NCBI GenBank assembly: GCA_038244685.1
Contig: JBBRTD010000003.1
Coordinates: 3,944-67,943, forward strand
DNA length: 64,000 nucleotides
Reading direction: 5' to 3'
DNA from: Minisyncoccia bacterium
Lineage (GTDB): Bacteria; Patescibacteriota; Minisyncoccia; Phycocordibacterales; UBA9973
Below, one piece after another: positions 1 to 64,000 of the stretch. The position numbers were made by a program, and so were the translations under genes. The notes below the pieces were generated by a model. It was not told the DNA's origin, searched no databases, and saw only the letters and a program-made list of their open reading frames with translations. Position 1 is the first letter of the stretch, and each line of letters begins with the position of its first letter.

Positions 1-1
1 A

Positions 2-685
2 GATCCACTATTTTCAGATTTACTAAAAGACGACAAAGTTTTTGATGATATTTTTGATGAGTCAATAATTAAAATATTTAAACCAGGAATGGTGCTTGAG
101 GGTGGCTCAATTGATACAAATGGAAATGGAACTATTCTTACTACAGAACAGTGTCTTCTTAATCCAAATAGAAATAGAGAGCTTAACAAGGAGCAAATTG
201 AAATAAATTTAAAAAATTATTTGGGTTTAGATAATATAATTTGGCTTAAGGAAGGTATTGTGAACGATCACACAGATGGACATATAGATGAGATAGCTAG
301 ATTTGTTAGTTCTAGTGTAATTGTTTGCGCATATGAGGATGATAAAAAAGATCCAAATTATTCTATTCTCGATAATAATTTTAAAGTTTTAGAAAATGCA
401 TTAAATAAAGATGGCAGTAAATTTAATATTATTAAACTTCCTATGCCGCACATGGATTATGACAATGGAGAAAAGGCTCCCGTTTCATATACAAATTTTT
501 ATATAGGTAATTCTGTCGTTTTAATGTCTATATTTAATGATTCAAACGATAAAAAAGCTATGGATATAATTCAATCATTATTTCAAAATCATAAAGTAAT
601 TGGAATTGATTGTTCAAAAATAATTTATGGAGGAGGTGCTATTCATTGCATAACAATGCAAGAAATAGACGATGAATCAAATTAA
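2..685 (+). CDS. aguA: agmatine deiminase (porphyranase-type amidinotransferase fold), 5'-truncated by window edge
   Basis: Reading frame is open from the window edge. C-terminal GGGAIHCITMQ motif is typical of agmatine/peptidylarginine deiminase family. Confidence 0.65.
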   Translation, partial: DPLFSDLLKDDKVFDDIFDESIIKIFKPGMVLEGGSIDTNGNGTILTTEQCLLNPNRNRELNKEQIEINLKNYLGLDNIIWLKEGIVNDHTDGHIDEIARFVSSSVIVCAYEDDKKDPNYSILDNNFKVLENALNKDGSKFNIIKLPMPHMDYDNGEKAPVSYTNFYIGNSVVLMSIFNDSNDKKAMDIIQSLFQNHKVIGIDCSKIIYGGGAIHCITMQEIDDESN

Positions 686-741
686 ATAAAAGTAACTATA
701 TATTTTACAATTAATTATTTAGTGGTATTATTATTTTATAT

Positions 742-1797
742 ATGAAAAATATTTCAGAGGATAAGCCTATTTTTATTAAGAGTGATAAATTAGTGAAAGA
801 ATTCCTTAAAAAAAATCCACGTATTGTTTATGTGGATGCGTTTGATAGCCAGCTTGGAGAATTATTTTTTATTAAAAACCATAATTTCATCGGGGAGAAT
901 AAAATTAAAGTATACGAAGGAGAATCTTTTCTTAAGTTTGTTAAAAAATATGAAAAGAAGTATACGCATGTTTACTTTTCTTGGAACAATACCTTAGTTA
1001 AAACAATAACTAAAAATGATTATTTAGTTCTTAAAACAAACCGTAATCAGGATTTAATAACCAAAGAAGAACAGGAAAAATTATCCAACTTAAAAATTGG
1101 AGTTTTTGGTATGAGCGTTGGAAGTAATATTGCCATTGTTCTTACCCAGGCTGGAATATCAAACACAATTACAATCGCTGACTTTGATAATCTAGAGACA
1201 ACAAATTTAAATAGAATACTTGGTGGAGTTCATCAGATCGGGCTTAACAAAACCATTGTCGCTTCTCGTCGTATTTATGAGGACAATCCTTTTGCTAAGG
1301 TTAATTTAATGTCAAAGGGCGTTAATGCTAAAAATCTTGAGATATTGTTCAAAAATAAAAAATTAGACTATATAATAGAGGAAATTGATGACTTTTTAAT
1401 GAAAATAGAAATCCGTGTTCTAGCAAGGAAATATAAAATACCCGTGATAATGATTACAGATAATGGAGATGGTATTGTATTGCATATAGAACGTTATGAT
1501 TTAGGTTATAATAAAATTTTTGATAAAGATTTATCTTACTGGCAAGAGTTAAAAGATAAGAAGTTAAATCGTTCAGATATGGGTCAGATCATAATGAATG
1601 ATATCGTTGGAGGAATAGATAAGGTTGATCCTAAAATGTTTTCTTCTGTTAAAAGAGTAATCAATAAAGAACTTGTATCGTGGCCACAGTTAGGAAGTGC
1701 AGCAATTCTAGGTGGAGTTGTCGCTACGTATGCGGTTAAAGAAATTCTTAATAGTTCAAAATTATACATAAGTAAAAATTTTAACCTTTCTATATGA
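742..1797 (+). CDS. ThiF/MoeB/E1-like adenylyltransferase with ~110-aa N-terminal extra domain
   Basis: Rossmann motif GVFGMSVGSNIAIVLTQAGISNTITIADFDNLETTNLNRI matches the E1/ThiF nucleotide-binding fold. No CxxC. TGA stop coupled to the next ATG. Confidence 0.6.
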   Translation: MKNISEDKPIFIKSDKLVKEFLKKNPRIVYVDAFDSQLGELFFIKNHNFIGENKIKVYEGESFLKFVKKYEKKYTHVYFSWNNTLVKTITKNDYLVLKTNRNQDLITKEEQEKLSNLKIGVFGMSVGSNIAIVLTQAGISNTITIADFDNLETTNLNRILGGVHQIGLNKTIVASRRIYEDNPFAKVNLMSKGVNAKNLEILFKNKKLDYIIEEIDDFLMKIEIRVLARKYKIPVIMITDNGDGIVLHIERYDLGYNKIFDKDLSYWQELKDKKLNRSDMGQIIMNDIVGGIDKVDPKMFSSVKRVINKELVSWPQLGSAAILGGVVATYAVKEILNSSKLYISKNFNLSI

Positions 1798-2876
1798 AAA
1801 AACAAAAGATAAGTATTAAATTAGATAAAAAAATATTTAATTTAATGCCTGAATTCGACAATCATTTACTTGTCTTTCATCTTCAGGATGATGAATCTAA
1901 ACTAGATAGTTATGTTGCTATACATAGAATAAACGGCTCACTGCCTTCTTTTGGTGCTACAAGACTTCTAGATTATTCTTCAAACGAGGAAGCGATTAGA
2001 GATGCATTAAAATTATCTAAATTAATGTCATACAAAAGTGCCATGGCGGGTCTTCCTTATGGTGGTGCCAAGGCTGTAATTATTAGACCAAAGGGTGATT
2101 TTTCTAGAGAAAAATTACTCGAATCATATGCAAGAGGTTTAAATGAATTAAAAGGTAAGTTTATTACAGGTACAGATGTAGGTTTAACTGTTTCAGATTT
2201 GGTTCATATGAAGCAATATACAAAATATTTGGTTGGGTATTTAGCTAATCCAGAGAAGGCGACAGCCTTAGGAATTTCCAAATCATTAGATATAGCCCTA
2301 GACTATGTATATAAAGATACTGAATATTCTAGACATTCATTTTCAATACAAGGAGTAGGGAAAGTCGGATTTGAACTTCTTAAAATTCTTATTGATGGAG
2401 GAGCAAGAGATATTTATGTTGCAGATATTGATAAAAAGAAAATTAAAGAAATAGTTAAAGAATATCCTTTTATTAAGGTGGTAAATACTAATATAATTCA
2501 TAAGCAAGAAGTAGATGTCTATTGTCCTTGTGCTCTCTCTGGTGCATTAAATACTAAGACAATTAAAGAATTGAAATGCAAGATAGTGGTTGGGTCAGCT
2601 AATAATCAGCTAGAGTGCGCTTCTTCTTGTGAAGATTTGCACAAAAGAGGTATTGTCTATTGTCCAGACTATATAGCAAATTCTGGAGGATTAATTTCGA
2701 TTATTAATGAGTATAGATATGGTAAATTAAAAAATATTCAATTAACTAAAAATATTAAAAATATTGCAATTATTCTAAAAAAAGTTTTATTGGAAAGTAA
2801 AAAGAAAATGGTATCTCCGTTTGTAATATCTGAGAGCATGGGGTTGTCTATTATTAAGAAGAATTCTTCGAAATAA
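1794..2876 (+). CDS. Glu/Leu/Phe/Val dehydrogenase family protein (Leu/Phe dehydrogenase-like)
   Basis: PYGGAKAVI catalytic Lys motif and GVGKVGFELLKILIDGGARDIYVADID NAD-binding fold. Length 360 aa. Confidence 0.65.
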   Translation: MKKQKISIKLDKKIFNLMPEFDNHLLVFHLQDDESKLDSYVAIHRINGSLPSFGATRLLDYSSNEEAIRDALKLSKLMSYKSAMAGLPYGGAKAVIIRPKGDFSREKLLESYARGLNELKGKFITGTDVGLTVSDLVHMKQYTKYLVGYLANPEKATALGISKSLDIALDYVYKDTEYSRHSFSIQGVGKVGFELLKILIDGGARDIYVADIDKKKIKEIVKEYPFIKVVNTNIIHKQEVDVYCPCALSGALNTKTIKELKCKIVVGSANNQLECASSCEDLHKRGIVYCPDYIANSGGLISIINEYRYGKLKNIQLTKNIKNIAIILKKVLLESKKKMVSPFVISESMGLSIIKKNSSK

Positions 2877-2881
2877 AAATT

Positions 2882-4408
2882 ATGAATCCATACATACAAA
2901 AGGAACTTAAAGATAGAAACATTTTTTTAAATGAACTTTGTAGTAATGATTCATCTCATTGGGAAAAAAGAGGCGAAAATATGGCATTTAAATTGTTTAA
3001 GGAAATGTCAAAAAGGGTACCTGCTTATAAAAAATTTCTTAAAGAAAATAAAATAAATCCTGATAATATAAAAAGTTTTAAAGATACTTTGATTATTCCT
3101 TCAATTGATAAAGAAAATTATTTAAGAAAATATGAACTAAGAGAAATGTGCTGGGATGGTATTTTTGATAAAAATTCGTGGGTAATATCCTCAACATCTG
3201 GATCAACCGGCGAGCCTTTTTACTTTCCTAGGAATGATGAGCAGGATTTGCTTTATTCGCTTACCGCCGAACTATATCTTATTACAAATTTTAATATAAA
3301 TAAAAAATCAACACTATATATAGATGCTTTTCCAATGGGGCCATGGATAGGTGGACTTTTCACTTATCAGGCTGTTAAACACATAGCCCAAAGAGGAAAA
3401 TATAATATAAGTATCATTACAACAAGTATTGATAAAAACGAGATAATAAAAGCAGTTAAGAAATTTGGTAAAATGTTTGACCAAATAATAATTGGAAGCT
3501 ATGGCCCTTTTTTAAAGGATACACTTGAGGATGGTATAAACCAAAATGTTAATTGGAAGGATTATGATATTAAGTTTATTTTCTCAGCAGAAGGTTTTTC
3601 TGAAAAATTTAGGGATTATGTATTAGAAACAACTGGACATCCTGGCTGTTTTGAAAGAACTTTGAATCATTATGGGACGGTAGATTTAGGGACTATGGCC
3701 TACGAGACTCCACTCGCTATTAAAATTCGTCGTACTTTGTTGGAAAATGCTGATGCATACCAAGATATATTTGGTTTAAATAAAAAAATTCCAACATTAT
3801 GCCAGTACATACCAGAACATTTTTATTTTCATAAATCGAACAATGGTAGCGGCCTCTTATGCTCTTCTTTTAGTGGTTTACCTCTTTTTAAGTATGATCT
3901 CAAGGATAATGGTGGAATTATTCAGTATGATGAAGCAATAAAACTTTTAGATAAAAATAAATTAGACTCAAAAATGATATTAAAAGATGCTCATATTCCA
4001 AAAAAGTCTATTTGGAAATTACCCTTTGTTTATATATTTGAAAGAAATGATTTCTCTGTCAGTTTTTATGCTTTTCAGATATATCCAGATACCATAAGAA
4101 AAGCTATTCAAATAGATGAAATGGAACATAAAATAACCGGTAAGTTTACAATGCAAGTTGATTATGATAATAAGAATAATCAAAAATTATTAATACACAT
4201 TGAATTATCTGCCAATGAGCCATCATCAGATATATTAAAAAACATATTAATTAAATTAATAACGAAGTTACTTGTTTTAGAAAACTCAGAATATGCTAAG
4301 ACATACAAAGAAAAAGGTGATCTTATTCATCCTGAAATTATATTTCACAGATATGAAGACGCTCAGTATTTTAAGGCGGGTATAAAACAAAAATGGGTAA
4401 AAAAATAA
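2882..4408 (+). CDS. PaaK/CapK/F390-synthetase-like adenylate-forming ligase
   Basis: STSGSTGEPFYFP AMP-binding motif. Overall PaaK-like architecture, but longer than PaaK (508 aa). Confidence 0.55.
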   Translation: MNPYIQKELKDRNIFLNELCSNDSSHWEKRGENMAFKLFKEMSKRVPAYKKFLKENKINPDNIKSFKDTLIIPSIDKENYLRKYELREMCWDGIFDKNSWVISSTSGSTGEPFYFPRNDEQDLLYSLTAELYLITNFNINKKSTLYIDAFPMGPWIGGLFTYQAVKHIAQRGKYNISIITTSIDKNEIIKAVKKFGKMFDQIIIGSYGPFLKDTLEDGINQNVNWKDYDIKFIFSAEGFSEKFRDYVLETTGHPGCFERTLNHYGTVDLGTMAYETPLAIKIRRTLLENADAYQDIFGLNKKIPTLCQYIPEHFYFHKSNNGSGLLCSSFSGLPLFKYDLKDNGGIIQYDEAIKLLDKNKLDSKMILKDAHIPKKSIWKLPFVYIFERNDFSVSFYAFQIYPDTIRKAIQIDEMEHKITGKFTMQVDYDNKNNQKLLIHIELSANEPSSDILKNILIKLITKLLVLENSEYAKTYKEKGDLIHPEIIFHRYEDAQYFKAGIKQKWVKK

Positions 4409-4411
4409 ATT

Positions 4412-5485
4412 ATGAACATTGATTTAATAAAAAAAATAATAGAATATGGAGTGCAAGCTCCTTCTGGGGATAATTCTCAACCTTGGAAATTTGTAATTAC
4501 TGATAGAAATGAAATTATGCTTTACAATTTATCCGACAAAGATAATCCTATTTTAAATGTACACGAAGGAGGTTCTTTGATATCACATGGAGCTGTAATT
4601 CAAAATATTAAAATCGCTGCTGATAACTTTGGTTACAAAACTATTGTTTCTTACCTGCCAAATATTTTAGATAAAGACCTAATTGCTATTATTTCTTTTT
4701 TGGATAATAAAGAAAAAAATAAAGCATATGAATTGAGTTTATTTAACTCTATACATAGACGTTGTACAAATAGGAATCATTATGAAAAAGATTTAGATAT
4801 TAATGCCATAACCGAGTTACAAAAAACAGTCGAATCTTTTAATTTTAAGGTTATTATATTTGATAATCAAAAAGATAAAGATTTAGTCTCTTCTTGTATT
4901 TGCATGAGCGAAGAAATTATTCTTCAAACAAAAGAGTTGCATGAATTACTTTTTGCTGATGTTGCTTGGACCAAAAAAGAGGAATCAATAAAACGACATG
5001 GATTATTTGTTAAAACTTTAGAATTTAATCCTGTGCAACTCTTTGTTTTTTGGTTGTGCCGTAAGTGGAAGAATATATCTTTTTTAAATCAAAAAATAGG
5101 ATTTGCTCATATTGTAGGTAATCAAAACGCCGATATTTATAGATCAAGCGGCATACTCGGGCTGATAATTATTCCTAGTACTGAAAGGATAAATTATCTT
5201 AGGGCAGGGGAATTATTACAGCAAATATGGCTTAAATCAACTCAATTAAACTTAAGTTTTCAGCCTATTACAGGTCTATTTTTCCTAAATGAAAGAATTA
5301 AAGTATTTGGGGATAGTCCTATCTCTAAAGAAAATAGCAAAAAAATATCCGACGCATATAATACTTTAAAGAATTTAAGCGCGATAAATGATAGTGATAT
5401 CATTTTAACTTCATTTAGAATAGGAAAATCCAAAGAATCTAGTGGTAGGTCTTCTAGACTTAAGCCTAATATTATATTAAATTAA
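4412..5485 (+). CDS. Two-domain nitroreductase-family flavoprotein (SagB-like size)
   Basis: N-terminal APSGDNSQPWKF nitroreductase signature. 357 aa suggests a tandem/extended nitroreductase fold. Confidence 0.6.
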   Translation: MNIDLIKKIIEYGVQAPSGDNSQPWKFVITDRNEIMLYNLSDKDNPILNVHEGGSLISHGAVIQNIKIAADNFGYKTIVSYLPNILDKDLIAIISFLDNKEKNKAYELSLFNSIHRRCTNRNHYEKDLDINAITELQKTVESFNFKVIIFDNQKDKDLVSSCICMSEEIILQTKELHELLFADVAWTKKEESIKRHGLFVKTLEFNPVQLFVFWLCRKWKNISFLNQKIGFAHIVGNQNADIYRSSGILGLIIIPSTERINYLRAGELLQQIWLKSTQLNLSFQPITGLFFLNERIKVFGDSPISKENSKKISDAYNTLKNLSAINDSDIILTSFRIGKSKESSGRSSRLKPNIILN

Positions 5486-5489
5486 TTAA

Positions 5490-7133
5490 ATGATTAATTT
5501 CGATATCAAACTAATTGCTGTAGGTTTATCAATACTAGCAAGCATTATCATATCTTTTATTGTTTTATTAAATAATAAAAATTCCGATACAAATAAAACC
5601 TTTTTTGCATTTACATTAGCAACTATATTTTGGGGTATTATTAATTATTTAAATTCACAAATAAACTTTCCAAATGAGAAAATTGCATTGTTATTTCTGC
5701 GCTTAAATTTATTCTTCGGCCTATGGCAGTCCTTTTTCCTTTATAGATTTTTTGTTATTTTTCCAAAAATTAAAGTAGAGAAAAAATGGTGGAATTCATT
5801 TGTAGTTTTACCTCTTATGTTTTTTACTTCTATACTTATTTTTACTCCACTTGTATTTTCAAAAGTTATTAGTTTTTCTACTGATGGGCACATAATAAGT
5901 GTTTCGAATGGACCTAGTATTCTTATTTTTGGAATATTAGCAACTGGATTGGTAATTGCTGGGATAATTATTATTTTCAATAAATTTGTTAAATATACTG
6001 GAGATGAAAAAATTCAAACTAGGCTTATTTTGAATGGTTCATTTTTGATGTTTTTGCTTATAATAATATTTAATTTCATACTACCAACATTCTTTGATAA
6101 TTCTACTTATGTTTCGGTTGCTGCAGTGTTTGCAATACCGTTTCTTATCTTAACAGGCTATTCAATTTTAAAGTATCACTTATTCAGTGTTAAGATTATT
6201 GCGACTGAGCTAATTACATTCATATTATGGATCTTTATATTTATAAGAGCATTAATGGCTAATTCTTTACAAGAGAAAGTTGTTAATGGTATTTTATTTG
6301 TTATTGTTGTAATCGTTGGTTTATTGCTTATTAAAAGCGTTCGCAAGGAAGTTGAACAACGTGAAAGGTTAGAAGTCCTTAGGTTAAAACTAGAGGAAAC
6401 TAATACAAGTTTAGAAAATGCCAATGTGAAGTTGAAAAGTTTGGATAAGCTTAAGACAGAGTTCGTTTCTCTTGCGTCACATCAACTACGTAGCCCTTTA
6501 ACTGCTATTAAAGGCTATGCTTCGATGCTGTCTGAAGGAGATTACGGTGAGGTTAGTAAGGAAGCTAAGGATGCTGTTATGCGTATTTATCAATCATCAA
6601 TAAATCTAACTACAGTTGTTGAAGATTTGTTAAATGTAACCAAAATAGAATCTGGTGGCATGCAGTATACCATGGCTTCTTTCGACTTATCAAAAGTTGC
6701 AGAGGATGAGGCAAAAGATTTATCTATTACAGCAGAGAAAAGAGGATTAAAACTCAATTATAATTCTGATGGTGAGAATCTATGTATGGTAAACGGCGAT
6801 AAGGAAAAAATAAGACAAGTTATTATTAATTTTATAGATAATTCAATTAAATATACAAAAGAAGGAAGTATTGATGTCTCTGTTAAAAATAACAATAATA
6901 AAGTTATTTTTTGTGTTAAGGATACAGGTATGGGTATGACACAAGAAATAAAAGAAGGTCTATTCCATAAATTTGCTCGCGGTGACGGAGCTCGTATGAA
7001 TACTACAGGCTCAGGGCTTGGCTTATATTTAGCCAAAGAGATTGCACTGGCGCATAAAGGGCGTGTCTGGGTGGAATCTGAAGGAATAGGGAAAGGTTCA
7101 TCTTTCTATTTAGAATTAGATACCGTTAAATAA
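5490..7133 (+). CDS. Sensor histidine kinase with large polytopic N-terminal membrane domain
   Basis: About 8 predicted TM helices. HisKA H-box FVSLASHQLRSPLTAI. HATPase_c G-boxes DTGMGM and GSGLGL. Confidence 0.8.
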   Translation: MINFDIKLIAVGLSILASIIISFIVLLNNKNSDTNKTFFAFTLATIFWGIINYLNSQINFPNEKIALLFLRLNLFFGLWQSFFLYRFFVIFPKIKVEKKWWNSFVVLPLMFFTSILIFTPLVFSKVISFSTDGHIISVSNGPSILIFGILATGLVIAGIIIIFNKFVKYTGDEKIQTRLILNGSFLMFLLIIIFNFILPTFFDNSTYVSVAAVFAIPFLILTGYSILKYHLFSVKIIATELITFILWIFIFIRALMANSLQEKVVNGILFVIVVIVGLLLIKSVRKEVEQRERLEVLRLKLEETNTSLENANVKLKSLDKLKTEFVSLASHQLRSPLTAIKGYASMLSEGDYGEVSKEAKDAVMRIYQSSINLTTVVEDLLNVTKIESGGMQYTMASFDLSKVAEDEAKDLSITAEKRGLKLNYNSDGENLCMVNGDKEKIRQVIINFIDNSIKYTKEGSIDVSVKNNNNKVIFCVKDTGMGMTQEIKEGLFHKFARGDGARMNTTGSGLGLYLAKEIALAHKGRVWVESEGIGKGSSFYLELDTVK

Positions 7134-7145
7134 TAGTAATAAATT

Positions 7146-7174
7146 AAAAACACTATATTATATATAGTGTTTTT
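7146..7174. terminator. Bidirectional rho-independent terminator between histidine kinase (+) and cysS (-)
   Basis: Perfect 13-bp inverted repeat aaaaacactatat/atatagtgttttt with 3-nt loop, flanked by A and T runs. Confidence 0.65.
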
Positions 7175-7180
7175 AATTTA

Positions 7181-8563
7181 TTAAATTTTTGAAATTTCAC
7201 TAACGCCATCCATATCTTTTATTTCGAAACCTAAAGATTTAATTTGATGTCTTAATTCATCGCTTTTTGCCCAGTCTTTATTACTTCTCGCAATTGTCCT
7301 TTCTTGGACTAATTTTTTTATGTCTTCTGGTATTATGTTATCACTTTTTGCTCCTAAATTTAAACCAAGAACTTTGTCAAAATCAAGAATTGTTGCAAGT
7401 TTATCTTCGTTTGATATTCCATATTTAAAAACTTCTGCGACAGTAGATAGTGCTTTAGGCATATTTAAATCATCGTTGATATTTGAAATGAATCTTTCTT
7501 TAAGTTCAGCATTAACGGAGCCTATTTTTTCTCCTAATATTTTAATTTTATGAATTAAATTATTGTAACCATTAATTGCAGAAGTTAATACGTCATTATT
7601 CCATTCCATTTGCTTTCTGTAATGAACTCCGAAGGTTGCAAAACGATAAACCAAAGGATTAATATCTTTATCAATGAATTCACTTTTGATAGTTAAGAAA
7701 TTTCCAGTACTTTTCGCCATCTTTTCGCCATCTTTTAAGTTTAAAAATTCTCCATGTACCCAATAATTAACCCAAGGTTTTACTCCAGTAGCTGCTTCTG
7801 TTTGAGCAAGTTCATTTGTGTGATGTAAATCGATAAAATCAACACCTCCACAATGGATATCAAAATGAGTTCCAAGATATTTGACGCTCATGGCAGAACA
7901 CTCAATATGCCACCCAGGAAACCCTACACCCCAAGGGCTCTCCCATTCCATTTGTCTTTTTATGTTCTTTGGAGAAAATTTCCATAATGCGAAATCTGTA
8001 GCATTTTTTTTCTCGTCATTAATTTCAACTCTTGAACCTTCCTTAAGTGCTGATAAATTTTGATGTGAAAGTTTTGTATAGTCTGCTACTTTTGATGTAT
8101 CAAAATATATTCCATCGCTTGTGATATAAGTAAAACCTTTTTCTTCAAGTTGCATAATCATCTCTATCTGTTCATTAATGTTATCAGTTGCCTTGCAGAA
8201 TGTATTCGGAAAGATAATATTAAGATTCTTTAAATCCTCTTTAAATTTTATTGTATAGAATTCGGCAATTTCAAAAGCTGTCTTATTTTCTTTTTTTGAT
8301 TCTTTTTCAATTTTATCCTCGCCCATATCTCGATCTCCAGTTAAATGGCCTACATCTGTAATATTCATAATGTGATTAACAAGATAATTATTATAGCTTA
8401 AGACACGCTTTAGAATATCTTCAAATATATATGTGCGCATATTTCCTATATGGGCATAATTATAGACGGTTGGGCCACAGGTATATAAGCCTACATTGCT
8501 TTCTATGATAGGCTTGAATTCTTCTTTTTCCTTATTTAATGAATTATATATTTTTAGAGCCAT
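7181..8563 (-). CDS. cysS: Cysteinyl-tRNA synthetase
   Basis: HIGN (YNYAHIGNMRTY) and KMSKS (KMAKSTGN) class I motifs. CysS-specific domain order. Confidence 0.9.
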   Translation of the reverse strand: MALKIYNSLNKEKEEFKPIIESNVGLYTCGPTVYNYAHIGNMRTYIFEDILKRVLSYNNYLVNHIMNITDVGHLTGDRDMGEDKIEKESKKENKTAFEIAEFYTIKFKEDLKNLNIIFPNTFCKATDNINEQIEMIMQLEEKGFTYITSDGIYFDTSKVADYTKLSHQNLSALKEGSRVEINDEKKNATDFALWKFSPKNIKRQMEWESPWGVGFPGWHIECSAMSVKYLGTHFDIHCGGVDFIDLHHTNELAQTEAATGVKPWVNYWVHGEFLNLKDGEKMAKSTGNFLTIKSEFIDKDINPLVYRFATFGVHYRKQMEWNNDVLTSAINGYNNLIHKIKILGEKIGSVNAELKERFISNINDDLNMPKALSTVAEVFKYGISNEDKLATILDFDKVLGLNLGAKSDNIIPEDIKKLVQERTIARSNKDWAKSDELRHQIKSLGFEIKDMDGVSEISKI

Positions 8564-9465
8564 TTTTTTCTTTTAATATAAATAAACGCTAGTAAACTTG
8601 CCGCAAGCATTAAAACTAAGACTAGAGAGTAAGATTGAGTACTTTGCGACTGTAAAAACTTACTATTAATAACAAATATGTCTGAAATAATAGTTATAGG
8701 AGAAATAAGGAAGGTAATGATAGTTAATATCTTCATTGTTTCTTTTGTTTTATTTGCTAGGATTGAGTCGTTTGTGTCACGTAAATCATCTAGTATTTCT
8801 TTATGGCTATCAAGTGTCGATTGTGTTTTATTGTATTCACTGATAATTGCTGAAATATAATAACCAAATTTATCGCCAAAAAAATTCTTAGCGGCTAATT
8901 CAAATGAATTTAATACTTCCTTATGAAATCTAATTGCCTGACGAAAATCAAGTAGTGTTCTATTTATATTTGATAAGGAAGCAACCATTTTACCTTCCGA
9001 TCCTTCAAATATTTTATTCTCAACATCCTTCAAAAGAACGTTGACACCATTCAACTGATACCTAGTGTGAACGTATAAAGATTTTATTAGATGAAAAAAT
9101 AGAAAACCAGCATGATCGACATCCATTCTTTTTTCAAGAATTGCATCTACTTCAAAAGTTTTAGAAAATTCATGCAGAGAGTCAATCGGTTCATAGTGAG
9201 TTGTAATAATAAAATTATTACTAACTATAAAGTCTATTTCTTTTTCAATGCTTTTATTTCCATTGTGCGATATCTCTGGGAAATGGAGTATAAGATATAT
9301 AAAATTTGGATACAAATCAACTTTTGATTGGAAACTTACATTTTTCATTTCTTCTCCTACTATTGGTGGAATTGAATATCCTTCCATTATGTGGGTTAGT
9401 TCATCGGCGGTTGGGGATTCTAAATCTATCCAAGTTAACCCTTTGTATGTGTATTTTGAAATCAT
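8554..9465 (-). CDS. CorA-like divalent metal transporter (non-canonical VIN in place of GMN)
   Basis: Cytoplasmic N-domain plus two C-terminal TMs. Ends IKRKKWL like the CorA FKRKxWL tail. Loop motif reads FVIN instead of YGMN. Confidence 0.5.
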   Translation of the reverse strand: MISKYTYKGLTWIDLESPTADELTHIMEGYSIPPIVGEEMKNVSFQSKVDLYPNFIYLILHFPEISHNGNKSIEKEIDFIVSNNFIITTHYEPIDSLHEFSKTFEVDAILEKRMDVDHAGFLFFHLIKSLYVHTRYQLNGVNVLLKDVENKIFEGSEGKMVASLSNINRTLLDFRQAIRFHKEVLNSFELAAKNFFGDKFGYYISAIISEYNKTQSTLDSHKEILDDLRDTNDSILANKTKETMKILTIITFLISPITIISDIFVINSKFLQSQSTQSYSLVLVLMLAASLLAFIYIKRKKWL

Positions 9466-9570
9466 ATTCTTCTAGTATACAGTTCCGCTTGCTTTTTTCA
9501 AAACTTTTGTGTATTATAATACCTGTGGAAAACCTATGTATTTAGGTGTTCCTATATAATATATAAATAT

Positions 9571-9933
9571 ATGGCTATAGCAAAAAAAACAACAAAAGAT
9601 TTAAAGGAAGAGAACAAAGAATTCGCAGTAATTTTCACAGGTGGAAAGCAATACAAAGTCGCAGTTGGTGATGTTCTTAAGGTTGAAAAACTAGATGGAG
9701 ATTTCACAGCTGGAGATAAAATAATCTTTGATAAAGTTTTATTGGTAGACAACGGTGTAGATACTACAATTGGTACACCTTACATAGTAGGAGCTAAGGT
9801 AGAGTCATTATTCCAGAAATTAGGTAAACATAAAACAGTCACTGTAGTAAAATATAAACAAAAGAGCCGATATTTGAAGAAGAACGGACATAGACAGCCT
9901 TATGTCGAAGTTAAAATTTCAGCAATTAAATAA
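9571..9933 (+). CDS. rplU: 50S ribosomal protein L21 (short N-terminal extension)
   Basis: FAVIFTGGKQYKVAVGDVLKVEKL ... VTVVKYKQKSRYLKKNGHRQPYVEVKI is typical of L21. Confidence 0.85.
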   Translation: MAIAKKTTKDLKEENKEFAVIFTGGKQYKVAVGDVLKVEKLDGDFTAGDKIIFDKVLLVDNGVDTTIGTPYIVGAKVESLFQKLGKHKTVTVVKYKQKSRYLKKNGHRQPYVEVKISAIK

Positions 9934-9940
9934 ATCTTAA

Positions 9941-9976
9941 AAAATAAAACTCACGCAAGTGAGTTTTATTTTTTTA
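9941..9976. terminator. Rho-independent terminator shared by rplU (+) and recR (-)
   Basis: aaaactcac-gcaa-gtgagtttt hairpin followed by T9. Confidence 0.7.
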
Positions 9977-10588
9977 TGATCTATTTCTTAATGCATTTTT
10001 AATCGTTTCTGAATCAGAGTATTCAAGTTCTGTGCCAGTCGAGAGCCCTCGTCCGAGGGATACAATATTAAAATTATAGCTACTTTTAAGTGGAGATAAA
10101 ATTTCTCTTAAATACATATCTGTATGTTCACCTTGAGGATTAAGAGATAAAGCAATTATGACTTCTTTGAGACCGCTTTGTTTTGATTGATTTTCTATAT
10201 TACGGGTCAATTCTTTAATTCTTACATAGTTTGGAGTATCTTTGTTTACAATAGGGACTAATCCACCTAATATAAAATACATACCGTTGTAGTTCTTACT
10301 TCTTTTTATATTTTCATAATCAGCATCTTTTTCAACAATAAGAAGGGAAGTTCTATCTGTTTTTTGATTACTGCAAACATCACAAAGTTGATCTTGTTTT
10401 GATTGAAAGAAAAGGAAACAAGAAGGGCATTGGTGAATTGTATTTTTTAAATCTAAAATTTTATTTCCAAGTTCTAAAACAAAACTTGGGTTTTTATGCA
10501 ACAGAAAATAGACAAATCGCTTGGCTTGTCTTTCTCCTATTCCAGGGAATTCTTTAAAATGTTCTGTTAATTTATCTATGGGGTTCAT
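9974..10588 (-). CDS. recR: Recombination protein RecR
   Basis: HhH FPGIGERQAKR. C4 zinc finger CPSCFLF...CDVCS. Toprim domain. Confidence 0.85.
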   Translation of the reverse strand: MNPIDKLTEHFKEFPGIGERQAKRFVYFLLHKNPSFVLELGNKILDLKNTIHQCPSCFLFFQSKQDQLCDVCSNQKTDRTSLLIVEKDADYENIKRSKNYNGMYFILGGLVPIVNKDTPNYVRIKELTRNIENQSKQSGLKEVIIALSLNPQGEHTDMYLREILSPLKSSYNFNIVSLGRGLSTGTELEYSDSETIKNALRNRS

Positions 10589-10606
10589 ATTTGTAATATT
10601 TCAGAT

Positions 10607-12034
10607 TTAAAATTGATCCATTGCGCTATTACTTCCGCTCGATGGAGAGAACTGACTACTTCCTGATTTATCTATAGACATAAAGGTTGTTGTTTTCTCG
10701 TCAAAGTATAAGTCAACTTTTCCGACAGGACCATTACGGTGTTTTTCTATTAAAATTTCAGCAATGTTTGTTTTTTCAGACTCGTCCTTACCTTTATCTT
10801 CTCGGTGAATAAACATAACGATGTCGGCATCCTGCTCAATAGAACCAGAGTCACGCAGGTCAGAGAGTCTTGGTCTACCACCGCGTGATTCAACAGCACG
10901 AGAGAGCTGTGAGAGGGCAATAACGGGTACATCAAACTCTTTGGCCAATGCCTTTAAAGATCTTGATATTTCAGTTACCTGGTTGACCATGTTGTCATAA
11001 TTTTTTGAAGTAGACATTAACTGCAAGTAGTCGACAATAATAAGTCCGATTCCGTGTTCGGCTCTGATTCGACGACAAACAGAACGCATTCGAACTATTG
11101 AGTTACCAGCTAAGTCATCAACAAAGATTGGAGCTTTAGATAAGCTATCAAGGGAATCACGAATCTTAGCAAAGTCACCTTCGGTTGATAAATTACCAGT
11201 ACGAAGATTCCAAGCATTAACTCGAGATTGTGCAGCAAGCATTCTGTCTACTAACTGCTGGGTACTCATTTCAAGTGAAAAGATAACTACAGGTGTGCCG
11301 TGATTTAATGCTGCTTGACGAGCGATATCGAGTGCTAGAGTTGTCTTACCCATAGAAGGACGAGCAGCAAGAATAATCAAATCAGACTTTTGAAGTCCAG
11401 ATAGGTATTGATCAAGGTCATGGAAGCCAGTTGGAACCCCACGAAGCTCACCTTTACTTTCATGAAGTCTTTCTAATCTTTCCCATGCTTCAGGTAAACT
11501 ATCTTTTAAAGAAGTAAAAGCATGTGCTCCACCATTATTATTTATTCCCATCATTCTTTTTTCAGCTTGATCAAGAATTTCAAAGACATCTTCAACTTCT
11601 TCCTTAAATCCAAGTTCTGAAATATCAGCCCCAGCTTCTATAATTTTTCTTAAGAGATGTTTTTTATTAACTATATCTGCATAATATTTAATATTTGTTG
11701 AAGCTGGAACTGAATTACTTAATTCTGTTAAATAGCTATTACCACCAACAGAATCAATCATTCCTTTTTCTGTTAATTTATGAGAAACAGAAAGAAGGTC
11801 AATAGGATCTCCTTTGCTTGAGAGTTCTAGCATTATTTTGTATATATTTGCATGTTTTGCTACATAGAATGAGTCAACGTTTACAATATCATTAATTTCA
11901 TGGATTGCAGATGGCCTAAGCATTATTGAACCTAAGACTGCTTTTTCAGAATCTATATTCTGAGGTGGGATACGAAAGTTTGTTTTTTTGTCGGTCATAG
12001 GAGTCATTGTATCAAGTTGTTGCCTTTGAAACAA
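10607..12034 (-). CDS. dnaB: Replicative DNA helicase DnaB
   Basis: N-terminal DnaB domain (PPQNIDSEKAVLGSIM). Walker A GKTT. RecA-like C-domain LIIVDYLQLM. Confidence 0.9.
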   Translation of the reverse strand: MFQRQQLDTMTPMTDKKTNFRIPPQNIDSEKAVLGSIMLRPSAIHEINDIVNVDSFYVAKHANIYKIMLELSSKGDPIDLLSVSHKLTEKGMIDSVGGNSYLTELSNSVPASTNIKYYADIVNKKHLLRKIIEAGADISELGFKEEVEDVFEILDQAEKRMMGINNNGGAHAFTSLKDSLPEAWERLERLHESKGELRGVPTGFHDLDQYLSGLQKSDLIILAARPSMGKTTLALDIARQAALNHGTPVVIFSLEMSTQQLVDRMLAAQSRVNAWNLRTGNLSTEGDFAKIRDSLDSLSKAPIFVDDLAGNSIVRMRSVCRRIRAEHGIGLIIVDYLQLMSTSKNYDNMVNQVTEISRSLKALAKEFDVPVIALSQLSRAVESRGGRPRLSDLRDSGSIEQDADIVMFIHREDKGKDESEKTNIAEILIEKHRNGPVGKVDLYFDEKTTTFMSIDKSGSSQFSPSSGSNSAMDQF

Positions 12035-12104
12035 ATAAATATATCTGATAAACCGGGGGATAAAATGTGCAAAACTTTCATTATTTTGATATTATATAAA
12101 GTAT

Positions 12105-13076
12105 ATGAAAAAAAGATTATTATCAGGAATTCAACCTTCGGGAATCATACATATAGGTAACTATTTTGGAGCTATAAAACAGTTTGTTGACCTTCAGAAT
12201 GAATACGACTCTTTTGTCTTTATAGCTGACCTTCACGCTATTACAACCATCCAAAATAAGGATATATTATCTTTAAATACATTAAACGTCGCTATGGATT
12301 ATTTAGCTTGCGGCTTAGACCCTGAGAAAATATGCTTATTTAAGCAGTCCGATATTCCAGAAGTTGCTGAACTTGCTTGGTATTTTAATTGTATTACAAC
12401 AATGCCATATTTAGAGAGAGCAACAGCCTATAAAGATGCAAATATGAAAGCCAAAGAAGTAAATGTAGGACTTTTTGATTACCCAATTCTAATGGCCGCA
12501 GATATTTTGATACAAGATGCTGATGTTGTTCCAGTTGGCGCAGACCAAAAGCAACACGTAGAATACGCCAGAGATATAGCTCAAAAATTTAATAATACAT
12601 TTGGAGAGACATTTAAATTACCAGAACCAATTATTCTAAAAGAAGTTTCGATTGTGCCTGGTATTGACGGAAGAAAAATGAGCAAGAGTTATGGTAATAC
12701 CATTCCATTGTTTGGATCAGATGAACAAATTAAAAAAGCAGTCATGGGTATAGTCACTGATTCAAAAAGCCCAGAAGAATCTAAAGACCCTGAAAAATGT
12801 AATATTTTTGCCATACATAAATTATTCTTAAAAGGAGAAGACCTAGAAAATCTTAAAAATAGATATACGAAAGGAGGTTTAGGATATAAAGAATCAAAAG
12901 ATATGCTTTTGAGTGAAATTATATCTTTTATTAAACCAATGAGAGAAAAGAGGGATTTTTATGAAAAAAATATAGATATTGTTAAGGGGATTCTTAGGGA
13001 AGGATCTCTTAAGGCAAAAAATAACATACAAGAAAAAATGAAAATTATTAGAATTAATGTTGGCGTAAATTTATGA
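12105..13076 (+). CDS. trpS: Tryptophanyl-tRNA synthetase
   Basis: SGIQPSGIIHIGNY and KMSKSYGN motifs. 323 aa. Confidence 0.9.
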   Translation: MKKRLLSGIQPSGIIHIGNYFGAIKQFVDLQNEYDSFVFIADLHAITTIQNKDILSLNTLNVAMDYLACGLDPEKICLFKQSDIPEVAELAWYFNCITTMPYLERATAYKDANMKAKEVNVGLFDYPILMAADILIQDADVVPVGADQKQHVEYARDIAQKFNNTFGETFKLPEPIILKEVSIVPGIDGRKMSKSYGNTIPLFGSDEQIKKAVMGIVTDSKSPEESKDPEKCNIFAIHKLFLKGEDLENLKNRYTKGGLGYKESKDMLLSEIISFIKPMREKRDFYEKNIDIVKGILREGSLKAKNNIQEKMKIIRINVGVNL

Positions 13077-13294
13077 AATACATACATATATTATTTACAG
13101 TAGTTTTTGGAATTATTTATTGGCCTATTAATGTAATTCATACAAAAGTACAGGCTTGGTATTTTAAGTTAAAGAAAAAGGATGAAGTTATGTATTACTT
13201 ATTCACCCCTTTCTATTGGATATTAGTCGCTATTACTTTCGCCATCTCTGTTCCTTATGAATTTATAATTGCTCAAACGAGTAAACTGCATTAA
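13073..13294 (+). CDS. Small 2-TM membrane protein, hypothetical
   Basis: ATGA overlap with the trpS stop suggests translational coupling. Two hydrophobic helices. Confidence 0.3.
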   Translation: MKYIHILFTVVFGIIYWPINVIHTKVQAWYFKLKKKDEVMYYLFTPFYWILVAITFAISVPYEFIIAQTSKLH

Positions 13295-13322
13295 AAATTA
13301 TTAGTTATATTTATTAAATATT

Positions 13323-14669
13323 ATGCAACGTACATACATTAAAGATTTAAAAGATTTTATTGGTTCTACAGTTAGTATTTCTGGATGGGTAGACGTCCGT
13401 CGTGATCAAGGTAAAATGATCTTTTTGGATTTTCGTGATATGACAGGCAAGGTACAAGGGGTTATTCTACCTAATTACATAGATGCCTTGGAAATTGGTA
13501 AAACATTACGCAATGAATTTGTCGTTAAGGTGATTGGCCAAGTAAATAAAAGACCAGAAAGAAATATAAAAGAGGGAATTTTAAACGGAGGGCTTGAACT
13601 AGAAATAAAAGAAATTGAAATTTTAGCCGAAGCAGCTCCATTGCCTTTTGATATATCTCTTACTGGTTATAATTTAGAATTAACTACAGAGCTAGATAAT
13701 AGAGCTTTAGTGTTAAGACAACCTAAAATTCAATCTATTTTTAAAATTGAAGAGACTGTTATAGATTCTTTCAGAGAGTTTATGAAGCAAAATATGTTTT
13801 TTGAATTTCAGGCTCCATCTATGGTGCCAGCAACTGCAGAAGGTGGTGCTGAGGTTTTCCAAATTGATTACTTTGGAAAGAAAGCCTATTTATCTCAATC
13901 ACCACAGCTATACAAACAAATTGTGATGTCAGCTTTTGAGAGATGCTTCTCTGTAAATAAAGTTTTCCGTGCTGAGCCATCTTCAACAACAAGGCATCTA
14001 ACAGAAATAGTTTCACTTGATGCGGAAATGGCCTTTATTGATTCATGGACAGATGTTCGTGATATGGCAGAAAATACTGTTAAATATATTTTAAGGCAAG
14101 TTGAAATAAGAAATTCTGAACATATAAAGCTATTAAATGTAGAACTTCCAGTAATGATAGATAAAACGCCAACACTTTCACTAAGAGAGGTCCAGCAAAA
14201 AATTTTTGAGGCATACGGACGCGATGTTCGCGGAGAAAAAGATACAAATGCTCAAGACGAAAGAGAAATTTGCGAAATAATTAAAAAAGAAACTGGTTCT
14301 GATTTTGTATTTATTTACGGATATCCAACAAGAAAAAAGCCTTTCTATGTTTACCCCAACCCAGACGAGCCAGAATATAATGAAGGTATGGATCTTATTT
14401 GTCGTGGTGTAGAATGGCTTTCGGGTGGGCGCAGAGTAAATGATTATGCTCAATTAACAGAGCATGTAAAACTTTGGAATATGGATGAAACTAAAGTTAA
14501 AATGTTTTTAGAAGCATTTAAATATGGAGTACCACCAGAAGGAGGATTTGCTTTTGGAGCAGAGCGTATAACAATGCAATTGTTGGGATTAAAAAATGTA
14601 CGTGAAGCCTGCATGTTTCCAAGAGATATGAATAGAATAGACGAGAAACTTAGTGAAGATGGATATTAA
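13323..14669 (+). CDS. aspS: Aspartyl-tRNA synthetase, archaeal/type-2 (likely non-discriminating; AsnRS not excluded)
   Basis: OB anticodon-binding domain. FRAEPSSTTRHLTE motif 2. C-terminal GGFAFGAERITMQLLGLKNVREACMFPRDMNR resembles type-2 AspRS FPRD tail. Confidence 0.7.
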   Translation: MQRTYIKDLKDFIGSTVSISGWVDVRRDQGKMIFLDFRDMTGKVQGVILPNYIDALEIGKTLRNEFVVKVIGQVNKRPERNIKEGILNGGLELEIKEIEILAEAAPLPFDISLTGYNLELTTELDNRALVLRQPKIQSIFKIEETVIDSFREFMKQNMFFEFQAPSMVPATAEGGAEVFQIDYFGKKAYLSQSPQLYKQIVMSAFERCFSVNKVFRAEPSSTTRHLTEIVSLDAEMAFIDSWTDVRDMAENTVKYILRQVEIRNSEHIKLLNVELPVMIDKTPTLSLREVQQKIFEAYGRDVRGEKDTNAQDEREICEIIKKETGSDFVFIYGYPTRKKPFYVYPNPDEPEYNEGMDLICRGVEWLSGGRRVNDYAQLTEHVKLWNMDETKVKMFLEAFKYGVPPEGGFAFGAERITMQLLGLKNVREACMFPRDMNRIDEKLSEDGY

Positions 14670-14735
14670 TTAAAGTAATTTAATTAATGATTAGCTTTAA
14701 TAAGTATATTTATACTTATTCCTTTATAAAATCAT

Positions 14736-15521
14736 ATGTCAGATATTATTTCACAATACAAAGTAAAACAAGGGACTTTTGAAGGTCCACTAGATATACT
14801 TCTTTCTTTAATAGAATCAAGGAAGCTTTTTGTGAATGAAATATCACTCGCAGAAGTTACAAATGATTATATTAATTACATAAAGACATTATCTGAGACT
14901 GATAAGAACATTAATGATGTATCCTACTTTGTTTTGATTGCTGCTACTTTAATTTTAATTAAATCTAAATCACTATTACCGAATTTATCCTTAACTGAAG
15001 ACGAAACAGAAAAAATAGTCGACCTTGAAGCAAGGCTTAAGCTATATCAAATAATTAAAAATGCCAGTGTTGAAATAAAAAATAATTTTGGGGTAAATAT
15101 TATATTTTCACCGTGTGACCGTATTTGGAGTGAACCACTTTTTTCTCCAGATTCAATTATAACAATTCCAAATATTGCCAAATGTATTGAGTCAGTTATG
15201 GCACAAGTTCCTACTAAGGTAGCAAAATTACCAGAAATTGAAATAAAAAAAATAATAAACATAGATGAAATTATAAATAATTTAACTGCTAGAATTCAAA
15301 ATGCTGTAAACTTATCTTTTAGAGAATTTTCTAAAAGTCACGGAGCAGAAAATGGCGAAGAAGCCAAGGTTCATGTTATTGTTTCATTTTTAGCTATGTT
15401 AGAATTAGTTAGAGAGGGATTAATAGATGTGATGCAAAGCGCCTCATTTGGCGACATTGAGATTAATAAACAATTAACAGCAGAGCTACAACCATTAGAG
15501 ATTGAAGCTCCTCATAAATAA
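14736..15521 (+). CDS. scpA: Segregation and condensation protein A
   Basis: GPLDILLSLIESRKL N-terminal signature. Adjacent to scpB. Confidence 0.8.
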   Translation: MSDIISQYKVKQGTFEGPLDILLSLIESRKLFVNEISLAEVTNDYINYIKTLSETDKNINDVSYFVLIAATLILIKSKSLLPNLSLTEDETEKIVDLEARLKLYQIIKNASVEIKNNFGVNIIFSPCDRIWSEPLFSPDSIITIPNIAKCIESVMAQVPTKVAKLPEIEIKKIINIDEIINNLTARIQNAVNLSFREFSKSHGAENGEEAKVHVIVSFLAMLELVREGLIDVMQSASFGDIEINKQLTAELQPLEIEAPHK

Positions 15522-15525
15522 AATT

Positions 15526-16071
15526 ATGGCAATAGAATTAGAATCAAAAATAGAAGGTTTACTTTTTTACAAAGGAGAAGATGTGTCAATTAGTAAACTA
15601 GTTGAAATTTTTCATGTGACAGAAGAAAGCATCAGAGATGCATTAAATAAGCTTGATCGCTCTCTTTTAGGGCGTGGTCTTGTTCTTGTCAGGAAAGACG
15701 ACCAAGTAGTTCTTGGAATAACTGGTGAATTATCGTCTCTTATTGAATCAATAAGGAAAGAAGAAATAGCCAAAGAGCTATCAAAAGCTGCGCTGGAGAC
15801 TCTTTCTATTGTTTTGTATAAAAATGGAATTTCAAGAAGTGAGATTGATTATATTCGTGGTGTTAACTCAAGTTTTATTTTAAGAAATTTATTAGTTAGA
15901 GGTCTTGTTGAAAAAACAATAGATAGTTCTGACAGTAGAAGAATTTTATATCGCCCTACTTTTGATACATTATCGTTTATGGGAATAACTTCTATCAATG
16001 AATTACCAAATTACGATCAAGTTGTCGCTTCTTTGTCTGGAACTCTTAATCAAAAAGAAAATAATGACTAA
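15526..16071 (+). CDS. scpB: Segregation and condensation protein B
   Basis: Tandem winged-helix IEGLLFYKGEDVSISKL. First ATG after scpA stop is at 15526; track ORF begins at an internal TTG 15502. Confidence 0.8.
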   Translation: MAIELESKIEGLLFYKGEDVSISKLVEIFHVTEESIRDALNKLDRSLLGRGLVLVRKDDQVVLGITGELSSLIESIRKEEIAKELSKAALETLSIVLYKNGISRSEIDYIRGVNSSFILRNLLVRGLVEKTIDSSDSRRILYRPTFDTLSFMGITSINELPNYDQVVASLSGTLNQKENND

Positions 16072-17122
16072 TGCAATAAAAATTTTTTTACCATCAGTCA
16101 TAAGTTTCATTGTGGGTATACTTATTACTCCAATAGCTACTCATTATTTTTATAAATATAAAATGTGGCGAAGAGTTTCTCGTAATGATAATCTTCCAGA
16201 AAAAGAAGTAACAGCTTTTTCGAAAATTCATGATTGTGACGCTGAGGTTTCGACACCTCGTACTGGAGGTATGATTATTTGGGTTTCAGTAATTTTAACC
16301 TTAGCAATCGTGGGTCTAATTGATTATCTTTTTGTTAATAATGTTTCAGATAAAATGTATTTTATTAGTCGCAGTCAAACACTCCTTCCTTTTTTTACTT
16401 TAATTATGGCTTCACTCATAGGGCTTGGAGACGATTTCTTGCAAATATTTGGTAAGGGGAAGTGGGCAACCGATCCTATAGTTTTAAGATATATTAAAGT
16501 TGGCATTATATTACTCTTAGGTCTTATTATTAGTTTGTGGTTTTATTACAAATTAGGAGTTTCAGAATTATATATACCATGGTATGGCTTTATAAATTTG
16601 GGCTACTTTTTTATACCATTTTTTATTTTTATAATGCTTTCCATGTGGTCAACTAGTGTTATTGATGGGGTAGATGGTTTGTCTGGTGGAGTGCTAGCCT
16701 CTATTTTCACTGCCTATACTCTTATTGCTTTCTTTAATTCTCAAATTGATATTGCGACTTTCTGTGCTGTTATTACCGGTGGTATTCTAGCCTTTCTGTG
16801 GTTTAATATTCCTCCTGCTCGATTTTATATGGGAGAGACGGGAATGATTGGGCTTACTGTAACTCTTTCTGTAATCGCATTTTTAACAGATACGGTTTTA
16901 CTTTTGCCTATTATTGCTTTTCCACTTTTCATAACATCTCTTTCTGATGTAATACAAATTGGTTCACGAAAATTTAGAAATGGCAAGAAGGTTTTTCTCT
17001 TTGCCCCACTTCATCATCATTTTGAAGCTCTTGGTTGGCCAAAATACAAAGTGACTATGCGTTATTGGATTGTCAGTATCATAACTGCAATTTTAGGTGT
17101 TATTGTTTCATTAATTAGTTAA
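16064..17122 (+). CDS. mraY: Phospho-N-acetylmuramoyl-pentapeptide transferase
   Basis: Polytopic. Conserved LFAPLHHHFEALGW C-terminal motif. ATG at 16064 overlaps scpB stop; track ORF starts earlier at 15998. Confidence 0.85.
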   Translation: MTNAIKIFLPSVISFIVGILITPIATHYFYKYKMWRRVSRNDNLPEKEVTAFSKIHDCDAEVSTPRTGGMIIWVSVILTLAIVGLIDYLFVNNVSDKMYFISRSQTLLPFFTLIMASLIGLGDDFLQIFGKGKWATDPIVLRYIKVGIILLLGLIISLWFYYKLGVSELYIPWYGFINLGYFFIPFFIFIMLSMWSTSVIDGVDGLSGGVLASIFTAYTLIAFFNSQIDIATFCAVITGGILAFLWFNIPPARFYMGETGMIGLTVTLSVIAFLTDTVLLLPIIAFPLFITSLSDVIQIGSRKFRNGKKVFLFAPLHHHFEALGWPKYKVTMRYWIVSIITAILGVIVSLIS

Positions 17123-17127
17123 TATAA

Positions 17128-18228
17128 ATGAATAATAAAATAGATAGAATATTTTTTGGAATAGTGCTTTCTCTTGTCATTATAGGAATAATAATGTTTA
17201 TTTCTGCCTCACTAGGAATTTTAAATAAAAATGAATCAAAATTCTATGCAGTAATTTTCAATCAATTGATTTATGGCTTGTTTGGAGGACTAATAGCTCT
17301 TTATTTTGGATTGCGTATACCTTACAAGTTTTGGAGACAATATTCTATACCTATATTTATCGCTTCAATTATTTTAACTATGCTTGTTTTTGTTCCTGGT
17401 TTAGGGTTTGCTCATGGTGGATCAAGCAGATGGGTTAACATTTTTGGTATATCTTTTCAACCTGTTGAATTTTTAAAAATTGGATTTATTATTTACTTTG
17501 CGACATGGCTGTCTTGGGTAAAAGGTAGAGTAAAGGATATTCGATTCAGTTTACTTCCTCTTATCATTTTACTGGGCATAATTACCTTAATACTAATTAA
17601 TCAACCTGATACAAAAAGTTTAATATTAATTACCGCCACAGGACTAGTAATGTTATTTGTTTCTGGTACCCCCTGGAAGTATATTTTAGGGATGCTTGCT
17701 GTTAGTCTTATCGCTTTCATCATATTAGCTTTTACTACTCCATATTTAAAAAGTAGAATAAATACATTTTTAAATCCAGACAAAAACGGAAGTACCTCAT
17801 CATATCAAATACAACAATCCTTAATAGCTGTTGGCTCGGGTGGTATCATTGGTAGAGGTTTAGGTCAAAGCATACAAAAGTTTAATTATTTACCAGAGCC
17901 ACAAGGGGATTCAATCTTTGCTGTCGTAGGTGAAGAAATGGGATTCGTTGGTTCTGTATTACTTATATGTCTTTATGTTGCTTTTGCAATGAGAGGTTAT
18001 CGAATAGCTCATCTAGCACCTGATTCTTTCAGTAAACTTTTTGTCATTGGAGTTATAACGATAATAACAGCACAATCATTTATGAATATAGCCTCTATTA
18101 TCGGTGTCTTTCCTCTGACGGGAGTACCTCTTGTTTTTATGTCACATGGAGGAACTGCACTCCTCTTGGATATTGGTCTTATGGGTATAGTTTTAAATAT
18201 CTCAAAATTTCAAAAGAAAACTGCTTAA
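17128..18228 (+). CDS. ftsW: SEDS-family peptidoglycan glycosyltransferase FtsW/RodA
   Basis: 10-TM SEDS topology. Position between mraY and murG. Confidence 0.8.
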   Translation: MNNKIDRIFFGIVLSLVIIGIIMFISASLGILNKNESKFYAVIFNQLIYGLFGGLIALYFGLRIPYKFWRQYSIPIFIASIILTMLVFVPGLGFAHGGSSRWVNIFGISFQPVEFLKIGFIIYFATWLSWVKGRVKDIRFSLLPLIILLGIITLILINQPDTKSLILITATGLVMLFVSGTPWKYILGMLAVSLIAFIILAFTTPYLKSRINTFLNPDKNGSTSSYQIQQSLIAVGSGGIIGRGLGQSIQKFNYLPEPQGDSIFAVVGEEMGFVGSVLLICLYVAFAMRGYRIAHLAPDSFSKLFVIGVITIITAQSFMNIASIIGVFPLTGVPLVFMSHGGTALLLDIGLMGIVLNISKFQKKTA

Positions 18229-18382
18229 TCTAAATAAAATAAGCTTATATTTGTTATACTAATTAATATTAAATTAATATTTTTGTGATATAACACTTGT
18301 GAATATGTATACCTATTATTAACCTGCTTATCTTGTTTTTTTACAAAACAATACAAGATGCATAATATTGGAGGACCAAAAA

Positions 18383-18895
18383 ATGGAAGAAAAAGACATT
18401 TGTGTATGGAAGACTATCAAAATTGGAAATTATGATCATGTGAATCGTTTAATAGGTTCAATTTATGGAATTAAAAAAGTTAAGATTGAAAAGATTACAG
18501 AATTTGAAATTGAATCAGATCGTATACAAATCAATAAGACAGAAGAATATATTGATCTAGTATCGTTAAAAATTTCCGACTTAGGTTTTGATAATCTTAC
18601 GGATTACAAAAGTATTTGTAATAAAGCAAACGAATTGGGGTTAAACATCTGTCCTGCTGAGGTTGGATTTCAATTATTGTCTCAGTACAAAGACGATGAT
18701 TACTTTTTTTACAATAATCATCCATTAATTGCTATGGAGCCAAGAGGTAAATATGATTTAATTTTTCGTATAAAAACCGACGAAAAGAAGAAGGAGGTAC
18801 TTTTAACTACGAAATCGGCAAAACCATATTATTTATATCCCAATTGGTCCATGATATTTTGTCTTAGAAAAAATAATACAACAGCCTATACATAA
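18383..18895 (+). CDS. Hypothetical protein inserted in dcw cluster
   Basis: GGAGG SD 7 nt upstream of ATG 18383. No recognisable motif. 170 aa. Confidence 0.4.
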   Translation: MEEKDICVWKTIKIGNYDHVNRLIGSIYGIKKVKIEKITEFEIESDRIQINKTEEYIDLVSLKISDLGFDNLTDYKSICNKANELGLNICPAEVGFQLLSQYKDDDYFFYNNHPLIAMEPRGKYDLIFRIKTDEKKKEVLLTTKSAKPYYLYPNWSMIFCLRKNNTTAYT

Positions 18896-18951
18896 TTAGG
18901 CTGTTTATTATTACTAGAAAAATATAGTCAAATAATATATAATCTACATAT

Positions 18952-20079
18952 ATGAAAATATTACTTACAGGAGGAGGAACTGGTGGTCATTTTTATCCAT
19001 TGATAGCTATTGCTGAGAAGCTTGTTGAGATTTCAGATAAACAGAAAATCATAGATTTGAAATTATATTATATGTCTGATAGTCCATATGACAAGCGTAT
19101 GCTTTTTGAGAGTAGTATAACTTATGTTCAAATTCCTGCTGGTAAAATGCGTTTGTATTTCTCTTTCAGAAACTTTTTTGATTTATTTTCAACAGCGACT
19201 GGAATGTTTTTTGGTTTGATTAGTATGTTTTTTATATATCCAGATGTTATTATATCCAAAGGTGGCTATGCTGCTTTTCCTGCTGTATTTGCTGCTAGGA
19301 TATTACGCATACCTGTAATTGTACATGAATCAGATTCTTTTCCTGGCAAATTAAATGTTTGGACTGCAAAATTTGCAGAGAAGGTTGCCATTTCTTGGCC
19401 TGAAGCTATTGAACATTTACCCAAAGAAAAGACAGCACTTACAGGACAGCCAATAAGAAAAAATATACTACATGGAGATAGCATTGGGGCTCGTGAATAT
19501 TTTAAATTAAATTCAGATTTACCGGTTATTCTAGTTTTAGGTGGATCACAAGGAGCAGAAATAATTAATAATATTATCATTGATGTACTTCCAGATTTAT
19601 TATCAAAATATCAAATAGTACATCAAACAGGAGTAAACAATATCGATGATGTAGTAGGTAGGTCTAAGCTTGTCATGGAAAAAAATGATAATATCACAAG
19701 ATATGTTCCTCTTCCTTATTTAAATAATCTAACAACAAGAATGGCAGCGGGTGTTGCTACTATTGTAGTATCAAGAGCAGGTTCTGCTATTTTTGAAATC
19801 GCATCCTGGGGTATTCCATCGATTATAATACCTATAACAAATTCAAATGGTGATCACCAGAGAAAGAACGCTTACAACTATGCTCGTACAGGCGCTTGTG
19901 AGGTTATAGACGAAGCCAACCTAACTCCTCATCTTCTTATTTCAGAAATTGACAAATTAATGACGAATAAGGAAAAACTAGCAACAATGAAAGAAAGCGC
20001 TCTTGGGTTCGCAATGCCTCTCGCTGCAGAAAAAATAGCAGAAGAAGCAATTAAAATAGCCCTTTCTCATGAAAAATAA
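18952..20079 (+). CDS. murG: UDP-GlcNAc:lipid I N-acetylglucosaminyltransferase MurG
   Basis: N-terminal LLTGGGTGGHFYP glycosyltransferase 28 motif. Confidence 0.9.
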   Translation: MKILLTGGGTGGHFYPLIAIAEKLVEISDKQKIIDLKLYYMSDSPYDKRMLFESSITYVQIPAGKMRLYFSFRNFFDLFSTATGMFFGLISMFFIYPDVIISKGGYAAFPAVFAARILRIPVIVHESDSFPGKLNVWTAKFAEKVAISWPEAIEHLPKEKTALTGQPIRKNILHGDSIGAREYFKLNSDLPVILVLGGSQGAEIINNIIIDVLPDLLSKYQIVHQTGVNNIDDVVGRSKLVMEKNDNITRYVPLPYLNNLTTRMAAGVATIVVSRAGSAIFEIASWGIPSIIIPITNSNGDHQRKNAYNYARTGACEVIDEANLTPHLLISEIDKLMTNKEKLATMKESALGFAMPLAAEKIAEEAIKIALSHEK

Positions 20080-21523
20080 TATGGAAAATCAAACACAAAA
20101 AGTAGTTACACGTTTTGCTCCTTCACCAACTGGATTTTTGCATATTGGTGGTATTCGTACTGCCTTATACGCTTGGGCTTATGCTCGTAAAAATAATGGG
20201 ACATTTATATTAAGAATAGAAGATACAGACAAAGCTCGTGAAGTAGAAGGTTCTATTGAGCACATCATGAAATCTCTAAAGTGGATTGGCATCGATTGGA
20301 ATGAAGGTCCTGATATTGGTGGCCCAAATGCTCCATATAAACAATCAGAAAGATTAGAGTCATATATAAAATATGCTAAAATTTTAGTAGAAAAAGGCTT
20401 GGCTTATACTGATCCATATACAGAAGAAGAAGTCGAAAATTTTCGTAAAAAAGCCGACGAAGAAAAAAGACCATTTTTATATCGAGACCATAGACCAGAA
20501 AATCCTCCAGTCTGGAATGGCACACAACCTCTTCGATTTAAAGTTAAAGATATTAAAAGTTATGAATGGGATGATCTTGTCCGAGGGCACTTAAAAGCAG
20601 GAGCTGAAGCTTTGGATGACTTTATTCTAATTAAAGGAGATGGATATCCTACCTATAATTTTGCTCATATAATTGATGACTTAGAAATGGGGGTCACTCA
20701 TGTAATGAGAGGTGATGAATTTATCTCTTCGACTCCCAAATTTTTATCTGTATACGACGCTCTTGAAATTAAGAGACCTCAGTATGTAACATTACCTCCA
20801 ATAATGGGTCCAGATGGAAAGAAAAAACTAGGCAAAAGAGATGGAGCCAAAGACTTTCTTGAATATAAAAATGAAGGTTATTTGCCAGAAGCTATGCTTA
20901 ACTTTTTGGCTTTTATTGGATGGAGTCCAGAAGGCGAAGAGGAAATTTTAAATCCAGAAGAATTTATAGCCTTGTTTGATATCAAAAAAATTCATATAAG
21001 TGGTGGTAAATTTAACGAGGAAAAGCTTGATTGGATCAACAAAGAGCATATTAAAAAATTATCTATTGTAAGTTTACAAAAATATGTATTTGAATGGTTA
21101 CCTAATGAATTAAAAATTGAGAAAATTGTTCCTATAATTATGGAGCGTATTTCGAAGTTCGGAGATATTAAAGGAATGGTAGAAAGTGGAGAACTCGATT
21201 TTTTCTACAAAGAACCTATTTGTCAAAAAGAAAAAATAATATATAAAAATACAGATTCAAAAATTATTATTGAAAATTTAAATAAAGCATTAAATATTTT
21301 TGAAAATATTGATGAAAAAGATTTTTTAAAAGATAATATTAAAAATTTATTAATGGAAGTTGCTGATAAGCTAGATAGTAGAGGTGAAATTCTTCATCCC
21401 ATTAGATTTGCTCTTTCAGGTCTAGAAAAATCACCGGATCCTTTTATTCTCTCTGATATATTAGGAAAAAAAGAAACAATATTGCGTATAAATAAAGCAA
21501 TTTCAATATTAAGCTTATCGTAG
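20069..21523 (+). CDS. gltX: Glutamyl-tRNA synthetase
   Basis: RFAPSPTGFLHIGG HIGH motif and KLGKRDG KMSKS-variant. Alternative start ATG 20081 just after murG stop. Confidence 0.9.
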   Translation: MKNNMENQTQKVVTRFAPSPTGFLHIGGIRTALYAWAYARKNNGTFILRIEDTDKAREVEGSIEHIMKSLKWIGIDWNEGPDIGGPNAPYKQSERLESYIKYAKILVEKGLAYTDPYTEEEVENFRKKADEEKRPFLYRDHRPENPPVWNGTQPLRFKVKDIKSYEWDDLVRGHLKAGAEALDDFILIKGDGYPTYNFAHIIDDLEMGVTHVMRGDEFISSTPKFLSVYDALEIKRPQYVTLPPIMGPDGKKKLGKRDGAKDFLEYKNEGYLPEAMLNFLAFIGWSPEGEEEILNPEEFIALFDIKKIHISGGKFNEEKLDWINKEHIKKLSIVSLQKYVFEWLPNELKIEKIVPIIMERISKFGDIKGMVESGELDFFYKEPICQKEKIIYKNTDSKIIIENLNKALNIFENIDEKDFLKDNIKNLLMEVADKLDSRGEILHPIRFALSGLEKSPDPFILSDILGKKETILRINKAISILSLS

Positions 21524-21539
21524 TATAATAGGGTTAGAA

Positions 21540-22814
21540 ATGAAGAAAATTATTTTAAGTTCTATTTTTGTTATATTTGTTATTCTTGCTTTTTCAAAGT
21601 TTTCATCTGCACAGACTGTAGATGAACTAAAAGGGCAAATAAGTAACGCCAACAGTCAAATAGAACAAATAAATAAAGAAATTAAGGCTTTATCTAATCA
21701 AATAGCAGTAACTGGAGAACAAAAAAATACCTTAGCAAATGCTATTAAGGATTTAACCCTTAGAAGAAACAAGCTAACTAAAGAAAGAGAACAAACTGAA
21801 AAGAAAATTACCACAACTGGTTTAGTTATACAGACTTTGAATAGTGAAATAGATACAAGAAATAGTATTTTAAATAGATCAAAAAATTCACTTTCAGAAC
21901 TGTTAAAAGATCTCCATCAACAAGATCAGCAAACTTTTCTACAAAAATTGTTACTAAATAATAATTTAAGTGATTTGAGTCGTGATTACAATGATATTAT
22001 AGGTTTAAATACTGAAATTAAAAATAATATTAATAATGTATACACCCAGAAAGAAAACTTAACTGTTTCAAAAGTAAAAAAAGAAGATGAAAAAAATGCA
22101 TTAACAACTCTTAAAAAAGATTTAACAGCCAAAGAAATAGAGATAGAAGCAAATAAAAAAGAAAAAGATACACTTTTAGTTGAAACAAAAAATAAAGAAT
22201 CAAACTACAAAATGCTTCTACTGGAGCAGCAAAAAAGGAAAGATGCATTTGAAAAAACTATAGAGGATTACGAATCTCAAATTAAATTTATTTTGAATCC
22301 TAAAATTATACCGAAAGAAGGATCTTCTGTATTATCATGGCCACTTGATTCTATATTAATCACTTCGCCATATGGCTCAAGATGGGGTAAATTTCACTAC
22401 GGGCTTGATTTCAGAGCCTCTATTGGGACTTCAGTTAAGGCAATGGCAAGTGGTGTCGTAGAAGGAACAGGAGACACAGATGTAGCTTGTAAAGGTGCTT
22501 CTTTCGGGAAGTGGGTATTCATCAGATACAACAATGGACTATCAAGTACTTATGGTCATTTATCCTCTATTTCTGCTACCGTTGGACAAAAGGTAAGTGC
22601 AGGAGATATTGTAGCTCAATCTGGAAATACAGGTTCATCAACTGGTCCACATTTGCATTTAGCAGTATATGCATCAGATGGAGTGAAAGTTGATACTGTT
22701 CCAAGTAAGGCTTGTAATGGTAAGATTTTTACACAACCTATTTCAGCCCTAAGTGCATATTTAAATCCTGGATTATATTTACCTAAAATTCTTGCAACTA
22801 TGATAAAAAAATAA
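21540..22814 (+). CDS. Secreted coiled-coil M23 peptidoglycan endopeptidase (EnvC-like)
   Basis: Signal peptide. About 230-aa heptad-rich region. M23 HYGLDFRAS and GPHLHLAVY metal-binding motifs. Confidence 0.8.
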   Translation: MKKIILSSIFVIFVILAFSKFSSAQTVDELKGQISNANSQIEQINKEIKALSNQIAVTGEQKNTLANAIKDLTLRRNKLTKEREQTEKKITTTGLVIQTLNSEIDTRNSILNRSKNSLSELLKDLHQQDQQTFLQKLLLNNNLSDLSRDYNDIIGLNTEIKNNINNVYTQKENLTVSKVKKEDEKNALTTLKKDLTAKEIEIEANKKEKDTLLVETKNKESNYKMLLLEQQKRKDAFEKTIEDYESQIKFILNPKIIPKEGSSVLSWPLDSILITSPYGSRWGKFHYGLDFRASIGTSVKAMASGVVEGTGDTDVACKGASFGKWVFIRYNNGLSSTYGHLSSISATVGQKVSAGDIVAQSGNTGSSTGPHLHLAVYASDGVKVDTVPSKACNGKIFTQPISALSAYLNPGLYLPKILATMIKK

Positions 22815-22849
22815 TAATGGATGTTAAGACTCTTGATTCCACTCATATA

Positions 22850-22883
22850 AAAAAAATAAGCAATTTTCATTGCTTATTTTTTA
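22850..22883. terminator. Bidirectional terminator between M23 peptidase gene and tRNA-Leu
   Basis: aataagcaat-tttc-attgcttatt hairpin flanked by A8 and T7. Confidence 0.6.
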
Positions 22884-22887
22884 TTTG

Positions 22888-22969
22888 TGCCCGAGGTGGG
22901 AATCGAACCCACATCCCTTACGAGACACGATTTTAAGTCGTGCGCGTATACCAGTTCCGCCACTCGGGC
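22888..22969 (-). tRNA. tRNA-Leu (anticodon UAA), type II with long variable arm, CCA not encoded
   Basis: Minus-strand cloverleaf GCCCGAGUGGCGGAA... Anticodon loop CUUAAAA. T-arm GUGGGUUCGAUUCCCAC. Acceptor GCCCGAG/CUCGGGC. Confidence 0.8.
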
Positions 22970-23111
22970 AAATATCATTTCAACCTAAAACACATTCATA
23001 TAATTACATAATTTTCAAAATTTTACAACTTTTGTTATATCGATTAATGTGAAGCAAAGGTATTCGGACATTGGGCAAAAATGTAAATATTTGCTCGTGC
23101 TCCTCATTTAT

Positions 23112-23120
23112 TGCTATAAT
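23112..23120 (+). promoter_or_regulatory. Extended -10 element (TGcTATAAT) 6 nt upstream of gatB ATG; leaderless-type promoter
   Basis: TGnTATAAT at 23112-23120. ATG at 23127 coincides with the expected TSS. Confidence 0.4.
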
Positions 23121-23126
23121 AGCCTA

Positions 23127-24542
23127 ATGTCAAAACAATACTATACAACTATCGGGCTTGAAATCCATGCCGAATTAAAAACCAACTCTAAAATGTTCTG
23201 TGGTTGTATTAATAATCCAGACGAAGAAAGACCAAATGTAAACATATGTCCAATTTGTATGGCTCATCCTGGAACTCTACCTGTTATAAACAAAAAAGCA
23301 GTTGAAGATGTAATATTAGTAGGGTTAGCCTTGGGTTCAAAAATTGCAGATTTTACAGAATTTGATCGTAAGAATTACTTCTATCCAGATATCCCAAAAG
23401 CATATCAGATCTCTCAATATAAATTTCCTATAGTTTCTGGTGGAAAATTAAATGGAGTAGATATAACTCGTGTCCATCTAGAAGAGGACACAGCCACTTC
23501 TAAGCATGATAGAGGTAATTACTCCCTCGTAGATTTTAATCGTGCAGGAGTTCCTTTAATGGAGCTTGTGACAGAACCTGTAATACATTCAGCTCATGAT
23601 GCAGGTGAATTTGGTAAGGGATTGCAAATGTTACTTCGTTATCTTGGTGTCTCTGAGGCAAATATGGAAAAGGGCCAAATGCGAGTTGAATTAAATATAT
23701 CAATTTCAGAAGATAAAAATGTATTAGGCACAAAAGTTGAAGTCAAAAATATAAATTCATTTAAGGCAGTAGAGCGCGCGGCCTTATTCGAAGAAAAAAG
23801 AATGGCAAAATTACTAGACGAAGGAAAAGGGGATGAAATCGTACAAGAAACTCGTGGTTGGGATGAAAATAAGCAATCAACTTTTTCACAAAGATCAAAA
23901 GAGAATGCAAACGACTATCGTTACTTTCCTGATCCTGATTTACCAAAATTATTTTTAAATAAAATTTTTAACATTGAAAAATTAAGAAGTGAGTTACCTG
24001 AACTTCCAGAAGCAAAAAGATTAAGATATCAAAACGATTATGGCATTAAAGATGAGGATATTGAGAGTTATATTATTGACCAAGAATTGGGAAATTGGTT
24101 TGAAAAAGTATCGAAAGTATTAAAGGATAAAGATAAGGTAAAAACTGCTTCAAACTATATCACTTCAGATTATTTGGGCCTTAAGAAAATAAATGAAGGG
24201 GTTAAGCTTCCGGATTACAATAACTTTGCTGAATTAATTGAAATGACCATAGGTGGAAAAATTTCTTCTCGTGGGGCAAAAGATATTTTAGCTATTATTT
24301 CCATAAATAATGAGTCTCCAATGAAGATTGCAGAAGATAAAGGATTAATACAAAATCACGACGAAGGAGCATTGAAGGAAATCGTTCAAAAAATTATTGA
24401 TGCTAATCCTGCAGTAGTTTCAACATACAAGGGAGGTAAAGAGAACGCCATAATGTCTCTAGTTGGCCAAGTTATGAAAGAAAGTAAGGGAAGTGCAAAT
24501 CCAAGTCTTGTTCAAAAAATATTAAAAGAATTATTAGCTTAA
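23127..24542 (+). CDS. gatB: Asp/Glu-tRNA amidotransferase subunit B
   Basis: YYTTIGLEIHAELKT...MFCGC N-terminus. GatB/YqeY C-terminal domain. Start moved to ATG 23127 (track ORF starts 23049). Confidence 0.9.
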   Translation: MSKQYYTTIGLEIHAELKTNSKMFCGCINNPDEERPNVNICPICMAHPGTLPVINKKAVEDVILVGLALGSKIADFTEFDRKNYFYPDIPKAYQISQYKFPIVSGGKLNGVDITRVHLEEDTATSKHDRGNYSLVDFNRAGVPLMELVTEPVIHSAHDAGEFGKGLQMLLRYLGVSEANMEKGQMRVELNISISEDKNVLGTKVEVKNINSFKAVERAALFEEKRMAKLLDEGKGDEIVQETRGWDENKQSTFSQRSKENANDYRYFPDPDLPKLFLNKIFNIEKLRSELPELPEAKRLRYQNDYGIKDEDIESYIIDQELGNWFEKVSKVLKDKDKVKTASNYITSDYLGLKKINEGVKLPDYNNFAELIEMTIGGKISSRGAKDILAIISINNESPMKIAEDKGLIQNHDEGALKEIVQKIIDANPAVVSTYKGGKENAIMSLVGQVMKESKGSANPSLVQKILKELLA

Positions 24543-24551
24543 TGTTATAAT
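24543..24551 (+). promoter_or_regulatory. Extended -10 (TGtTATAAT) 8 nt upstream of gap ATG
   Basis: TGnTATAAT at 24543-24551. No SD sequence. Confidence 0.4.
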
Positions 24552-24559
24552 AAAAGTAT

Positions 24560-25594
24560 ATGGATAATACAAAAAAAATTCGTGTTGCTATTAATGGTTT
24601 TGGTAGAATAGGTCGTGCATTTTTAAAAATTGCTTGGCAGAGAGAAGATATTGAGATTGTAGCTATTAATGACCTTGGTTCAATTCAAAGTCTTTCGTAT
24701 TTGCTTCGTCACGATACAGTTTATAGAAATTGGGATCATAAAATTGAAGCGGAAGGTACAGATCTTAGTATAGATGGAAAAATAATTAAATATATTTCGG
24801 AGAAAGATACAACAAAACTTCCTTGGAAAGATTTGAGTATAGATGTAGTAGTAGAATCAACAGGACTCTTTACTTCATTTGATAAAGCAAAATTTCATAT
24901 TGATTGCGGAGCCAAGAAGGTTGTCATAAGTGCACCGTCAAAAGGTGCTGATAGTACAGTTGCCGGAGAGACAATTCTTCTCGGTATAAATGAAGAGAAA
25001 TTTGGAACATGTGATATTACTTCTAATGCTTCATGTACGACCAATGCAGCCAGCCCTCTTATTGCAATAATGCATGAATCAATTGGTATAGAGAAAGCAA
25101 TTCTTAATACTGTACATGGATATACAGCAACTCAAGCTCTTGTTGATGGCCCAAGTAAGAAAGACTTACGTGAAGGCCGTGCAGCTGCTCAGAACATCAT
25201 ACCTTCTTCTACTGGTGCTGCTATCGCTGTGACAGAAGCCTTTCCAGCGCTTAAGGGGCTATTTGATGGTATATCCATCCGTGTGCCAGTTCCAGCAGGC
25301 TCAATTGTTGATATTACTTTTATTGCAAAACGAGATACAACAAAAGAGGAAGTAAATGAAATAATGAAAAAGGCTGCTCTTGATCCAAGATGGCATAAAC
25401 TATTTTCAGTAACAGAAGATAATTTAGTTTCATCTGATATCCTTGGAGAAAGTCATCCTTGTATTGCTGACCTTGAAATGACTCGAGTTGTCGGAGGAAA
25501 TTTGGTTAAAGTTATGGGTTGGTATGATAATGAAATGGGGTATACTTACACACTCGTAGATCATGTAGTTAAAACAGGAAATACAATTAAATAA
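24560..25594 (+). CDS. gap: Glyceraldehyde-3-phosphate dehydrogenase
   Basis: INGFGRIGR NAD motif. Catalytic SNASCTTNA. Confidence 0.9.
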   Translation: MDNTKKIRVAINGFGRIGRAFLKIAWQREDIEIVAINDLGSIQSLSYLLRHDTVYRNWDHKIEAEGTDLSIDGKIIKYISEKDTTKLPWKDLSIDVVVESTGLFTSFDKAKFHIDCGAKKVVISAPSKGADSTVAGETILLGINEEKFGTCDITSNASCTTNAASPLIAIMHESIGIEKAILNTVHGYTATQALVDGPSKKDLREGRAAAQNIIPSSTGAAIAVTEAFPALKGLFDGISIRVPVPAGSIVDITFIAKRDTTKEEVNEIMKKAALDPRWHKLFSVTEDNLVSSDILGESHPCIADLEMTRVVGGNLVKVMGWYDNEMGYTYTLVDHVVKTGNTIK

Positions 25595-25601
25595 ATTAAA
25601 T

Positions 25602-25632
25602 AAAAAAACCTCACGAAATGTGAGGTTTTTTT
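25602..25632. terminator. Bidirectional terminator between gap (+) and dapF (-)
   Basis: acctcac-gaaat-gtgaggt hairpin flanked by A7 and T7. Confidence 0.7.
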
Positions 25633-25634
25633 AT

Positions 25635-26420
25635 TTAATTTATTTCTCCTTTAAAAGAAAAAGTCGCAGGACCTCGAAGAATAATTTGTCCTTCAGGGTT
25701 ATCTCTCAAGAATAGTTTTCCCCCAGGAAATTCTAGAGTAATTTCATTCTTGAAATTTTTATTCTTATTTAAGATAGAATAAACAGCACAAGCTCCTGTT
25801 CCGCAAGCCAAAGTTATTCCGCAACCTCGCTCCCAAACTTTCACTTTAAAATAATTGTCAGATATTTTTTCAACAAATTCAACATTAATTTTATTTGGAA
25901 ATAGTGTAGCCGTTTCAACTTTTGGTCCGATATTTTTTAAATCTATATCGTTTAAATTTTCAATTATAGCTACTGCATGAGGATTACCCATAGAAACACA
26001 ATTAAAATCAAATCCTTCTAAATTAATTGTCTTATTTGGAAAATCATCACTTATAAATATTGGCGCACCCATATTTACAGAGTAAGTATAATCATCATTA
26101 ACTTTAATATTTTTTATTCCTGCTCTAGTGTCTATTGATAATTCTTTAAGTTTAGAATTTGTTTGTTCTATGAAGAATTTAGCTGTGCACCTGGCACCAT
26201 TACCACACATTTGGGCTATGGTTCCATCAGAATTATAATAATTCATAAAGCAATCAGCTCTTACAGAAGATTCAAGAAGTATTACTCCGTCGGCACCAAT
26301 ACCAGAATGTCGATTACAAATAGATTCAATATAAGTAGGAATGAGTTTCATATCTCCTTTTAAATTATTTATCATTATGAAATCATTACCAGCACCTTCA
26401 TATTTATAGAAATTAATCAT
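25635..26420 (-). CDS. dapF: Diaminopimelate epimerase
   Basis: YEGAGNDFIMI N-terminus and two catalytic Cys motifs (MCGNGARC, ACGTGACA). Confidence 0.9.
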   Translation of the reverse strand: MINFYKYEGAGNDFIMINNLKGDMKLIPTYIESICNRHSGIGADGVILLESSVRADCFMNYYNSDGTIAQMCGNGARCTAKFFIEQTNSKLKELSIDTRAGIKNIKVNDDYTYSVNMGAPIFISDDFPNKTINLEGFDFNCVSMGNPHAVAIIENLNDIDLKNIGPKVETATLFPNKINVEFVEKISDNYFKVKVWERGCGITLACGTGACAVYSILNKNKNFKNEITLEFPGGKLFLRDNPEGQIILRGPATFSFKGEIN

Positions 26421-26495
26421 ATTTCATATTATAACTTAAATATCATTATTTATAAATTAGTAGACTTTAGACGCCTGTTATAAATTTTGTTTTAT

Positions 26496-26504
26496 TGTTA
26501 TAAT
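26496..26504 (+). promoter_or_regulatory. Extended -10 (TGtTATAAT) 6 nt upstream of rpiB ATG
   Basis: TGnTATAAT at 26496-26504. ATG 26511 lies at the predicted TSS. Confidence 0.4.
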
Positions 26505-26510
26505 ATGAAT

Positions 26511-26957
26511 ATGAAAATTTATATTGGTTCTGATCATGCAGGCTATGAATTAAAAGAAAAGCTTAAAATTTTTATTGAATCGTTAAATCTTGAAGTTATA
26601 GATAAGGGTGCTTTTTCTTTGGATGTAAACGATGATTATCCTGATTTTATCATTCCAGTGGCAGAAGAAGTTGCAAGAGATCATGAATCAAAGGGAATTG
26701 TTCTAGGTGGAAGTGGAGAAGGCGAACAAATAGCTGCAAATAAAATAGATGGCATAAGAGCTCTTGAATATTATGGTGGTAATTTAAATATTGTAAAACT
26801 AGCAAGACAACACAATGATGCAAACATACTCTCACTTGGCGCAAGATTTGTAGATGAGATTGAAGCTAAAGAAGCTGTAAAAATGTTTTTTGATACACCT
26901 TTTTCTGGTGACGAAAGACACATTAGAAGAATTAATAAAATAGAAGAAACGAATTAA
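26511..26957 (+). CDS. rpiB: Ribose-5-phosphate isomerase B
   Basis: MKIYIGSDHAGYELKE is the RpiB/LacAB signature. Start set at ATG 26511; track ORF begins at TTG 26487. Confidence 0.85.
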   Translation: MKIYIGSDHAGYELKEKLKIFIESLNLEVIDKGAFSLDVNDDYPDFIIPVAEEVARDHESKGIVLGGSGEGEQIAANKIDGIRALEYYGGNLNIVKLARQHNDANILSLGARFVDEIEAKEAVKMFFDTPFSGDERHIRRINKIEETN

Positions 26958-26960
26958 ATT

Positions 26961-27647
26961 ATGACTGAAGTTATACCAGCAGTACTCGCTAAAGATATAA
27001 ATGATTTACGACAAAAGATTGCAAATGTTGTAAATATTTCTCATATAGTTCAAATTGATATGTGTGACGGAAAATTTGTCCAGTCAGTTTCTTGGCCAAT
27101 GGGCAGGGGAGATATGGAGAGCACTGCTTCTATCTTAGGAGAAGAAGAGGGAATGCCGTATTGGGAGCATTTAGATTTCGAATTTGATTTAATGGTTAAA
27201 GATGCAATTAAACAATTCGACTTTTTCGTTAGGCTTGGAGCCAAGAGAATAATATTCCATCTAGAAGCTGAAGACCAAAAGGAACTTAAGGGATTTATTG
27301 ATTCTATTGATCCATACACGAGAGAAAATTTAGAGATTGGAATTGCTATAAATACAACAACTGAAATAGAGAAACTTTTTCCATTCATAAATTCTATAGA
27401 TTTTGTTCAATGTATGGGTATAGAACATTTAGGATTTCAGGGTGAACCTTTCGATGAAAAAGTTCTTGATCAAATTAGAGGTTTAAAAAAAGAATACAGC
27501 GATTTAATAATTAGTGTAGATGGCTGTGTAAATGAAGACACAGCTCCAATATTAGTTCAAGCTGGAGCAAATAGACTTGTAGTTGGTAGTGCTTTAATGA
27601 GAAGTTTTGATGTTTTAGAAACCATTAAAGAATTAGAAAATCTATAA
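26961..27647 (+). CDS. rpe: Ribulose-phosphate 3-epimerase family TIM barrel
   Basis: VQIDMCDGKFVQSVSWP metal-binding motif. 228 aa. Between rpiB and tkt. Confidence 0.7.
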   Translation: MTEVIPAVLAKDINDLRQKIANVVNISHIVQIDMCDGKFVQSVSWPMGRGDMESTASILGEEEGMPYWEHLDFEFDLMVKDAIKQFDFFVRLGAKRIIFHLEAEDQKELKGFIDSIDPYTRENLEIGIAINTTTEIEKLFPFINSIDFVQCMGIEHLGFQGEPFDEKVLDQIRGLKKEYSDLIISVDGCVNEDTAPILVQAGANRLVVGSALMRSFDVLETIKELENL

Positions 27648-27653
27648 TGTAAT

Positions 27654-28505
27654 ATGGAAACAATAAATGATATTAAAATTAAAGAACTGCAAATTAAAGC
27701 AAATGATATTCGTAAAAGTATTATAACAATGCTATTTGAAGCGGGGTCCGGGCACACAGCAGGAGCTCTTGGCATGACAGATATATTTACATATTTATAT
27801 TTTAACGCACTAAAACATAGACCAGATAATCCAACTTGGCCTGATCGAGATAGACTTGTTCTCTCAAATGGACACATCTGTCCTGTTTTGTATGCAACGA
27901 TGGCCCACGCAGGCTACTTTCACTTAGATGAACTCAAAACTTTGCGTAAATTTGGGTCACATCTTCAGGGACATCCACATCGTGAATTTCTTCCAATGGT
28001 TGAGACATCCTCAGGACCTCTCGGTGAAGGAATTTCTCAGTCTGTCGGTATGGCTATTGCTTCTAAAATGGACAATGGAATTGATAAAAAAATATACTGT
28101 ATTGTTGGTGATGGGGAATTAAATGAAGGCCAAAACTGGGAAGCTATTATGCTTGCTGCAAAAGAAAATCTTGATAATTTGATAGTAATTGTTGATCGTA
28201 ATTTTATACAAATAGATGGTAGTACTGAAACTGTTATGCCATTAAATAATCTCGCTTTGAAATGGGAATCTTTTAATTGGCACACTGAAGTAATAGATGG
28301 TCATAACTTTAGAGAAATAAATAATGCAATCTTTCATGCACACAACACTAAAGGAAAACCATCAGTTATAATTGCAAATACAATTCCAGGTAAGGGAGTA
28401 AAAAAGTTTGAAAATGATTATCATTGGCATGGCAAAACACCTAACCAAGAAGAAGCATTAATGGCAATTGATGAATTGAATGTATTAGGAGAAAAATTAA
28501 AATAA
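27654..28505 (+). CDS. Transketolase, N-terminal (TPP-binding) subunit
   Basis: GSGHTAGALGMTDIF and GDGELNEGQNWEA TPP motifs. Split-tkt arrangement. Confidence 0.85.
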   Translation: METINDIKIKELQIKANDIRKSIITMLFEAGSGHTAGALGMTDIFTYLYFNALKHRPDNPTWPDRDRLVLSNGHICPVLYATMAHAGYFHLDELKTLRKFGSHLQGHPHREFLPMVETSSGPLGEGISQSVGMAIASKMDNGIDKKIYCIVGDGELNEGQNWEAIMLAAKENLDNLIVIVDRNFIQIDGSTETVMPLNNLALKWESFNWHTEVIDGHNFREINNAIFHAHNTKGKPSVIIANTIPGKGVKKFENDYHWHGKTPNQEEALMAIDELNVLGEKLK

Positions 28506-28506
28506 T

Positions 28507-29496
28507 ATGTTAAATCAAAATTTAAAACTTAATACAAAAATTTTTAACTTAGATGTCGAAAAGAAATCTACGCGTCAAGGTTTTGGAGAAGGATTACTTC
28601 AAGCTGGAATCGAAAACGATAAAATTGTTGGACTTTGTGCTGACCTTGTAGAATCGACAAAAATGAATATTTTTGCAGAAAAATTTCCAAACAGATATAT
28701 AGAAATTGGTATTGCTGAACAAAACATGGCAAGTGTTGCTTCGGGCATGGCTTCAATGGGAAAGATTCCTTTTATAGCTTCGTATGCAGTTTTTAATCCA
28801 GGAAGAAACTGGGAACAAATCCGTACAACTATTTGCTATAACAATCAACCAGTAAAAATAGTCAGTTCACATTCGGGTCTTTCTATTGGTCCTGATGGTG
28901 GAAGTCATCAATCATTAGAAGATATAGCCATAACTCGTGTACTACCTAATATGGTTGTAATAAGTCCATGCGATATTTTTGAAGCCAGAAAAGCTACTAT
29001 AGCATGTGCAAAAACATTAGAACCAACCTATTTAAGATGCGCAAGAAATGATACACCTATAATTACAACAATCGAAACTCCTTTCGAAATTGGCAAAGCT
29101 CAGATTGTATTTGAACCAGAATCAGGAATTGCTCAAGTGGGAATAATAGCGACAGGTCCAATATTATATAATGCAATTATGGCTGCTAAGAAAATCGAAG
29201 CGGAGGGGATAAAAGTAAAAGTCATGAATCTTTCTACTATTAAACCCTTAGACAACAATGCTATTATAGCACTAGCAAAAGAAACTAAAAATATAATAAC
29301 GGTGGAAGATCATCAAGTAGCAGGTGGAATGGGAAGTGCCGTATCTGAATGTTTAAGCGAAAATTACCCAACCCATATAGAATTTATAGGTATAAAGAAT
29401 CAATTTGGTCAATCAGGGACTCCTAATGAGCTCGCTAAATATTACAAAATAGACATAGATAGTATTGTGGATGCAATCAGAAAAAATTTAATATAA
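28507..29496 (+). CDS. Transketolase, C-terminal (pyrimidine-binding) subunit
   Basis: EIGIAEQNMASVASGMA motif. Adjacent to N-subunit gene with 1-nt spacing. Confidence 0.85.
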   Translation: MLNQNLKLNTKIFNLDVEKKSTRQGFGEGLLQAGIENDKIVGLCADLVESTKMNIFAEKFPNRYIEIGIAEQNMASVASGMASMGKIPFIASYAVFNPGRNWEQIRTTICYNNQPVKIVSSHSGLSIGPDGGSHQSLEDIAITRVLPNMVVISPCDIFEARKATIACAKTLEPTYLRCARNDTPIITTIETPFEIGKAQIVFEPESGIAQVGIIATGPILYNAIMAAKKIEAEGIKVKVMNLSTIKPLDNNAIIALAKETKNIITVEDHQVAGGMGSAVSECLSENYPTHIEFIGIKNQFGQSGTPNELAKYYKIDIDSIVDAIRKNLI

Positions 29497-29502
29497 AAAA
29501 AA

Positions 29503-29532
29503 AATAAACTGGCTAATTAGCCAGTTTATTTT
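29503..29532. terminator. Bidirectional terminator after tkt
   Basis: aaactggcta-at-tagccagttt hairpin, then T-run. Confidence 0.65.
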
Positions 29533-30054
29533 TTAGTTTGAATTAATTAAATTTTTAATTTCATCTTCTCTTTTTTTAATACCTTCTTCTATTAATTTTT
29601 GAGTATCACTATCTAGTGGTCTATCAGAATCTTCAATATAACTCTTTTTCTGCTCTATTTCTTCTTTTAATCTTTTAATTGCGGAAATTGTGCTTTCGTC
29701 TTTATTTAAGTATGGATACATTTTTACAGCATCCTCTAGTTCGCGAACCTCTTGTAATTCATTCTCATTATCGAACTCTTTTACTCCTTCTTTAATTAAA
29801 GTATTTTTATTATTTTTTGCTTTCTCTAAATCATCTTGTAGCTTCATTGATTTACGGAAGGCAATCCTATCATTTACAGAATTAATATCCTGAGAATCCT
29901 GATCAAGTTTAACGTTGCTCTCGGCTTCTTCGATTACTCTATCTAATTCATTTATTTTAGCAATTTGACTATCAGGATAATTATCTGAATCAAAATAAGC
30001 CTGTACCTCTACTGGATTTGTATCATTTATTTTATTTTTTTTAAATGATTCCAT
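29533..30054 (-). CDS. Acidic coiled-coil protein, hypothetical
   Basis: 173 aa, D/E/K-rich heptads. No motif recognised. Confidence 0.4.
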   Translation of the reverse strand: MESFKKNKINDTNPVEVQAYFDSDNYPDSQIAKINELDRVIEEAESNVKLDQDSQDINSVNDRIAFRKSMKLQDDLEKAKNNKNTLIKEGVKEFDNENELQEVRELEDAVKMYPYLNKDESTISAIKRLKEEIEQKKSYIEDSDRPLDSDTQKLIEEGIKKREDEIKNLINSN

Positions 30055-30058
30055 TATA

Positions 30059-31051
30059 TTAATTTAATTTAATAACCTTGTAATCATCTTTTGCATTTAA
30101 TAAAAATTCCTCTATTTTTTCCCTAGAAAGAAGTCCTTTTTGGGCTCCAACTTGAGAGACAACTGACATGGAATTGATAGGACCCCAAGCCATAGCTTCT
30201 TTCAAATCTTTACCTAATATTAAAGCTCCTATCATAGCGCTAGCAAAAGCATCACCAGCACCAGTTGATTCATAAGATGAAGTAGAATATACAGGAATAA
30301 ACCAGACATTTTCTCTGTCATGCGCATAAGCTCCCTTAAGCCCGTCTGTCATAACTACATTTTTAGGTCCAAGAGAAAGGAGACCTTCCATTAATTTAAT
30401 TTTATCATCTTCATTTGTCTCTAAAATTCGCTTGGCTTCACTCAAATTACAAAAAAGTATTTCAGTATTTTCATATATACTTCTTAGAGCCTCAAATCCT
30501 AGTTTAATTTGAAAAGTTCCAGGCTGAAAAGCAAGTTTTATGTTTGGAAATTTTTTTAAATATTGTGCTATTTCATTATGATAATTTGTTGAATTTGAGG
30601 CTAGAGAAGAAAGATAAACCCATTTTGCTTCAGGGACATCGTCACCAAAAGAATAAGGGAATTCTATGTGTTTTACTAGTATAGTTCTCTCTGCTTCATA
30701 CCAAAGAACAAAATGATAATTTGATTCCATACCAGGAACAATTTTCATATGATCTACCATAACATTATCCTTCATTAGAGATTCTATGTTTTGTCTGCCT
30801 ATTGTATCATCTCCAATATAAGAGATAAGTGATGAGCAAATTCCAAGCTTACTTATACCAACGGCAACATTTGGGCTATTACCGACAGCATGACAAACTT
30901 CAGCAGATTCATAAGGAACTTTTTCGCCAAAACGAAAGCATATTTTGCAGTGTTCTCCTTGTAAATCACAATTAGCCTCAGCATCAGTAATTTTAATAAA
31001 TGGTTCAGTGGCTATATCACCTATAGCTAGAAAATCAATTTGTTTTTCCAT
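30059..31051 (-). CDS. PfkB/ribokinase-family carbohydrate kinase (Cys-rich insertion near N-terminus)
   Basis: FLAIGDIATE start. C-terminal TGAGDAFASAMIGAL anion-hole motif. 16-aa CDLQGEHCKIC insertion. Confidence 0.75.
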   Translation of the reverse strand: MEKQIDFLAIGDIATEPFIKITDAEANCDLQGEHCKICFRFGEKVPYESAEVCHAVGNSPNVAVGISKLGICSSLISYIGDDTIGRQNIESLMKDNVMVDHMKIVPGMESNYHFVLWYEAERTILVKHIEFPYSFGDDVPEAKWVYLSSLASNSTNYHNEIAQYLKKFPNIKLAFQPGTFQIKLGFEALRSIYENTEILFCNLSEAKRILETNEDDKIKLMEGLLSLGPKNVVMTDGLKGAYAHDRENVWFIPVYSTSSYESTGAGDAFASAMIGALILGKDLKEAMAWGPINSMSVVSQVGAQKGLLSREKIEEFLLNAKDDYKVIKLN

Positions 31052-31088
31052 ATTCCAAAATTATATCATAATATGATATAATTTCCAT

Positions 31089-31961
31089 ATGAAAACCTTA
31101 AGAGAATATATAAAAGAAGCAGGAGAAAATAAAGTAGCTGTAGGACATTTCAATATTTCAAATATTGAAGCCCTGCATGGTATATATAATGCAGCCAAGA
31201 AATTAAATCTTCCAGTTATTATTGGAGTATCAGAAGGGGAAGAAGAATTTATAGGTAGAAGTGAAGTCGCTGTCTTGGTTAAAACCATTCGAGAAAAAGA
31301 CAATTATCCAATATTTCTAAATGCTGATCACCACTATACATTCCAATCAGTTAAAAGTGCTCTAGATGCAGGTTACGATGCGGCCATTATTGATGCTGTT
31401 AAATTACCCCTAGAAGAAAATATTGCTCTAACAAAAAAATGCGTTGAATATGCAAAAGAATTAGGCGAAAAAGAAGGAAGAGATATTTTAATAGAAGCAG
31501 AGCTTGGCTTTATCGGTCAATCTTCAAAGCTCCTTGATGCAATACCAGAAGGTATAAGTGAAGCTACAATGACAAAAGCAGTTGATGCCAAATACTTCGT
31601 AGAACAAACTGGTATAAATTTACTTGCTCCATCTGTTGGAAATATTCACGGTATGGTTAAGGGCGGCAATCCAAGATTGGATATTGAAAGAATAAAAGAA
31701 ATAAGTGAAATTTGCAAAATACCATTAGTTTTACATGGAGGATCTGGTATTGCTGATGAAGATTTTACAAATGCAATTAAAGCTGGTATATCTGTAGTTC
31801 ATATAAATACCGAAATTCGTGTTGCATATAAAGAAGCCTTAGAAAAATATTTAAAAGAATACCCAAATGAAGTTGCCCCATATAAAATATTAAAAGGAGC
31901 TGTCGATGCAGTAGAAAGTGTTGTAGAAGGTAGACTAAAACTATTTAATGGGATTAAATAA
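31089..31961 (+). CDS. fba: Class II fructose/tagatose-bisphosphate aldolase
   Basis: VGHFNISN, LNADHH, LVLHGGSG zinc-aldolase motifs. Confidence 0.85.
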   Translation: MKTLREYIKEAGENKVAVGHFNISNIEALHGIYNAAKKLNLPVIIGVSEGEEEFIGRSEVAVLVKTIREKDNYPIFLNADHHYTFQSVKSALDAGYDAAIIDAVKLPLEENIALTKKCVEYAKELGEKEGRDILIEAELGFIGQSSKLLDAIPEGISEATMTKAVDAKYFVEQTGINLLAPSVGNIHGMVKGGNPRLDIERIKEISEICKIPLVLHGGSGIADEDFTNAIKAGISVVHINTEIRVAYKEALEKYLKEYPNEVAPYKILKGAVDAVESVVEGRLKLFNGIK

Positions 31962-31970
31962 AAAAAAATA

Positions 31971-32010
31971 AAGGACCTAAACTTTTTTAGAGTTTAGGTC
32001 CTTTGTTTTA
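31971..32010. terminator. Terminator after fba (also 3' of minus-strand small ORF)
   Basis: 12-bp stem aaggacctaaac/gtttaggtcctt with U-rich loop. Confidence 0.65.
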
Positions 32011-32226
32011 TTATACAATTGTTTTTCGTCCAACTTTTAAAAAAATGGAATCGAAAAAACAATAAACAGACAAAGATAATATTCCGCCAATGAATAAGAA
32101 GCTCGGAATAGTTAGGAATAGAGAAGTAGTTCCTTCTACAAATACTATTTTAAGTAAAAATAAGTATTTTGTAATAAAAACAGTCTCGAAACCAAAAAAA
32201 ATAATCCAATAAATCTTGTCTTTCAT
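32011..32226 (-). CDS. Small 2-TM membrane protein, hypothetical
   Basis: Two hydrophobic helices. Stop abuts the fba hairpin. Confidence 0.25.
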   Translation of the reverse strand: MKDKIYWIIFFGFETVFITKYLFLLKIVFVEGTTSLFLTIPSFLFIGGILSLSVYCFFDSIFLKVGRKTIV

Positions 32227-32675
32227 TTTTTAAGATTTTTTAGTTAATTTTTAATCAAATCGTAAATAATCGTTTTTCGAATCTCAAAGGTTATTTTTCG
32301 AGATTTAGCCTTAAACTTATTATCAGAGATGCATCGTCTAAGCAAAATGTCCATTTTTGCATTTCGGTCATTTTTTTCAAAACATGTAATTACAAATAAC
32401 AACGAATTAAGAAAGTTTTTTTTCATAGTCTTAGTTTTAAAAAGTTATAAAAAAAATATTATTGAGTTGTCTTTATTTCTCTGTTTAATATTAAACAGGG
32501 GAACGAGGATAACCCAATAAATGATTAAAAATTAATTTTATTAAAGAACATAACTAACTTAATCTTTTTATAGTATATCATAAATATTGCAAAATGTCAA
32601 TACGTACTAATACTTTATTCCATTCAAATATAACAGAATTAATGATATATTACTACTAAAATTTGCAATTATGAC

Positions 32676-32705
32676 TTGCAAATTAAAGATTTTGATGTTA
32701 TTATC
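32676..32705 (+). promoter_or_regulatory. Promoter of rplY: -35 TTGCAA, 18-nt spacer, extended -10 TGtTATTAT; overlapped by 9-bp inverted repeat
   Basis: TTGCAA at 32676-32681 and TGTTATTAT at 32697-32705. ATG 32712 is 7 nt after the -10 (leaderless). Inverted repeat aatttgcaa/ttgcaaatt at 32660-32684. Confidence 0.45.
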
Positions 32706-32711
32706 ACTCTC

Positions 32712-33371
32712 ATGAATATATTAACCGCAACAAAGCGAAGTAAGACAGATAAGCTAGCTATCATACGAAATAACGGTATGGTTCCAGCTGTCGTTTATGG
32801 CGCTCAAGTGGAAAACACTCTTGTTTCCGTTTTGAGCTCAACTTTCGCTAAAACATTAAAAATTGCCGGCGAGACTAGTACAATCGTACTTGAAATAGCA
32901 GGCGCAACTGAAAAAGAAAAGCCAACAAGAGTTGACGTTTTGATTCATGAAGTGCAGGTACATCCAGTTAAAGGATATCCTTTACATATAGATTTCTTGG
33001 CTGTCGATATGAATAAGCCAGTTGAAGTTACCATTCCTCTTGAATTCGTTGGCCTTGCAAAGGCTGAGAAGGATGGACTAGGTACACTTGTTAAGGTCTT
33101 ACATGAAATTGACATAGAAGCTCTACCAAAAGATCTACCACACAATATCGAAGTTGATGTTACTGGTATCGCAACTCTTGAAGATTTAATTCACGTTAAA
33201 GATATTAAACTTCCAAAAGGAGTTACTCTTATAACTGACGAAAACGATGTTGTTGCCCTCGTAGCTGCAGCAAAAGAAGAAAAAGAAGAAGTCGTTGTTG
33301 ATTTAACTTCTATCGAAGTTGAAAAGAAAGGAAAGAAAGAAGAAACTGAAGAGGTTGCTGAAACTAAATAA
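32712..33371 (+). CDS. rplY: 50S ribosomal protein L25 / general stress protein Ctc form
   Basis: MNILTATKRSKTDKLAIIRNNGMVPAVVYG N-terminus. Acidic KEEKEE tail. Start set to ATG 32712. Confidence 0.85.
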   Translation: MNILTATKRSKTDKLAIIRNNGMVPAVVYGAQVENTLVSVLSSTFAKTLKIAGETSTIVLEIAGATEKEKPTRVDVLIHEVQVHPVKGYPLHIDFLAVDMNKPVEVTIPLEFVGLAKAEKDGLGTLVKVLHEIDIEALPKDLPHNIEVDVTGIATLEDLIHVKDIKLPKGVTLITDENDVVALVAAAKEEKEEVVVDLTSIEVEKKGKKEETEEVAETK

Positions 33372-33387
33372 ATATTGTTTTATACAT

Positions 33388-33420
33388 AAAATCCCTCAGA
33401 TATATTATCTGAGGGATTTT
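33388..33420 (+). terminator. Terminator after rplY
   Basis: Perfect 15-bp stem aaaatccctcagata/tatctgagggatttt with 3-nt loop. 3' arm ends UUUU. Confidence 0.6.
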
Positions 33421-33438
33421 ATGTGCTATAATAGATAC

Positions 33439-34815
33439 ATGAATCGATACATTCTATACCTTTTTTCTTTTATATTTATATTTACTTCAATTTTTGGCAA
33501 TTTTATTTATGAAATACCAATTGTTTCTGCTAGTCAAGAATTAGAAAATGCTCAAGCAGACAGAGCGAGGCTTGAAAGTGAACTTGCTGCCTTAGAAAAT
33601 GAAATAGCCCAAAAACAAAAAGACCTTTCTTCTCAAAAAGGGCAGTCTGTGTCTATTTCTCGTGATATTTCAATATTAACTACCCAAATCAAGAAATCTA
33701 AGCTTGAAATTCAATCAAAAATTTTAATGATTAAAAAGCTTGGTGGAGAAATAATAGAAAAAAATAAAAAAATAGTAGTTTTAGATACAAGAATGGGCAA
33801 CATAAGAGAATCATTAGCTCAGTTAATACGCAAAAATAGAGAAATAGATAGTAAGTCTCTGCTGGCGATCATTCTTTCACAAAATTCAATTTCTGATGCA
33901 TACGGAGATATTGACGCATTCGCTTCAATAAAAAGAAGTATCAAAGTTTCAGTCGATCAAATCAATGGAGTAAAAACAGATACAGAATTAGAAAGATCCC
34001 TCTTGGAGCAGCAAAAAAATAAAGAGCTAGATACTCAAATCCAACTTGAAACAGCAAAAAAACAAGTTGAGATAAGTGAAAAAGACAAACAGCAACTTCT
34101 TTCAATAAGCAAAGACAAAGAAAAAGAATATCAAAAGCTTTTAGACGAGAAAGCAAAACGTAGAGCAGAAATTCTTTCAATGTTATTTAATCTTCGTGAT
34201 GTATCAGCTATTCCATTTGCTAAGGCTCTTGAGTATGCCAAAATAGCTGAGGAGAAGTTGGGAATTAGACCAGCATTTCTATTGGCAATATTAACGCAGG
34301 AAAGTAATTTAGGAACCGACCAAGGATCTTGTTATGTTACTAATATGGATACAGGATCAGGAATTAGTTCAAAGAGTGGAAAAGCATTTGCGAATGTTAT
34401 GAAGCCAACTCGCGATGTTAAACCATTCTTTGAGATTACATCAGCGGTTGGACGTGATCCGTATAAAACATTAGTTTCTTGCCCAATTGGTGGCTCAGGT
34501 TATGGAGGAGCAATGGGTCCCGCCCAGTTTATTCCTTCTACATGGCAATTGTTAAAAAATCGTATTGCAAGCTTACTTGGAATTAAAACCGCTGACCCTT
34601 GGTATGCAAAAGATGCATTTATGGCCTCTGCTATATACTTAACAGATTTAGGAGCAAGAGAGGATAGTCCAACTAGTGAAAGAAATGCTGCTTGTCGATA
34701 CTATTCAGGAAGAAAATGTGACACAAAAAAGCCAAATAATAGCTTTTATGGGGATAGTGTTATGTCAAAAGCTAAAAATATACAAACTAAATATATTGAC
34801 CCATTGCAAAACTAA
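33439..34815 (+). CDS. Secreted coiled-coil lytic murein transglycosylase (MltB/GH103-like C-domain)
   Basis: Signal peptide MNRYILYLFSFIFIF. About 250-aa coiled coil. C-terminal ESNLG...GAMGPAQFIPSTW motif. Preceded by TGcTATAAT at 33424-33432 (leaderless). Confidence 0.65.
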   Translation: MNRYILYLFSFIFIFTSIFGNFIYEIPIVSASQELENAQADRARLESELAALENEIAQKQKDLSSQKGQSVSISRDISILTTQIKKSKLEIQSKILMIKKLGGEIIEKNKKIVVLDTRMGNIRESLAQLIRKNREIDSKSLLAIILSQNSISDAYGDIDAFASIKRSIKVSVDQINGVKTDTELERSLLEQQKNKELDTQIQLETAKKQVEISEKDKQQLLSISKDKEKEYQKLLDEKAKRRAEILSMLFNLRDVSAIPFAKALEYAKIAEEKLGIRPAFLLAILTQESNLGTDQGSCYVTNMDTGSGISSKSGKAFANVMKPTRDVKPFFEITSAVGRDPYKTLVSCPIGGSGYGGAMGPAQFIPSTWQLLKNRIASLLGIKTADPWYAKDAFMASAIYLTDLGAREDSPTSERNAACRYYSGRKCDTKKPNNSFYGDSVMSKAKNIQTKYIDPLQN

Positions 34816-34841
34816 CAATCTCATGATAATATAGCTTAGTC

Positions 34842-35060
34842 ATGAAAAAGAATATACACCCAAAATATAACAGTGCTTCAGTTGTAACTTGTGCTTGTGG
34901 AGCGACATTTCCAGTCGGTTCATCAATGGACAAGATTAATGTTGAAATATGTAGTCAGTGCCATCCTTTCTATACTGGAAATGAAAAAGTTCTAGATACA
35001 GCAGGACGAGTTGACCGTTTCAAAAAGCGTGCAGCCGCATCTGGAAAAACAAAAAAGTAA
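34842..35060 (+). CDS. rpmE: 50S ribosomal protein L31 (zinc-ribbon type A)
   Basis: MKKNIHPKY...CxC...[10 protein letters not shown]. Confidence 0.9.
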
Positions 35061-35071
35061 ATTACAAAAAA

Positions 35072-35107
35072 GATAAAAGGCTCTAATTAGAGCTTTTTAT
35101 CTTTTTT
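35072..35107 (+). terminator. Terminator after rpmE
   Basis: gataaaaggctct-aatt-agagctttttatc hairpin (one G-U), then T6. Confidence 0.6.
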
Positions 35108-35123
35108 GGTATATAATAATGAA

Positions 35124-36095
35124 ATGAATTTAGACTTAGAACAACTTAAAAAGGATCATAAAACAAGTTACTTTGCTTTCGAATACGAACGCCTCTTGAA
35201 CGAAGAAGAGAAAGTAAATGAAATGGTAACAGGGGACGAAAGTCTTCGTGATTTAGCAGAAGAAGAAATTCAAAATATTAAATTTCAAAAAGATGCTATT
35301 GAGCGTCAAATTGAAGAGATGGTTAAATCAGAAAAAGAAGATGAAGAATTTCCAAATGAAATTGTTCTTGAGGTTAGAGCTGGAGCTGGAGGAGATGAAG
35401 CTTCACTTTTCGCTTGGGAATTAGCTCACATGTATGAAAGATTTGCTGAGATAAATAGATGGCACTGGAAAGTACTAAATGAATCTACCAGTAGTGCCGA
35501 TGGATACAAAGAAGCTTCTTTCGAAATAAAAGGTAAGGATGTCTACAAACTTCTTCGTTATGAGACAGGTGTTCATCGTGTCCAACGCGTTCCTTCGACA
35601 GAAAAAAATGGCAGAATTCATACTTCGACAGCTTCAGTTGCTATTTTGCCGATTCGTACAAAAGTAAAAATTGAAATAAACCCAAGCGATTTAGAAATAG
35701 AATATTCACGTAGTGGGGGTGCGGGAGGGCAAAATGTTAACAAAGTTGAAACAGCAGTTAGACTAATACATAAGCCAACAGGTATAGATGTCCGATGTAC
35801 AACAGAGAGAAATCAGCTTGGAAATAGAGAGAAGGCTTTTATGATTCTATCATCGAAATTACAAATGATGGAAGATGAAAGAGAAGCAAGTAAATACTCT
35901 GAAAATCGCAAAAATCAGATAGGCACGGCGGACCGAAGTGAAAAAATACGTACATATAATTTTCCTCAAGATAGAGTAACAGACCACCGCATTAAACAAT
36001 CTTGGTCAAATATTCCAGGCATTATGGAGGGTAATATAACTAAAATAATAGAAGCAGTTTCTTTGGGGGAAATGGGAAATGATGAAGAAGAATAA
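35124..36095 (+). CDS. prfA: Peptide chain release factor 1
   Basis: GGQ motif [14 protein letters not shown] tripeptide (RVPSTE) indicates RF1 rather than RF2. TATAAT 7 nt upstream of ATG 35124; track ORF starts at TTG 35106. Confidence 0.85.
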
Positions 36096-36106
36096 TATTT
36101 TTGTAA

Positions 36107-36134
36107 AAATTTAATTTAGTAGTATAATGTTGGT
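36107..36134 (+). promoter_or_regulatory. Sigma70-like promoter of giant surface-protein gene
   Basis: TTGTAA-N16-TATAAT about 75 nt upstream of ATG 36210. Confidence 0.4.
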
Positions 36135-36158
36135 ACTTATATATTTTTTCTTGCAAAC

Positions 36159-36425
36159 TTGTCCTTTGTCATAAAAAATAAATATATTAATATTAAATAT
36201 AAATTCATAATGCAAATGAAAATAGTTCCCGTATGTATTTCTTCCGTAACAGATAAGATCTTCAGTAAAAATGTCTTATCAAAAATAACAACTATTTTTG
36301 TTTTAAGTTTAATATTAATCACATCTCTCTTTGCTATTTTCCCAAACCAAGCTCAAGCTGTTTGGACAGAAAGAACGACAGCTGGCTCTAGAAATTGGCT
36401 GTCTATCGCATCATCAGCAGATTGA
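36159..36425 (+). CDS. Signal-peptide-bearing N-terminal fragment of giant Asp-box/FN3 surface protein, terminated by in-frame TGA (likely start ATG 36210)
   Basis: Signal peptide ...ITTIFVLSLILITSLFAIFPNQAQA, then first repeat WTERTTAGSRNWLSIASSAD. TGA 36423-36425 sits where GGA(Gly) occurs in all other repeats. Same frame as 36537..45047. Confidence 0.55.
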   Translation: MSFVIKNKYINIKYKFIMQMKIVPVCISSVTDKIFSKNVLSKITTIFVLSLILITSLFAIFPNQAQAVWTERTTAGSRNWLSIASSAD

Positions 36426-36536
36426 ACTAAACTTGCGGCAGTTGCAAAACCTGGATATATATATACATCTACTAATAGTGGAGTATCTTGGACAGAAAGG
36501 ACAACAGCTGGCTCAAAAAATTGGCAATCAATTGCT

Positions 36537-39500
36537 ATGTCCTCTGACGGAACTAAATTAGTTGCTGCGGTTTTTGGTGGCGATATTTATACCTCGACAG
36601 ATAGTGGAGCGACCTGGACAGATAGAACTGGTGCCGGTTTAAGAAATTGGTATTCCGTTTCTTCTTCATCAGATGGAACTATATTAATGGCAGCTAATGA
36701 TGATGGATGGTGGGCTTCATATATTTACACATCAGAAGATAGTGGTGCCACTTGGACACAGCAAACTGGGACGGGTGCTAATCATTTTTGGAGAGCTACA
36801 GCAATATCAGCAGATGGATCCAAAATGGTAGCTGTTGCAAATAATGATAATATTTACATATCAAATAATACAGGGTCAACTTGGATAAAAACTGACTCAA
36901 GTCTTATAACTTGGACATCAGTTACTATGTCTTCTGATGGAACTAAACTAGCTGCAGTTGCTGGTGCTCCGTATCAATATGGTAATCCTAGTTACTATGT
37001 CTATACATCTATTGATGGTGGAACAACTTGGCTAGAACAGACTGGATCTACAAAAACATCATCTAGATTTTCTATTGCTTCTTCTGCTGATGGAACTAAA
37101 TTAGCTACTGCTGATTATGGTATTTATTCGTCGGGTGATTATATAAACAAATCTAACGATAGTGGAACTACTTGGTCAACACAAACAACTGCAGGACAAA
37201 GATTATGGAAATCTATTGCTACATCTGCCGATGGATCAAAATTAGCTGCTGTTGCTTATGGTGGATATATTTATACTTACACACCTACCTTAACTTCAAC
37301 AATAACAACAGACGTTAATTCATCTCTAACTCAAACATCTACTATACTAAATGGAACTATTACAAATATTGGAGAAGAAAATCCAAGTATTAGAGGTTTC
37401 GAGTATGGATTAACTACAGGATACGGAACAACCACAGTAGATAATGGTTCCTTTGGTGTTGGTTCTTTCAGTAAAGATATTACATCGCTATCTTGTGGAA
37501 CTTTGTATCATTTCCGTGCTTATGCGACTAATAGTGGAGGTAAGGCAATAGGAGGTGATCAAACTTTTACAACAAATCCATGTACTTACCCATTACTAAG
37601 TACTAATTCTGCTTCTTCTATATCTTTAACAGGAGCTACTTTAAATGGAAATATTTCAAATATTGGACAAGATAATTCTACAGTTAGAGGATTTCAATAT
37701 GGATTAACAATAAGTTACGGAACAACGACAACAGAGAATGGATCTTTTGCTACAGGAGCTTTTACTTCTGATATTGTTGGTCTAAATTGTGGAAATACTT
37801 ACCACTTCCGTTCATATGCCACTAACTCAATAGGTACTGGTTATGGAGATGATTTAACTTTCGCAGCAAGTAATTGTTCATCTGCCGGTTGGGTTCAGAG
37901 AACAAGTGCTGGGATAAATCCTTGGATGTCAGTTACTACATCAGCAGACGGAACCAAATTAGCTGCGACTTCAAATAATAATGGTAATGGATATATTTAT
38001 ACTTCAACAGATAGTGGTGTCACTTGGACACAAAGAACAGGTGCAGGTTTTAAATTTTGGACATCAATTGCTTCATCTGCAGATGGAACTAAACTAGCTG
38101 CTGCTGTTTACAATGATTATATTTATACATCAACAGATAGTGGGGCCACTTGGACACAGCAAACTGCTCCAGGAATTAAAAATTGGATGAAAATTATTTC
38201 ATCAGCAGATGGAATGATTCTAGGTGCGTGGAATACAAGTGACGGAAGATTTAGTACATCAATAAATGGTGGAGTTGCATGGACAATACAATACGGGGCA
38301 AGTTCAGTTGGAATAGGAGCAAACGTAACAATGACTCCTACTGGAGATAAAATGGCAGGATCTTATGATGGTAATATTTCTTATATTTCTACTTCAAGTA
38401 ATTCTGGTGTTACCTGGACAAAACAATTAAATTCCGACGAACGTAGTTGGAGTGGAATAACAATTTCTTCTAATGGAACTAAAATTGCAGTAACTTCAGG
38501 TGGAATGTCCAATCTTGGTTATATTTTTACATCGACAGACAGTGGAGTAACCTGGACACAGAGAACAAGCGCGGGGAATTTAAAATGGATGGATATTGCT
38601 TCATCCTCTGATGGAAATACATTGATTGCAACAACATTTAATGGTTACATGTATTTATCTAGAGATTCTGGAAATACTTGGATAGAACAAACATCTACAG
38701 GCATAAAATACTGGAAGGATATTTATTCTTCATCAGATGGAAGTAAATTTATAACAATTGGATGTGATACAAATTGCTATATTTACACTTACGAACAAGC
38801 CCACCTTTCAACATTAGATACAAACCCTGCAACCTCCATTCTTTCAAACGCAGCTACTTTAAATGGTTATATTTCTAATACAGGAGGAGAAGTTTCAAGT
38901 GTGAGAGGATTTGAATATGGTATAGATACAAGTTATGGAAAAAATACAATTGAAAATGGATCATTTGGAATTGGTGCGTTTACAAAAAATGTTTCAGCTT
39001 TAATTTGTGAGACCACATACCATTACCGTTCATATACCACAAATGGTGGCGGAAATTCATATGGGGCAGATCAAACATTTACTACTGGTACATGTTCTGG
39101 TATTCCCGTTATGTTAACAAGCGCCGCTTCAAATATATCTCCAACCTCAGTTACCTTAAATGGTGATATTACTGATATCGGATTAAGTAGTCCTACAATA
39201 AGAGGGTTTGAATATGGACTAACAACAAACTATAGTGCATCAAACATAGGTAATGGTACATTTGGAGTTGGTGCATTTTCAAAAAATGTCTCAGCTTTAA
39301 TTTGTGGTTCTACTTATCACTATCGTTCATTTGCTACAAATACCACAGGAACAGGTTATGGACAAGACTTAACATTCAATACAAGTCCTTGTATTTATCC
39401 TTCACTATCTACCAATACTGCAACATTAGTGACTTCTATTTCTGCTACTTTAAATGGATCTATTTCAAATACAGGAGGAGTAAATCCTACAGTTAGAGGT

Positions 39501-42500
39501 TTCGAATATGGAACAACAATAAGTTATGGAACAACTGTAAACGAAAGTGGTACATTTGGAATTGGATCATATACTAAAAATACTACAGGACTTACTTGTG
39601 CAACTCTATACCACTATCGTGCTTATGCAACGAATAGTAACGGAACAGGGTCGGGGAATGATCAAACATTTACCACAGGAACATGTTCTGGAATTTCAAC
39701 ATTAACAACAGAATCAGCAAATTTAATTTCATTAAACTCTGCAACTCTAAATGGAACCATTACAAATACAAGCGGTGAGAATCCAACAGTTCGCGGTTTT
39801 GAATATGGAACAACCATAAGTTACGGAACATCAACAATTGAAAGTGGTTCATTTGGAATTGGAGCTTATATAAAAAACGTTAATACTTTAACTTGTGGAA
39901 CTCTATACCACTATCGTTCATATGCCACAAATAGTGGAGGAAGCGGTTATGGTAACGATCAGACATTTACCACAGGAACTTGCTCTGGTATTTCAACGTT
40001 AACAACAGAAGCAGTATCTACTCTTACTTCAACTTCTGCTACATTAAATGGAACTGTCACTAATACAAATGGTGCTAATCCTACAATTCGAGGTTTCGAA
40101 TATGGAACAACAATAAGTTATGGAACAACTGTAAATGAAAGTGGAACATTTGGAATTAGTAGTTACTCAAAAGATATTTCTTCTCTAACTTGTGCAACCC
40201 TATACCACTTCCGTTCATATGCCACAAATAGCGTTGGAACAGGTTATGGTAATGATCAAACATTTACCACAAACAGTTGTACATACCCTGACTTAACAAC
40301 TACATATGCAACATCAATTGTTAAAACTGCAGCCACACTAAATGGATCTATTTCAAATACAGGAGGAGTAAATCCTACAATTAGAGGATTCGAATATGGG
40401 TTAGATACTAGTTATGGAACTCAAGTAAACGAAAGTGGTTCATTTGGAATTGGATCATACTCTAAAAATATTTCTTCTTTAACCTGTGGAACTCTATACC
40501 ACTATCGTTCATATGCCACAAATGCCAATGGTACAGGAAATGGTAATGATCAAACATTTACTACTGGTACTTGTTCTGGAACAATAGGATGGACGGCTCA
40601 ATATAATATAGGAGCAAAAACGTGGTGGGCAATTGCCTCTTCCACTGATGGAACAAAATTAGCAGCAACAGCCATAAGTGATTATATTTATACTTCTACA
40701 GATGGTGGTTTAAACTGGACGGCACAAATAAATTCAGGAATAAATGGTTGGTATTCAATAGCATCATCTTCTGATGGTAATAAATTAGTTGCAATTGGCT
40801 CTGACTTCAGTGGTTGGGGATATATTTATACATCAACAGACAGCGGAGTGACCTGGACAAAAAGAGTGAGCGCTGGTAATCGTACATGGGGTACTGTGGT
40901 CTCATCTTCAGATGGAACTAAACTAGCAGCAGCTGTTAATAATAGCGATGTATATACTTCTACAGATAGCGGAGCCACATGGACAGAAAGAACAGGAACA
41001 GGTTCACACTACTGGGGAACTGTTGCCATGACTTCATCTGCCGATGGAATGAAATTAGCAATAGTTTATTACAACGGTTTAATTCAAACATCAGTAGACG
41101 GTGGAGCAACTTGGACAGCCCAAGCAAATTCTGGAATGCTTGGATGGTCAACTATAGTTTCATCTGCTGATGGAAATAAATTAGCTGCAGCAACTTCCAA
41201 TAGCTATATTTATACATCTATTGACAGTGGAGTAAATTGGACCGCTCAAACTAATTCAGGAGCAACTCACTACTTTAGAAATATGTTTTCATCTCCAGAT
41301 GGTTCAATATTATTTGCCTTAGATAATAGTTCTACAAATAGCTATATTTATAAATCCATAGACAGCGGAGTGACTTGGACAACTGATGCTATTGCTGGGT
41401 CTAAAAGATGGCAAACATTATCCTCATCCTCAGATGGATCTAAATTAGCAGTTGCAAATTCGAGTGATTATTATATTTATACATATGGAGATATAAATAT
41501 GCCTAAGCCGACAGTAGATACAGCTGTTATTACAGGAGTAAGTACGGTAACACTTAATGGATTTGTTGATACAGATAACACAACTCGAGGATTCCAATAT
41601 GGACTAACAACAAGTTATGGAAATACAACAACAGAAAATGGAACATTTAATTATGGACCAATGACTGCAAATATTTCAGGAATTACGCCTGATGTTACTT
41701 ACCATTTCCGTTCGTATGCGACAAATTTATCTGGAACTGCGTATAGTGAAGACAATATATTTGTTCTTAAATACCAAAACTGGACACCAAATACTATTGT
41801 TGGCTCTCGTTATTGGAGTGCAGTAGCTTCATCATCTGATGGAAATAAATTAGTTGCAGTGGTTCAAGGTGGATATATTTATACATCAACTGATGGCGGA
41901 ACAACTTGGACAGAAAGAAATGGCGCAGGTTCCAGACAGTGGAAAGCAGTTGCCTCATCAGCTGATGGAACAAAACTTGTAGTGGCCAATGGAAGCAATG
42001 GCTTTATATATACATCGACAGATAGCGGAGTTAATTGGACACTAAGAACTTCTTCAGGATTATACTGGTGGATGTCACTTACATCATCATCTGATGGAAC
42101 AAAATTAGCCGCGACGACAGGGAATGGTACGGGATATATTTTCACATCAGCAGATAGTGGAGCAACTTGGGTACAACGTTCAGTTTCCGGTTCCCATAGT
42201 TTTAATTCAATTATTTCTTCAGCAGATGGAACTAAATTAGCAGCAACTGCTTACAGTGATTATATTTATACATCAACTGACAGTGGAGCAACCTGGGTGC
42301 AGAGAACAAATTCAGGTTCTCATAGTTTTTATTCAATTGCATCATCTGCCGATGGAACGAAATTAGCAGCAGCTAGTCATGATTTAAGTGGTTATATTTA
42401 TACATCAACCGACAGTGGAGCAACATGGGTAAAAAGAACAAGTGCAGGTATACGCACTTGGACATTAATTACTTCATCTTCCGATGGAACAAAATTAGCT

Positions 42501-45047
42501 GCAATTGATATAAAAACTTCGACAAGTACTGGCTATATTTATATATCAAATGATAGTGGAGCAAATTGGATAGCTGAAGCAAGTGCAAGTACTCGTGCTT
42601 GGACTTCGTTAACCTCATCAGCTGATGGAAGTAAATTAATTGCAGGAGTAAGTAGTAATTATTTATATTCTTATTCTCTACCAACTTCTCCAATTGTTAA
42701 AACAAACTCAGTAACACTTTCAACTGGAACATCTGTAACTCTAAATGGTCAAATAATAGATAATAAAGGTGACAATTCTACTGTCAGAGGATTCCAATAT
42801 GGATTAACAACAAGTTATGGAACTACAACATTGGAAAATGGATCATTCGGAGTCGGAACTTTTTCAACAAATCTAACAGGTCTTACCGCAAATACTACTT
42901 ATCACTATCGTTCTTATGCAACAAATTCACTTGGGACAAGCTACAGTGATGATGCAACTTTTGAAATAAAACCATTCGTCGAACAAATCACTTCTGGTAA
43001 GCATTATTGGTATGCAATTACTTCATCTTCCGATGGAACAAAATTAGCTGCAGTTGATTACGGTGGAAGTAGTACAGGAAGTATATACACATCAACAGAC
43101 AGTGGCGCCAACTGGACACAAAGAACAACTTCTAATTCACATAAATGGCTATCTATTACTTCATCTGCAGATGGAACTAAATTAGCAGCAGCTGCTTATC
43201 CTGGGTATATTTATACGTCACTCGATAGTGGAGTAACATGGGTAGAGCAGACAAATTCTGCATCATGTAATTGGAATGGGATTACTTCATCTACCGATGG
43301 AATAATTCTTGCTGCAATTGGAACTAATTGTATTTATACATCAGAAGATAGTGGTGATACTTGGACATCAAGGAATAATTCAGGACTTAACGGGGGAAAT
43401 TCAATTACTTCATCTTCAAACGGAATAAAAATGGCAGCAACTAATGGATTAGGTTATATATACATATCAGGAGATAGTGGTACAACTTGGACCGCTCAAA
43501 CAAGCTCAGGTTCACATACATGGCGTTCAATAACTTCATCTGCCGATGGAACAAAATTAGCTGCAATAGATTATCTTGGAACTGGAAGTGGTGGTTATAT
43601 TTATACATCAACAGATAGTGGTGTTACTTGGACGCAACAAACAAATTCTGGAGCTCGATATTGGATGTCAATTACATCATCGACTGATGGAACGAAATTA
43701 GCAGCAGTAGTTAATAATAATTATATTTATACCTCAGTAGATAGTGGAGTTACTTGGACACAACAATCAAGTGGAGGCTTACGTACTTGGTATTCCATTA
43801 CTAGTTCATACGACGGAATTAAAATAATTGCCGCAGCTTCAAATAGTAATATTTTTACCAATACTATTCCAGAAGTTCCATTAGTAAATACGCAAGATGC
43901 ATCTTCAGTTACGGTTAGTTCCGCGGTTTTAAATGCAACCATTGAAAACTTGAGCGGAGAATATCCAATCAGTAAAGGATTTGAATATGGATTAGACACA
44001 AGCTACGGAAGCACTGTTATTATAAATGGAGTATCAAGCCAGAGATCATATGCGATGGACGTAACAGCACTAGCAGAAGATACAACTTATCACTATAAAA
44101 GTTATGCTACAAATACTGTCGGAACAGGTTTCGGAGATGATCAAACCTTCACCACAGCTTCTGTAGAAGAAATAACATCTTTCGATTCAATACCAAATAT
44201 TACTGGAGGATTAGCAGGAAGCCCTACTTATGTAGATGCAGCAGCTATAATCGCAATATTACCATCATCCGTAAAGGCAAATAGTAATGCCGCGACAGTT
44301 CCTGTAACTTCATGGACAAACACTGATTTATATAATACAAATATGCCAGGAAGTTATACATTTACAGCAACACTAGGATCAATCCCTGTAGGATTTGCAA
44401 ACTCTGGGAACTTCACAGCAACGATAGAAGTAATAATTGGAGGAGTTCCTGTTACTGGTGGCAAAATCGAGATAAGAGGCGGTGGAGGTGGTGGATCTTC
44501 AACAAGTACAGTTTATATTGATCAGAAAAAGGATCCAATTCTTCCATCACTACCGAAGTCTGACCTAGAATTAAATTCTATAACAGCACAAGGATGTATA
44601 CCTGGAGGTTTATTCAGTGTAACAACAGGTAAACCATGTACAGGAATAACTCCAATTACACAAGAAGAAAAGACTACAACTGTTAAAACTATTATAGATA
44701 ATAGCCAAATAATAACTAAAACAATTACAGGATGCACAACAGGATCTTTATTCAACATAATATCAGGAGAGCCATGCAGTACAATAAATACAATTCAACC
44801 TTTAGACTCTGTATCTAAAAGCACCAGCTCTCTTGTCTTCACTAAATTGATTAAAATCGGAAGTAGAAGTGCTGATGTCAAAAAAATACAAACATATTTA
44901 AATGCAAGAGGTTTTGATTGTGGAATTGTAGATGGTTACTTTGGCTTCAAGACCAAAAGTAGTCTGATAAATTTCCAAAAAATGAATAAATTAACTCCAG
45001 ATGGAACAGTAGGGAAGATAACAATTCGGGCAATGAATAGTATTTAA
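36537..45047 (+). CDS. Giant (2836 aa) cell-surface protein: 5 blocks of BNR/Asp-box beta-propeller repeats alternating with 11 FN3-like domains, C-terminal Cys-motif and PG_binding_1 anchor
   Basis: About 35 S-x-D-x-G-x-T-W motifs on a ~42-aa period (YIYTSTDSGxTWT...SSxDGTKLAA). Eleven ~98-aa units ending ...YHYRSYATNSxGTGYGxDQTFTTGTCS. C-terminal GSRSADVKKIQTYLN...VDGYFGFKT...FQKMNKLTPDGTVG peptidoglycan-binding domain. Confidence 0.85.
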   Translation: MSSDGTKLVAAVFGGDIYTSTDSGATWTDRTGAGLRNWYSVSSSSDGTILMAANDDGWWASYIYTSEDSGATWTQQTGTGANHFWRATAISADGSKMVAVANNDNIYISNNTGSTWIKTDSSLITWTSVTMSSDGTKLAAVAGAPYQYGNPSYYVYTSIDGGTTWLEQTGSTKTSSRFSIASSADGTKLATADYGIYSSGDYINKSNDSGTTWSTQTTAGQRLWKSIATSADGSKLAAVAYGGYIYTYTPTLTSTITTDVNSSLTQTSTILNGTITNIGEENPSIRGFEYGLTTGYGTTTVDNGSFGVGSFSKDITSLSCGTLYHFRAYATNSGGKAIGGDQTFTTNPCTYPLLSTNSASSISLTGATLNGNISNIGQDNSTVRGFQYGLTISYGTTTTENGSFATGAFTSDIVGLNCGNTYHFRSYATNSIGTGYGDDLTFAASNCSSAGWVQRTSAGINPWMSVTTSADGTKLAATSNNNGNGYIYTSTDSGVTWTQRTGAGFKFWTSIASSADGTKLAAAVYNDYIYTSTDSGATWTQQTAPGIKNWMKIISSADGMILGAWNTSDGRFSTSINGGVAWTIQYGASSVGIGANVTMTPTGDKMAGSYDGNISYISTSSNSGVTWTKQLNSDERSWSGITISSNGTKIAVTSGGMSNLGYIFTSTDSGVTWTQRTSAGNLKWMDIASSSDGNTLIATTFNGYMYLSRDSGNTWIEQTSTGIKYWKDIYSSSDGSKFITIGCDTNCYIYTYEQAHLSTLDTNPATSILSNAATLNGYISNTGGEVSSVRGFEYGIDTSYGKNTIENGSFGIGAFTKNVSALICETTYHYRSYTTNGGGNSYGADQTFTTGTCSGIPVMLTSAASNISPTSVTLNGDITDIGLSSPTIRGFEYGLTTNYSASNIGNGTFGVGAFSKNVSALICGSTYHYRSFATNTTGTGYGQDLTFNTSPCIYPSLSTNTATLVTSISATLNGSISNTGGVNPTVRGFEYGTTISYGTTVNESGTFGIGSYTKNTTGLTCATLYHYRAYATNSNGTGSGNDQTFTTGTCSGISTLTTESANLISLNSATLNGTITNTSGENPTVRGFEYGTTISYGTSTIESGSFGIGAYIKNVNTLTCGTLYHYRSYATNSGGSGYGNDQTFTTGTCSGISTLTTEAVSTLTSTSATLNGTVTNTNGANPTIRGFEYGTTISYGTTVNESGTFGISSYSKDISSLTCATLYHFRSYATNSVGTGYGNDQTFTTNSCTYPDLTTTYATSIVKTAATLNGSISNTGGVNPTIRGFEYGLDTSYGTQVNESGSFGIGSYSKNISSLTCGTLYHYRSYATNANGTGNGNDQTFTTGTCSGTIGWTAQYNIGAKTWWAIASSTDGTKLAATAISDYIYTSTDGGLNWTAQINSGINGWYSIASSSDGNKLVAIGSDFSGWGYIYTSTDSGVTWTKRVSAGNRTWGTVVSSSDGTKLAAAVNNSDVYTSTDSGATWTERTGTGSHYWGTVAMTSSADGMKLAIVYYNGLIQTSVDGGATWTAQANSGMLGWSTIVSSADGNKLAAATSNSYIYTSIDSGVNWTAQTNSGATHYFRNMFSSPDGSILFALDNSSTNSYIYKSIDSGVTWTTDAIAGSKRWQTLSSSSDGSKLAVANSSDYYIYTYGDINMPKPTVDTAVITGVSTVTLNGFVDTDNTTRGFQYGLTTSYGNTTTENGTFNYGPMTANISGITPDVTYHFRSYATNLSGTAYSEDNIFVLKYQNWTPNTIVGSRYWSAVASSSDGNKLVAVVQGGYIYTSTDGGTTWTERNGAGSRQWKAVASSADGTKLVVANGSNGFIYTSTDSGVNWTLRTSSGLYWWMSLTSSSDGTKLAATTGNGTGYIFTSADSGATWVQRSVSGSHSFNSIISSADGTKLAATAYSDYIYTSTDSGATWVQRTNSGSHSFYSIASSADGTKLAAASHDLSGYIYTSTDSGATWVKRTSAGIRTWTLITSSSDGTKLAAIDIKTSTSTGYIYISNDSGANWIAEASASTRAWTSLTSSADGSKLIAGVSSNYLYSYSLPTSPIVKTNSVTLSTGTSVTLNGQIIDNKGDNSTVRGFQYGLTTSYGTTTLENGSFGVGTFSTNLTGLTANTTYHYRSYATNSLGTSYSDDATFEIKPFVEQITSGKHYWYAITSSSDGTKLAAVDYGGSSTGSIYTSTDSGANWTQRTTSNSHKWLSITSSADGTKLAAAAYPGYIYTSLDSGVTWVEQTNSASCNWNGITSSTDGIILAAIGTNCIYTSEDSGDTWTSRNNSGLNGGNSITSSSNGIKMAATNGLGYIYISGDSGTTWTAQTSSGSHTWRSITSSADGTKLAAIDYLGTGSGGYIYTSTDSGVTWTQQTNSGARYWMSITSSTDGTKLAAVVNNNYIYTSVDSGVTWTQQSSGGLRTWYSITSSYDGIKIIAAASNSNIFTNTIPEVPLVNTQDASSVTVSSAVLNATIENLSGEYPISKGFEYGLDTSYGSTVIINGVSSQRSYAMDVTALAEDTTYHYKSYATNTVGTGFGDDQTFTTASVEEITSFDSIPNITGGLAGSPTYVDAAAIIAILPSSVKANSNAATVPVTSWTNTDLYNTNMPGSYTFTATLGSIPVGFANSGNFTATIEVIIGGVPVTGGKIEIRGGGGGGSSTSTVYIDQKKDPILPSLPKSDLELNSITAQGCIPGGLFSVTTGKPCTGITPITQEEKTTTVKTIIDNSQIITKTITGCTTGSLFNIISGEPCSTINTIQPLDSVSKSTSSLVFTKLIKIGSRSADVKKIQTYLNARGFDCGIVDGYFGFKTKSSLINFQKMNKLTPDGTVGKITIRAMNSI
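38805..40572 (+). repeat. Tandem array of six ~294-bp FN3-like domain repeats with long near-identical DNA stretches
   Basis: Recurrent ggaactctataccactatcgttcatatgccacaaatag and caaacatttaccacaggaacatgttctgg segments at ~294-bp spacing. Confidence 0.7.
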
Positions 45048-45086
45048 TTCCCTAAAAAATTAACATATTAAATAAAACAAATTATT

Positions 45087-48000
45087 TTGAAAAAATTCAA
45101 AAACCTAAAATTAATTTTCTCAGTTTTTATTAGTCTTCTTATTATTATAAGTAATTTAAATTCGCCAATTTTAGTAAATGGTGAAGATAATTTTAATTAT
45201 AATATTAAAAAAGAAGTAGGAATAAAAAATTATGCCGATGGAGAAATAATTGTAAAATTTAAAGATGACAAAGTAAAATTAGATACAACTTCTGGTAAAT
45301 TAAAAATGGCAACTCTTGCCCAAGATAACTCACTTGAAAAAAAAGAAGACCTAAAAGAGAATAATATTTCTGTTTTTAAAATCAAAGATAATAAAACAGT
45401 AGAAGAAAAAATAGCAGAATTAGAAAGTGATCCAAATGTTTTGTATGCTGAGCCCAACTACAAACGTTATCCAAGTTCTATTAGTACTAATGATACTAGC
45501 AAAAATTTACTATGGGGTCTTGATAATACAAGCCAAACAGTGAACAGCGTTTCGGGCACTCTCGACGCTGATATAGACGGACCAGAAGCTTGGGCAATTA
45601 ATGAAGGGACTAATTCTTCTGTAATCGTGGCAGTAATAGATACCGGTGTTGGATTTAATCATCCAGATATACTTGCAAATATGTGGGATGGAACAAATTG
45701 TAAAGATCAGCTGGGTAATTTTTTAGGAGGATGTAATCATGGTTATGACTACGAAAGCAATGATAAGATTCCATTACCACTAAGTAACTCTCACGGTACT
45801 CATGTCTCTGGTACAATCGCTGCTTTAAAAAATAATAGCAAGGGTATCATCGGAGTTGCACCAAATGCGAAAATAATGGCAATTAAATTTGGCTTTACTG
45901 TTAATGATGAAATAAAAGCAATAAATTTTGCTATTAAAAATGGAGCAAAGATAATTAATGCTAGTTTTGGAGGTAGCTCATTTTCACAATCTGAGTATGA
46001 TGCAATGAATCTATTCAAACAATCAGGCGGAATTTTTGTAGCAGCGGCAGGTAACGATGGTCTCGATAACAATACAATTCCTGTTTATCCTTCAAGTTAC
46101 GATTTAGACAATATCATATCAGTTGCAGCAACTGATCAAAATGATAGCCTTGCGACATTTTCAGACTACGGAACAACTTCAGTTGATGTTGGAGCTCCTG
46201 GTACAAATATTTTAAGTCTTATTACAGATACTGATGGTTCTGATGAAAAATATGGATATGGTAATGGAACTTCTATGGCAGCTCCTCATGTTGCAGGTCT
46301 TGCCGCATTAATCTGGGGAATGAGACCATCTCTTACTTACATCCAGGTCAAAAATATTATATTAAGTACTGGCGATTCGCTTCCGTCCTTAAATACTAAA
46401 ACTGTTTCAGGAAAAAGAATTAATGCATTTAATGCCTTAAATTATGTTTTAACTAATTATATTACTTATCCAACTGCTACTATTACTTACTCAGATACTG
46501 ACTTGATTGTAAAAGCTGGAGATTCATTAACTATTACAGCAAATTTAAATGAACCTGTACTAGACTCTCCATCATTAAAAATATCTATTAGTGGATCAAA
46601 TATATTAGCCCCAACCTTAATGACGAAGGTTAGTAATACGCAATATACATATATATATACAGTTAAAGAAGGGGATGGAATAGCTAATATTAATCTATCT
46701 AATGCAACAAATGCCGAAGGAAATTCTATTGTCAGCATTCCAAGCTCTGGCTCTTCTTTTACTGTTGATAATACAGCGCCAACAATATCAATTAGTTCTC
46801 CATCTGCATTATTTACCAAATCTGGACCTATTACATACATCGCAACATATACAGACGCTACTTCAATAACATTAGCTGATATAGATGTAACCCTAAATAC
46901 TACAGGAGGAGCCACTGGAACAATCAATGTTTCTCCAAACGATGAGACAACAAGAAAAATTTCAATTTCAAATATAAGTGGTGATGGAACACTAGGAATT
47001 AGTATAAATACAAACACTGCCTCTGACATAACTGGTAATATATCCCTATCAACAAGCCCAAGTGAAATTTTTACAGTTGATAATACTGCTCCTTTAAATC
47101 AAGATATAGTATTCAGCTCGTCTTTAAACAAAAAAGGTAGCAGTTTAATAAATATTGTTTCTTCAGAAAACATAAATAATAATGTATGGATTGCACCAGA
47201 AGGAACTAATTTATTTACAGAAAGTTCTACTATAACAAAAGCCATCAACGGCACAGCTCTGAGTATCTTAGCCCCAGAAAGCGAAGGTGTTTATAAAATA
47301 TTTATAATTGATGAAGCTGGTAATATTTCTGCTCCATCTCTATCAACTCTAACCATAGATAATACTGCCCCTTTGATGCCTACAATAACATCAATAGCGA
47401 ATGATAATAAAATTAGTTATGAAGAAAAAAATTCTATTCACATAACAGGAATAGCTGAAGCTAACTCACTTGTAACAATATCTTTAACCGATAATATAAA
47501 TACAAAAGTTGGAACACAACAATTAATAAATAATAATACAAATTATGATATTGAAATTATAGGGTCAGAAGCTATTCCTTCGGCACTTATTGATGGCACA
47601 ATATACATTACAGCTACATCTACAGATGAAGTTGGAAATATTTCCCCAATAAATAATTTAAATGTTGTTCAATCTCCACAAATTATAGTTACAAATAGTG
47701 GAGGCGGTGGGGGTGGTGGTAGCTCGAGTTATACTACACCAACAATTAATCCAATTATAACAACCGCAATACCAACACCGTTGATTAGTCAAACTGCAAT
47801 ACCAGGATGTGACACTATGTCATTATTTAGTACAATCACAGGTAAGTCATGCGGAAATACAAACATAGCACCAATATTTAATACGGATACAAATAAAGAG
47901 ACTCCCGTTTTATATAATATTACTAAAACATTAAAACAAGGTAATAATAATAATGAAGTTAAGGTATTACAAAAATATTTAAATTCAAAAAGTTACTATA

Positions 48001-48146
48001 TATCGCTATCAGGTCCAGGTTCTATTGGCAAAGAGACAACATTATTCGGTCCTGCAACAAAAAAAGCGCTTATTAAATTCCAGAAAGCTAATAAATTAAA
48101 GGCTGACGGAGTAGCAGGAGCTATAACCAGAAGTCTAATTAAATAA
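45087..48146 (+). CDS. Secreted subtilisin-like (S8) serine protease with I9 propeptide, Ig-like (TVDNTAP) repeats and the same C-terminal Cys-motif + PG_binding_1 anchor
   Basis: Catalytic triad motifs VIDTGV (Asp), HGTHVSGTIAA (His), GTSMAAPHVAGLAAL (Ser). TTG start with signal peptide. C-terminal GGGGGGGSSS...GCDTMSLFSTITGKSCG...EVKVLQKYLN...FQKANKLKADGVAG. Confidence 0.85.
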   Translation: MKKFKNLKLIFSVFISLLIIISNLNSPILVNGEDNFNYNIKKEVGIKNYADGEIIVKFKDDKVKLDTTSGKLKMATLAQDNSLEKKEDLKENNISVFKIKDNKTVEEKIAELESDPNVLYAEPNYKRYPSSISTNDTSKNLLWGLDNTSQTVNSVSGTLDADIDGPEAWAINEGTNSSVIVAVIDTGVGFNHPDILANMWDGTNCKDQLGNFLGGCNHGYDYESNDKIPLPLSNSHGTHVSGTIAALKNNSKGIIGVAPNAKIMAIKFGFTVNDEIKAINFAIKNGAKIINASFGGSSFSQSEYDAMNLFKQSGGIFVAAAGNDGLDNNTIPVYPSSYDLDNIISVAATDQNDSLATFSDYGTTSVDVGAPGTNILSLITDTDGSDEKYGYGNGTSMAAPHVAGLAALIWGMRPSLTYIQVKNIILSTGDSLPSLNTKTVSGKRINAFNALNYVLTNYITYPTATITYSDTDLIVKAGDSLTITANLNEPVLDSPSLKISISGSNILAPTLMTKVSNTQYTYIYTVKEGDGIANINLSNATNAEGNSIVSIPSSGSSFTVDNTAPTISISSPSALFTKSGPITYIATYTDATSITLADIDVTLNTTGGATGTINVSPNDETTRKISISNISGDGTLGISINTNTASDITGNISLSTSPSEIFTVDNTAPLNQDIVFSSSLNKKGSSLINIVSSENINNNVWIAPEGTNLFTESSTITKAINGTALSILAPESEGVYKIFIIDEAGNISAPSLSTLTIDNTAPLMPTITSIANDNKISYEEKNSIHITGIAEANSLVTISLTDNINTKVGTQQLINNNTNYDIEIIGSEAIPSALIDGTIYITATSTDEVGNISPINNLNVVQSPQIIVTNSGGGGGGGSSSYTTPTINPIITTAIPTPLISQTAIPGCDTMSLFSTITGKSCGNTNIAPIFNTDTNKETPVLYNITKTLKQGNNNNEVKVLQKYLNSKSYYISLSGPGSIGKETTLFGPATKKALIKFQKANKLKADGVAGAITRSLIK

Positions 48147-48343
48147 TATATTCCTTGCATTGTTTTTATATGTCTGTTATAATAAGGAAAGTAGTTAGCT
48201 TATGTTTTGGTATTAGTTTCACATTCTTCGTGTTTTAAACATTGAGGTCTGTAAATGAAATCAGCTATGCGATTACATTTATAAATTAGTTTTCTTCAAT
48301 TAGACGATATGAAAGTATCCCTATGAGAAGCATATTGTCATAT

Positions 48344-48634
48344 ATGGCAAAAAAGTTGTATGTAGGTGGTCTTCCTTATAAGACTACCAATGATGAGCTT
48401 AAGTCTCATTTCAGTGCTGCCGGAGCTGTCGCTTCAGCAACAATTATCATGGATAAAATGACTGGCCGTTCAAAAGGTTTCGGTTTCGTAGAAATGGAAA
48501 ACGATTCTGATGCTGCTACAGCTATCTCAATGTTTGATGGTAAGGATTACGATGGACGTAATCTTACAGTTAACGAAGCTCGTCCTATGGAAGAGCGTCC
48601 ACAAAATGGTGGAGGTTTCCGTGGAAACAGATAA
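48344..48634 (+). CDS. RRM-type RNA-binding protein with Gly-rich tail
   Basis: RNP-2 LYVGGL and RNP-1 KGFGFVEM. C-terminal GGGFRGNR. Start ATG 48344. Confidence 0.8.
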   Translation: MAKKLYVGGLPYKTTNDELKSHFSAAGAVASATIIMDKMTGRSKGFGFVEMENDSDAATAISMFDGKDYDGRNLTVNEARPMEERPQNGGGFRGNR

Positions 48635-48654
48635 TTAACTTTATCTAAAACAAA

Positions 48655-48688
48655 AAATCCCCAACTCGCAAGAGTAGGGGATTTTTTG
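48655..48688 (+). terminator. Terminator after RRM protein gene
   Basis: aatccccaactc-gcaa-gagtaggggatt hairpin, then T6. Confidence 0.65.
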
Positions 48689-48763
48689 TATCTTTGACAT
48701 ATCTTAATATAAATTGTAATGTAAATATGAAATATTGAATATTAACATTGTAAAAAAGTTAGA

Positions 48764-49162
48764 ATGAGAATTAAAATTAATCTGGAAGACTTAACTCTTT
48801 ATCTTCAGAAGAAAAAGAGTATTGGAAAAGATCAGAAAGTATATTCTGTATCAATTTCTAATCCCAAAAAATCTCTGATTGTAGTTGTCACAAGTGAAAA
48901 TGCTATCTCTCTCAAAAAAGAAGAGGAGCCATTACGACAGCTAAACGACGAGGAAATGCTTGAAATGTTAAGCAGGCCCATATTTGACCTGGACGTTTCA
49001 GTTCGAACAATGGGAATACTAAGAATAACAGGGCTCAAAACACTAAGAGATGTTATATCTAGAGATGAGAAATTTTTCAGGAAATACCGAGGTTTTGGAA
49101 ATCTATCGGTAGATGAACTAAAAAAAACACTAAGACAGAAGGGGTTAAAACTAACTGTTTAA
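48764..49162 (+). CDS. Stand-alone protein with RNA polymerase alpha-subunit C-terminal-domain-like HhH fold
   Basis: LSRPIFDLDVSVRTMGILRITGLKTLRDVISRDEKFFRKYRGFGNLSVDELKKTLRQKGL aligns with RpoA CTD (LLRPVDDLELTVRSANCLK...GKKSLTEIKDVL). Only 132 aa. Confidence 0.5.
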   Translation: MRIKINLEDLTLYLQKKKSIGKDQKVYSVSISNPKKSLIVVVTSENAISLKKEEEPLRQLNDEEMLEMLSRPIFDLDVSVRTMGILRITGLKTLRDVISRDEKFFRKYRGFGNLSVDELKKTLRQKGLKLTV

Positions 49163-49184
49163 ATTAATTTAAATTTGTATCATC

Positions 49185-49331
49185 ATGGCTACGACTTTGA
49201 AGCAAAAGAAGAGAAGAAGATTGAGAAACAAAGCGAAAAAAGCAAAAGAAAACAACGTTTGGTATGATTATCATTATGATAAAGCCCAAAATGAAATATT
49301 CTTTACTTATCCTAAAAAGAAAGCCAGATAA
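49185..49331 (+). CDS. Unannotated 48-aa highly basic small protein
   Basis: ATG..TAA ORF MATTLKQKKRRRLRNKAKKAKENNVWYDYHYDKAQNEIFFTYPKKKAR. Followed by two stem-loop/T-run terminators (49323-49348, 49358-49382). Below the ORF-track size cut-off. Confidence 0.3.
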   Translation: MATTLKQKKRRRLRNKAKKAKENNVWYDYHYDKAQNEIFFTYPKKKAR

Positions 49332-49380
49332 CCTCTGGTTTTTTTATTTTATATAACCATAGCCTTCTGTGGTTTTTTGT

Positions 49381-49409
49381 TTGCAAAATAGGGGATTTTT
49401 TGATATAGT
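49381..49409 (+). promoter_or_regulatory. Sigma70-like promoter upstream of tRNA-Ile/atp operon
   Basis: TTGCAA-N17-TATAGT. Confidence 0.35.
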
Positions 49410-49483
49410 TCTTATGTTCTTTTAATGTTTTAAAGAGAACCTTACTTCTTGTATAGTTGTCAGCAATAAACGTGAAATTTCAT

Positions 49484-49555
49484 GCGTGTGTAGTTCAGTG
49501 GTAGAACGCTGTCCTGATAAGACAGAGGTCCTTGGTCCGATTCCAAGCACACGCA
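49484..49555 (+). tRNA. tRNA-Ile (anticodon GAU), T-loop UCCGAUU (C55 instead of U)
   Basis: Acceptor GCGUGUG/CACACGC. D-arm GUUC-AGUGGUA-GAAC. Anticodon stem CUGUC/GACAG with loop CUGAUAA. T-stem CUUGG/CCAAG. Confidence 0.75.
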
Positions 49556-49579
49556 CAAGGCTTTAAGCCTTTTCTTTTT

Positions 49580-49861
49580 ATGGATAATGATAAAGAAAAA
49601 TTAAACAAAGAAGCCCCTTGGTGGCAAGAAGGAGTCATTACTTTTGCAAAAGTTAGTGCTTCCATCGCAGTTCCGATAGTTATTGCTTTATATTTAGGTA
49701 AATATCTGGATAATAAATACAATACTGAACCCTGGATTTTTCTTTCATTAACTTTTATAGCATTTATCATATCCTTAGTTTCTATCTGGATTAATATGAT
49801 GAAGTATATTAAAGATCTAGAAAGCAAAGAAAAGTCTTCCAAAGACAAGATAATAAAATAA
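49580..49861 (+). CDS. ATP synthase protein I-like (AtpZ/AtpI) 2-TM protein
   Basis: 93 aa, two hydrophobic helices, immediately 5' of atpB. Start ATG 49580 follows a hairpin/T-run after the tRNA. Confidence 0.5.
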   Translation: MDNDKEKLNKEAPWWQEGVITFAKVSASIAVPIVIALYLGKYLDNKYNTEPWIFLSLTFIAFIISLVSIWINMMKYIKDLESKEKSSKDKIIK

Positions 49862-49864
49862 TTT

Positions 49865-50809
49865 ATGACAACAATAGTTAGTACAGAAGAATTAAATACA
49901 GCAGAAGTTAAACAGCCTCAAGAAATAAATACAACTGGGGTTGCCTTAAAACCTGAGACAGAAGAAGTAACAAGCGAATCTACATTATTTGCTGAACCTA
50001 TTGCTCATTTTGGTTCTTTTACTGTTACAAATTCTCTTTTCACAAGCTGGGTAGTAGTTTTCATTCTTATTGTTATATCTATTGTAGTTAGAACAAGAAT
50101 AAAAAAAATACCCAAAGGAATTCAAAATTTATTTGAAATATTAATAGAAGAAGCACACTCTTTATGCGACCAAGTCACAAGTAGTCGTATTATTACGAAT
50201 AAAGCTTTTCCTATTGTCTTTGCAATTTTTATGTTTGTCCTTCTTAATAACTGGGTAGGAATTCTTCCATTGGGAGGTTTCGGACTTATAGAGATCGGGG
50301 AACACGGCAAAACATTTATTCCACTTTTCAGAAGTGGTACTGCGGATATAAACGGAACACTGCCTCTCGCTATCATGTCTGTTATTGGTGCAAATATATT
50401 TGGAATAATTTCTATTGGTTTATGGAAAACTATAAATAAATACGTTAACCTTACAGCACTTGGAGGTATCTTCACAAAAGTTAAAAAAGACCCATCAATC
50501 CTCATGACAGCTCCTATTGTCTTTGCTGTTGGATTGCTTGAGCTTGTCGGAGAGTTTGCAAAAGTCGCATCACTTTCCTTTCGTCTCTTTGGTAATGTAT
50601 TTGCCGGAGAAGTATTACTTGCCTCAATGGGTGCAATTATAGCCTATGTCCTTCCTACACCATTTTTACTACTAGAAGTATTAGTGGGTGTGATACAAGC
50701 ATTTATTTTCGCCATTTTAACCCTTGTTTATTATACAATCTCAAGCATGGACCATGAGGAACATGAAGAAGAGCATAGTAAAGAGGGAAAATTAAGTGGG
50801 GCACATTAA
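49865..50809 (+). CDS. atpB: F0 ATP synthase subunit a (His/Glu-rich C-terminal tail)
   Basis: Conserved SFRLFGNVFAGEVL with essential Arg. C-terminal MDHEEHEEEHSKEG. Confidence 0.85.
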   Translation: MTTIVSTEELNTAEVKQPQEINTTGVALKPETEEVTSESTLFAEPIAHFGSFTVTNSLFTSWVVVFILIVISIVVRTRIKKIPKGIQNLFEILIEEAHSLCDQVTSSRIITNKAFPIVFAIFMFVLLNNWVGILPLGGFGLIEIGEHGKTFIPLFRSGTADINGTLPLAIMSVIGANIFGIISIGLWKTINKYVNLTALGGIFTKVKKDPSILMTAPIVFAVGLLELVGEFAKVASLSFRLFGNVFAGEVLLASMGAIIAYVLPTPFLLLEVLVGVIQAFIFAILTLVYYTISSMDHEEHEEEHSKEGKLSGAH

Positions 50810-50831
50810 TTTAAAGGTCAATCATTATTAA

Positions 50832-51062
<231 letters not shown>

Positions 51063-51155
51063 TTTTTACTATTTACATCTGGCCATTTGTTTCTATCGCA
51101 AATGACTAGGAGTAAGAAGCCAAAACTTCTGTAGATTAAAAATTAACATTTTTTT

Positions 51156-51647
51156 ATGGATTCATTTATAAATACATTTCACATAGATTGGAAAATAATA
51201 GTAGCGCAAAGTATAAACTTCGTAATAGTTCTTTTTGTTTTAAATTTTTTAATTGTAAAACCACTCAAGAAAATGATGAAAGAAAGATCATTAACAATTG
51301 CTGGTGGATTAGATGATGCAACAAAAAACAAAGAATTACTAAAGAATACAAAGAAAGAGTATGATGAAGTTATCCTAAAGGCACGTGAAGAAGCTCATGC
51401 TATTTTCCAAGAAGGCAAGCGTGAAGCAGAAGACAAAAAAAAGAAGATGATAGAAGCTGCACACAGTGAAATCGAAGAGATGATTTCAAATGGCAAAAAA
51501 ACTCTAGAATCAGAAAAAATTAAAATGGTAGAAGAGGCCAAAAAAGAAATTGTTTCTTTGGTGGTAAAAGCTACAGAGAAATTACTTGAATCTCATAAGG
51601 ACGAATCTTTTAACAATAAGGCAATAGAGCAAATCAAAAAGCTTTAA
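51156..51647 (+). CDS. atpF: F0 ATP synthase subunit b
   Basis: Single N-terminal TM plus long charged helix. Operon position. Confidence 0.8.
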   Translation: MDSFINTFHIDWKIIVAQSINFVIVLFVLNFLIVKPLKKMMKERSLTIAGGLDDATKNKELLKNTKKEYDEVILKAREEAHAIFQEGKREAEDKKKKMIEAAHSEIEEMISNGKKTLESEKIKMVEEAKKEIVSLVVKATEKLLESHKDESFNNKAIEQIKKL

Positions 51648-51653
51648 AAGTAT

Positions 51654-52061
51654 ATGGCAAGTATTTCAATTAAAAATTTAGCAAGTGCTATATATGAATC
51701 ATCTTCAGACAAAGATGGGGTTCTATTAGATTCCATCATCAAGAAAAGCGCCACATTCATAAGGGATAAGAATTTGCTGGGTAAAAAAGATGAAATATTA
51801 AAAGCCCTTGAGGAGATAGTCAATAAAGAAAATGGTGTAGTTAAAGTTAAAATTACAACAAGCGAAAAATTACAAGAAGACATCAAGACTGAAATTGAAG
51901 AATTCGTTAAAAAAAAGTACAAAGCAAATGAAGTAGAAATAGAGTCCAAAGAAGACAAAAAATTACTTGGTGGAATAAAAATAGAGATAGGAGACGATAT
52001 AATAGACACCACATTATTAAACAAGATACATCAATTACAAAATTATTTAATCACAAACTAA
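51654..52061 (+). CDS. atpH: F1 ATP synthase subunit delta (short form)
   Basis: OSCP C-terminal [25 protein letters not shown]. 135 aa. Confidence 0.75.
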
Positions 52062-52062
52062 T

Positions 52063-53565
52063 ATGACCAAAAATCACATCGTAGAAAATTTAAGAAAACA
52101 AATAGAAAAATTCCAAGGAGACTTGAAAGTTGAAAAAGTTGGACATGTAGTTGAGATATTTGATGGTATCGCTAAAGTATCTGGACTTGCTGATTTGAAG
52201 GCCTCTGAAATGGTATCTTTCGCAAGTGGAGCAAAGGGAGTAGCCTTAAACTTAGAAGAAGATACTGTCGGTATTATTATCCTTGGTGACTTTTCAAAAA
52301 TTCATGAAGGGGAGGAAGTGAAGGCGACAGGCCAAATTCTTTCTGTTCCTGTAAGTGACCTACAAATAGGTAGAGTTCTAAATGCATTAGGAGATCCTAT
52401 TGACGGTAAGGGTGCAATAAAAACTGACAAAAGAAATCCTATTGAAAAAGTTGCTCCAGGGGTTATTACTCGTCTCTCTGTTGATCAGCCAGTTCAAACT
52501 GGTATTAAGGCCATCGATGCTCTTATTCCAATCGGCCGTGGACAACGTGAGCTTATCATTGGTGACCGTCAGACAGGAAAGACAGCCATTGCTATAGATG
52601 CAATCTTAAACCAAAAAGGCCAAAATATGATTTGTGTTTACGTTTCTATTGGTCAGAAAGATTCAAAGTTACGAAAATTAGAGACTCGATTAGAAGAAGG
52701 TGGAGCTATGGCTTATACTATTATAGTTTCAGCCGGTGCTTCAGAACCTGCCGCACTTGCATACATTGCTCCATATACAGGAGTTTCTATTGCTGAGTTT
52801 TTCATGGATCAAGGAAAAGATGTCTTAATTATTTATGATGATTTATCAAAGCATGCTGTAGCATATCGTGAAATATCATTATTACTACGTCGACCTCCAG
52901 GACGTGAAGCTTACCCAGGAGATGTTTTTTACTTACACTCAAGACTACTTGAGCGTGCTTGCCGAAGAAATAAAGAATACGGGGGAGGTTCTATTACAGC
53001 ACTACCTATTATTGAAACTCAAGCTGGAGATGTCTCTGCTTATATTCCTACAAACGTTATCTCCATTACTGATGGACAGATATTCCTAGAAACAGATTTA
53101 TTCTACAAAGGTATTCGCCCTGCTGTAAACGTTGGACTTTCTGTTTCTCGTGTTGGTTCATCTGCTCAGATTAAGGCTATGAAGAAAGTGGCGGGTAAGA
53201 TTAAACTAGACTTGGCTCAGTTCCGCGAACTTGAGGCCTTCTCACAATTCGGTTCTGACTTAGACGAAGGAACAAAGAAGCAGCTAGAACGAGGTAAAAG
53301 AGCCGTAGAAGTATTAAAACAACCTCAATATTCACCAGTTGGAACTGTTGACCAAGTTGTAATTCTTTATGCTCTTATCAACGGATTCATAGATGAAGTT
53401 AAAATCGATAAAGTAAAAGAATTTGAAATAGGATTATCTGATTACGCATCCAGAAATGCAAAAACATTTTATAAAGAAGTCACAGAAACAAGAATGTGGA
53501 CAGAGGTAGGAGAAGCTGAGTTAAAGAAAGCAATTGAAGAATTCGTCACAAGTTTTAATAAATAA
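52063..53565 (+). CDS. atpA: F1 ATP synthase subunit alpha
   Basis: Walker [12 protein letters not shown]. Alpha-specific C-domain. Confidence 0.95.
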
Positions 53566-53570
53566 AAAAA

Positions 53571-54491
53571 ATGGCTGGAACAAAAGAAATAAAACAAAGA
53601 ATAAAAAGTGTAAAGAACACAAAGAAAATCACCAAAGCTATGGAGCTGGTGGCGGCTTCGAAGATGAAGAGAGCTATTTCAAAAGCCCTATCATCAAGAC
53701 TTTATGCAAATTACTCATGGGAATTACTAACATCACTATCTGAAAGATTAGAGGATATCGATCAGCCGTTTTTTAATGGACATAAAGAGGATTCAAAAAA
53801 TAAAAGTAAAACTCTTTTTGTTCTTATAACATCAAATGGTGGATTATGTGGAGCTTACAATTCGCAAATAATAAAGAAAGCAATTTTATCTCTTAAAGAA
53901 TTAGAAATAAACGATGTAGATATTATAACTATTGGTAAAAAGGGTGACCATGCAATGCGCCGTACTGGAACAAACGTTATTGCTTCATTCTTAGAACTAC
54001 CAGATAATAGTAGCCTTTCAGATGTACTGCCTCTTTCAAAAATCATAATTGATGAATTTAAAGGAGCTAAATATAAAAAAGTTTATATAGCTTACACTGA
54101 CTTTATTTCTGCTCTAAATCAAAAAGCAAATGTAAAACAAATTCTCCCAATAGTTAAAGAAGACATAAAAGATTTAATAGAAAAGATTGGAGAAGGACGA
54201 GCTGAAGAAAAAATAGAGGCAAAAAAGCAACAAGTTCCATATATTTTTGAAGGGGACATGGATGCAATCATTGAATCATTAGCAGAGAAATTAGTCCGAA
54301 TGCAAATATATCATATGATATTAGAGTCAAATGCATCCGAACAATCATCCCGTATGATAGCCATGAAGAATGCATCAGAAGCTGCTGGAGAAATGATAGA
54401 TGACCTAACCCTGGCATTTAACAAAGCACGCCAAGCAAGTATTACACAAGAGATATCAGAGATAAGCGCCGGAATGGCAAGTATCAATTAA
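53571..54491 (+). CDS. atpG: F1 ATP synthase subunit gamma
   Basis: N-terminal IKQRIKSVKNTKKITKAMELVAASKM. C-terminal helix. Confidence 0.9.
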   Translation: MAGTKEIKQRIKSVKNTKKITKAMELVAASKMKRAISKALSSRLYANYSWELLTSLSERLEDIDQPFFNGHKEDSKNKSKTLFVLITSNGGLCGAYNSQIIKKAILSLKELEINDVDIITIGKKGDHAMRRTGTNVIASFLELPDNSSLSDVLPLSKIIIDEFKGAKYKKVYIAYTDFISALNQKANVKQILPIVKEDIKDLIEKIGEGRAEEKIEAKKQQVPYIFEGDMDAIIESLAEKLVRMQIYHMILESNASEQSSRMIAMKNASEAAGEMIDDLTLAFNKARQASITQEISEISAGMASIN

Positions 54492-54502
54492 ATTATTATT
54501 AA

Positions 54503-55894
<1,392 letters not shown>

Positions 55895-55968
55895 ACGCGA
55901 CTCGTGTCGAATATTTTTAATAAACTTGTTTATTAAAAATATTCGACCAAGGCGCTTCTAAAAAAAAT

Positions 55969-56415
55969 ATGTCAAAACTATTACAACTTAAAATTGTTAC
56001 ACCAGAAAAACTAATCTTGGAAGAATTAGTTGAACATGTTACTTTGCCAACCAAAGAAGGTGAGATAACTATTTTGGCGAATCATATTCCACTTATTGCT
56101 CCGCTTTCATCAGGGGATATAGTGGCCTTCGTATCAGGAGAACATTTACCAATTGCAGTTATGGGCGGATTCGTCGAAGTAAAAAACAACGAATTTGGGC
56201 AAACAGAAGTTGCAGTACTTGCTGACTTCGCAATACATGTTGGTGATTTATCAGATGAAGTCATTGAGAAAGCGAAAATCAAAGCCGAAGAATTAAAGAA
56301 ACAGGCTCTTAATAATGAGATAGTAGACTTTGAACACTTTGAGTCTGAACTTGAACGATCACTTAATAGAATCAAAATTGCTGATAAATGGAAGAATCGA
56401 AAATATAGAAAATAA
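55969..56415 (+). CDS. atpC: F1 ATP synthase subunit epsilon
   Basis: LKIVTPEKLILEELVEHVTLPTKEGEITILANHIPL beta-sandwich N-domain. Confidence 0.85.
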   Translation: MSKLLQLKIVTPEKLILEELVEHVTLPTKEGEITILANHIPLIAPLSSGDIVAFVSGEHLPIAVMGGFVEVKNNEFGQTEVAVLADFAIHVGDLSDEVIEKAKIKAEELKKQALNNEIVDFEHFESELERSLNRIKIADKWKNRKYRK

Positions 56416-56416
56416 T

Positions 56417-56449
56417 AAAATCCCCCGATCATTTCGGGGGATTTTATTA
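56417..56449 (+). terminator. Terminator of atp operon
   Basis: aatcccccg-atcattt-cgggggatt hairpin, then T-run. A second hairpin at 56466-56500 serves the convergent minus-strand gene. Confidence 0.7.
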
Positions 56450-56520
56450 TAGTAACAATACAAATAAAAAAAACCACTGAAATATAATCCAGCGGTTTTT
56501 TAATATTGTACAGTAATCTC

Positions 56521-56931
56521 TTACTGAAATTCCAATAATTCAGGTTCTGATACCACATACTTTGATTCATACGGGAATTTTTTGCATAAAATAAAAATTA
56601 TTTCACCTTCCATTTTACTTAATTTATCAAATAATTTAGATGAATCAATTCTTATCGTATACTTTTTCCCCTCATTACTTAAATATAGATAATATTCAGT
56701 AGTGGGGATAATGAAATCATTGTATTCAGAACTAATGAAAGGATTCTTCATTCCAAATGAATACTTCTTGGTGCTTACTGATCCCTCGAGAAATACCTCT
56801 TTTGAGATAAAGAAATAGCCGTACAAGTCAATAATTTTTTCCAGAACTTTATCTGAAAAAATAGGTGACATGATAAAAATTACAAATCCGAAAAAGACAA
56901 TAAACAAAAGAATAAATCTGATGATTTCCAT
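56521..56931 (-). CDS. N-terminally membrane-anchored hypothetical protein
   Basis: Single N-terminal TM. No motif. Confidence 0.35.
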   Translation of the reverse strand: MEIIRFILLFIVFFGFVIFIMSPIFSDKVLEKIIDLYGYFFISKEVFLEGSVSTKKYSFGMKNPFISSEYNDFIIPTTEYYLYLSNEGKKYTIRIDSSKLFDKLSKMEGEIIFILCKKFPYESKYVVSEPELLEFQ

Positions 56932-56950
56932 GATTTCTCTTTTTTAGTTT

Positions 56951-57286
56951 TTAAGTAATATCAGTAATTTGAACTGTTCTATCCCATAAATATTTCTTGC
57001 ATGAGACAGTCCTTAGATCTTCTGAAGTTCTTGTGAGATCTTGCAATCTCACAAACAACAGTTGATTAATAGCAAGAGTAATTTCCTCTTCATTGTCGTT
57101 GGCCTTAAACATTACGAAATACTTTTTATCTACTGTTTCAAGCGAAGAGTCTACCCATAATTTAAGTACTTTTACCTTGAGGAAATATTCCTTAATAAAA
57201 AAAGAAACATATATATTCCAAAAACATTTCCGTAAGGCAAATATTATCAATAGAATTGCAATACAAATAACAACGGTTTTTCCCAT
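56951..57286 (-). CDS. N-terminally membrane-anchored hypothetical protein
   Basis: Single N-terminal TM. No motif. Confidence 0.3.
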   Translation of the reverse strand: MGKTVVICIAILLIIFALRKCFWNIYVSFFIKEYFLKVKVLKLWVDSSLETVDKKYFVMFKANDNEEEITLAINQLLFVRLQDLTRTSEDLRTVSCKKYLWDRTVQITDIT

Positions 57287-57366
57287 ATAGTCATTTTTAA
57301 AGGTTTAATTTAGCTTATTTATAATACTTCACATGTATTTAGTCAATATGAGGAGTCAGAAGAGAG

Positions 57367-57375
57367 TGATATAAT
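57367..57375 (+). promoter_or_regulatory. Extended -10 (TGaTATAAT) 9 nt upstream of rarA ATG
   Basis: TGnTATAAT at 57367-57375. No SD sequence. Confidence 0.4.
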
Positions 57376-57384
57376 TTACCTATT

Positions 57385-58536
57385 ATGGAACCTTTAGCGT
57401 CAAAGATTAGACCTAAAAACTTAAAAGAATTCGTTGGCCAAGATCACTTAGTGGGAGTTGGCAAACCTCTTTCTATTGCTATAGAAGAGAAGCACCTATT
57501 TTCTTTTATTCTTTGGGGCCCACCAGGTGTGGGGAAGACTACTCTTGCTCGTATATATGCGAAAGCTCTCAATGCCGAATATCACGAACTCTCTGCTGTC
57601 TCCGCAGGTAAGGATGATATACGCCAGATTATTGATGGAAAAGTTAGTGGTGCATTATTAGGGCCACGAATTCTATTCTTAGATGAAATTCATCGTTTTA
57701 ATAAAGCTCAACAAGACTTTCTACTTCCATACGTAGAAAGCGGTAAGCTTGTACTTATAGGAGCAACAACAGAGAATCCAAGCTTTGAAGTTATTCCTGC
57801 TCTTTTATCTAGATGTCGAGTTTTTGTTCTATCGGAATTAACCGATGATGACATGAGAAAGATTATTAAAAGCACCGGACATAAAATGAAAAAGGATGCG
57901 ACAGAGTGGTTGATAGCAATGGCGCAAGGGGATGCTCGCCAGGCAATCGCCATGATTGAAAATACAATTTCTCTATACAAAGAAATTACTATTGAAAATT
58001 TTAAAAATACTCTCCAGTCCAAATTCTTCCGCTACGATAAGAAGGGTGATGAACATTACAATACTATCAGTGCTTTTATAAAAAGTATGCGCGCTTCGCA
58101 GCCTGATGCAGCGCTATATTACTTAAACAGAATGCTTGTATCTGGTGAGGATCCAAAGTTTATTGCAAGGCGCATGGTCATATTCGCAAGTGAAGATATA
58201 GGACTGGCTCTGCCAACCGCTTTAGTAGTTGCTAATGCTGTTTTCCAAGCAGTTACGACTATAGGTATGCCTGAATGCGGCATAAACCTTGCCCATGGCG
58301 TTGTTTATCTATCACAGGCACCAAAAGACAGAAGAGCAAATGATGCTTACCAGATGGCATCACAAGACGTTATACAATATGGCAATTTACCCATTCCTTT
58401 TGACCTAAGGAACCCAACAACTAAGCTTAATAAAGAAATTGGCTATGGTAAAAACTACGAGAAGTATACAACCAAAGACCTCATGCCCGAGAAGCTAAAG
58501 GGCAAAAAATACCTTGATAATAAAAGGAAATCATAG
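57385..58536 (+). CDS. rarA: Replication-associated recombination protein A (MgsA/RarA AAA+ ATPase)
   Basis: IRPKNLKEFVGQDHL. Walker A WGPPGVGKTTLA. Walker B LFLDEIHRFNK. MgsA C-terminal domain. Confidence 0.85.
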   Translation: MEPLASKIRPKNLKEFVGQDHLVGVGKPLSIAIEEKHLFSFILWGPPGVGKTTLARIYAKALNAEYHELSAVSAGKDDIRQIIDGKVSGALLGPRILFLDEIHRFNKAQQDFLLPYVESGKLVLIGATTENPSFEVIPALLSRCRVFVLSELTDDDMRKIIKSTGHKMKKDATEWLIAMAQGDARQAIAMIENTISLYKEITIENFKNTLQSKFFRYDKKGDEHYNTISAFIKSMRASQPDAALYYLNRMLVSGEDPKFIARRMVIFASEDIGLALPTALVVANAVFQAVTTIGMPECGINLAHGVVYLSQAPKDRRANDAYQMASQDVIQYGNLPIPFDLRNPTTKLNKEIGYGKNYEKYTTKDLMPEKLKGKKYLDNKRKS

Positions 58537-58539
58537 GTA

Positions 58540-58569
58540 TTGACATATATGGTATTTATATGGTATAAT
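58540..58569 (+). promoter_or_regulatory. Sigma70-like promoter: TTGACA-N18-TGgTATAAT
   Basis: TTGACA at 58540-58545. Extended -10 TGgTATAAT at 58561-58569. Confidence 0.4.
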
Positions 58570-58615
58570 AGTACTAAATAAATGAGCCATTAAATTAATT
58601 AATACAAACTTGATT

Positions 58616-58825
58616 ATGAAGATGAGTTTAAGGTCCGTAAAGCCATTTGGTTGGCTTCAGATTGCCGTGTTATTTTTTATTTTTGTTGGAAATATCGCAC
58701 CCGATATCAAATGCGATGATCATACAAATTTGTTCTGGATCTTTGGATCCGGAGCTGGAATATTGATGATAATTTATTTTTCCACCAAACAACATCCGCT
58801 GGTAAACAATGGTTCACACAAATAG
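58616..58825 (+). CDS. Small 2-TM membrane protein, hypothetical
   Basis: Hydrophobic helices. Followed by terminator ccacagat-caa-atctgtgg at 58846-58877. Confidence 0.3.
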   Translation: MKMSLRSVKPFGWLQIAVLFFIFVGNIAPDIKCDDHTNLFWIFGSGAGILMIIYFSTKQHPLVNNGSHK

Positions 58826-58904
58826 AACCACCAAATTAACTAAACCCACAGATCAAATCTGTGGCGTTTTGTTTTTTATGACTCTCTTGTGATAAAATAC
58901 AAAT

Positions 58905-59618
58905 ATGTATAATAAAATATTAAAAGAAATACTTTCACTTGAAGATAAAGAAAAAGCAAAATTTCTTTCAGGATTTTTTAAAACTGGCCCTGGAGAATAC
59001 GGTGAGGGTGATATATTCATAGGAATCACAGTACCAGCGTCGAGACAAATTGCTCAAAAGTATGGAGAGCTTACTATGGTTGATGTGTCCAAGCTGTTAA
59101 AAAATAAATACCATGAGGTGCGCCTTATTGCTCTCTTAATTCTAGTCCACAAATACAAAATTGCCACAAAAACAAACGACTCTAAAATAAAAAAAGAAAT
59201 AGTAGATTTTTATTTAGAACATACGAAATATATTAACAATTGGGACTTAGTTGACTTGTCGGCTCATTACATATTGGGTGATTATTTAATAAATAAAGAC
59301 AGAAAAATTTTATTAAAATTAGCGAAGTCAAAAGATATTTGGGAAAGACGAATAGCTATAATATCAACTTTTGCATTTATATATAAAAGCGAAGGGGAAT
59401 GGACATTTAAGATTGTAGAAGTCCTCATGAAAGACAAAGAAGATCTTATTCACAAAGCTTGCGGCTGGATGCTTCGTGAAGTTGGCAAAAGATTTAAAGA
59501 AAAAGACTTATTATTATTTTTGGATGAACATTGGAAAGAAATGCCTCGTACCATGCTCCGCTATGCCATAGAGAGATTACCAGAGGTAAAAAGAAAGTAT
59601 TATTTGAATAAAAAATAG
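58905..59618 (+). CDS. DNA alkylation repair enzyme (AlkD/AlkC-like HEAT-repeat glycosylase family)
   Basis: N-terminal KAKFLSGFFKTGPGEYGEGD. WDLVDLSA and WERRIAI motifs typical of the DNA_alkylation family. Confidence 0.7.
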   Translation: MYNKILKEILSLEDKEKAKFLSGFFKTGPGEYGEGDIFIGITVPASRQIAQKYGELTMVDVSKLLKNKYHEVRLIALLILVHKYKIATKTNDSKIKKEIVDFYLEHTKYINNWDLVDLSAHYILGDYLINKDRKILLKLAKSKDIWERRIAIISTFAFIYKSEGEWTFKIVEVLMKDKEDLIHKACGWMLREVGKRFKEKDLLLFLDEHWKEMPRTMLRYAIERLPEVKRKYYLNKK

Positions 59619-59652
59619 AATAAAAAAGTTATCCACAGTATTTATCTTGACG

Positions 59653-59668
59653 GTGAACGTTCGTTCAC
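59653..59668. promoter_or_regulatory. Cheo-type SOS box (GAAC-N4-GTTC) upstream of small-ORF-lexA operon
   Basis: gtGAACgttcGTTCac palindrome 45 nt upstream of the 70-aa ORF that precedes lexA. Confidence 0.5.
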
Positions 59669-59713
59669 ATATACTATATATATAACTAATTAATAGTAAT
59701 TATTATATATTAT

Positions 59714-59926
59714 ATGAGCAAACAACAATATTTAAAAATTTTAGAAAACGAGATTCATCTTACAAATAAGAAGATTGATGTAAAGATTATGCGAGGTGAC
59801 GATTACAAGAAAGAAGCACTTGAGCACAAGCAACTTCTTCACAAAATTCGCCAGCATAGACGTAGAGGTTTTTTAGGTAACTTTCTTAACCTACTAAACA
59901 GGCTTCCACAATTTTCTAATCTCTAA
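59714..59926 (+). CDS. Small basic protein, hypothetical, likely SOS-regulated
   Basis: Sits between SOS box and lexA. 70 aa, no TM. Confidence 0.35.
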   Translation: MSKQQYLKILENEIHLTNKKIDVKIMRGDDYKKEALEHKQLLHKIRQHRRRGFLGNFLNLLNRLPQFSNL

Positions 59927-59943
59927 TATACTATTAAAGTTCT

Positions 59944-60510
59944 ATGTACAATAATTACAAAAACAAACTGATTGATTTCTACAATAGAGATAAGCGCATG
60001 CCAACTTATTCTGAAATGATGAATCTATTTGGCTTCAAGTCAAAGAATGCTGTCGCTCGACTTGTGAATAAATTCATTGAGGAGGGAATAGTCACAAAAG
60101 ACTATCTCGGCCATCTTATTGCCGATATATCACTCAATTCTATTCCAATGTTAGGCAGTGTTAAAGCAGGCTTTCCATCTGATGTAGCAGAAGAATTAAC
60201 TGACACTATTAATATCGATGACTATCTAATAAATAAAAAGGAGAATTCTTACATGCTGACAGTCGATGGCGACTCCATGATAGATGCTCACATTGCCGAT
60301 GGTGATATGGTCCTAGTAGAGAAAACAAATCAAGCCAAAGACGGACAGATCGTCATCGCAAATGTTGACGGAGAGTTCACTATGAAATATTTTAAAAAAA
60401 GCGGGGACAAGGTCTGGCTAGAACCTGCCAATAAGAATTTCAAGCCTATACACCCTAAAATGTATCTTAATATTACTGCCGTCGTAAAAGCTGTCATTCG
60501 AAAATACTAA
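59944..60510 (+). CDS. lexA: LexA repressor (S24 peptidase)
   Basis: N-terminal winged helix (PTYSEMMNLFGFKSKNAVARLVNKFIEEGIV). VKAGFPS Ala-Gly cleavage site. GDSM catalytic Ser and downstream Lys. Confidence 0.8.
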   Translation: MYNNYKNKLIDFYNRDKRMPTYSEMMNLFGFKSKNAVARLVNKFIEEGIVTKDYLGHLIADISLNSIPMLGSVKAGFPSDVAEELTDTINIDDYLINKKENSYMLTVDGDSMIDAHIADGDMVLVEKTNQAKDGQIVIANVDGEFTMKYFKKSGDKVWLEPANKNFKPIHPKMYLNITAVVKAVIRKY

Positions 60511-60528
60511 TAATATTAAATATTTAAA

Positions 60529-60562
60529 GAAAAAAAACAGCCACACTTTTTGAGTGCGGCTG
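60529..60562 (-). terminator. Terminator of secretin gene (minus strand)
   Basis: On the minus transcript, cagccgcac/guguggcug stem (one G-U) followed by U8. Confidence 0.55.
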
Positions 60563-60583
60563 TATTCATTAATTTAACAAAAA

Positions 60584-61888
60584 CTATCCGATGATTCTTG
60601 TGGTTATGAAAACTACAAGTTCAGTTTCATTTTTGTATTTGTTATCAGCTCCGAAAGCATATTTGATAATTGGAATCTTTCTAAAGAAAGGAATCCCAGT
60701 TTTATCGTCTTTGCTTACTTTGTTGATGAGTCCACCAATAGCAACTGTTTCGCCATTTTGAACTTTTAAGATTGTGCTGGTCGAACGACGTGCAACGATA
60801 GGCAGCTTTTGAATACTGGTACCATTTTTAAATTCACGTTCTCCAACAATATCAGATACTTCAGGGTTAACATTTAAACGAAGACTGCCATCACGATTTA
60901 CGAACGGCTGAACATTCATTTTTATTCCCACTTGAACTTCTTTGGTAGTGAAGTAGCTATAAGCTGTACCACCACCTGAGAGTATAAGGAACATATGTTC
61001 TTCTGAAATATTTATCATACCTGCTTCACCTTCTTCTACTATTATTCTTGGCTCTGCTACCATATTTATTTTGGTATCATAACCGCTAGTCGAAAGAAGG
61101 GTACTTAAACCAGATGTCAGGCTTGCTGTAAAAGTGGAAGCTCCACCTTTTATAAGCTCACCGAGACCAATACCAGAAAGATTTATGTCACTCCATTGAG
61201 CACCGATATTCTTTCCTTTTTTCCATTCAACCATTACGAAACGAGCGGTGACTTCAATCTGCCTTTTAGGTTTATCGATAATAGAAATATCTTTTTCTAT
61301 ACGATATAACACATCAGGAGTCGCAGTAATTGTTAACACCTGACCATCAGACTTTATAAAAGGATGATAGTAAGGTGAGATTTGCGACATGATTTTATCA
61401 GCTCCACGATTTGTTTTAACCGTCTTTGTTACAGTTAATGCATCAAAGCTGGTATTTTCCGGTAAAGCACTTCCTACAAGGTAATAACTACCATTGGCTA
61501 TATATGTATATTTATATCCGTTAGGGTACAAAACCATAGCTAAGGCCGTTTCAAGAGGAACTTTTTCTAAAGAAAGTGAGATCGCACCACTGACAGTATT
61601 ATCAGGAATTATATTGATTCCAGCTAACGTAGAAAGATCCATTAAGACTGACCTTATGTCAGTTTCGACGTAAATATTACTTACAAGCACCTGCTTTGTG
61701 CCACTTAATGACACAATCGATTTGACATCGTAATTTTGCTTTGCGAGTGAATCCTCACCATTTTCAAGAGCATTTATCTCTTGGTTGGAAAGCATAGGTT
61801 TAGGAGTTGTTTGTATAGGCGTCCTAACTGTGGCACAACTTGCTACAAGTATGCCAATCAAAATGTACAAAAAACAAGATTTTTTCAT
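60584..61888 (-). CDS. Lipoprotein secretin (PilQ/GspD/RcpA-type outer-membrane channel family)
   Basis: Lipobox ILVASC. Secretin_N-like region. Secretin core RQIEVTARFVMVEW...GGLINKV...GIPFFRKIPIIKYAFG...ELVVFITTRII. Confidence 0.8.
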   Translation of the reverse strand: MKKSCFLYILIGILVASCATVRTPIQTTPKPMLSNQEINALENGEDSLAKQNYDVKSIVSLSGTKQVLVSNIYVETDIRSVLMDLSTLAGINIIPDNTVSGAISLSLEKVPLETALAMVLYPNGYKYTYIANGSYYLVGSALPENTSFDALTVTKTVKTNRGADKIMSQISPYYHPFIKSDGQVLTITATPDVLYRIEKDISIIDKPKRQIEVTARFVMVEWKKGKNIGAQWSDINLSGIGLGELIKGGASTFTASLTSGLSTLLSTSGYDTKINMVAEPRIIVEEGEAGMINISEEHMFLILSGGGTAYSYFTTKEVQVGIKMNVQPFVNRDGSLRLNVNPEVSDIVGEREFKNGTSIQKLPIVARRSTSTILKVQNGETVAIGGLINKVSKDDKTGIPFFRKIPIIKYAFGADNKYKNETELVVFITTRIIG

Positions 61889-61929
61889 TTCGGAAATTTT
61901 AAATTTTAAAAAATAGGATGATGATGAGT

Positions 61930-63081
61930 TTACTTTATTTTTGAAACAATTTTTAAATTAAGATCTTTTCCTCTGTCAGTTATGAAAGGGATAGACCCTT
62001 CTTTGATTTTTGAACCTTCGTAATTAGGGATTATTGTCACCCTTAGATTACGAGATTCGCCAGGCTTAAGTATTAAATCATTTGGAAGTACAGTAATCCA
62101 ATCATTTGATGTGACCTTTATTGCTAAGGGTCGATAATCAAGATTAGAAACAGTTACAACTTCTGACCTTCTACTGTTCGGAGGAATAACTAAAGTTAAT
62201 TCCTTGGTTTTAATTCCTAAAAATTCAGTCGTTTCTTCGTCGATAGGTATCAGCCGGTTTATAGAGAATTTCTCTGTTTTACGAGCTTTTTTAAAATCAT
62301 ACCCATAGTTGAAGGATGTCTCGACAAGATAGTCACCAGTCGGTAACTGCTTATTTAAAACTCCTTCAAAATCAAGTTTTGAACTATCAGGAAATACAAA
62401 ATAATTTCCAATTTCAGTTATTGAACTTCCTAACCCCTTAAGTTCACATTTACCAAAAACATTCCGACCGTCTGCACTTTTAATTACAGCTTCAGCGGTT
62501 ACATTTAGGTGAATGTTGCCAGTATTTTGAAAAGTCGAACTTATCTTTAAACGTTCGTCTGTTTCTAAAACTTTAACTTCAGGAATTTGTCCAGACTTTA
62601 CATAAGTCCGACCGGGAACATCAATTAACACTAAAACGCCAACAACTACACGCACATTCATTTCTCTGTTTTTGCCATAGTCGATGACTTCATCTTCTTT
62701 TGGCTCAACAAAAATTATTGAATAATACTCTCCAGGGACTGCATCCCTCGGAACAGAAATCGTGAATTTGACGGATTCTTTTTTACCATCAAAAACCGAA
62801 AGTTCTGTTCTACCAAAAGTAATCCACTCTACAGCTGAGTGAGCACTACCAATTTTCCTCTCAAATAAAAGCGCACCTTTTCTGTCCATCGATAGGTCAG
62901 ACGGTGAAATAACCAAATTTTGTTTAAAAGGACCCTTGCTCCCAATAATATTGAGATTGAAGGTTTCTTTTGATCCCTTTGCGAGAGTCAGATTGAATTT
63001 TACGGGAGATACTTTCGCCCCGTATACAAAAAAATGACTTACTACAAAGAAAGTCACCAAAATAAAAACAATTCTTTTCAT
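61930..63081 (-). CDS. Secreted/N-anchored all-beta protein, hypothetical (possible secretin-associated assembly protein)
   Basis: N-terminal hydrophobic segment. 383 aa. No motif. Directly 5' of the secretin in the same orientation. Confidence 0.4.
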   Translation of the reverse strand: MKRIVFILVTFFVVSHFFVYGAKVSPVKFNLTLAKGSKETFNLNIIGSKGPFKQNLVISPSDLSMDRKGALLFERKIGSAHSAVEWITFGRTELSVFDGKKESVKFTISVPRDAVPGEYYSIIFVEPKEDEVIDYGKNREMNVRVVVGVLVLIDVPGRTYVKSGQIPEVKVLETDERLKISSTFQNTGNIHLNVTAEAVIKSADGRNVFGKCELKGLGSSITEIGNYFVFPDSSKLDFEGVLNKQLPTGDYLVETSFNYGYDFKKARKTEKFSINRLIPIDEETTEFLGIKTKELTLVIPPNSRRSEVVTVSNLDYRPLAIKVTSNDWITVLPNDLILKPGESRNLRVTIIPNYEGSKIKEGSIPFITDRGKDLNLKIVSKIK

Positions 63082-63085
63082 GTCG

Positions 63086-63574
63086 TTAATTTAGGTTAAA
63101 CAATTTCACTTTTAATTTTGATGCATAAACTCCAGCATCATCAGAAAGGGAACCAATAGTTTTTGTCATAGCTTGAACCTTTAAATCGAGATAAAGAAAG
63201 TACGGCACTCCCTGCATTTTAGGAAATACGATTATTTCAAGAGACACCAGTTCTTCTGGCGTCTTATTCTCAAATATATATGGTTCAACAATTCCGGAAG
63301 AATAAATTTTTCCAGAATACAGTGTAGAGAGTTTGTCGTAAGAAATTAATCCGCGACCACTCTTTTGTTTCTCGTTTCTTTGAAATACCATTTCATCTGG
63401 TATGCCAAAGAATTTTACTTTTTTCGGTCCAAATAAATTTTGACCGATCAAAGCTCTAATTACACCTTCACTTTTTCCTCCAGGAGCGTTGACGTTAGTC
63501 AACTTAAGCTCTTGTTGGGAAAAGCACATAATAGGTATTAATAGAAATAAAAATAAAAAACTTTTTTTGCCCAT
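63086..63574 (-). CDS. Secreted small protein, hypothetical (PilP-sized)
   Basis: Signal peptide MGKKSFLFLFLLIPIMCFSQQ. 162 aa. Confidence 0.4.
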   Translation of the reverse strand: MGKKSFLFLFLLIPIMCFSQQELKLTNVNAPGGKSEGVIRALIGQNLFGPKKVKFFGIPDEMVFQRNEKQKSGRGLISYDKLSTLYSGKIYSSGIVEPYIFENKTPEELVSLEIIVFPKMQGVPYFLYLDLKVQAMTKTIGSLSDDAGVYASKLKVKLFNLN

Positions 63575-63660
63575 TTTTTAAGTTTTAATTTAATTTTCAA
63601 ATAATTTTACTTTGTCGTATTATACAATATTATATATAAAATGTCAATAGATACAACGAA

Positions 63661-63693
63661 AAAAGACACCTCGATAAATTGAGATGTCTTTTA
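63661..63693 (-). terminator. Terminator of partial minus-strand gene
   Basis: aagacaucuc/gaggugucuu stem (G-U wobble) followed by U6 on the minus transcript. Confidence 0.5.
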
Positions 63694-63709
63694 AGATTAC
63701 TTCAGAGCT

Positions 63710-64000
63710 TTATAGCTGAGAAGTTAAAACAATTTTCATCATGGCCTTATACTTTCCGGCATCAGCTGAGTTAATAGCTGTGTAAGCTGAGTTAATAGCG
63801 GTTTGACGAACTGGTACAACTGTACCACCACCTGCAGCAGCTGGTTCATTTTCTGTGTTTACCAGTGCTTTAACCTTAAGAAAGATTTGACCATTGTGAG
63901 GGGCTTCACTGTAAGTTTCGCTTAAAGGAAATTGTCCAGCGTAAACTTTTGTTGCTCCAACACTTGATACACCAAAGTAATCTGATACAGAATTGGCAAC
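63710..64000 (-). CDS. C-terminal 96 aa of a hypothetical protein (possible pilin/secreted subunit), 5' end beyond window
   Basis: Open frame to window edge. Gly/Ala-rich ...EPAAAGGGTVVPVRQTAINSAYTAINSADAG.... No Cys. Confidence 0.35.
   Translation of the reverse strand, partial: VANSVSDYFGVSSVGATKVYAGQFPLSETYSEAPHNGQIFLKVKALVNTENEPAAAGGGTVVPVRQTAINSAYTAINSADAGKYKAMMKIVLTSQL

Follow-up and report, generated by a model that had tools for sequence, protein, structure and literature searches.

The region studied lies at the end of the window, the whole 64,000-nucleotide stretch of DNA analysed here, and holds four genes on the reverse strand: X, of which the window end leaves the C-terminal 96 codons and the stop (63710-64000, stop codon 63710-63712), Y (63086-63574, 162 aa), Z (61930-63081, 383 aa) and a secretin gene (60584-61888, 434 aa). 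All open reading frames of 60584-64000 are present as the initial annotation described them, and X, Y and Z are real upstream genes, predicted to be secreted and co-oriented with the secretin. The full X gene was supplied by a Logan contig (L001), identical to the window over 3636 nt but for one mismatch.

A promoter-like site upstream of Y (63619..63647, reverse strand; TTGACA, 17 nt, TATAAT) agrees with the sigma-70 consensus at 12 of 12 positions, although this is a consensus match alone and that consensus may not be the rule in CPR; the site points to a single operon of Y, Z and the secretin gene. A hairpin with an 11-bp stem, six GC pairs and a T-run, 21 nt past the secretin stop codon (60537..60563, reverse strand), is an intrinsic-terminator-like end of this putative operon. 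A second terminator-like hairpin, with a 12-bp stem, directly follows the stop codon of X (63661..63692, reverse strand), from which X appears to be a separate transcription unit, consistent with other genomes, in which it is found on the opposite strand (L088) or lies past the secretin gene (L003, L103). This predicted arrangement of promoter and terminators fits a major subunit that is expressed separately.

The 434-aa protein had been credited with a lipobox and, on account of three motifs (RQIEVTARFVMVEW, GIPFFRKIPIIKYAFG and ELVVFITTRII), with a secretin core; all three motifs are found in its translation, and this identification holds. Pfam PF00263 (Secretin) matches it with E=1.4e-37 and 129.3 bits (cutoff 27.5) over profile positions 5-168 of 169, and the lipobox lies in its N-terminus, MKKSCFLYILIGILVASC, with Cys18 as the lipid-bearing residue. 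The lipoprotein signal peptide is followed by a linker of ~55 residues, in which the motif TLTxExIxxLE is conserved, a putative N0/STN-like domain (~74-140), one putative N3-type domain (~150-210) and the secretin domain (~210-434); the chain stops three residues past the last barrel strand and has no S-domain. Pfam matches ahead of the barrel are weak (STN, 7e-06, 26.2 bits, cutoff 28.4; N0, E=0.002, 18.4 bits, cutoff 27; Secretin_N, E=0.046, 14.4 bits, cutoff 28.2). In a PDB profile search, which returned GspD, PilQ, pIV, InvG and RcpA, the N0 structure of PilQ (4ar0) aligned to profile positions 70-131, and an N0 motif, VSNxxVxTDxR, is common to the CPR secretins and their diderm relatives.

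The PHROG profile of the phage secretin pIV spans residues 76-433 (E=7.7e-33). When the protein is aligned with M13 pIV, an alignment uncertain by 1-2 residues, R337 falls on the invariant R368 and the hinge residue G297 on the invariant G321, and the C-terminal membrane-association motif is kept. G267 and E185 fall on S295 and M219, neither of them matched, and where pIV has its first hinge glycine of Gate 1 the CPR family has Ser/Thr. Within that family, the Gate 1 region and the C-terminal motifs are strongly conserved.

None of the curated subtype models reached its cutoff. PilQ came first (TIGR02515, 137.8 bits, cutoff 284.35), followed by MshL (119 bits, cutoff 250) and GspD (TIGR02517, 114.5 bits, cutoff 351.35). 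PilQ proper was rejected on this score and because no pil genes flank the module in 22 loci, GspD proper on its score, the single N-type domain where GspD has N0-N1-N2-N3, and the missing S-domain. RcpA/CpaC (Tad/Flp) was also rejected, as there is no match to PF13629, the T2SSD/BON-like domain at the N-terminus of that subtype, and CpaC-type proteins appear at E=1e-13 or weaker; the RcpA structure 8odn obtained 60 bits in the PDB profile search.

The secretin belongs to a CPR-specific clade (43-100% identity, 42 invariant columns) in which the lipobox Cys is invariant in 42 of 42 members, and match E values fall from 1e-106 inside the family to 1e-25 outside it. The named members come from Candidatus Falkowbacteria and Candidatus Portnoybacteria, which agrees with the CPR-like lineage proposed at the outset. 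Closest to the clade are secretins from four diderm phyla, likewise following a Z-like gene: a neighbour-joining tree built from 87 secretins places next to it exactly the four diderm secretins with a Z-like neighbour, and the next-larger clade is mostly PilQ-like, from Armatimonadota, Bacillota and Margulisiibacteriota. Diderm lineages having the Z-secretin pair probably either donated the module or share it by common descent. Profiles, alignments and tree show that the predicted channel protein is a genuine secretin and belongs to a clade of its own; it appears to have the N0-N3-secretin build of phage pIV and, judging from the lipobox, is always lipidated in CPR.

Z has a predicted cleavable signal peptide followed by three beta-sandwich domains, and its AlphaFold2 model (pLDDT 87) bears out the earlier description of an all-beta protein. 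Domains 1 and 2 are homologous to DUF916 and DUF3324 of WxLIP, known from the WxL/WxLIP (Csc) surface-protein clusters of Firmicutes (Enterococcus, Lactiplantibacillus, Listeria; Hassan et al., 2023, PMC10599100). The Z family profile matches EfmWxLIP1 in the PDB (9i1y/9i25, E=5.6e-9, positions 21-153), and Foldseek superposed the Z model on the same structures over ~270 columns (TM (target) 0.61-0.65, rmsd 5.4-5.9), with a second Ig domain (HBD/DUF3324) packed on the first; for the CfaA chaperone, TM was 0.50. The N-terminal PGBD (DUF916) of WxLIPs is recognised at the level of the family profile, with Pfam scores of 14.6 for the window Z and 32.6 for the Phycisphaerae orthologue (cutoff 27.3). 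The defining feature of WxLIPs, a C-terminal transmembrane helix (PMC10599100), is absent from Z, which ends in ...LNLKIVSKIK and whose sole helix is the signal peptide. In its place stands domain 3 (~285-383), Ig-like, of the HYDIN/MSP/PapD-like kind with weak Pfam matches. Distant homologues of Z have genes for true WxL-domain proteins as neighbours, again ordered small-small-Z, and no secretin accompanies them.

The full X protein is 265 aa long from its likely start (MKKSIFMAIA...) and begins MKKSIFMAIAIAIVLFVGNSAVFAQ, a Sec type I leader (MKK...FAQ) also found in eight orthologues. It continues with a Gly/Asn-rich N-terminal region, which lies outside the window, and carries the conserved motifs YANCPF, PRFARxExG, APHNGQ and SADAGxY. 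The initial annotation had seen in X the fragment of a Gly/Ala-rich secreted protein, possibly a pilin: secretion stands, given the Sec leader, but the part at the window edge is just mildly Gly/Ala-rich, and the pilin assignment fails, as the leader is not a class III prepilin leader, which would be short and basic with Gly at -1, Phe/Met at +1 and Glu at +5 and would precede a hydrophobic helix, and X is a paralogue of Y. Y itself, with a Sec signal peptide, is a short paralogue of X (hhalign, 97%, E=5.9e-11) that shares its C-terminal strand, S-D-D-A-G-x-Y-x-A. A relation of Y to PilP, a lipoprotein encoded in pilMNOPQ that has an HR beta-domain at its C-terminus, is not borne out, since the Cys of its leader is not conserved and it matches no family, besides its paralogy with X; the Y family is rare, with 17 representatives among 1.84 billion proteins. 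No PF13731 (WxL) match was found in X or Y even at E<=10, and hhalign against the true WxL neighbours of distant Z homologues gave 2% and 0.9%, with the last strand alone aligned. Leaders and profile comparisons show X and Y to be paralogous, beta-rich proteins presumably exported by Sec. Some loci carry two to three copies of X, as expected for substrates or subunits.

Among 22 CPR-type loci, Z is present in 22, the secretin and X in 21 each and Y in 20, and any other family in at most seven. Gene order is identical in Falkowbacteria, Portnoybacteria and six further CPR contigs with differing flanks, and the secretin directly follows a Z-family gene in all 24 metagenome loci whose DNA continues past Z. 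These gene neighbourhoods show that X, Y, Z and the secretin, and only these four, travel together. No pilus ATPase, platform or prepilin peptidase occurs among the families common to the 22 loci, no pilM/N/O/P, pilB/C/T or prepilin peptidase gene lies within ~10 kb in the eight CPR loci with long flanks, and no outer-membrane or pilus gene was found among ~45 open reading frames of the window scanned against Pfam. Two giant surface proteins of the window (36537-45047 and 45087-48146) each end in PG_binding_1 (Pfam), in line with the peptidoglycan-binding domains noted earlier. The minimal pilus or competence apparatus initially proposed finds no support: no ATPase or platform gene lies beside the module in these 22 loci, X and Y lack prepilin leaders, and the secretin reaches no subtype cutoff.

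The interpretation we favour, tentatively and at slightly less than an even chance, is that the four genes, which occur in a subset of CPR, encode an export or display module that is complete in itself and uses no ATPase, and in which Z would hand X and Y to the secretin. X and Y would traverse the cytoplasmic membrane via Sec and be captured by the DUF916-like domain of Z, much as WxLIP binds WxL proteins through beta-strand insertion. Z would then dock, perhaps by its third domain, onto the N0/N3 ring that the secretin turns towards the periplasm. The gated ring, which the lipid at its N-terminus and the long linker would keep attached to the cell, would let X and Y through the outermost layer of the envelope, and they would be displayed on the surface as subunits of an adhesin or fibre. 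Folding or assembly would provide the energy, as it does in chaperone-usher and curli export. What ties X and Y to Z and the secretin is genomic association.

A first alternative, which we consider unlikely, is that the secretin represents the PilQ missing from CPR, a conduit for a type IV or competence pilus encoded elsewhere, with X, Y and Z accessory to its assembly, alignment or stability. Type IV pilus genes are general in CPR genomes according to the literature, filament machines are the normal clients of secretins, PilQ is the top curated subtype model and PilQ-like secretins dominate the next-larger clade of the tree. However, all subtype scores lie far under their cutoffs, with GspD and MshL nearly equal to PilQ, pil genes are absent from the flanks and from the shared families, prepilin leaders are absent from X and Y, and at every informative locus the secretin gene goes with a WxLIP-like gene instead. 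Moreover, CPR pili do not depend on such a secretin, because most CPR have pili but lack it.

A second alternative, quite improbable in our view, makes X, Y and Z a wall-bound surface complex of the WxL type, as in Firmicutes, and the lipid-tethered secretin a pore or scaffold spanning the wall or S-layer (for the passage of nutrients or DNA, for example), decorated or regulated by the complex and not its export gate. It draws on the secretin-less pairing of distant Z relatives with WxL proteins, and on the description of CPR as monoderm, by which Sec export alone would already place X and Y beyond the membrane. It is opposed by the loss from Z of the helix that anchors WxLIP, by the strong conservation of regions characteristic of gated export secretins, and by the occurrence of the Z-secretin pair in diderms, whose X/Y-like proteins would have to be given a way across the outer membrane.

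It is very unlikely that the module is a host-directed device, whereby an episymbiont places the secretin ring, with X and Y, in the outer membrane of the bacterium it lives on as a conduit for metabolites or DNA: the literature describes CPR as mostly obligate episymbionts with large auxotrophies, and the membrane-association motif is kept although CPR are described without an outer membrane, but the invariant lipobox argues for tethering to the producer cell, and the module also occurs in free-living diderm phyla. Finally, an artefact or relic (a diderm contig mis-binned as CPR, or a recently transferred cassette decaying without function) is suggested by the diderm nature of the nearest non-CPR relatives and by patchiness across CPR, but is scarcely credible and largely refuted by the data at hand, since the module lies in a closed 977-kb Candidatus Falkowbacteria chromosome and in contigs of 150-900 kb, the window contig also carries housekeeping genes typical of small genomes, the GC content is 0.354 in the cassette against 0.329 in the remainder of the window, more than 20 loci have all four open reading frames intact, and the secretins of the family are 43-66% identical to one another, with 42 invariant columns.

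Secretins, which characteristically form 12-15-mer rings in an outer membrane, serve as markers of a two-membrane envelope, PilQ especially, and several CPR genome papers have taken their absence as evidence of a Gram-positive-like envelope. The secretin described here is unusual, as the initial annotation had remarked, given that papers on CPR describe PilQ/GspD as missing; a conserved, intact and always-lipidated CPR clade breaks that rule, and either some CPR own an outer layer that can host a secretin, or secretins can function where there is no outer membrane. Because the secretin is always paired with a WxLIP-like protein, a Gram-positive surface system about which little is understood becomes connected with an export channel of diderms. 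The pairing also defines a compact module of four genes and no ATPase that is amenable to direct testing in cultivable Planctomycetota or Armatimonadota, and CPR biology gains a new candidate surface structure for host attachment. A broader proposal, which we advance as speculative and rather doubtful, is that of an ATPase-independent 'chaperone-secretin' pathway beside T2SS, T3SS, type IV filaments and filamentous-phage export: a WxLIP-like Ig-domain protein would feed small beta-sandwich subunits to a dedicated secretin. In CPR this route would operate with no outer membrane, the lipid-tethered ring spanning the wall or S-layer or engaging the membrane of the host. If this were true, secretins would no longer be a reliable marker of the diderm envelope, and Gram-positive WxL/WxLIP complexes would be a secretin-less remnant of the system.

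Among known systems, the WxL/WxLIP clusters resemble the module in placing a ~380-aa gene with DUF916-like and DUF3324-like Ig domains after one or two small Sec-exported beta-rich proteins, 'long' and 'short'. They differ in the C-terminal membrane helix that stands where Z has its third Ig-like domain, in the WxL domain, undetectable in X and Y (WxLIPs are recognised by at least two clustered WxL-domain proteins), and in the secretin, always present after Z and unreported in WxL clusters; in the literature searched, no paper mentions both 'secretin' and 'DUF916'. Phage pIV (f1/M13; PDB 7ofh) shares with the CPR secretin a similar length, the lack of S-domain and cap gate and, apparently, the minimal N0-N3-secretin build, as well as equivalents of R337 and G297 and a matching C-terminal GxPxxxKIPxI motif. 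In contrast, the CPR protein has a lipidated N-terminus and a long linker, its module contains neither a pI/Zot ATPase nor phage genes, and pIV scored under the GspD and PilQ structures in the PDB profile search. PilQ (type IVa pilus) and GspD (type II secretion) have a homologous secretin domain (PDB profile E=1e-27 to 1e-32) and an N0 domain to which the putative N0/STN-like domain of the CPR protein would correspond, whereas the CPR secretin lacks AMIN domains and an S-domain, has a single N-type domain and has no pil/gsp genes nearby.

HxcQ and BfpB are lipidated, self-piloting secretins ('liposecretins') that in Proteobacteria are sorted by Lol to the outer membrane and serve T2SS or type IVb pili. 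They share with the CPR secretin a lipobox and linker before N0 and the lack of a separate pilotin gene, and BfpB is a weak match in the PDB profile search (E=8.9e-6); the CPR secretin, however, is linked to no Lol, T2SS or type IVb machinery, and its host is presumed monoderm. The likeness to the chaperone-usher pathway is one of mechanism, not homology. The channel there is an usher and here a secretin, donor-strand exchange in the module would be hypothetical, and the model of X bears a weak resemblance to the fimbrial subunits EcpA and BPSL1626, its fold matches being unreliable because the model itself is weak (pLDDT 65). Both systems nevertheless would combine an Ig-fold periplasmic partner with an outer channel and no ATPase, and both have small Sec-exported beta-sandwich subunits that end in a G-x-Y-x-(T/A) strand.

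The minus strand at the end of the window carries four genes in the same orientation, and our analyses show that they form a module in which a true but subtype-less secretin channel has a WxLIP homologue as its constant partner. Some CPR carry this module, and four diderm phyla have a looser version of it. The secretin gene (60584-61888, 434 aa) follows the genes for Z (61930-63081, 383 aa) and Y (63086-63574, 162 aa), and X is read in an open frame that enters at the window end (64000) and reaches its stop codon at 63710-63712. A Logan contig (L001), with a single mismatch to the window across 3636 nt, provided the missing start of X. Full-length X has 265 aa, beginning MKKSIFMAIA..., including a stretch rich in Gly and Asn, and its leader is of the Sec type; the initial annotation had proposed a possible pilin fragment here, but the leader speaks against it. 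Beyond X lies an unrelated, divergently transcribed gene. On the minus strand, a terminator-like hairpin follows X (63661-63692) and a strong one follows the secretin (60537-60563), and a perfect promoter-like TTGACA-17-TATAAT precedes Y (63619-63647), all three being consensus matches only; from these signals, X looks to be transcribed alone and Y, Z and the secretin as one operon. The GC content of the cassette (0.354) is close to that of the remaining window (0.329). Another 162-aa ORF (56082-56570, minus strand) runs antisense to the gene for ATP synthase epsilon (55969-56415) and most likely represents no gene but a shadow ORF.

That the 434-aa protein is a true secretin, as first read from the sequence, was borne out by its match to Pfam Secretin (E=1.4e-37, 129 bits against a cutoff of 27.5) and by a profile of 42 family members that matched the solved structures of GspD, PilQ, pIV, MxiD/InvG and RcpA. 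Pfam matches to STN, N0 and Secretin_N were weak. The PHROG profile of phage pIV aligned residues 76-433 to positions 29-400 of 403, from which the predicted architecture is a minimal N0-N3-secretin one; since the protein ends three residues past its last barrel strand, it has no S-domain. HMM assignment thus placed the protein in the secretin family and in no subtype: none of the NCBIfam subtype models reached its cutoff, and the protein was not assigned to PilQ (138 bits against 284), MshL (119 against 250), GspD (114 against 351), HofQ (85 against 554) or SctC (66 against 238). The reported lipobox also held, its cysteine being invariant in 42/42 aligned sequences, and a linker motif, TLTxExIxxLE, is conserved across the same alignment. 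The invariant lipid anchor and the long linker would allow the secretin to be tethered to the cytoplasmic membrane.

A large protein search returned 46 close relatives (43-100% identity; full-length copies of about 420-470 aa), beyond which E-values fell from 1e-106 to 1e-25. Named members belong to Candidatus Falkowbacteria, where the copy sits in a closed genome (CP066698.1, 977,025 bp), and Candidatus Portnoybacteria, with further copies on contigs of 156-901 kb; the clade is CPR-specific. Of the intermediate hits, P0048 and P0049 proved to belong to tandem secretins whose gene context is unrelated. The next-best matches after the CPR family are secretins of 555-591 aa, arranged as a tandem pair on each of two metagenome contigs (L091, 8001-11591; L092, 4485-8045) and lacking any pilus, T2SS or Z-like neighbour. 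The window itself encodes aminoacyl-tRNA synthetases, peptidoglycan synthesis, glycolysis, the pentose-phosphate pathway and an F-type ATPase, as expected of a small genome, and no outer-membrane or pilus gene was found among its scanned ORFs. Its assignment to CPR is based on these genes together with the homologues that carry a name. The surface proteins with peptidoglycan-binding domains noted at the outset are two giant ones, both on the plus strand and both ending in PG_binding_1: a 2836-aa BNR/sortilin-repeat protein (36537-45047) and a 1019-aa subtilase (45087-48146), probably wall-bound. Elsewhere in the window, four same-strand genes (742-5485, plus strand) encode a ThiF-like (E1-like) protein, a Glu/Leu/Phe/Val-dehydrogenase-like protein, a 508-aa protein with no Pfam match and a protein weakly matching nitroreductases, a mix that recalls peptide-modification (azoline/RiPP-type) clusters; a gene for a 7TM histidine kinase follows (5490-7133).

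Fold prediction confirmed that Z is all-beta: the AlphaFold2 model (pLDDT 87) shows three beta-sandwich domains behind a signal peptide. A CpaB/PilO-like protein had been suggested, but the best superpositions were with WxLIP (9i1y/9i25, TM 0.61-0.65 across some 270 columns), and the match to CfaA, a fimbrial chaperone, was weaker (TM 0.50). Consistent with this, the family profile of Z matched the solved WxLIP of Enterococcus faecium (E=5.6e-9), and the most distant of its 43 detectable relatives carry Pfam WxLIP_PGBD (DUF916).

Searches of Pfam, NCBIfam, PHROG and PDB gave no sequence match for X or Y. The two are mutual paralogues (hhalign 97%, E=5.9e-11) with a C-terminal strand in common, S-(A/D)-D-A-G-x-Y-x-A. 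Of 1.84 billion proteins, just 17 representatives belong to the Y family. The model of X, built on seven homologues, was weak (pLDDT 65), and its Foldseek matches (EcpA, a fimbrial protein, jelly-roll capsids) all had TM<0.46 and are unreliable. An assignment of X and Y as WxL domains was dropped after Pfam at E<=10, PDB profiles and hhalign all failed except for the terminal strand; against the WxL neighbours of distant Z homologues, hhalign gave 2% and 0.9%, on that last strand alone. The likeness of X and Y to WxL proteins is regarded as a positional analogy only, and we make no claim of homology.

Falkowbacteria, Portnoybacteria and a further six CPR contigs show the order X-Y-Z-secretin between flanks that are unrelated; in some CPR loci X is found downstream of the secretin or on the opposite strand. 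Scanning metagenomes with the closer Z sequences gave 35 loci, some with two or three copies of X, and a secretin directly followed the Z-family gene wherever the DNA continues past Z (24/24 loci). Among the CPR-type loci L094, L096, L097 and L103-L106, some have X in two or three paralogous copies, and some have a Z of about 500 aa that includes an extra segment, or a Y of about 250 aa; the module is thus diversifying at its presumed cargo end. In one CPR genome, a region 4-10 kb downstream of the module (L087, 14949-21311) holds Thoeris genes (ThsA Macro, ThsB TIR), a methyltransferase, a terminase-like gene and a serine recombinase, and resembles a mobile or defence island.

The initial annotation read the module as a minimal pilus or competence apparatus, a role that it could have, although gene content in the loci analysed does not support it. 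When all ORFs from 22 CPR-type loci were clustered, only four families were common to them, namely Z (22), the secretin (21), X (21) and Y (20), with no ATPase, platform protein or prepilin peptidase among the shared families; every other cluster occurred in at most seven loci, reflecting either shadow ORFs on the opposite strand or local synteny. Three CPR loci (L003, 15283-15651; L089, 17898-18368; L005, 2430-2870) have small T4SS_pilin/TrbC-like genes at 5-8 kb from the module; two of the three are mutually syntenic, and the proximity could be due to chance. In five loci a TPR protein is encoded upstream of the module; it was discarded as a pilotin, being membrane-anchored, a matter of local synteny and absent from the window. 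A phage origin was rejected, as the secretin alone matches a PHROG (pIV) and Z, Y and X match none, and the PHROG search found no Zot-like gene with the module.

Scanning a genome collection with the secretin alignment yielded at least 80 secretin loci, with a single CPR species representative among the matches listed. Outside CPR, and again among the matches listed, a Z-like gene lay directly upstream of the secretin in four loci only, from Zixiibacteriota (L008), Gemmatimonadota (L009), Phycisphaerae (L010) and Fimbriimonadales (L011), whose secretins, by E-value, were also those nearest to the CPR clade. A neighbour-joining tree of 87 secretins, calculated without support values, placed exactly these four in the clade next above CPR. 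A lipobox is present in only one or two of them, whereas all CPR copies have it. The Phycisphaerae Z passes the Pfam threshold for WxLIP_PGBD, and the two small genes upstream of it end in the same G-x-Y strand as X and Y and were the top matches to the X/Y profiles among 105 ORFs of the four loci, with marginal E-values (0.005 and 0.03). The Phycisphaerae locus also has a second, GspD-like secretin upstream (55-2121) and, directly after the Z-linked secretin, a TPR protein with a lipobox (LALAGC; 11218-12243) that is a possible PilF/PilW-like pilotin; no such protein was found in the window. More distant Z homologues, without a secretin, adjoin genes for true WxL-domain proteins and keep the small-small-Z order. 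One cluster without a secretin (L128, 3572-7116; WxL, weak, plus WxLIP_PGBD) lies beside an archaeal-type flagellin gene, and may come from a Chloroflexota-like monoderm with an archaellum.

A secretin is indeed unexpected here, as had been pointed out: papers on CPR state that PilQ and GspD are missing and use this as an argument for a Gram-positive-like envelope, a review of monoderm pili describes monoderms as having neither secretin nor outer membrane, and Coleman et al. regard PilQ as specific to diderms. In the open-access literature we found no paper bringing together a secretin and DUF916, although an earlier mention elsewhere is possible, and the top matches for WxL and secretin were off-topic. 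The feature is real, conserved and unusual, and its first interpretation is supported in part: a new clade of secretins occurs in a novel genetic setting and in a lineage not expected to have any secretin. An ATPase-less chaperone-secretin mechanism, if true, would constitute a new class of secretion pathway.

Among known systems, we aligned the secretin to M13 pIV, taking as key residues those highlighted in the f1 pIV structure paper. R337 of pIV corresponds to the invariant R368, the Gate 1 hinge G297 to the invariant G321, and the pIV C-terminal GVPFLSKIPLIGLLF is matched by GIPFFRKIPIIKYAF; in contrast, the other hinge glycine, G267, aligns with Ser/Thr in the family. WxLIP, for its part, consists of DUF916, DUF3324 and a C-terminal membrane helix, and binds WxL proteins (PMC10599100). 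Z differs in lacking this helix, in place of which it has a third Ig-like domain with weak Pfam matches of the HYDIN/MSP/Cep192 type.
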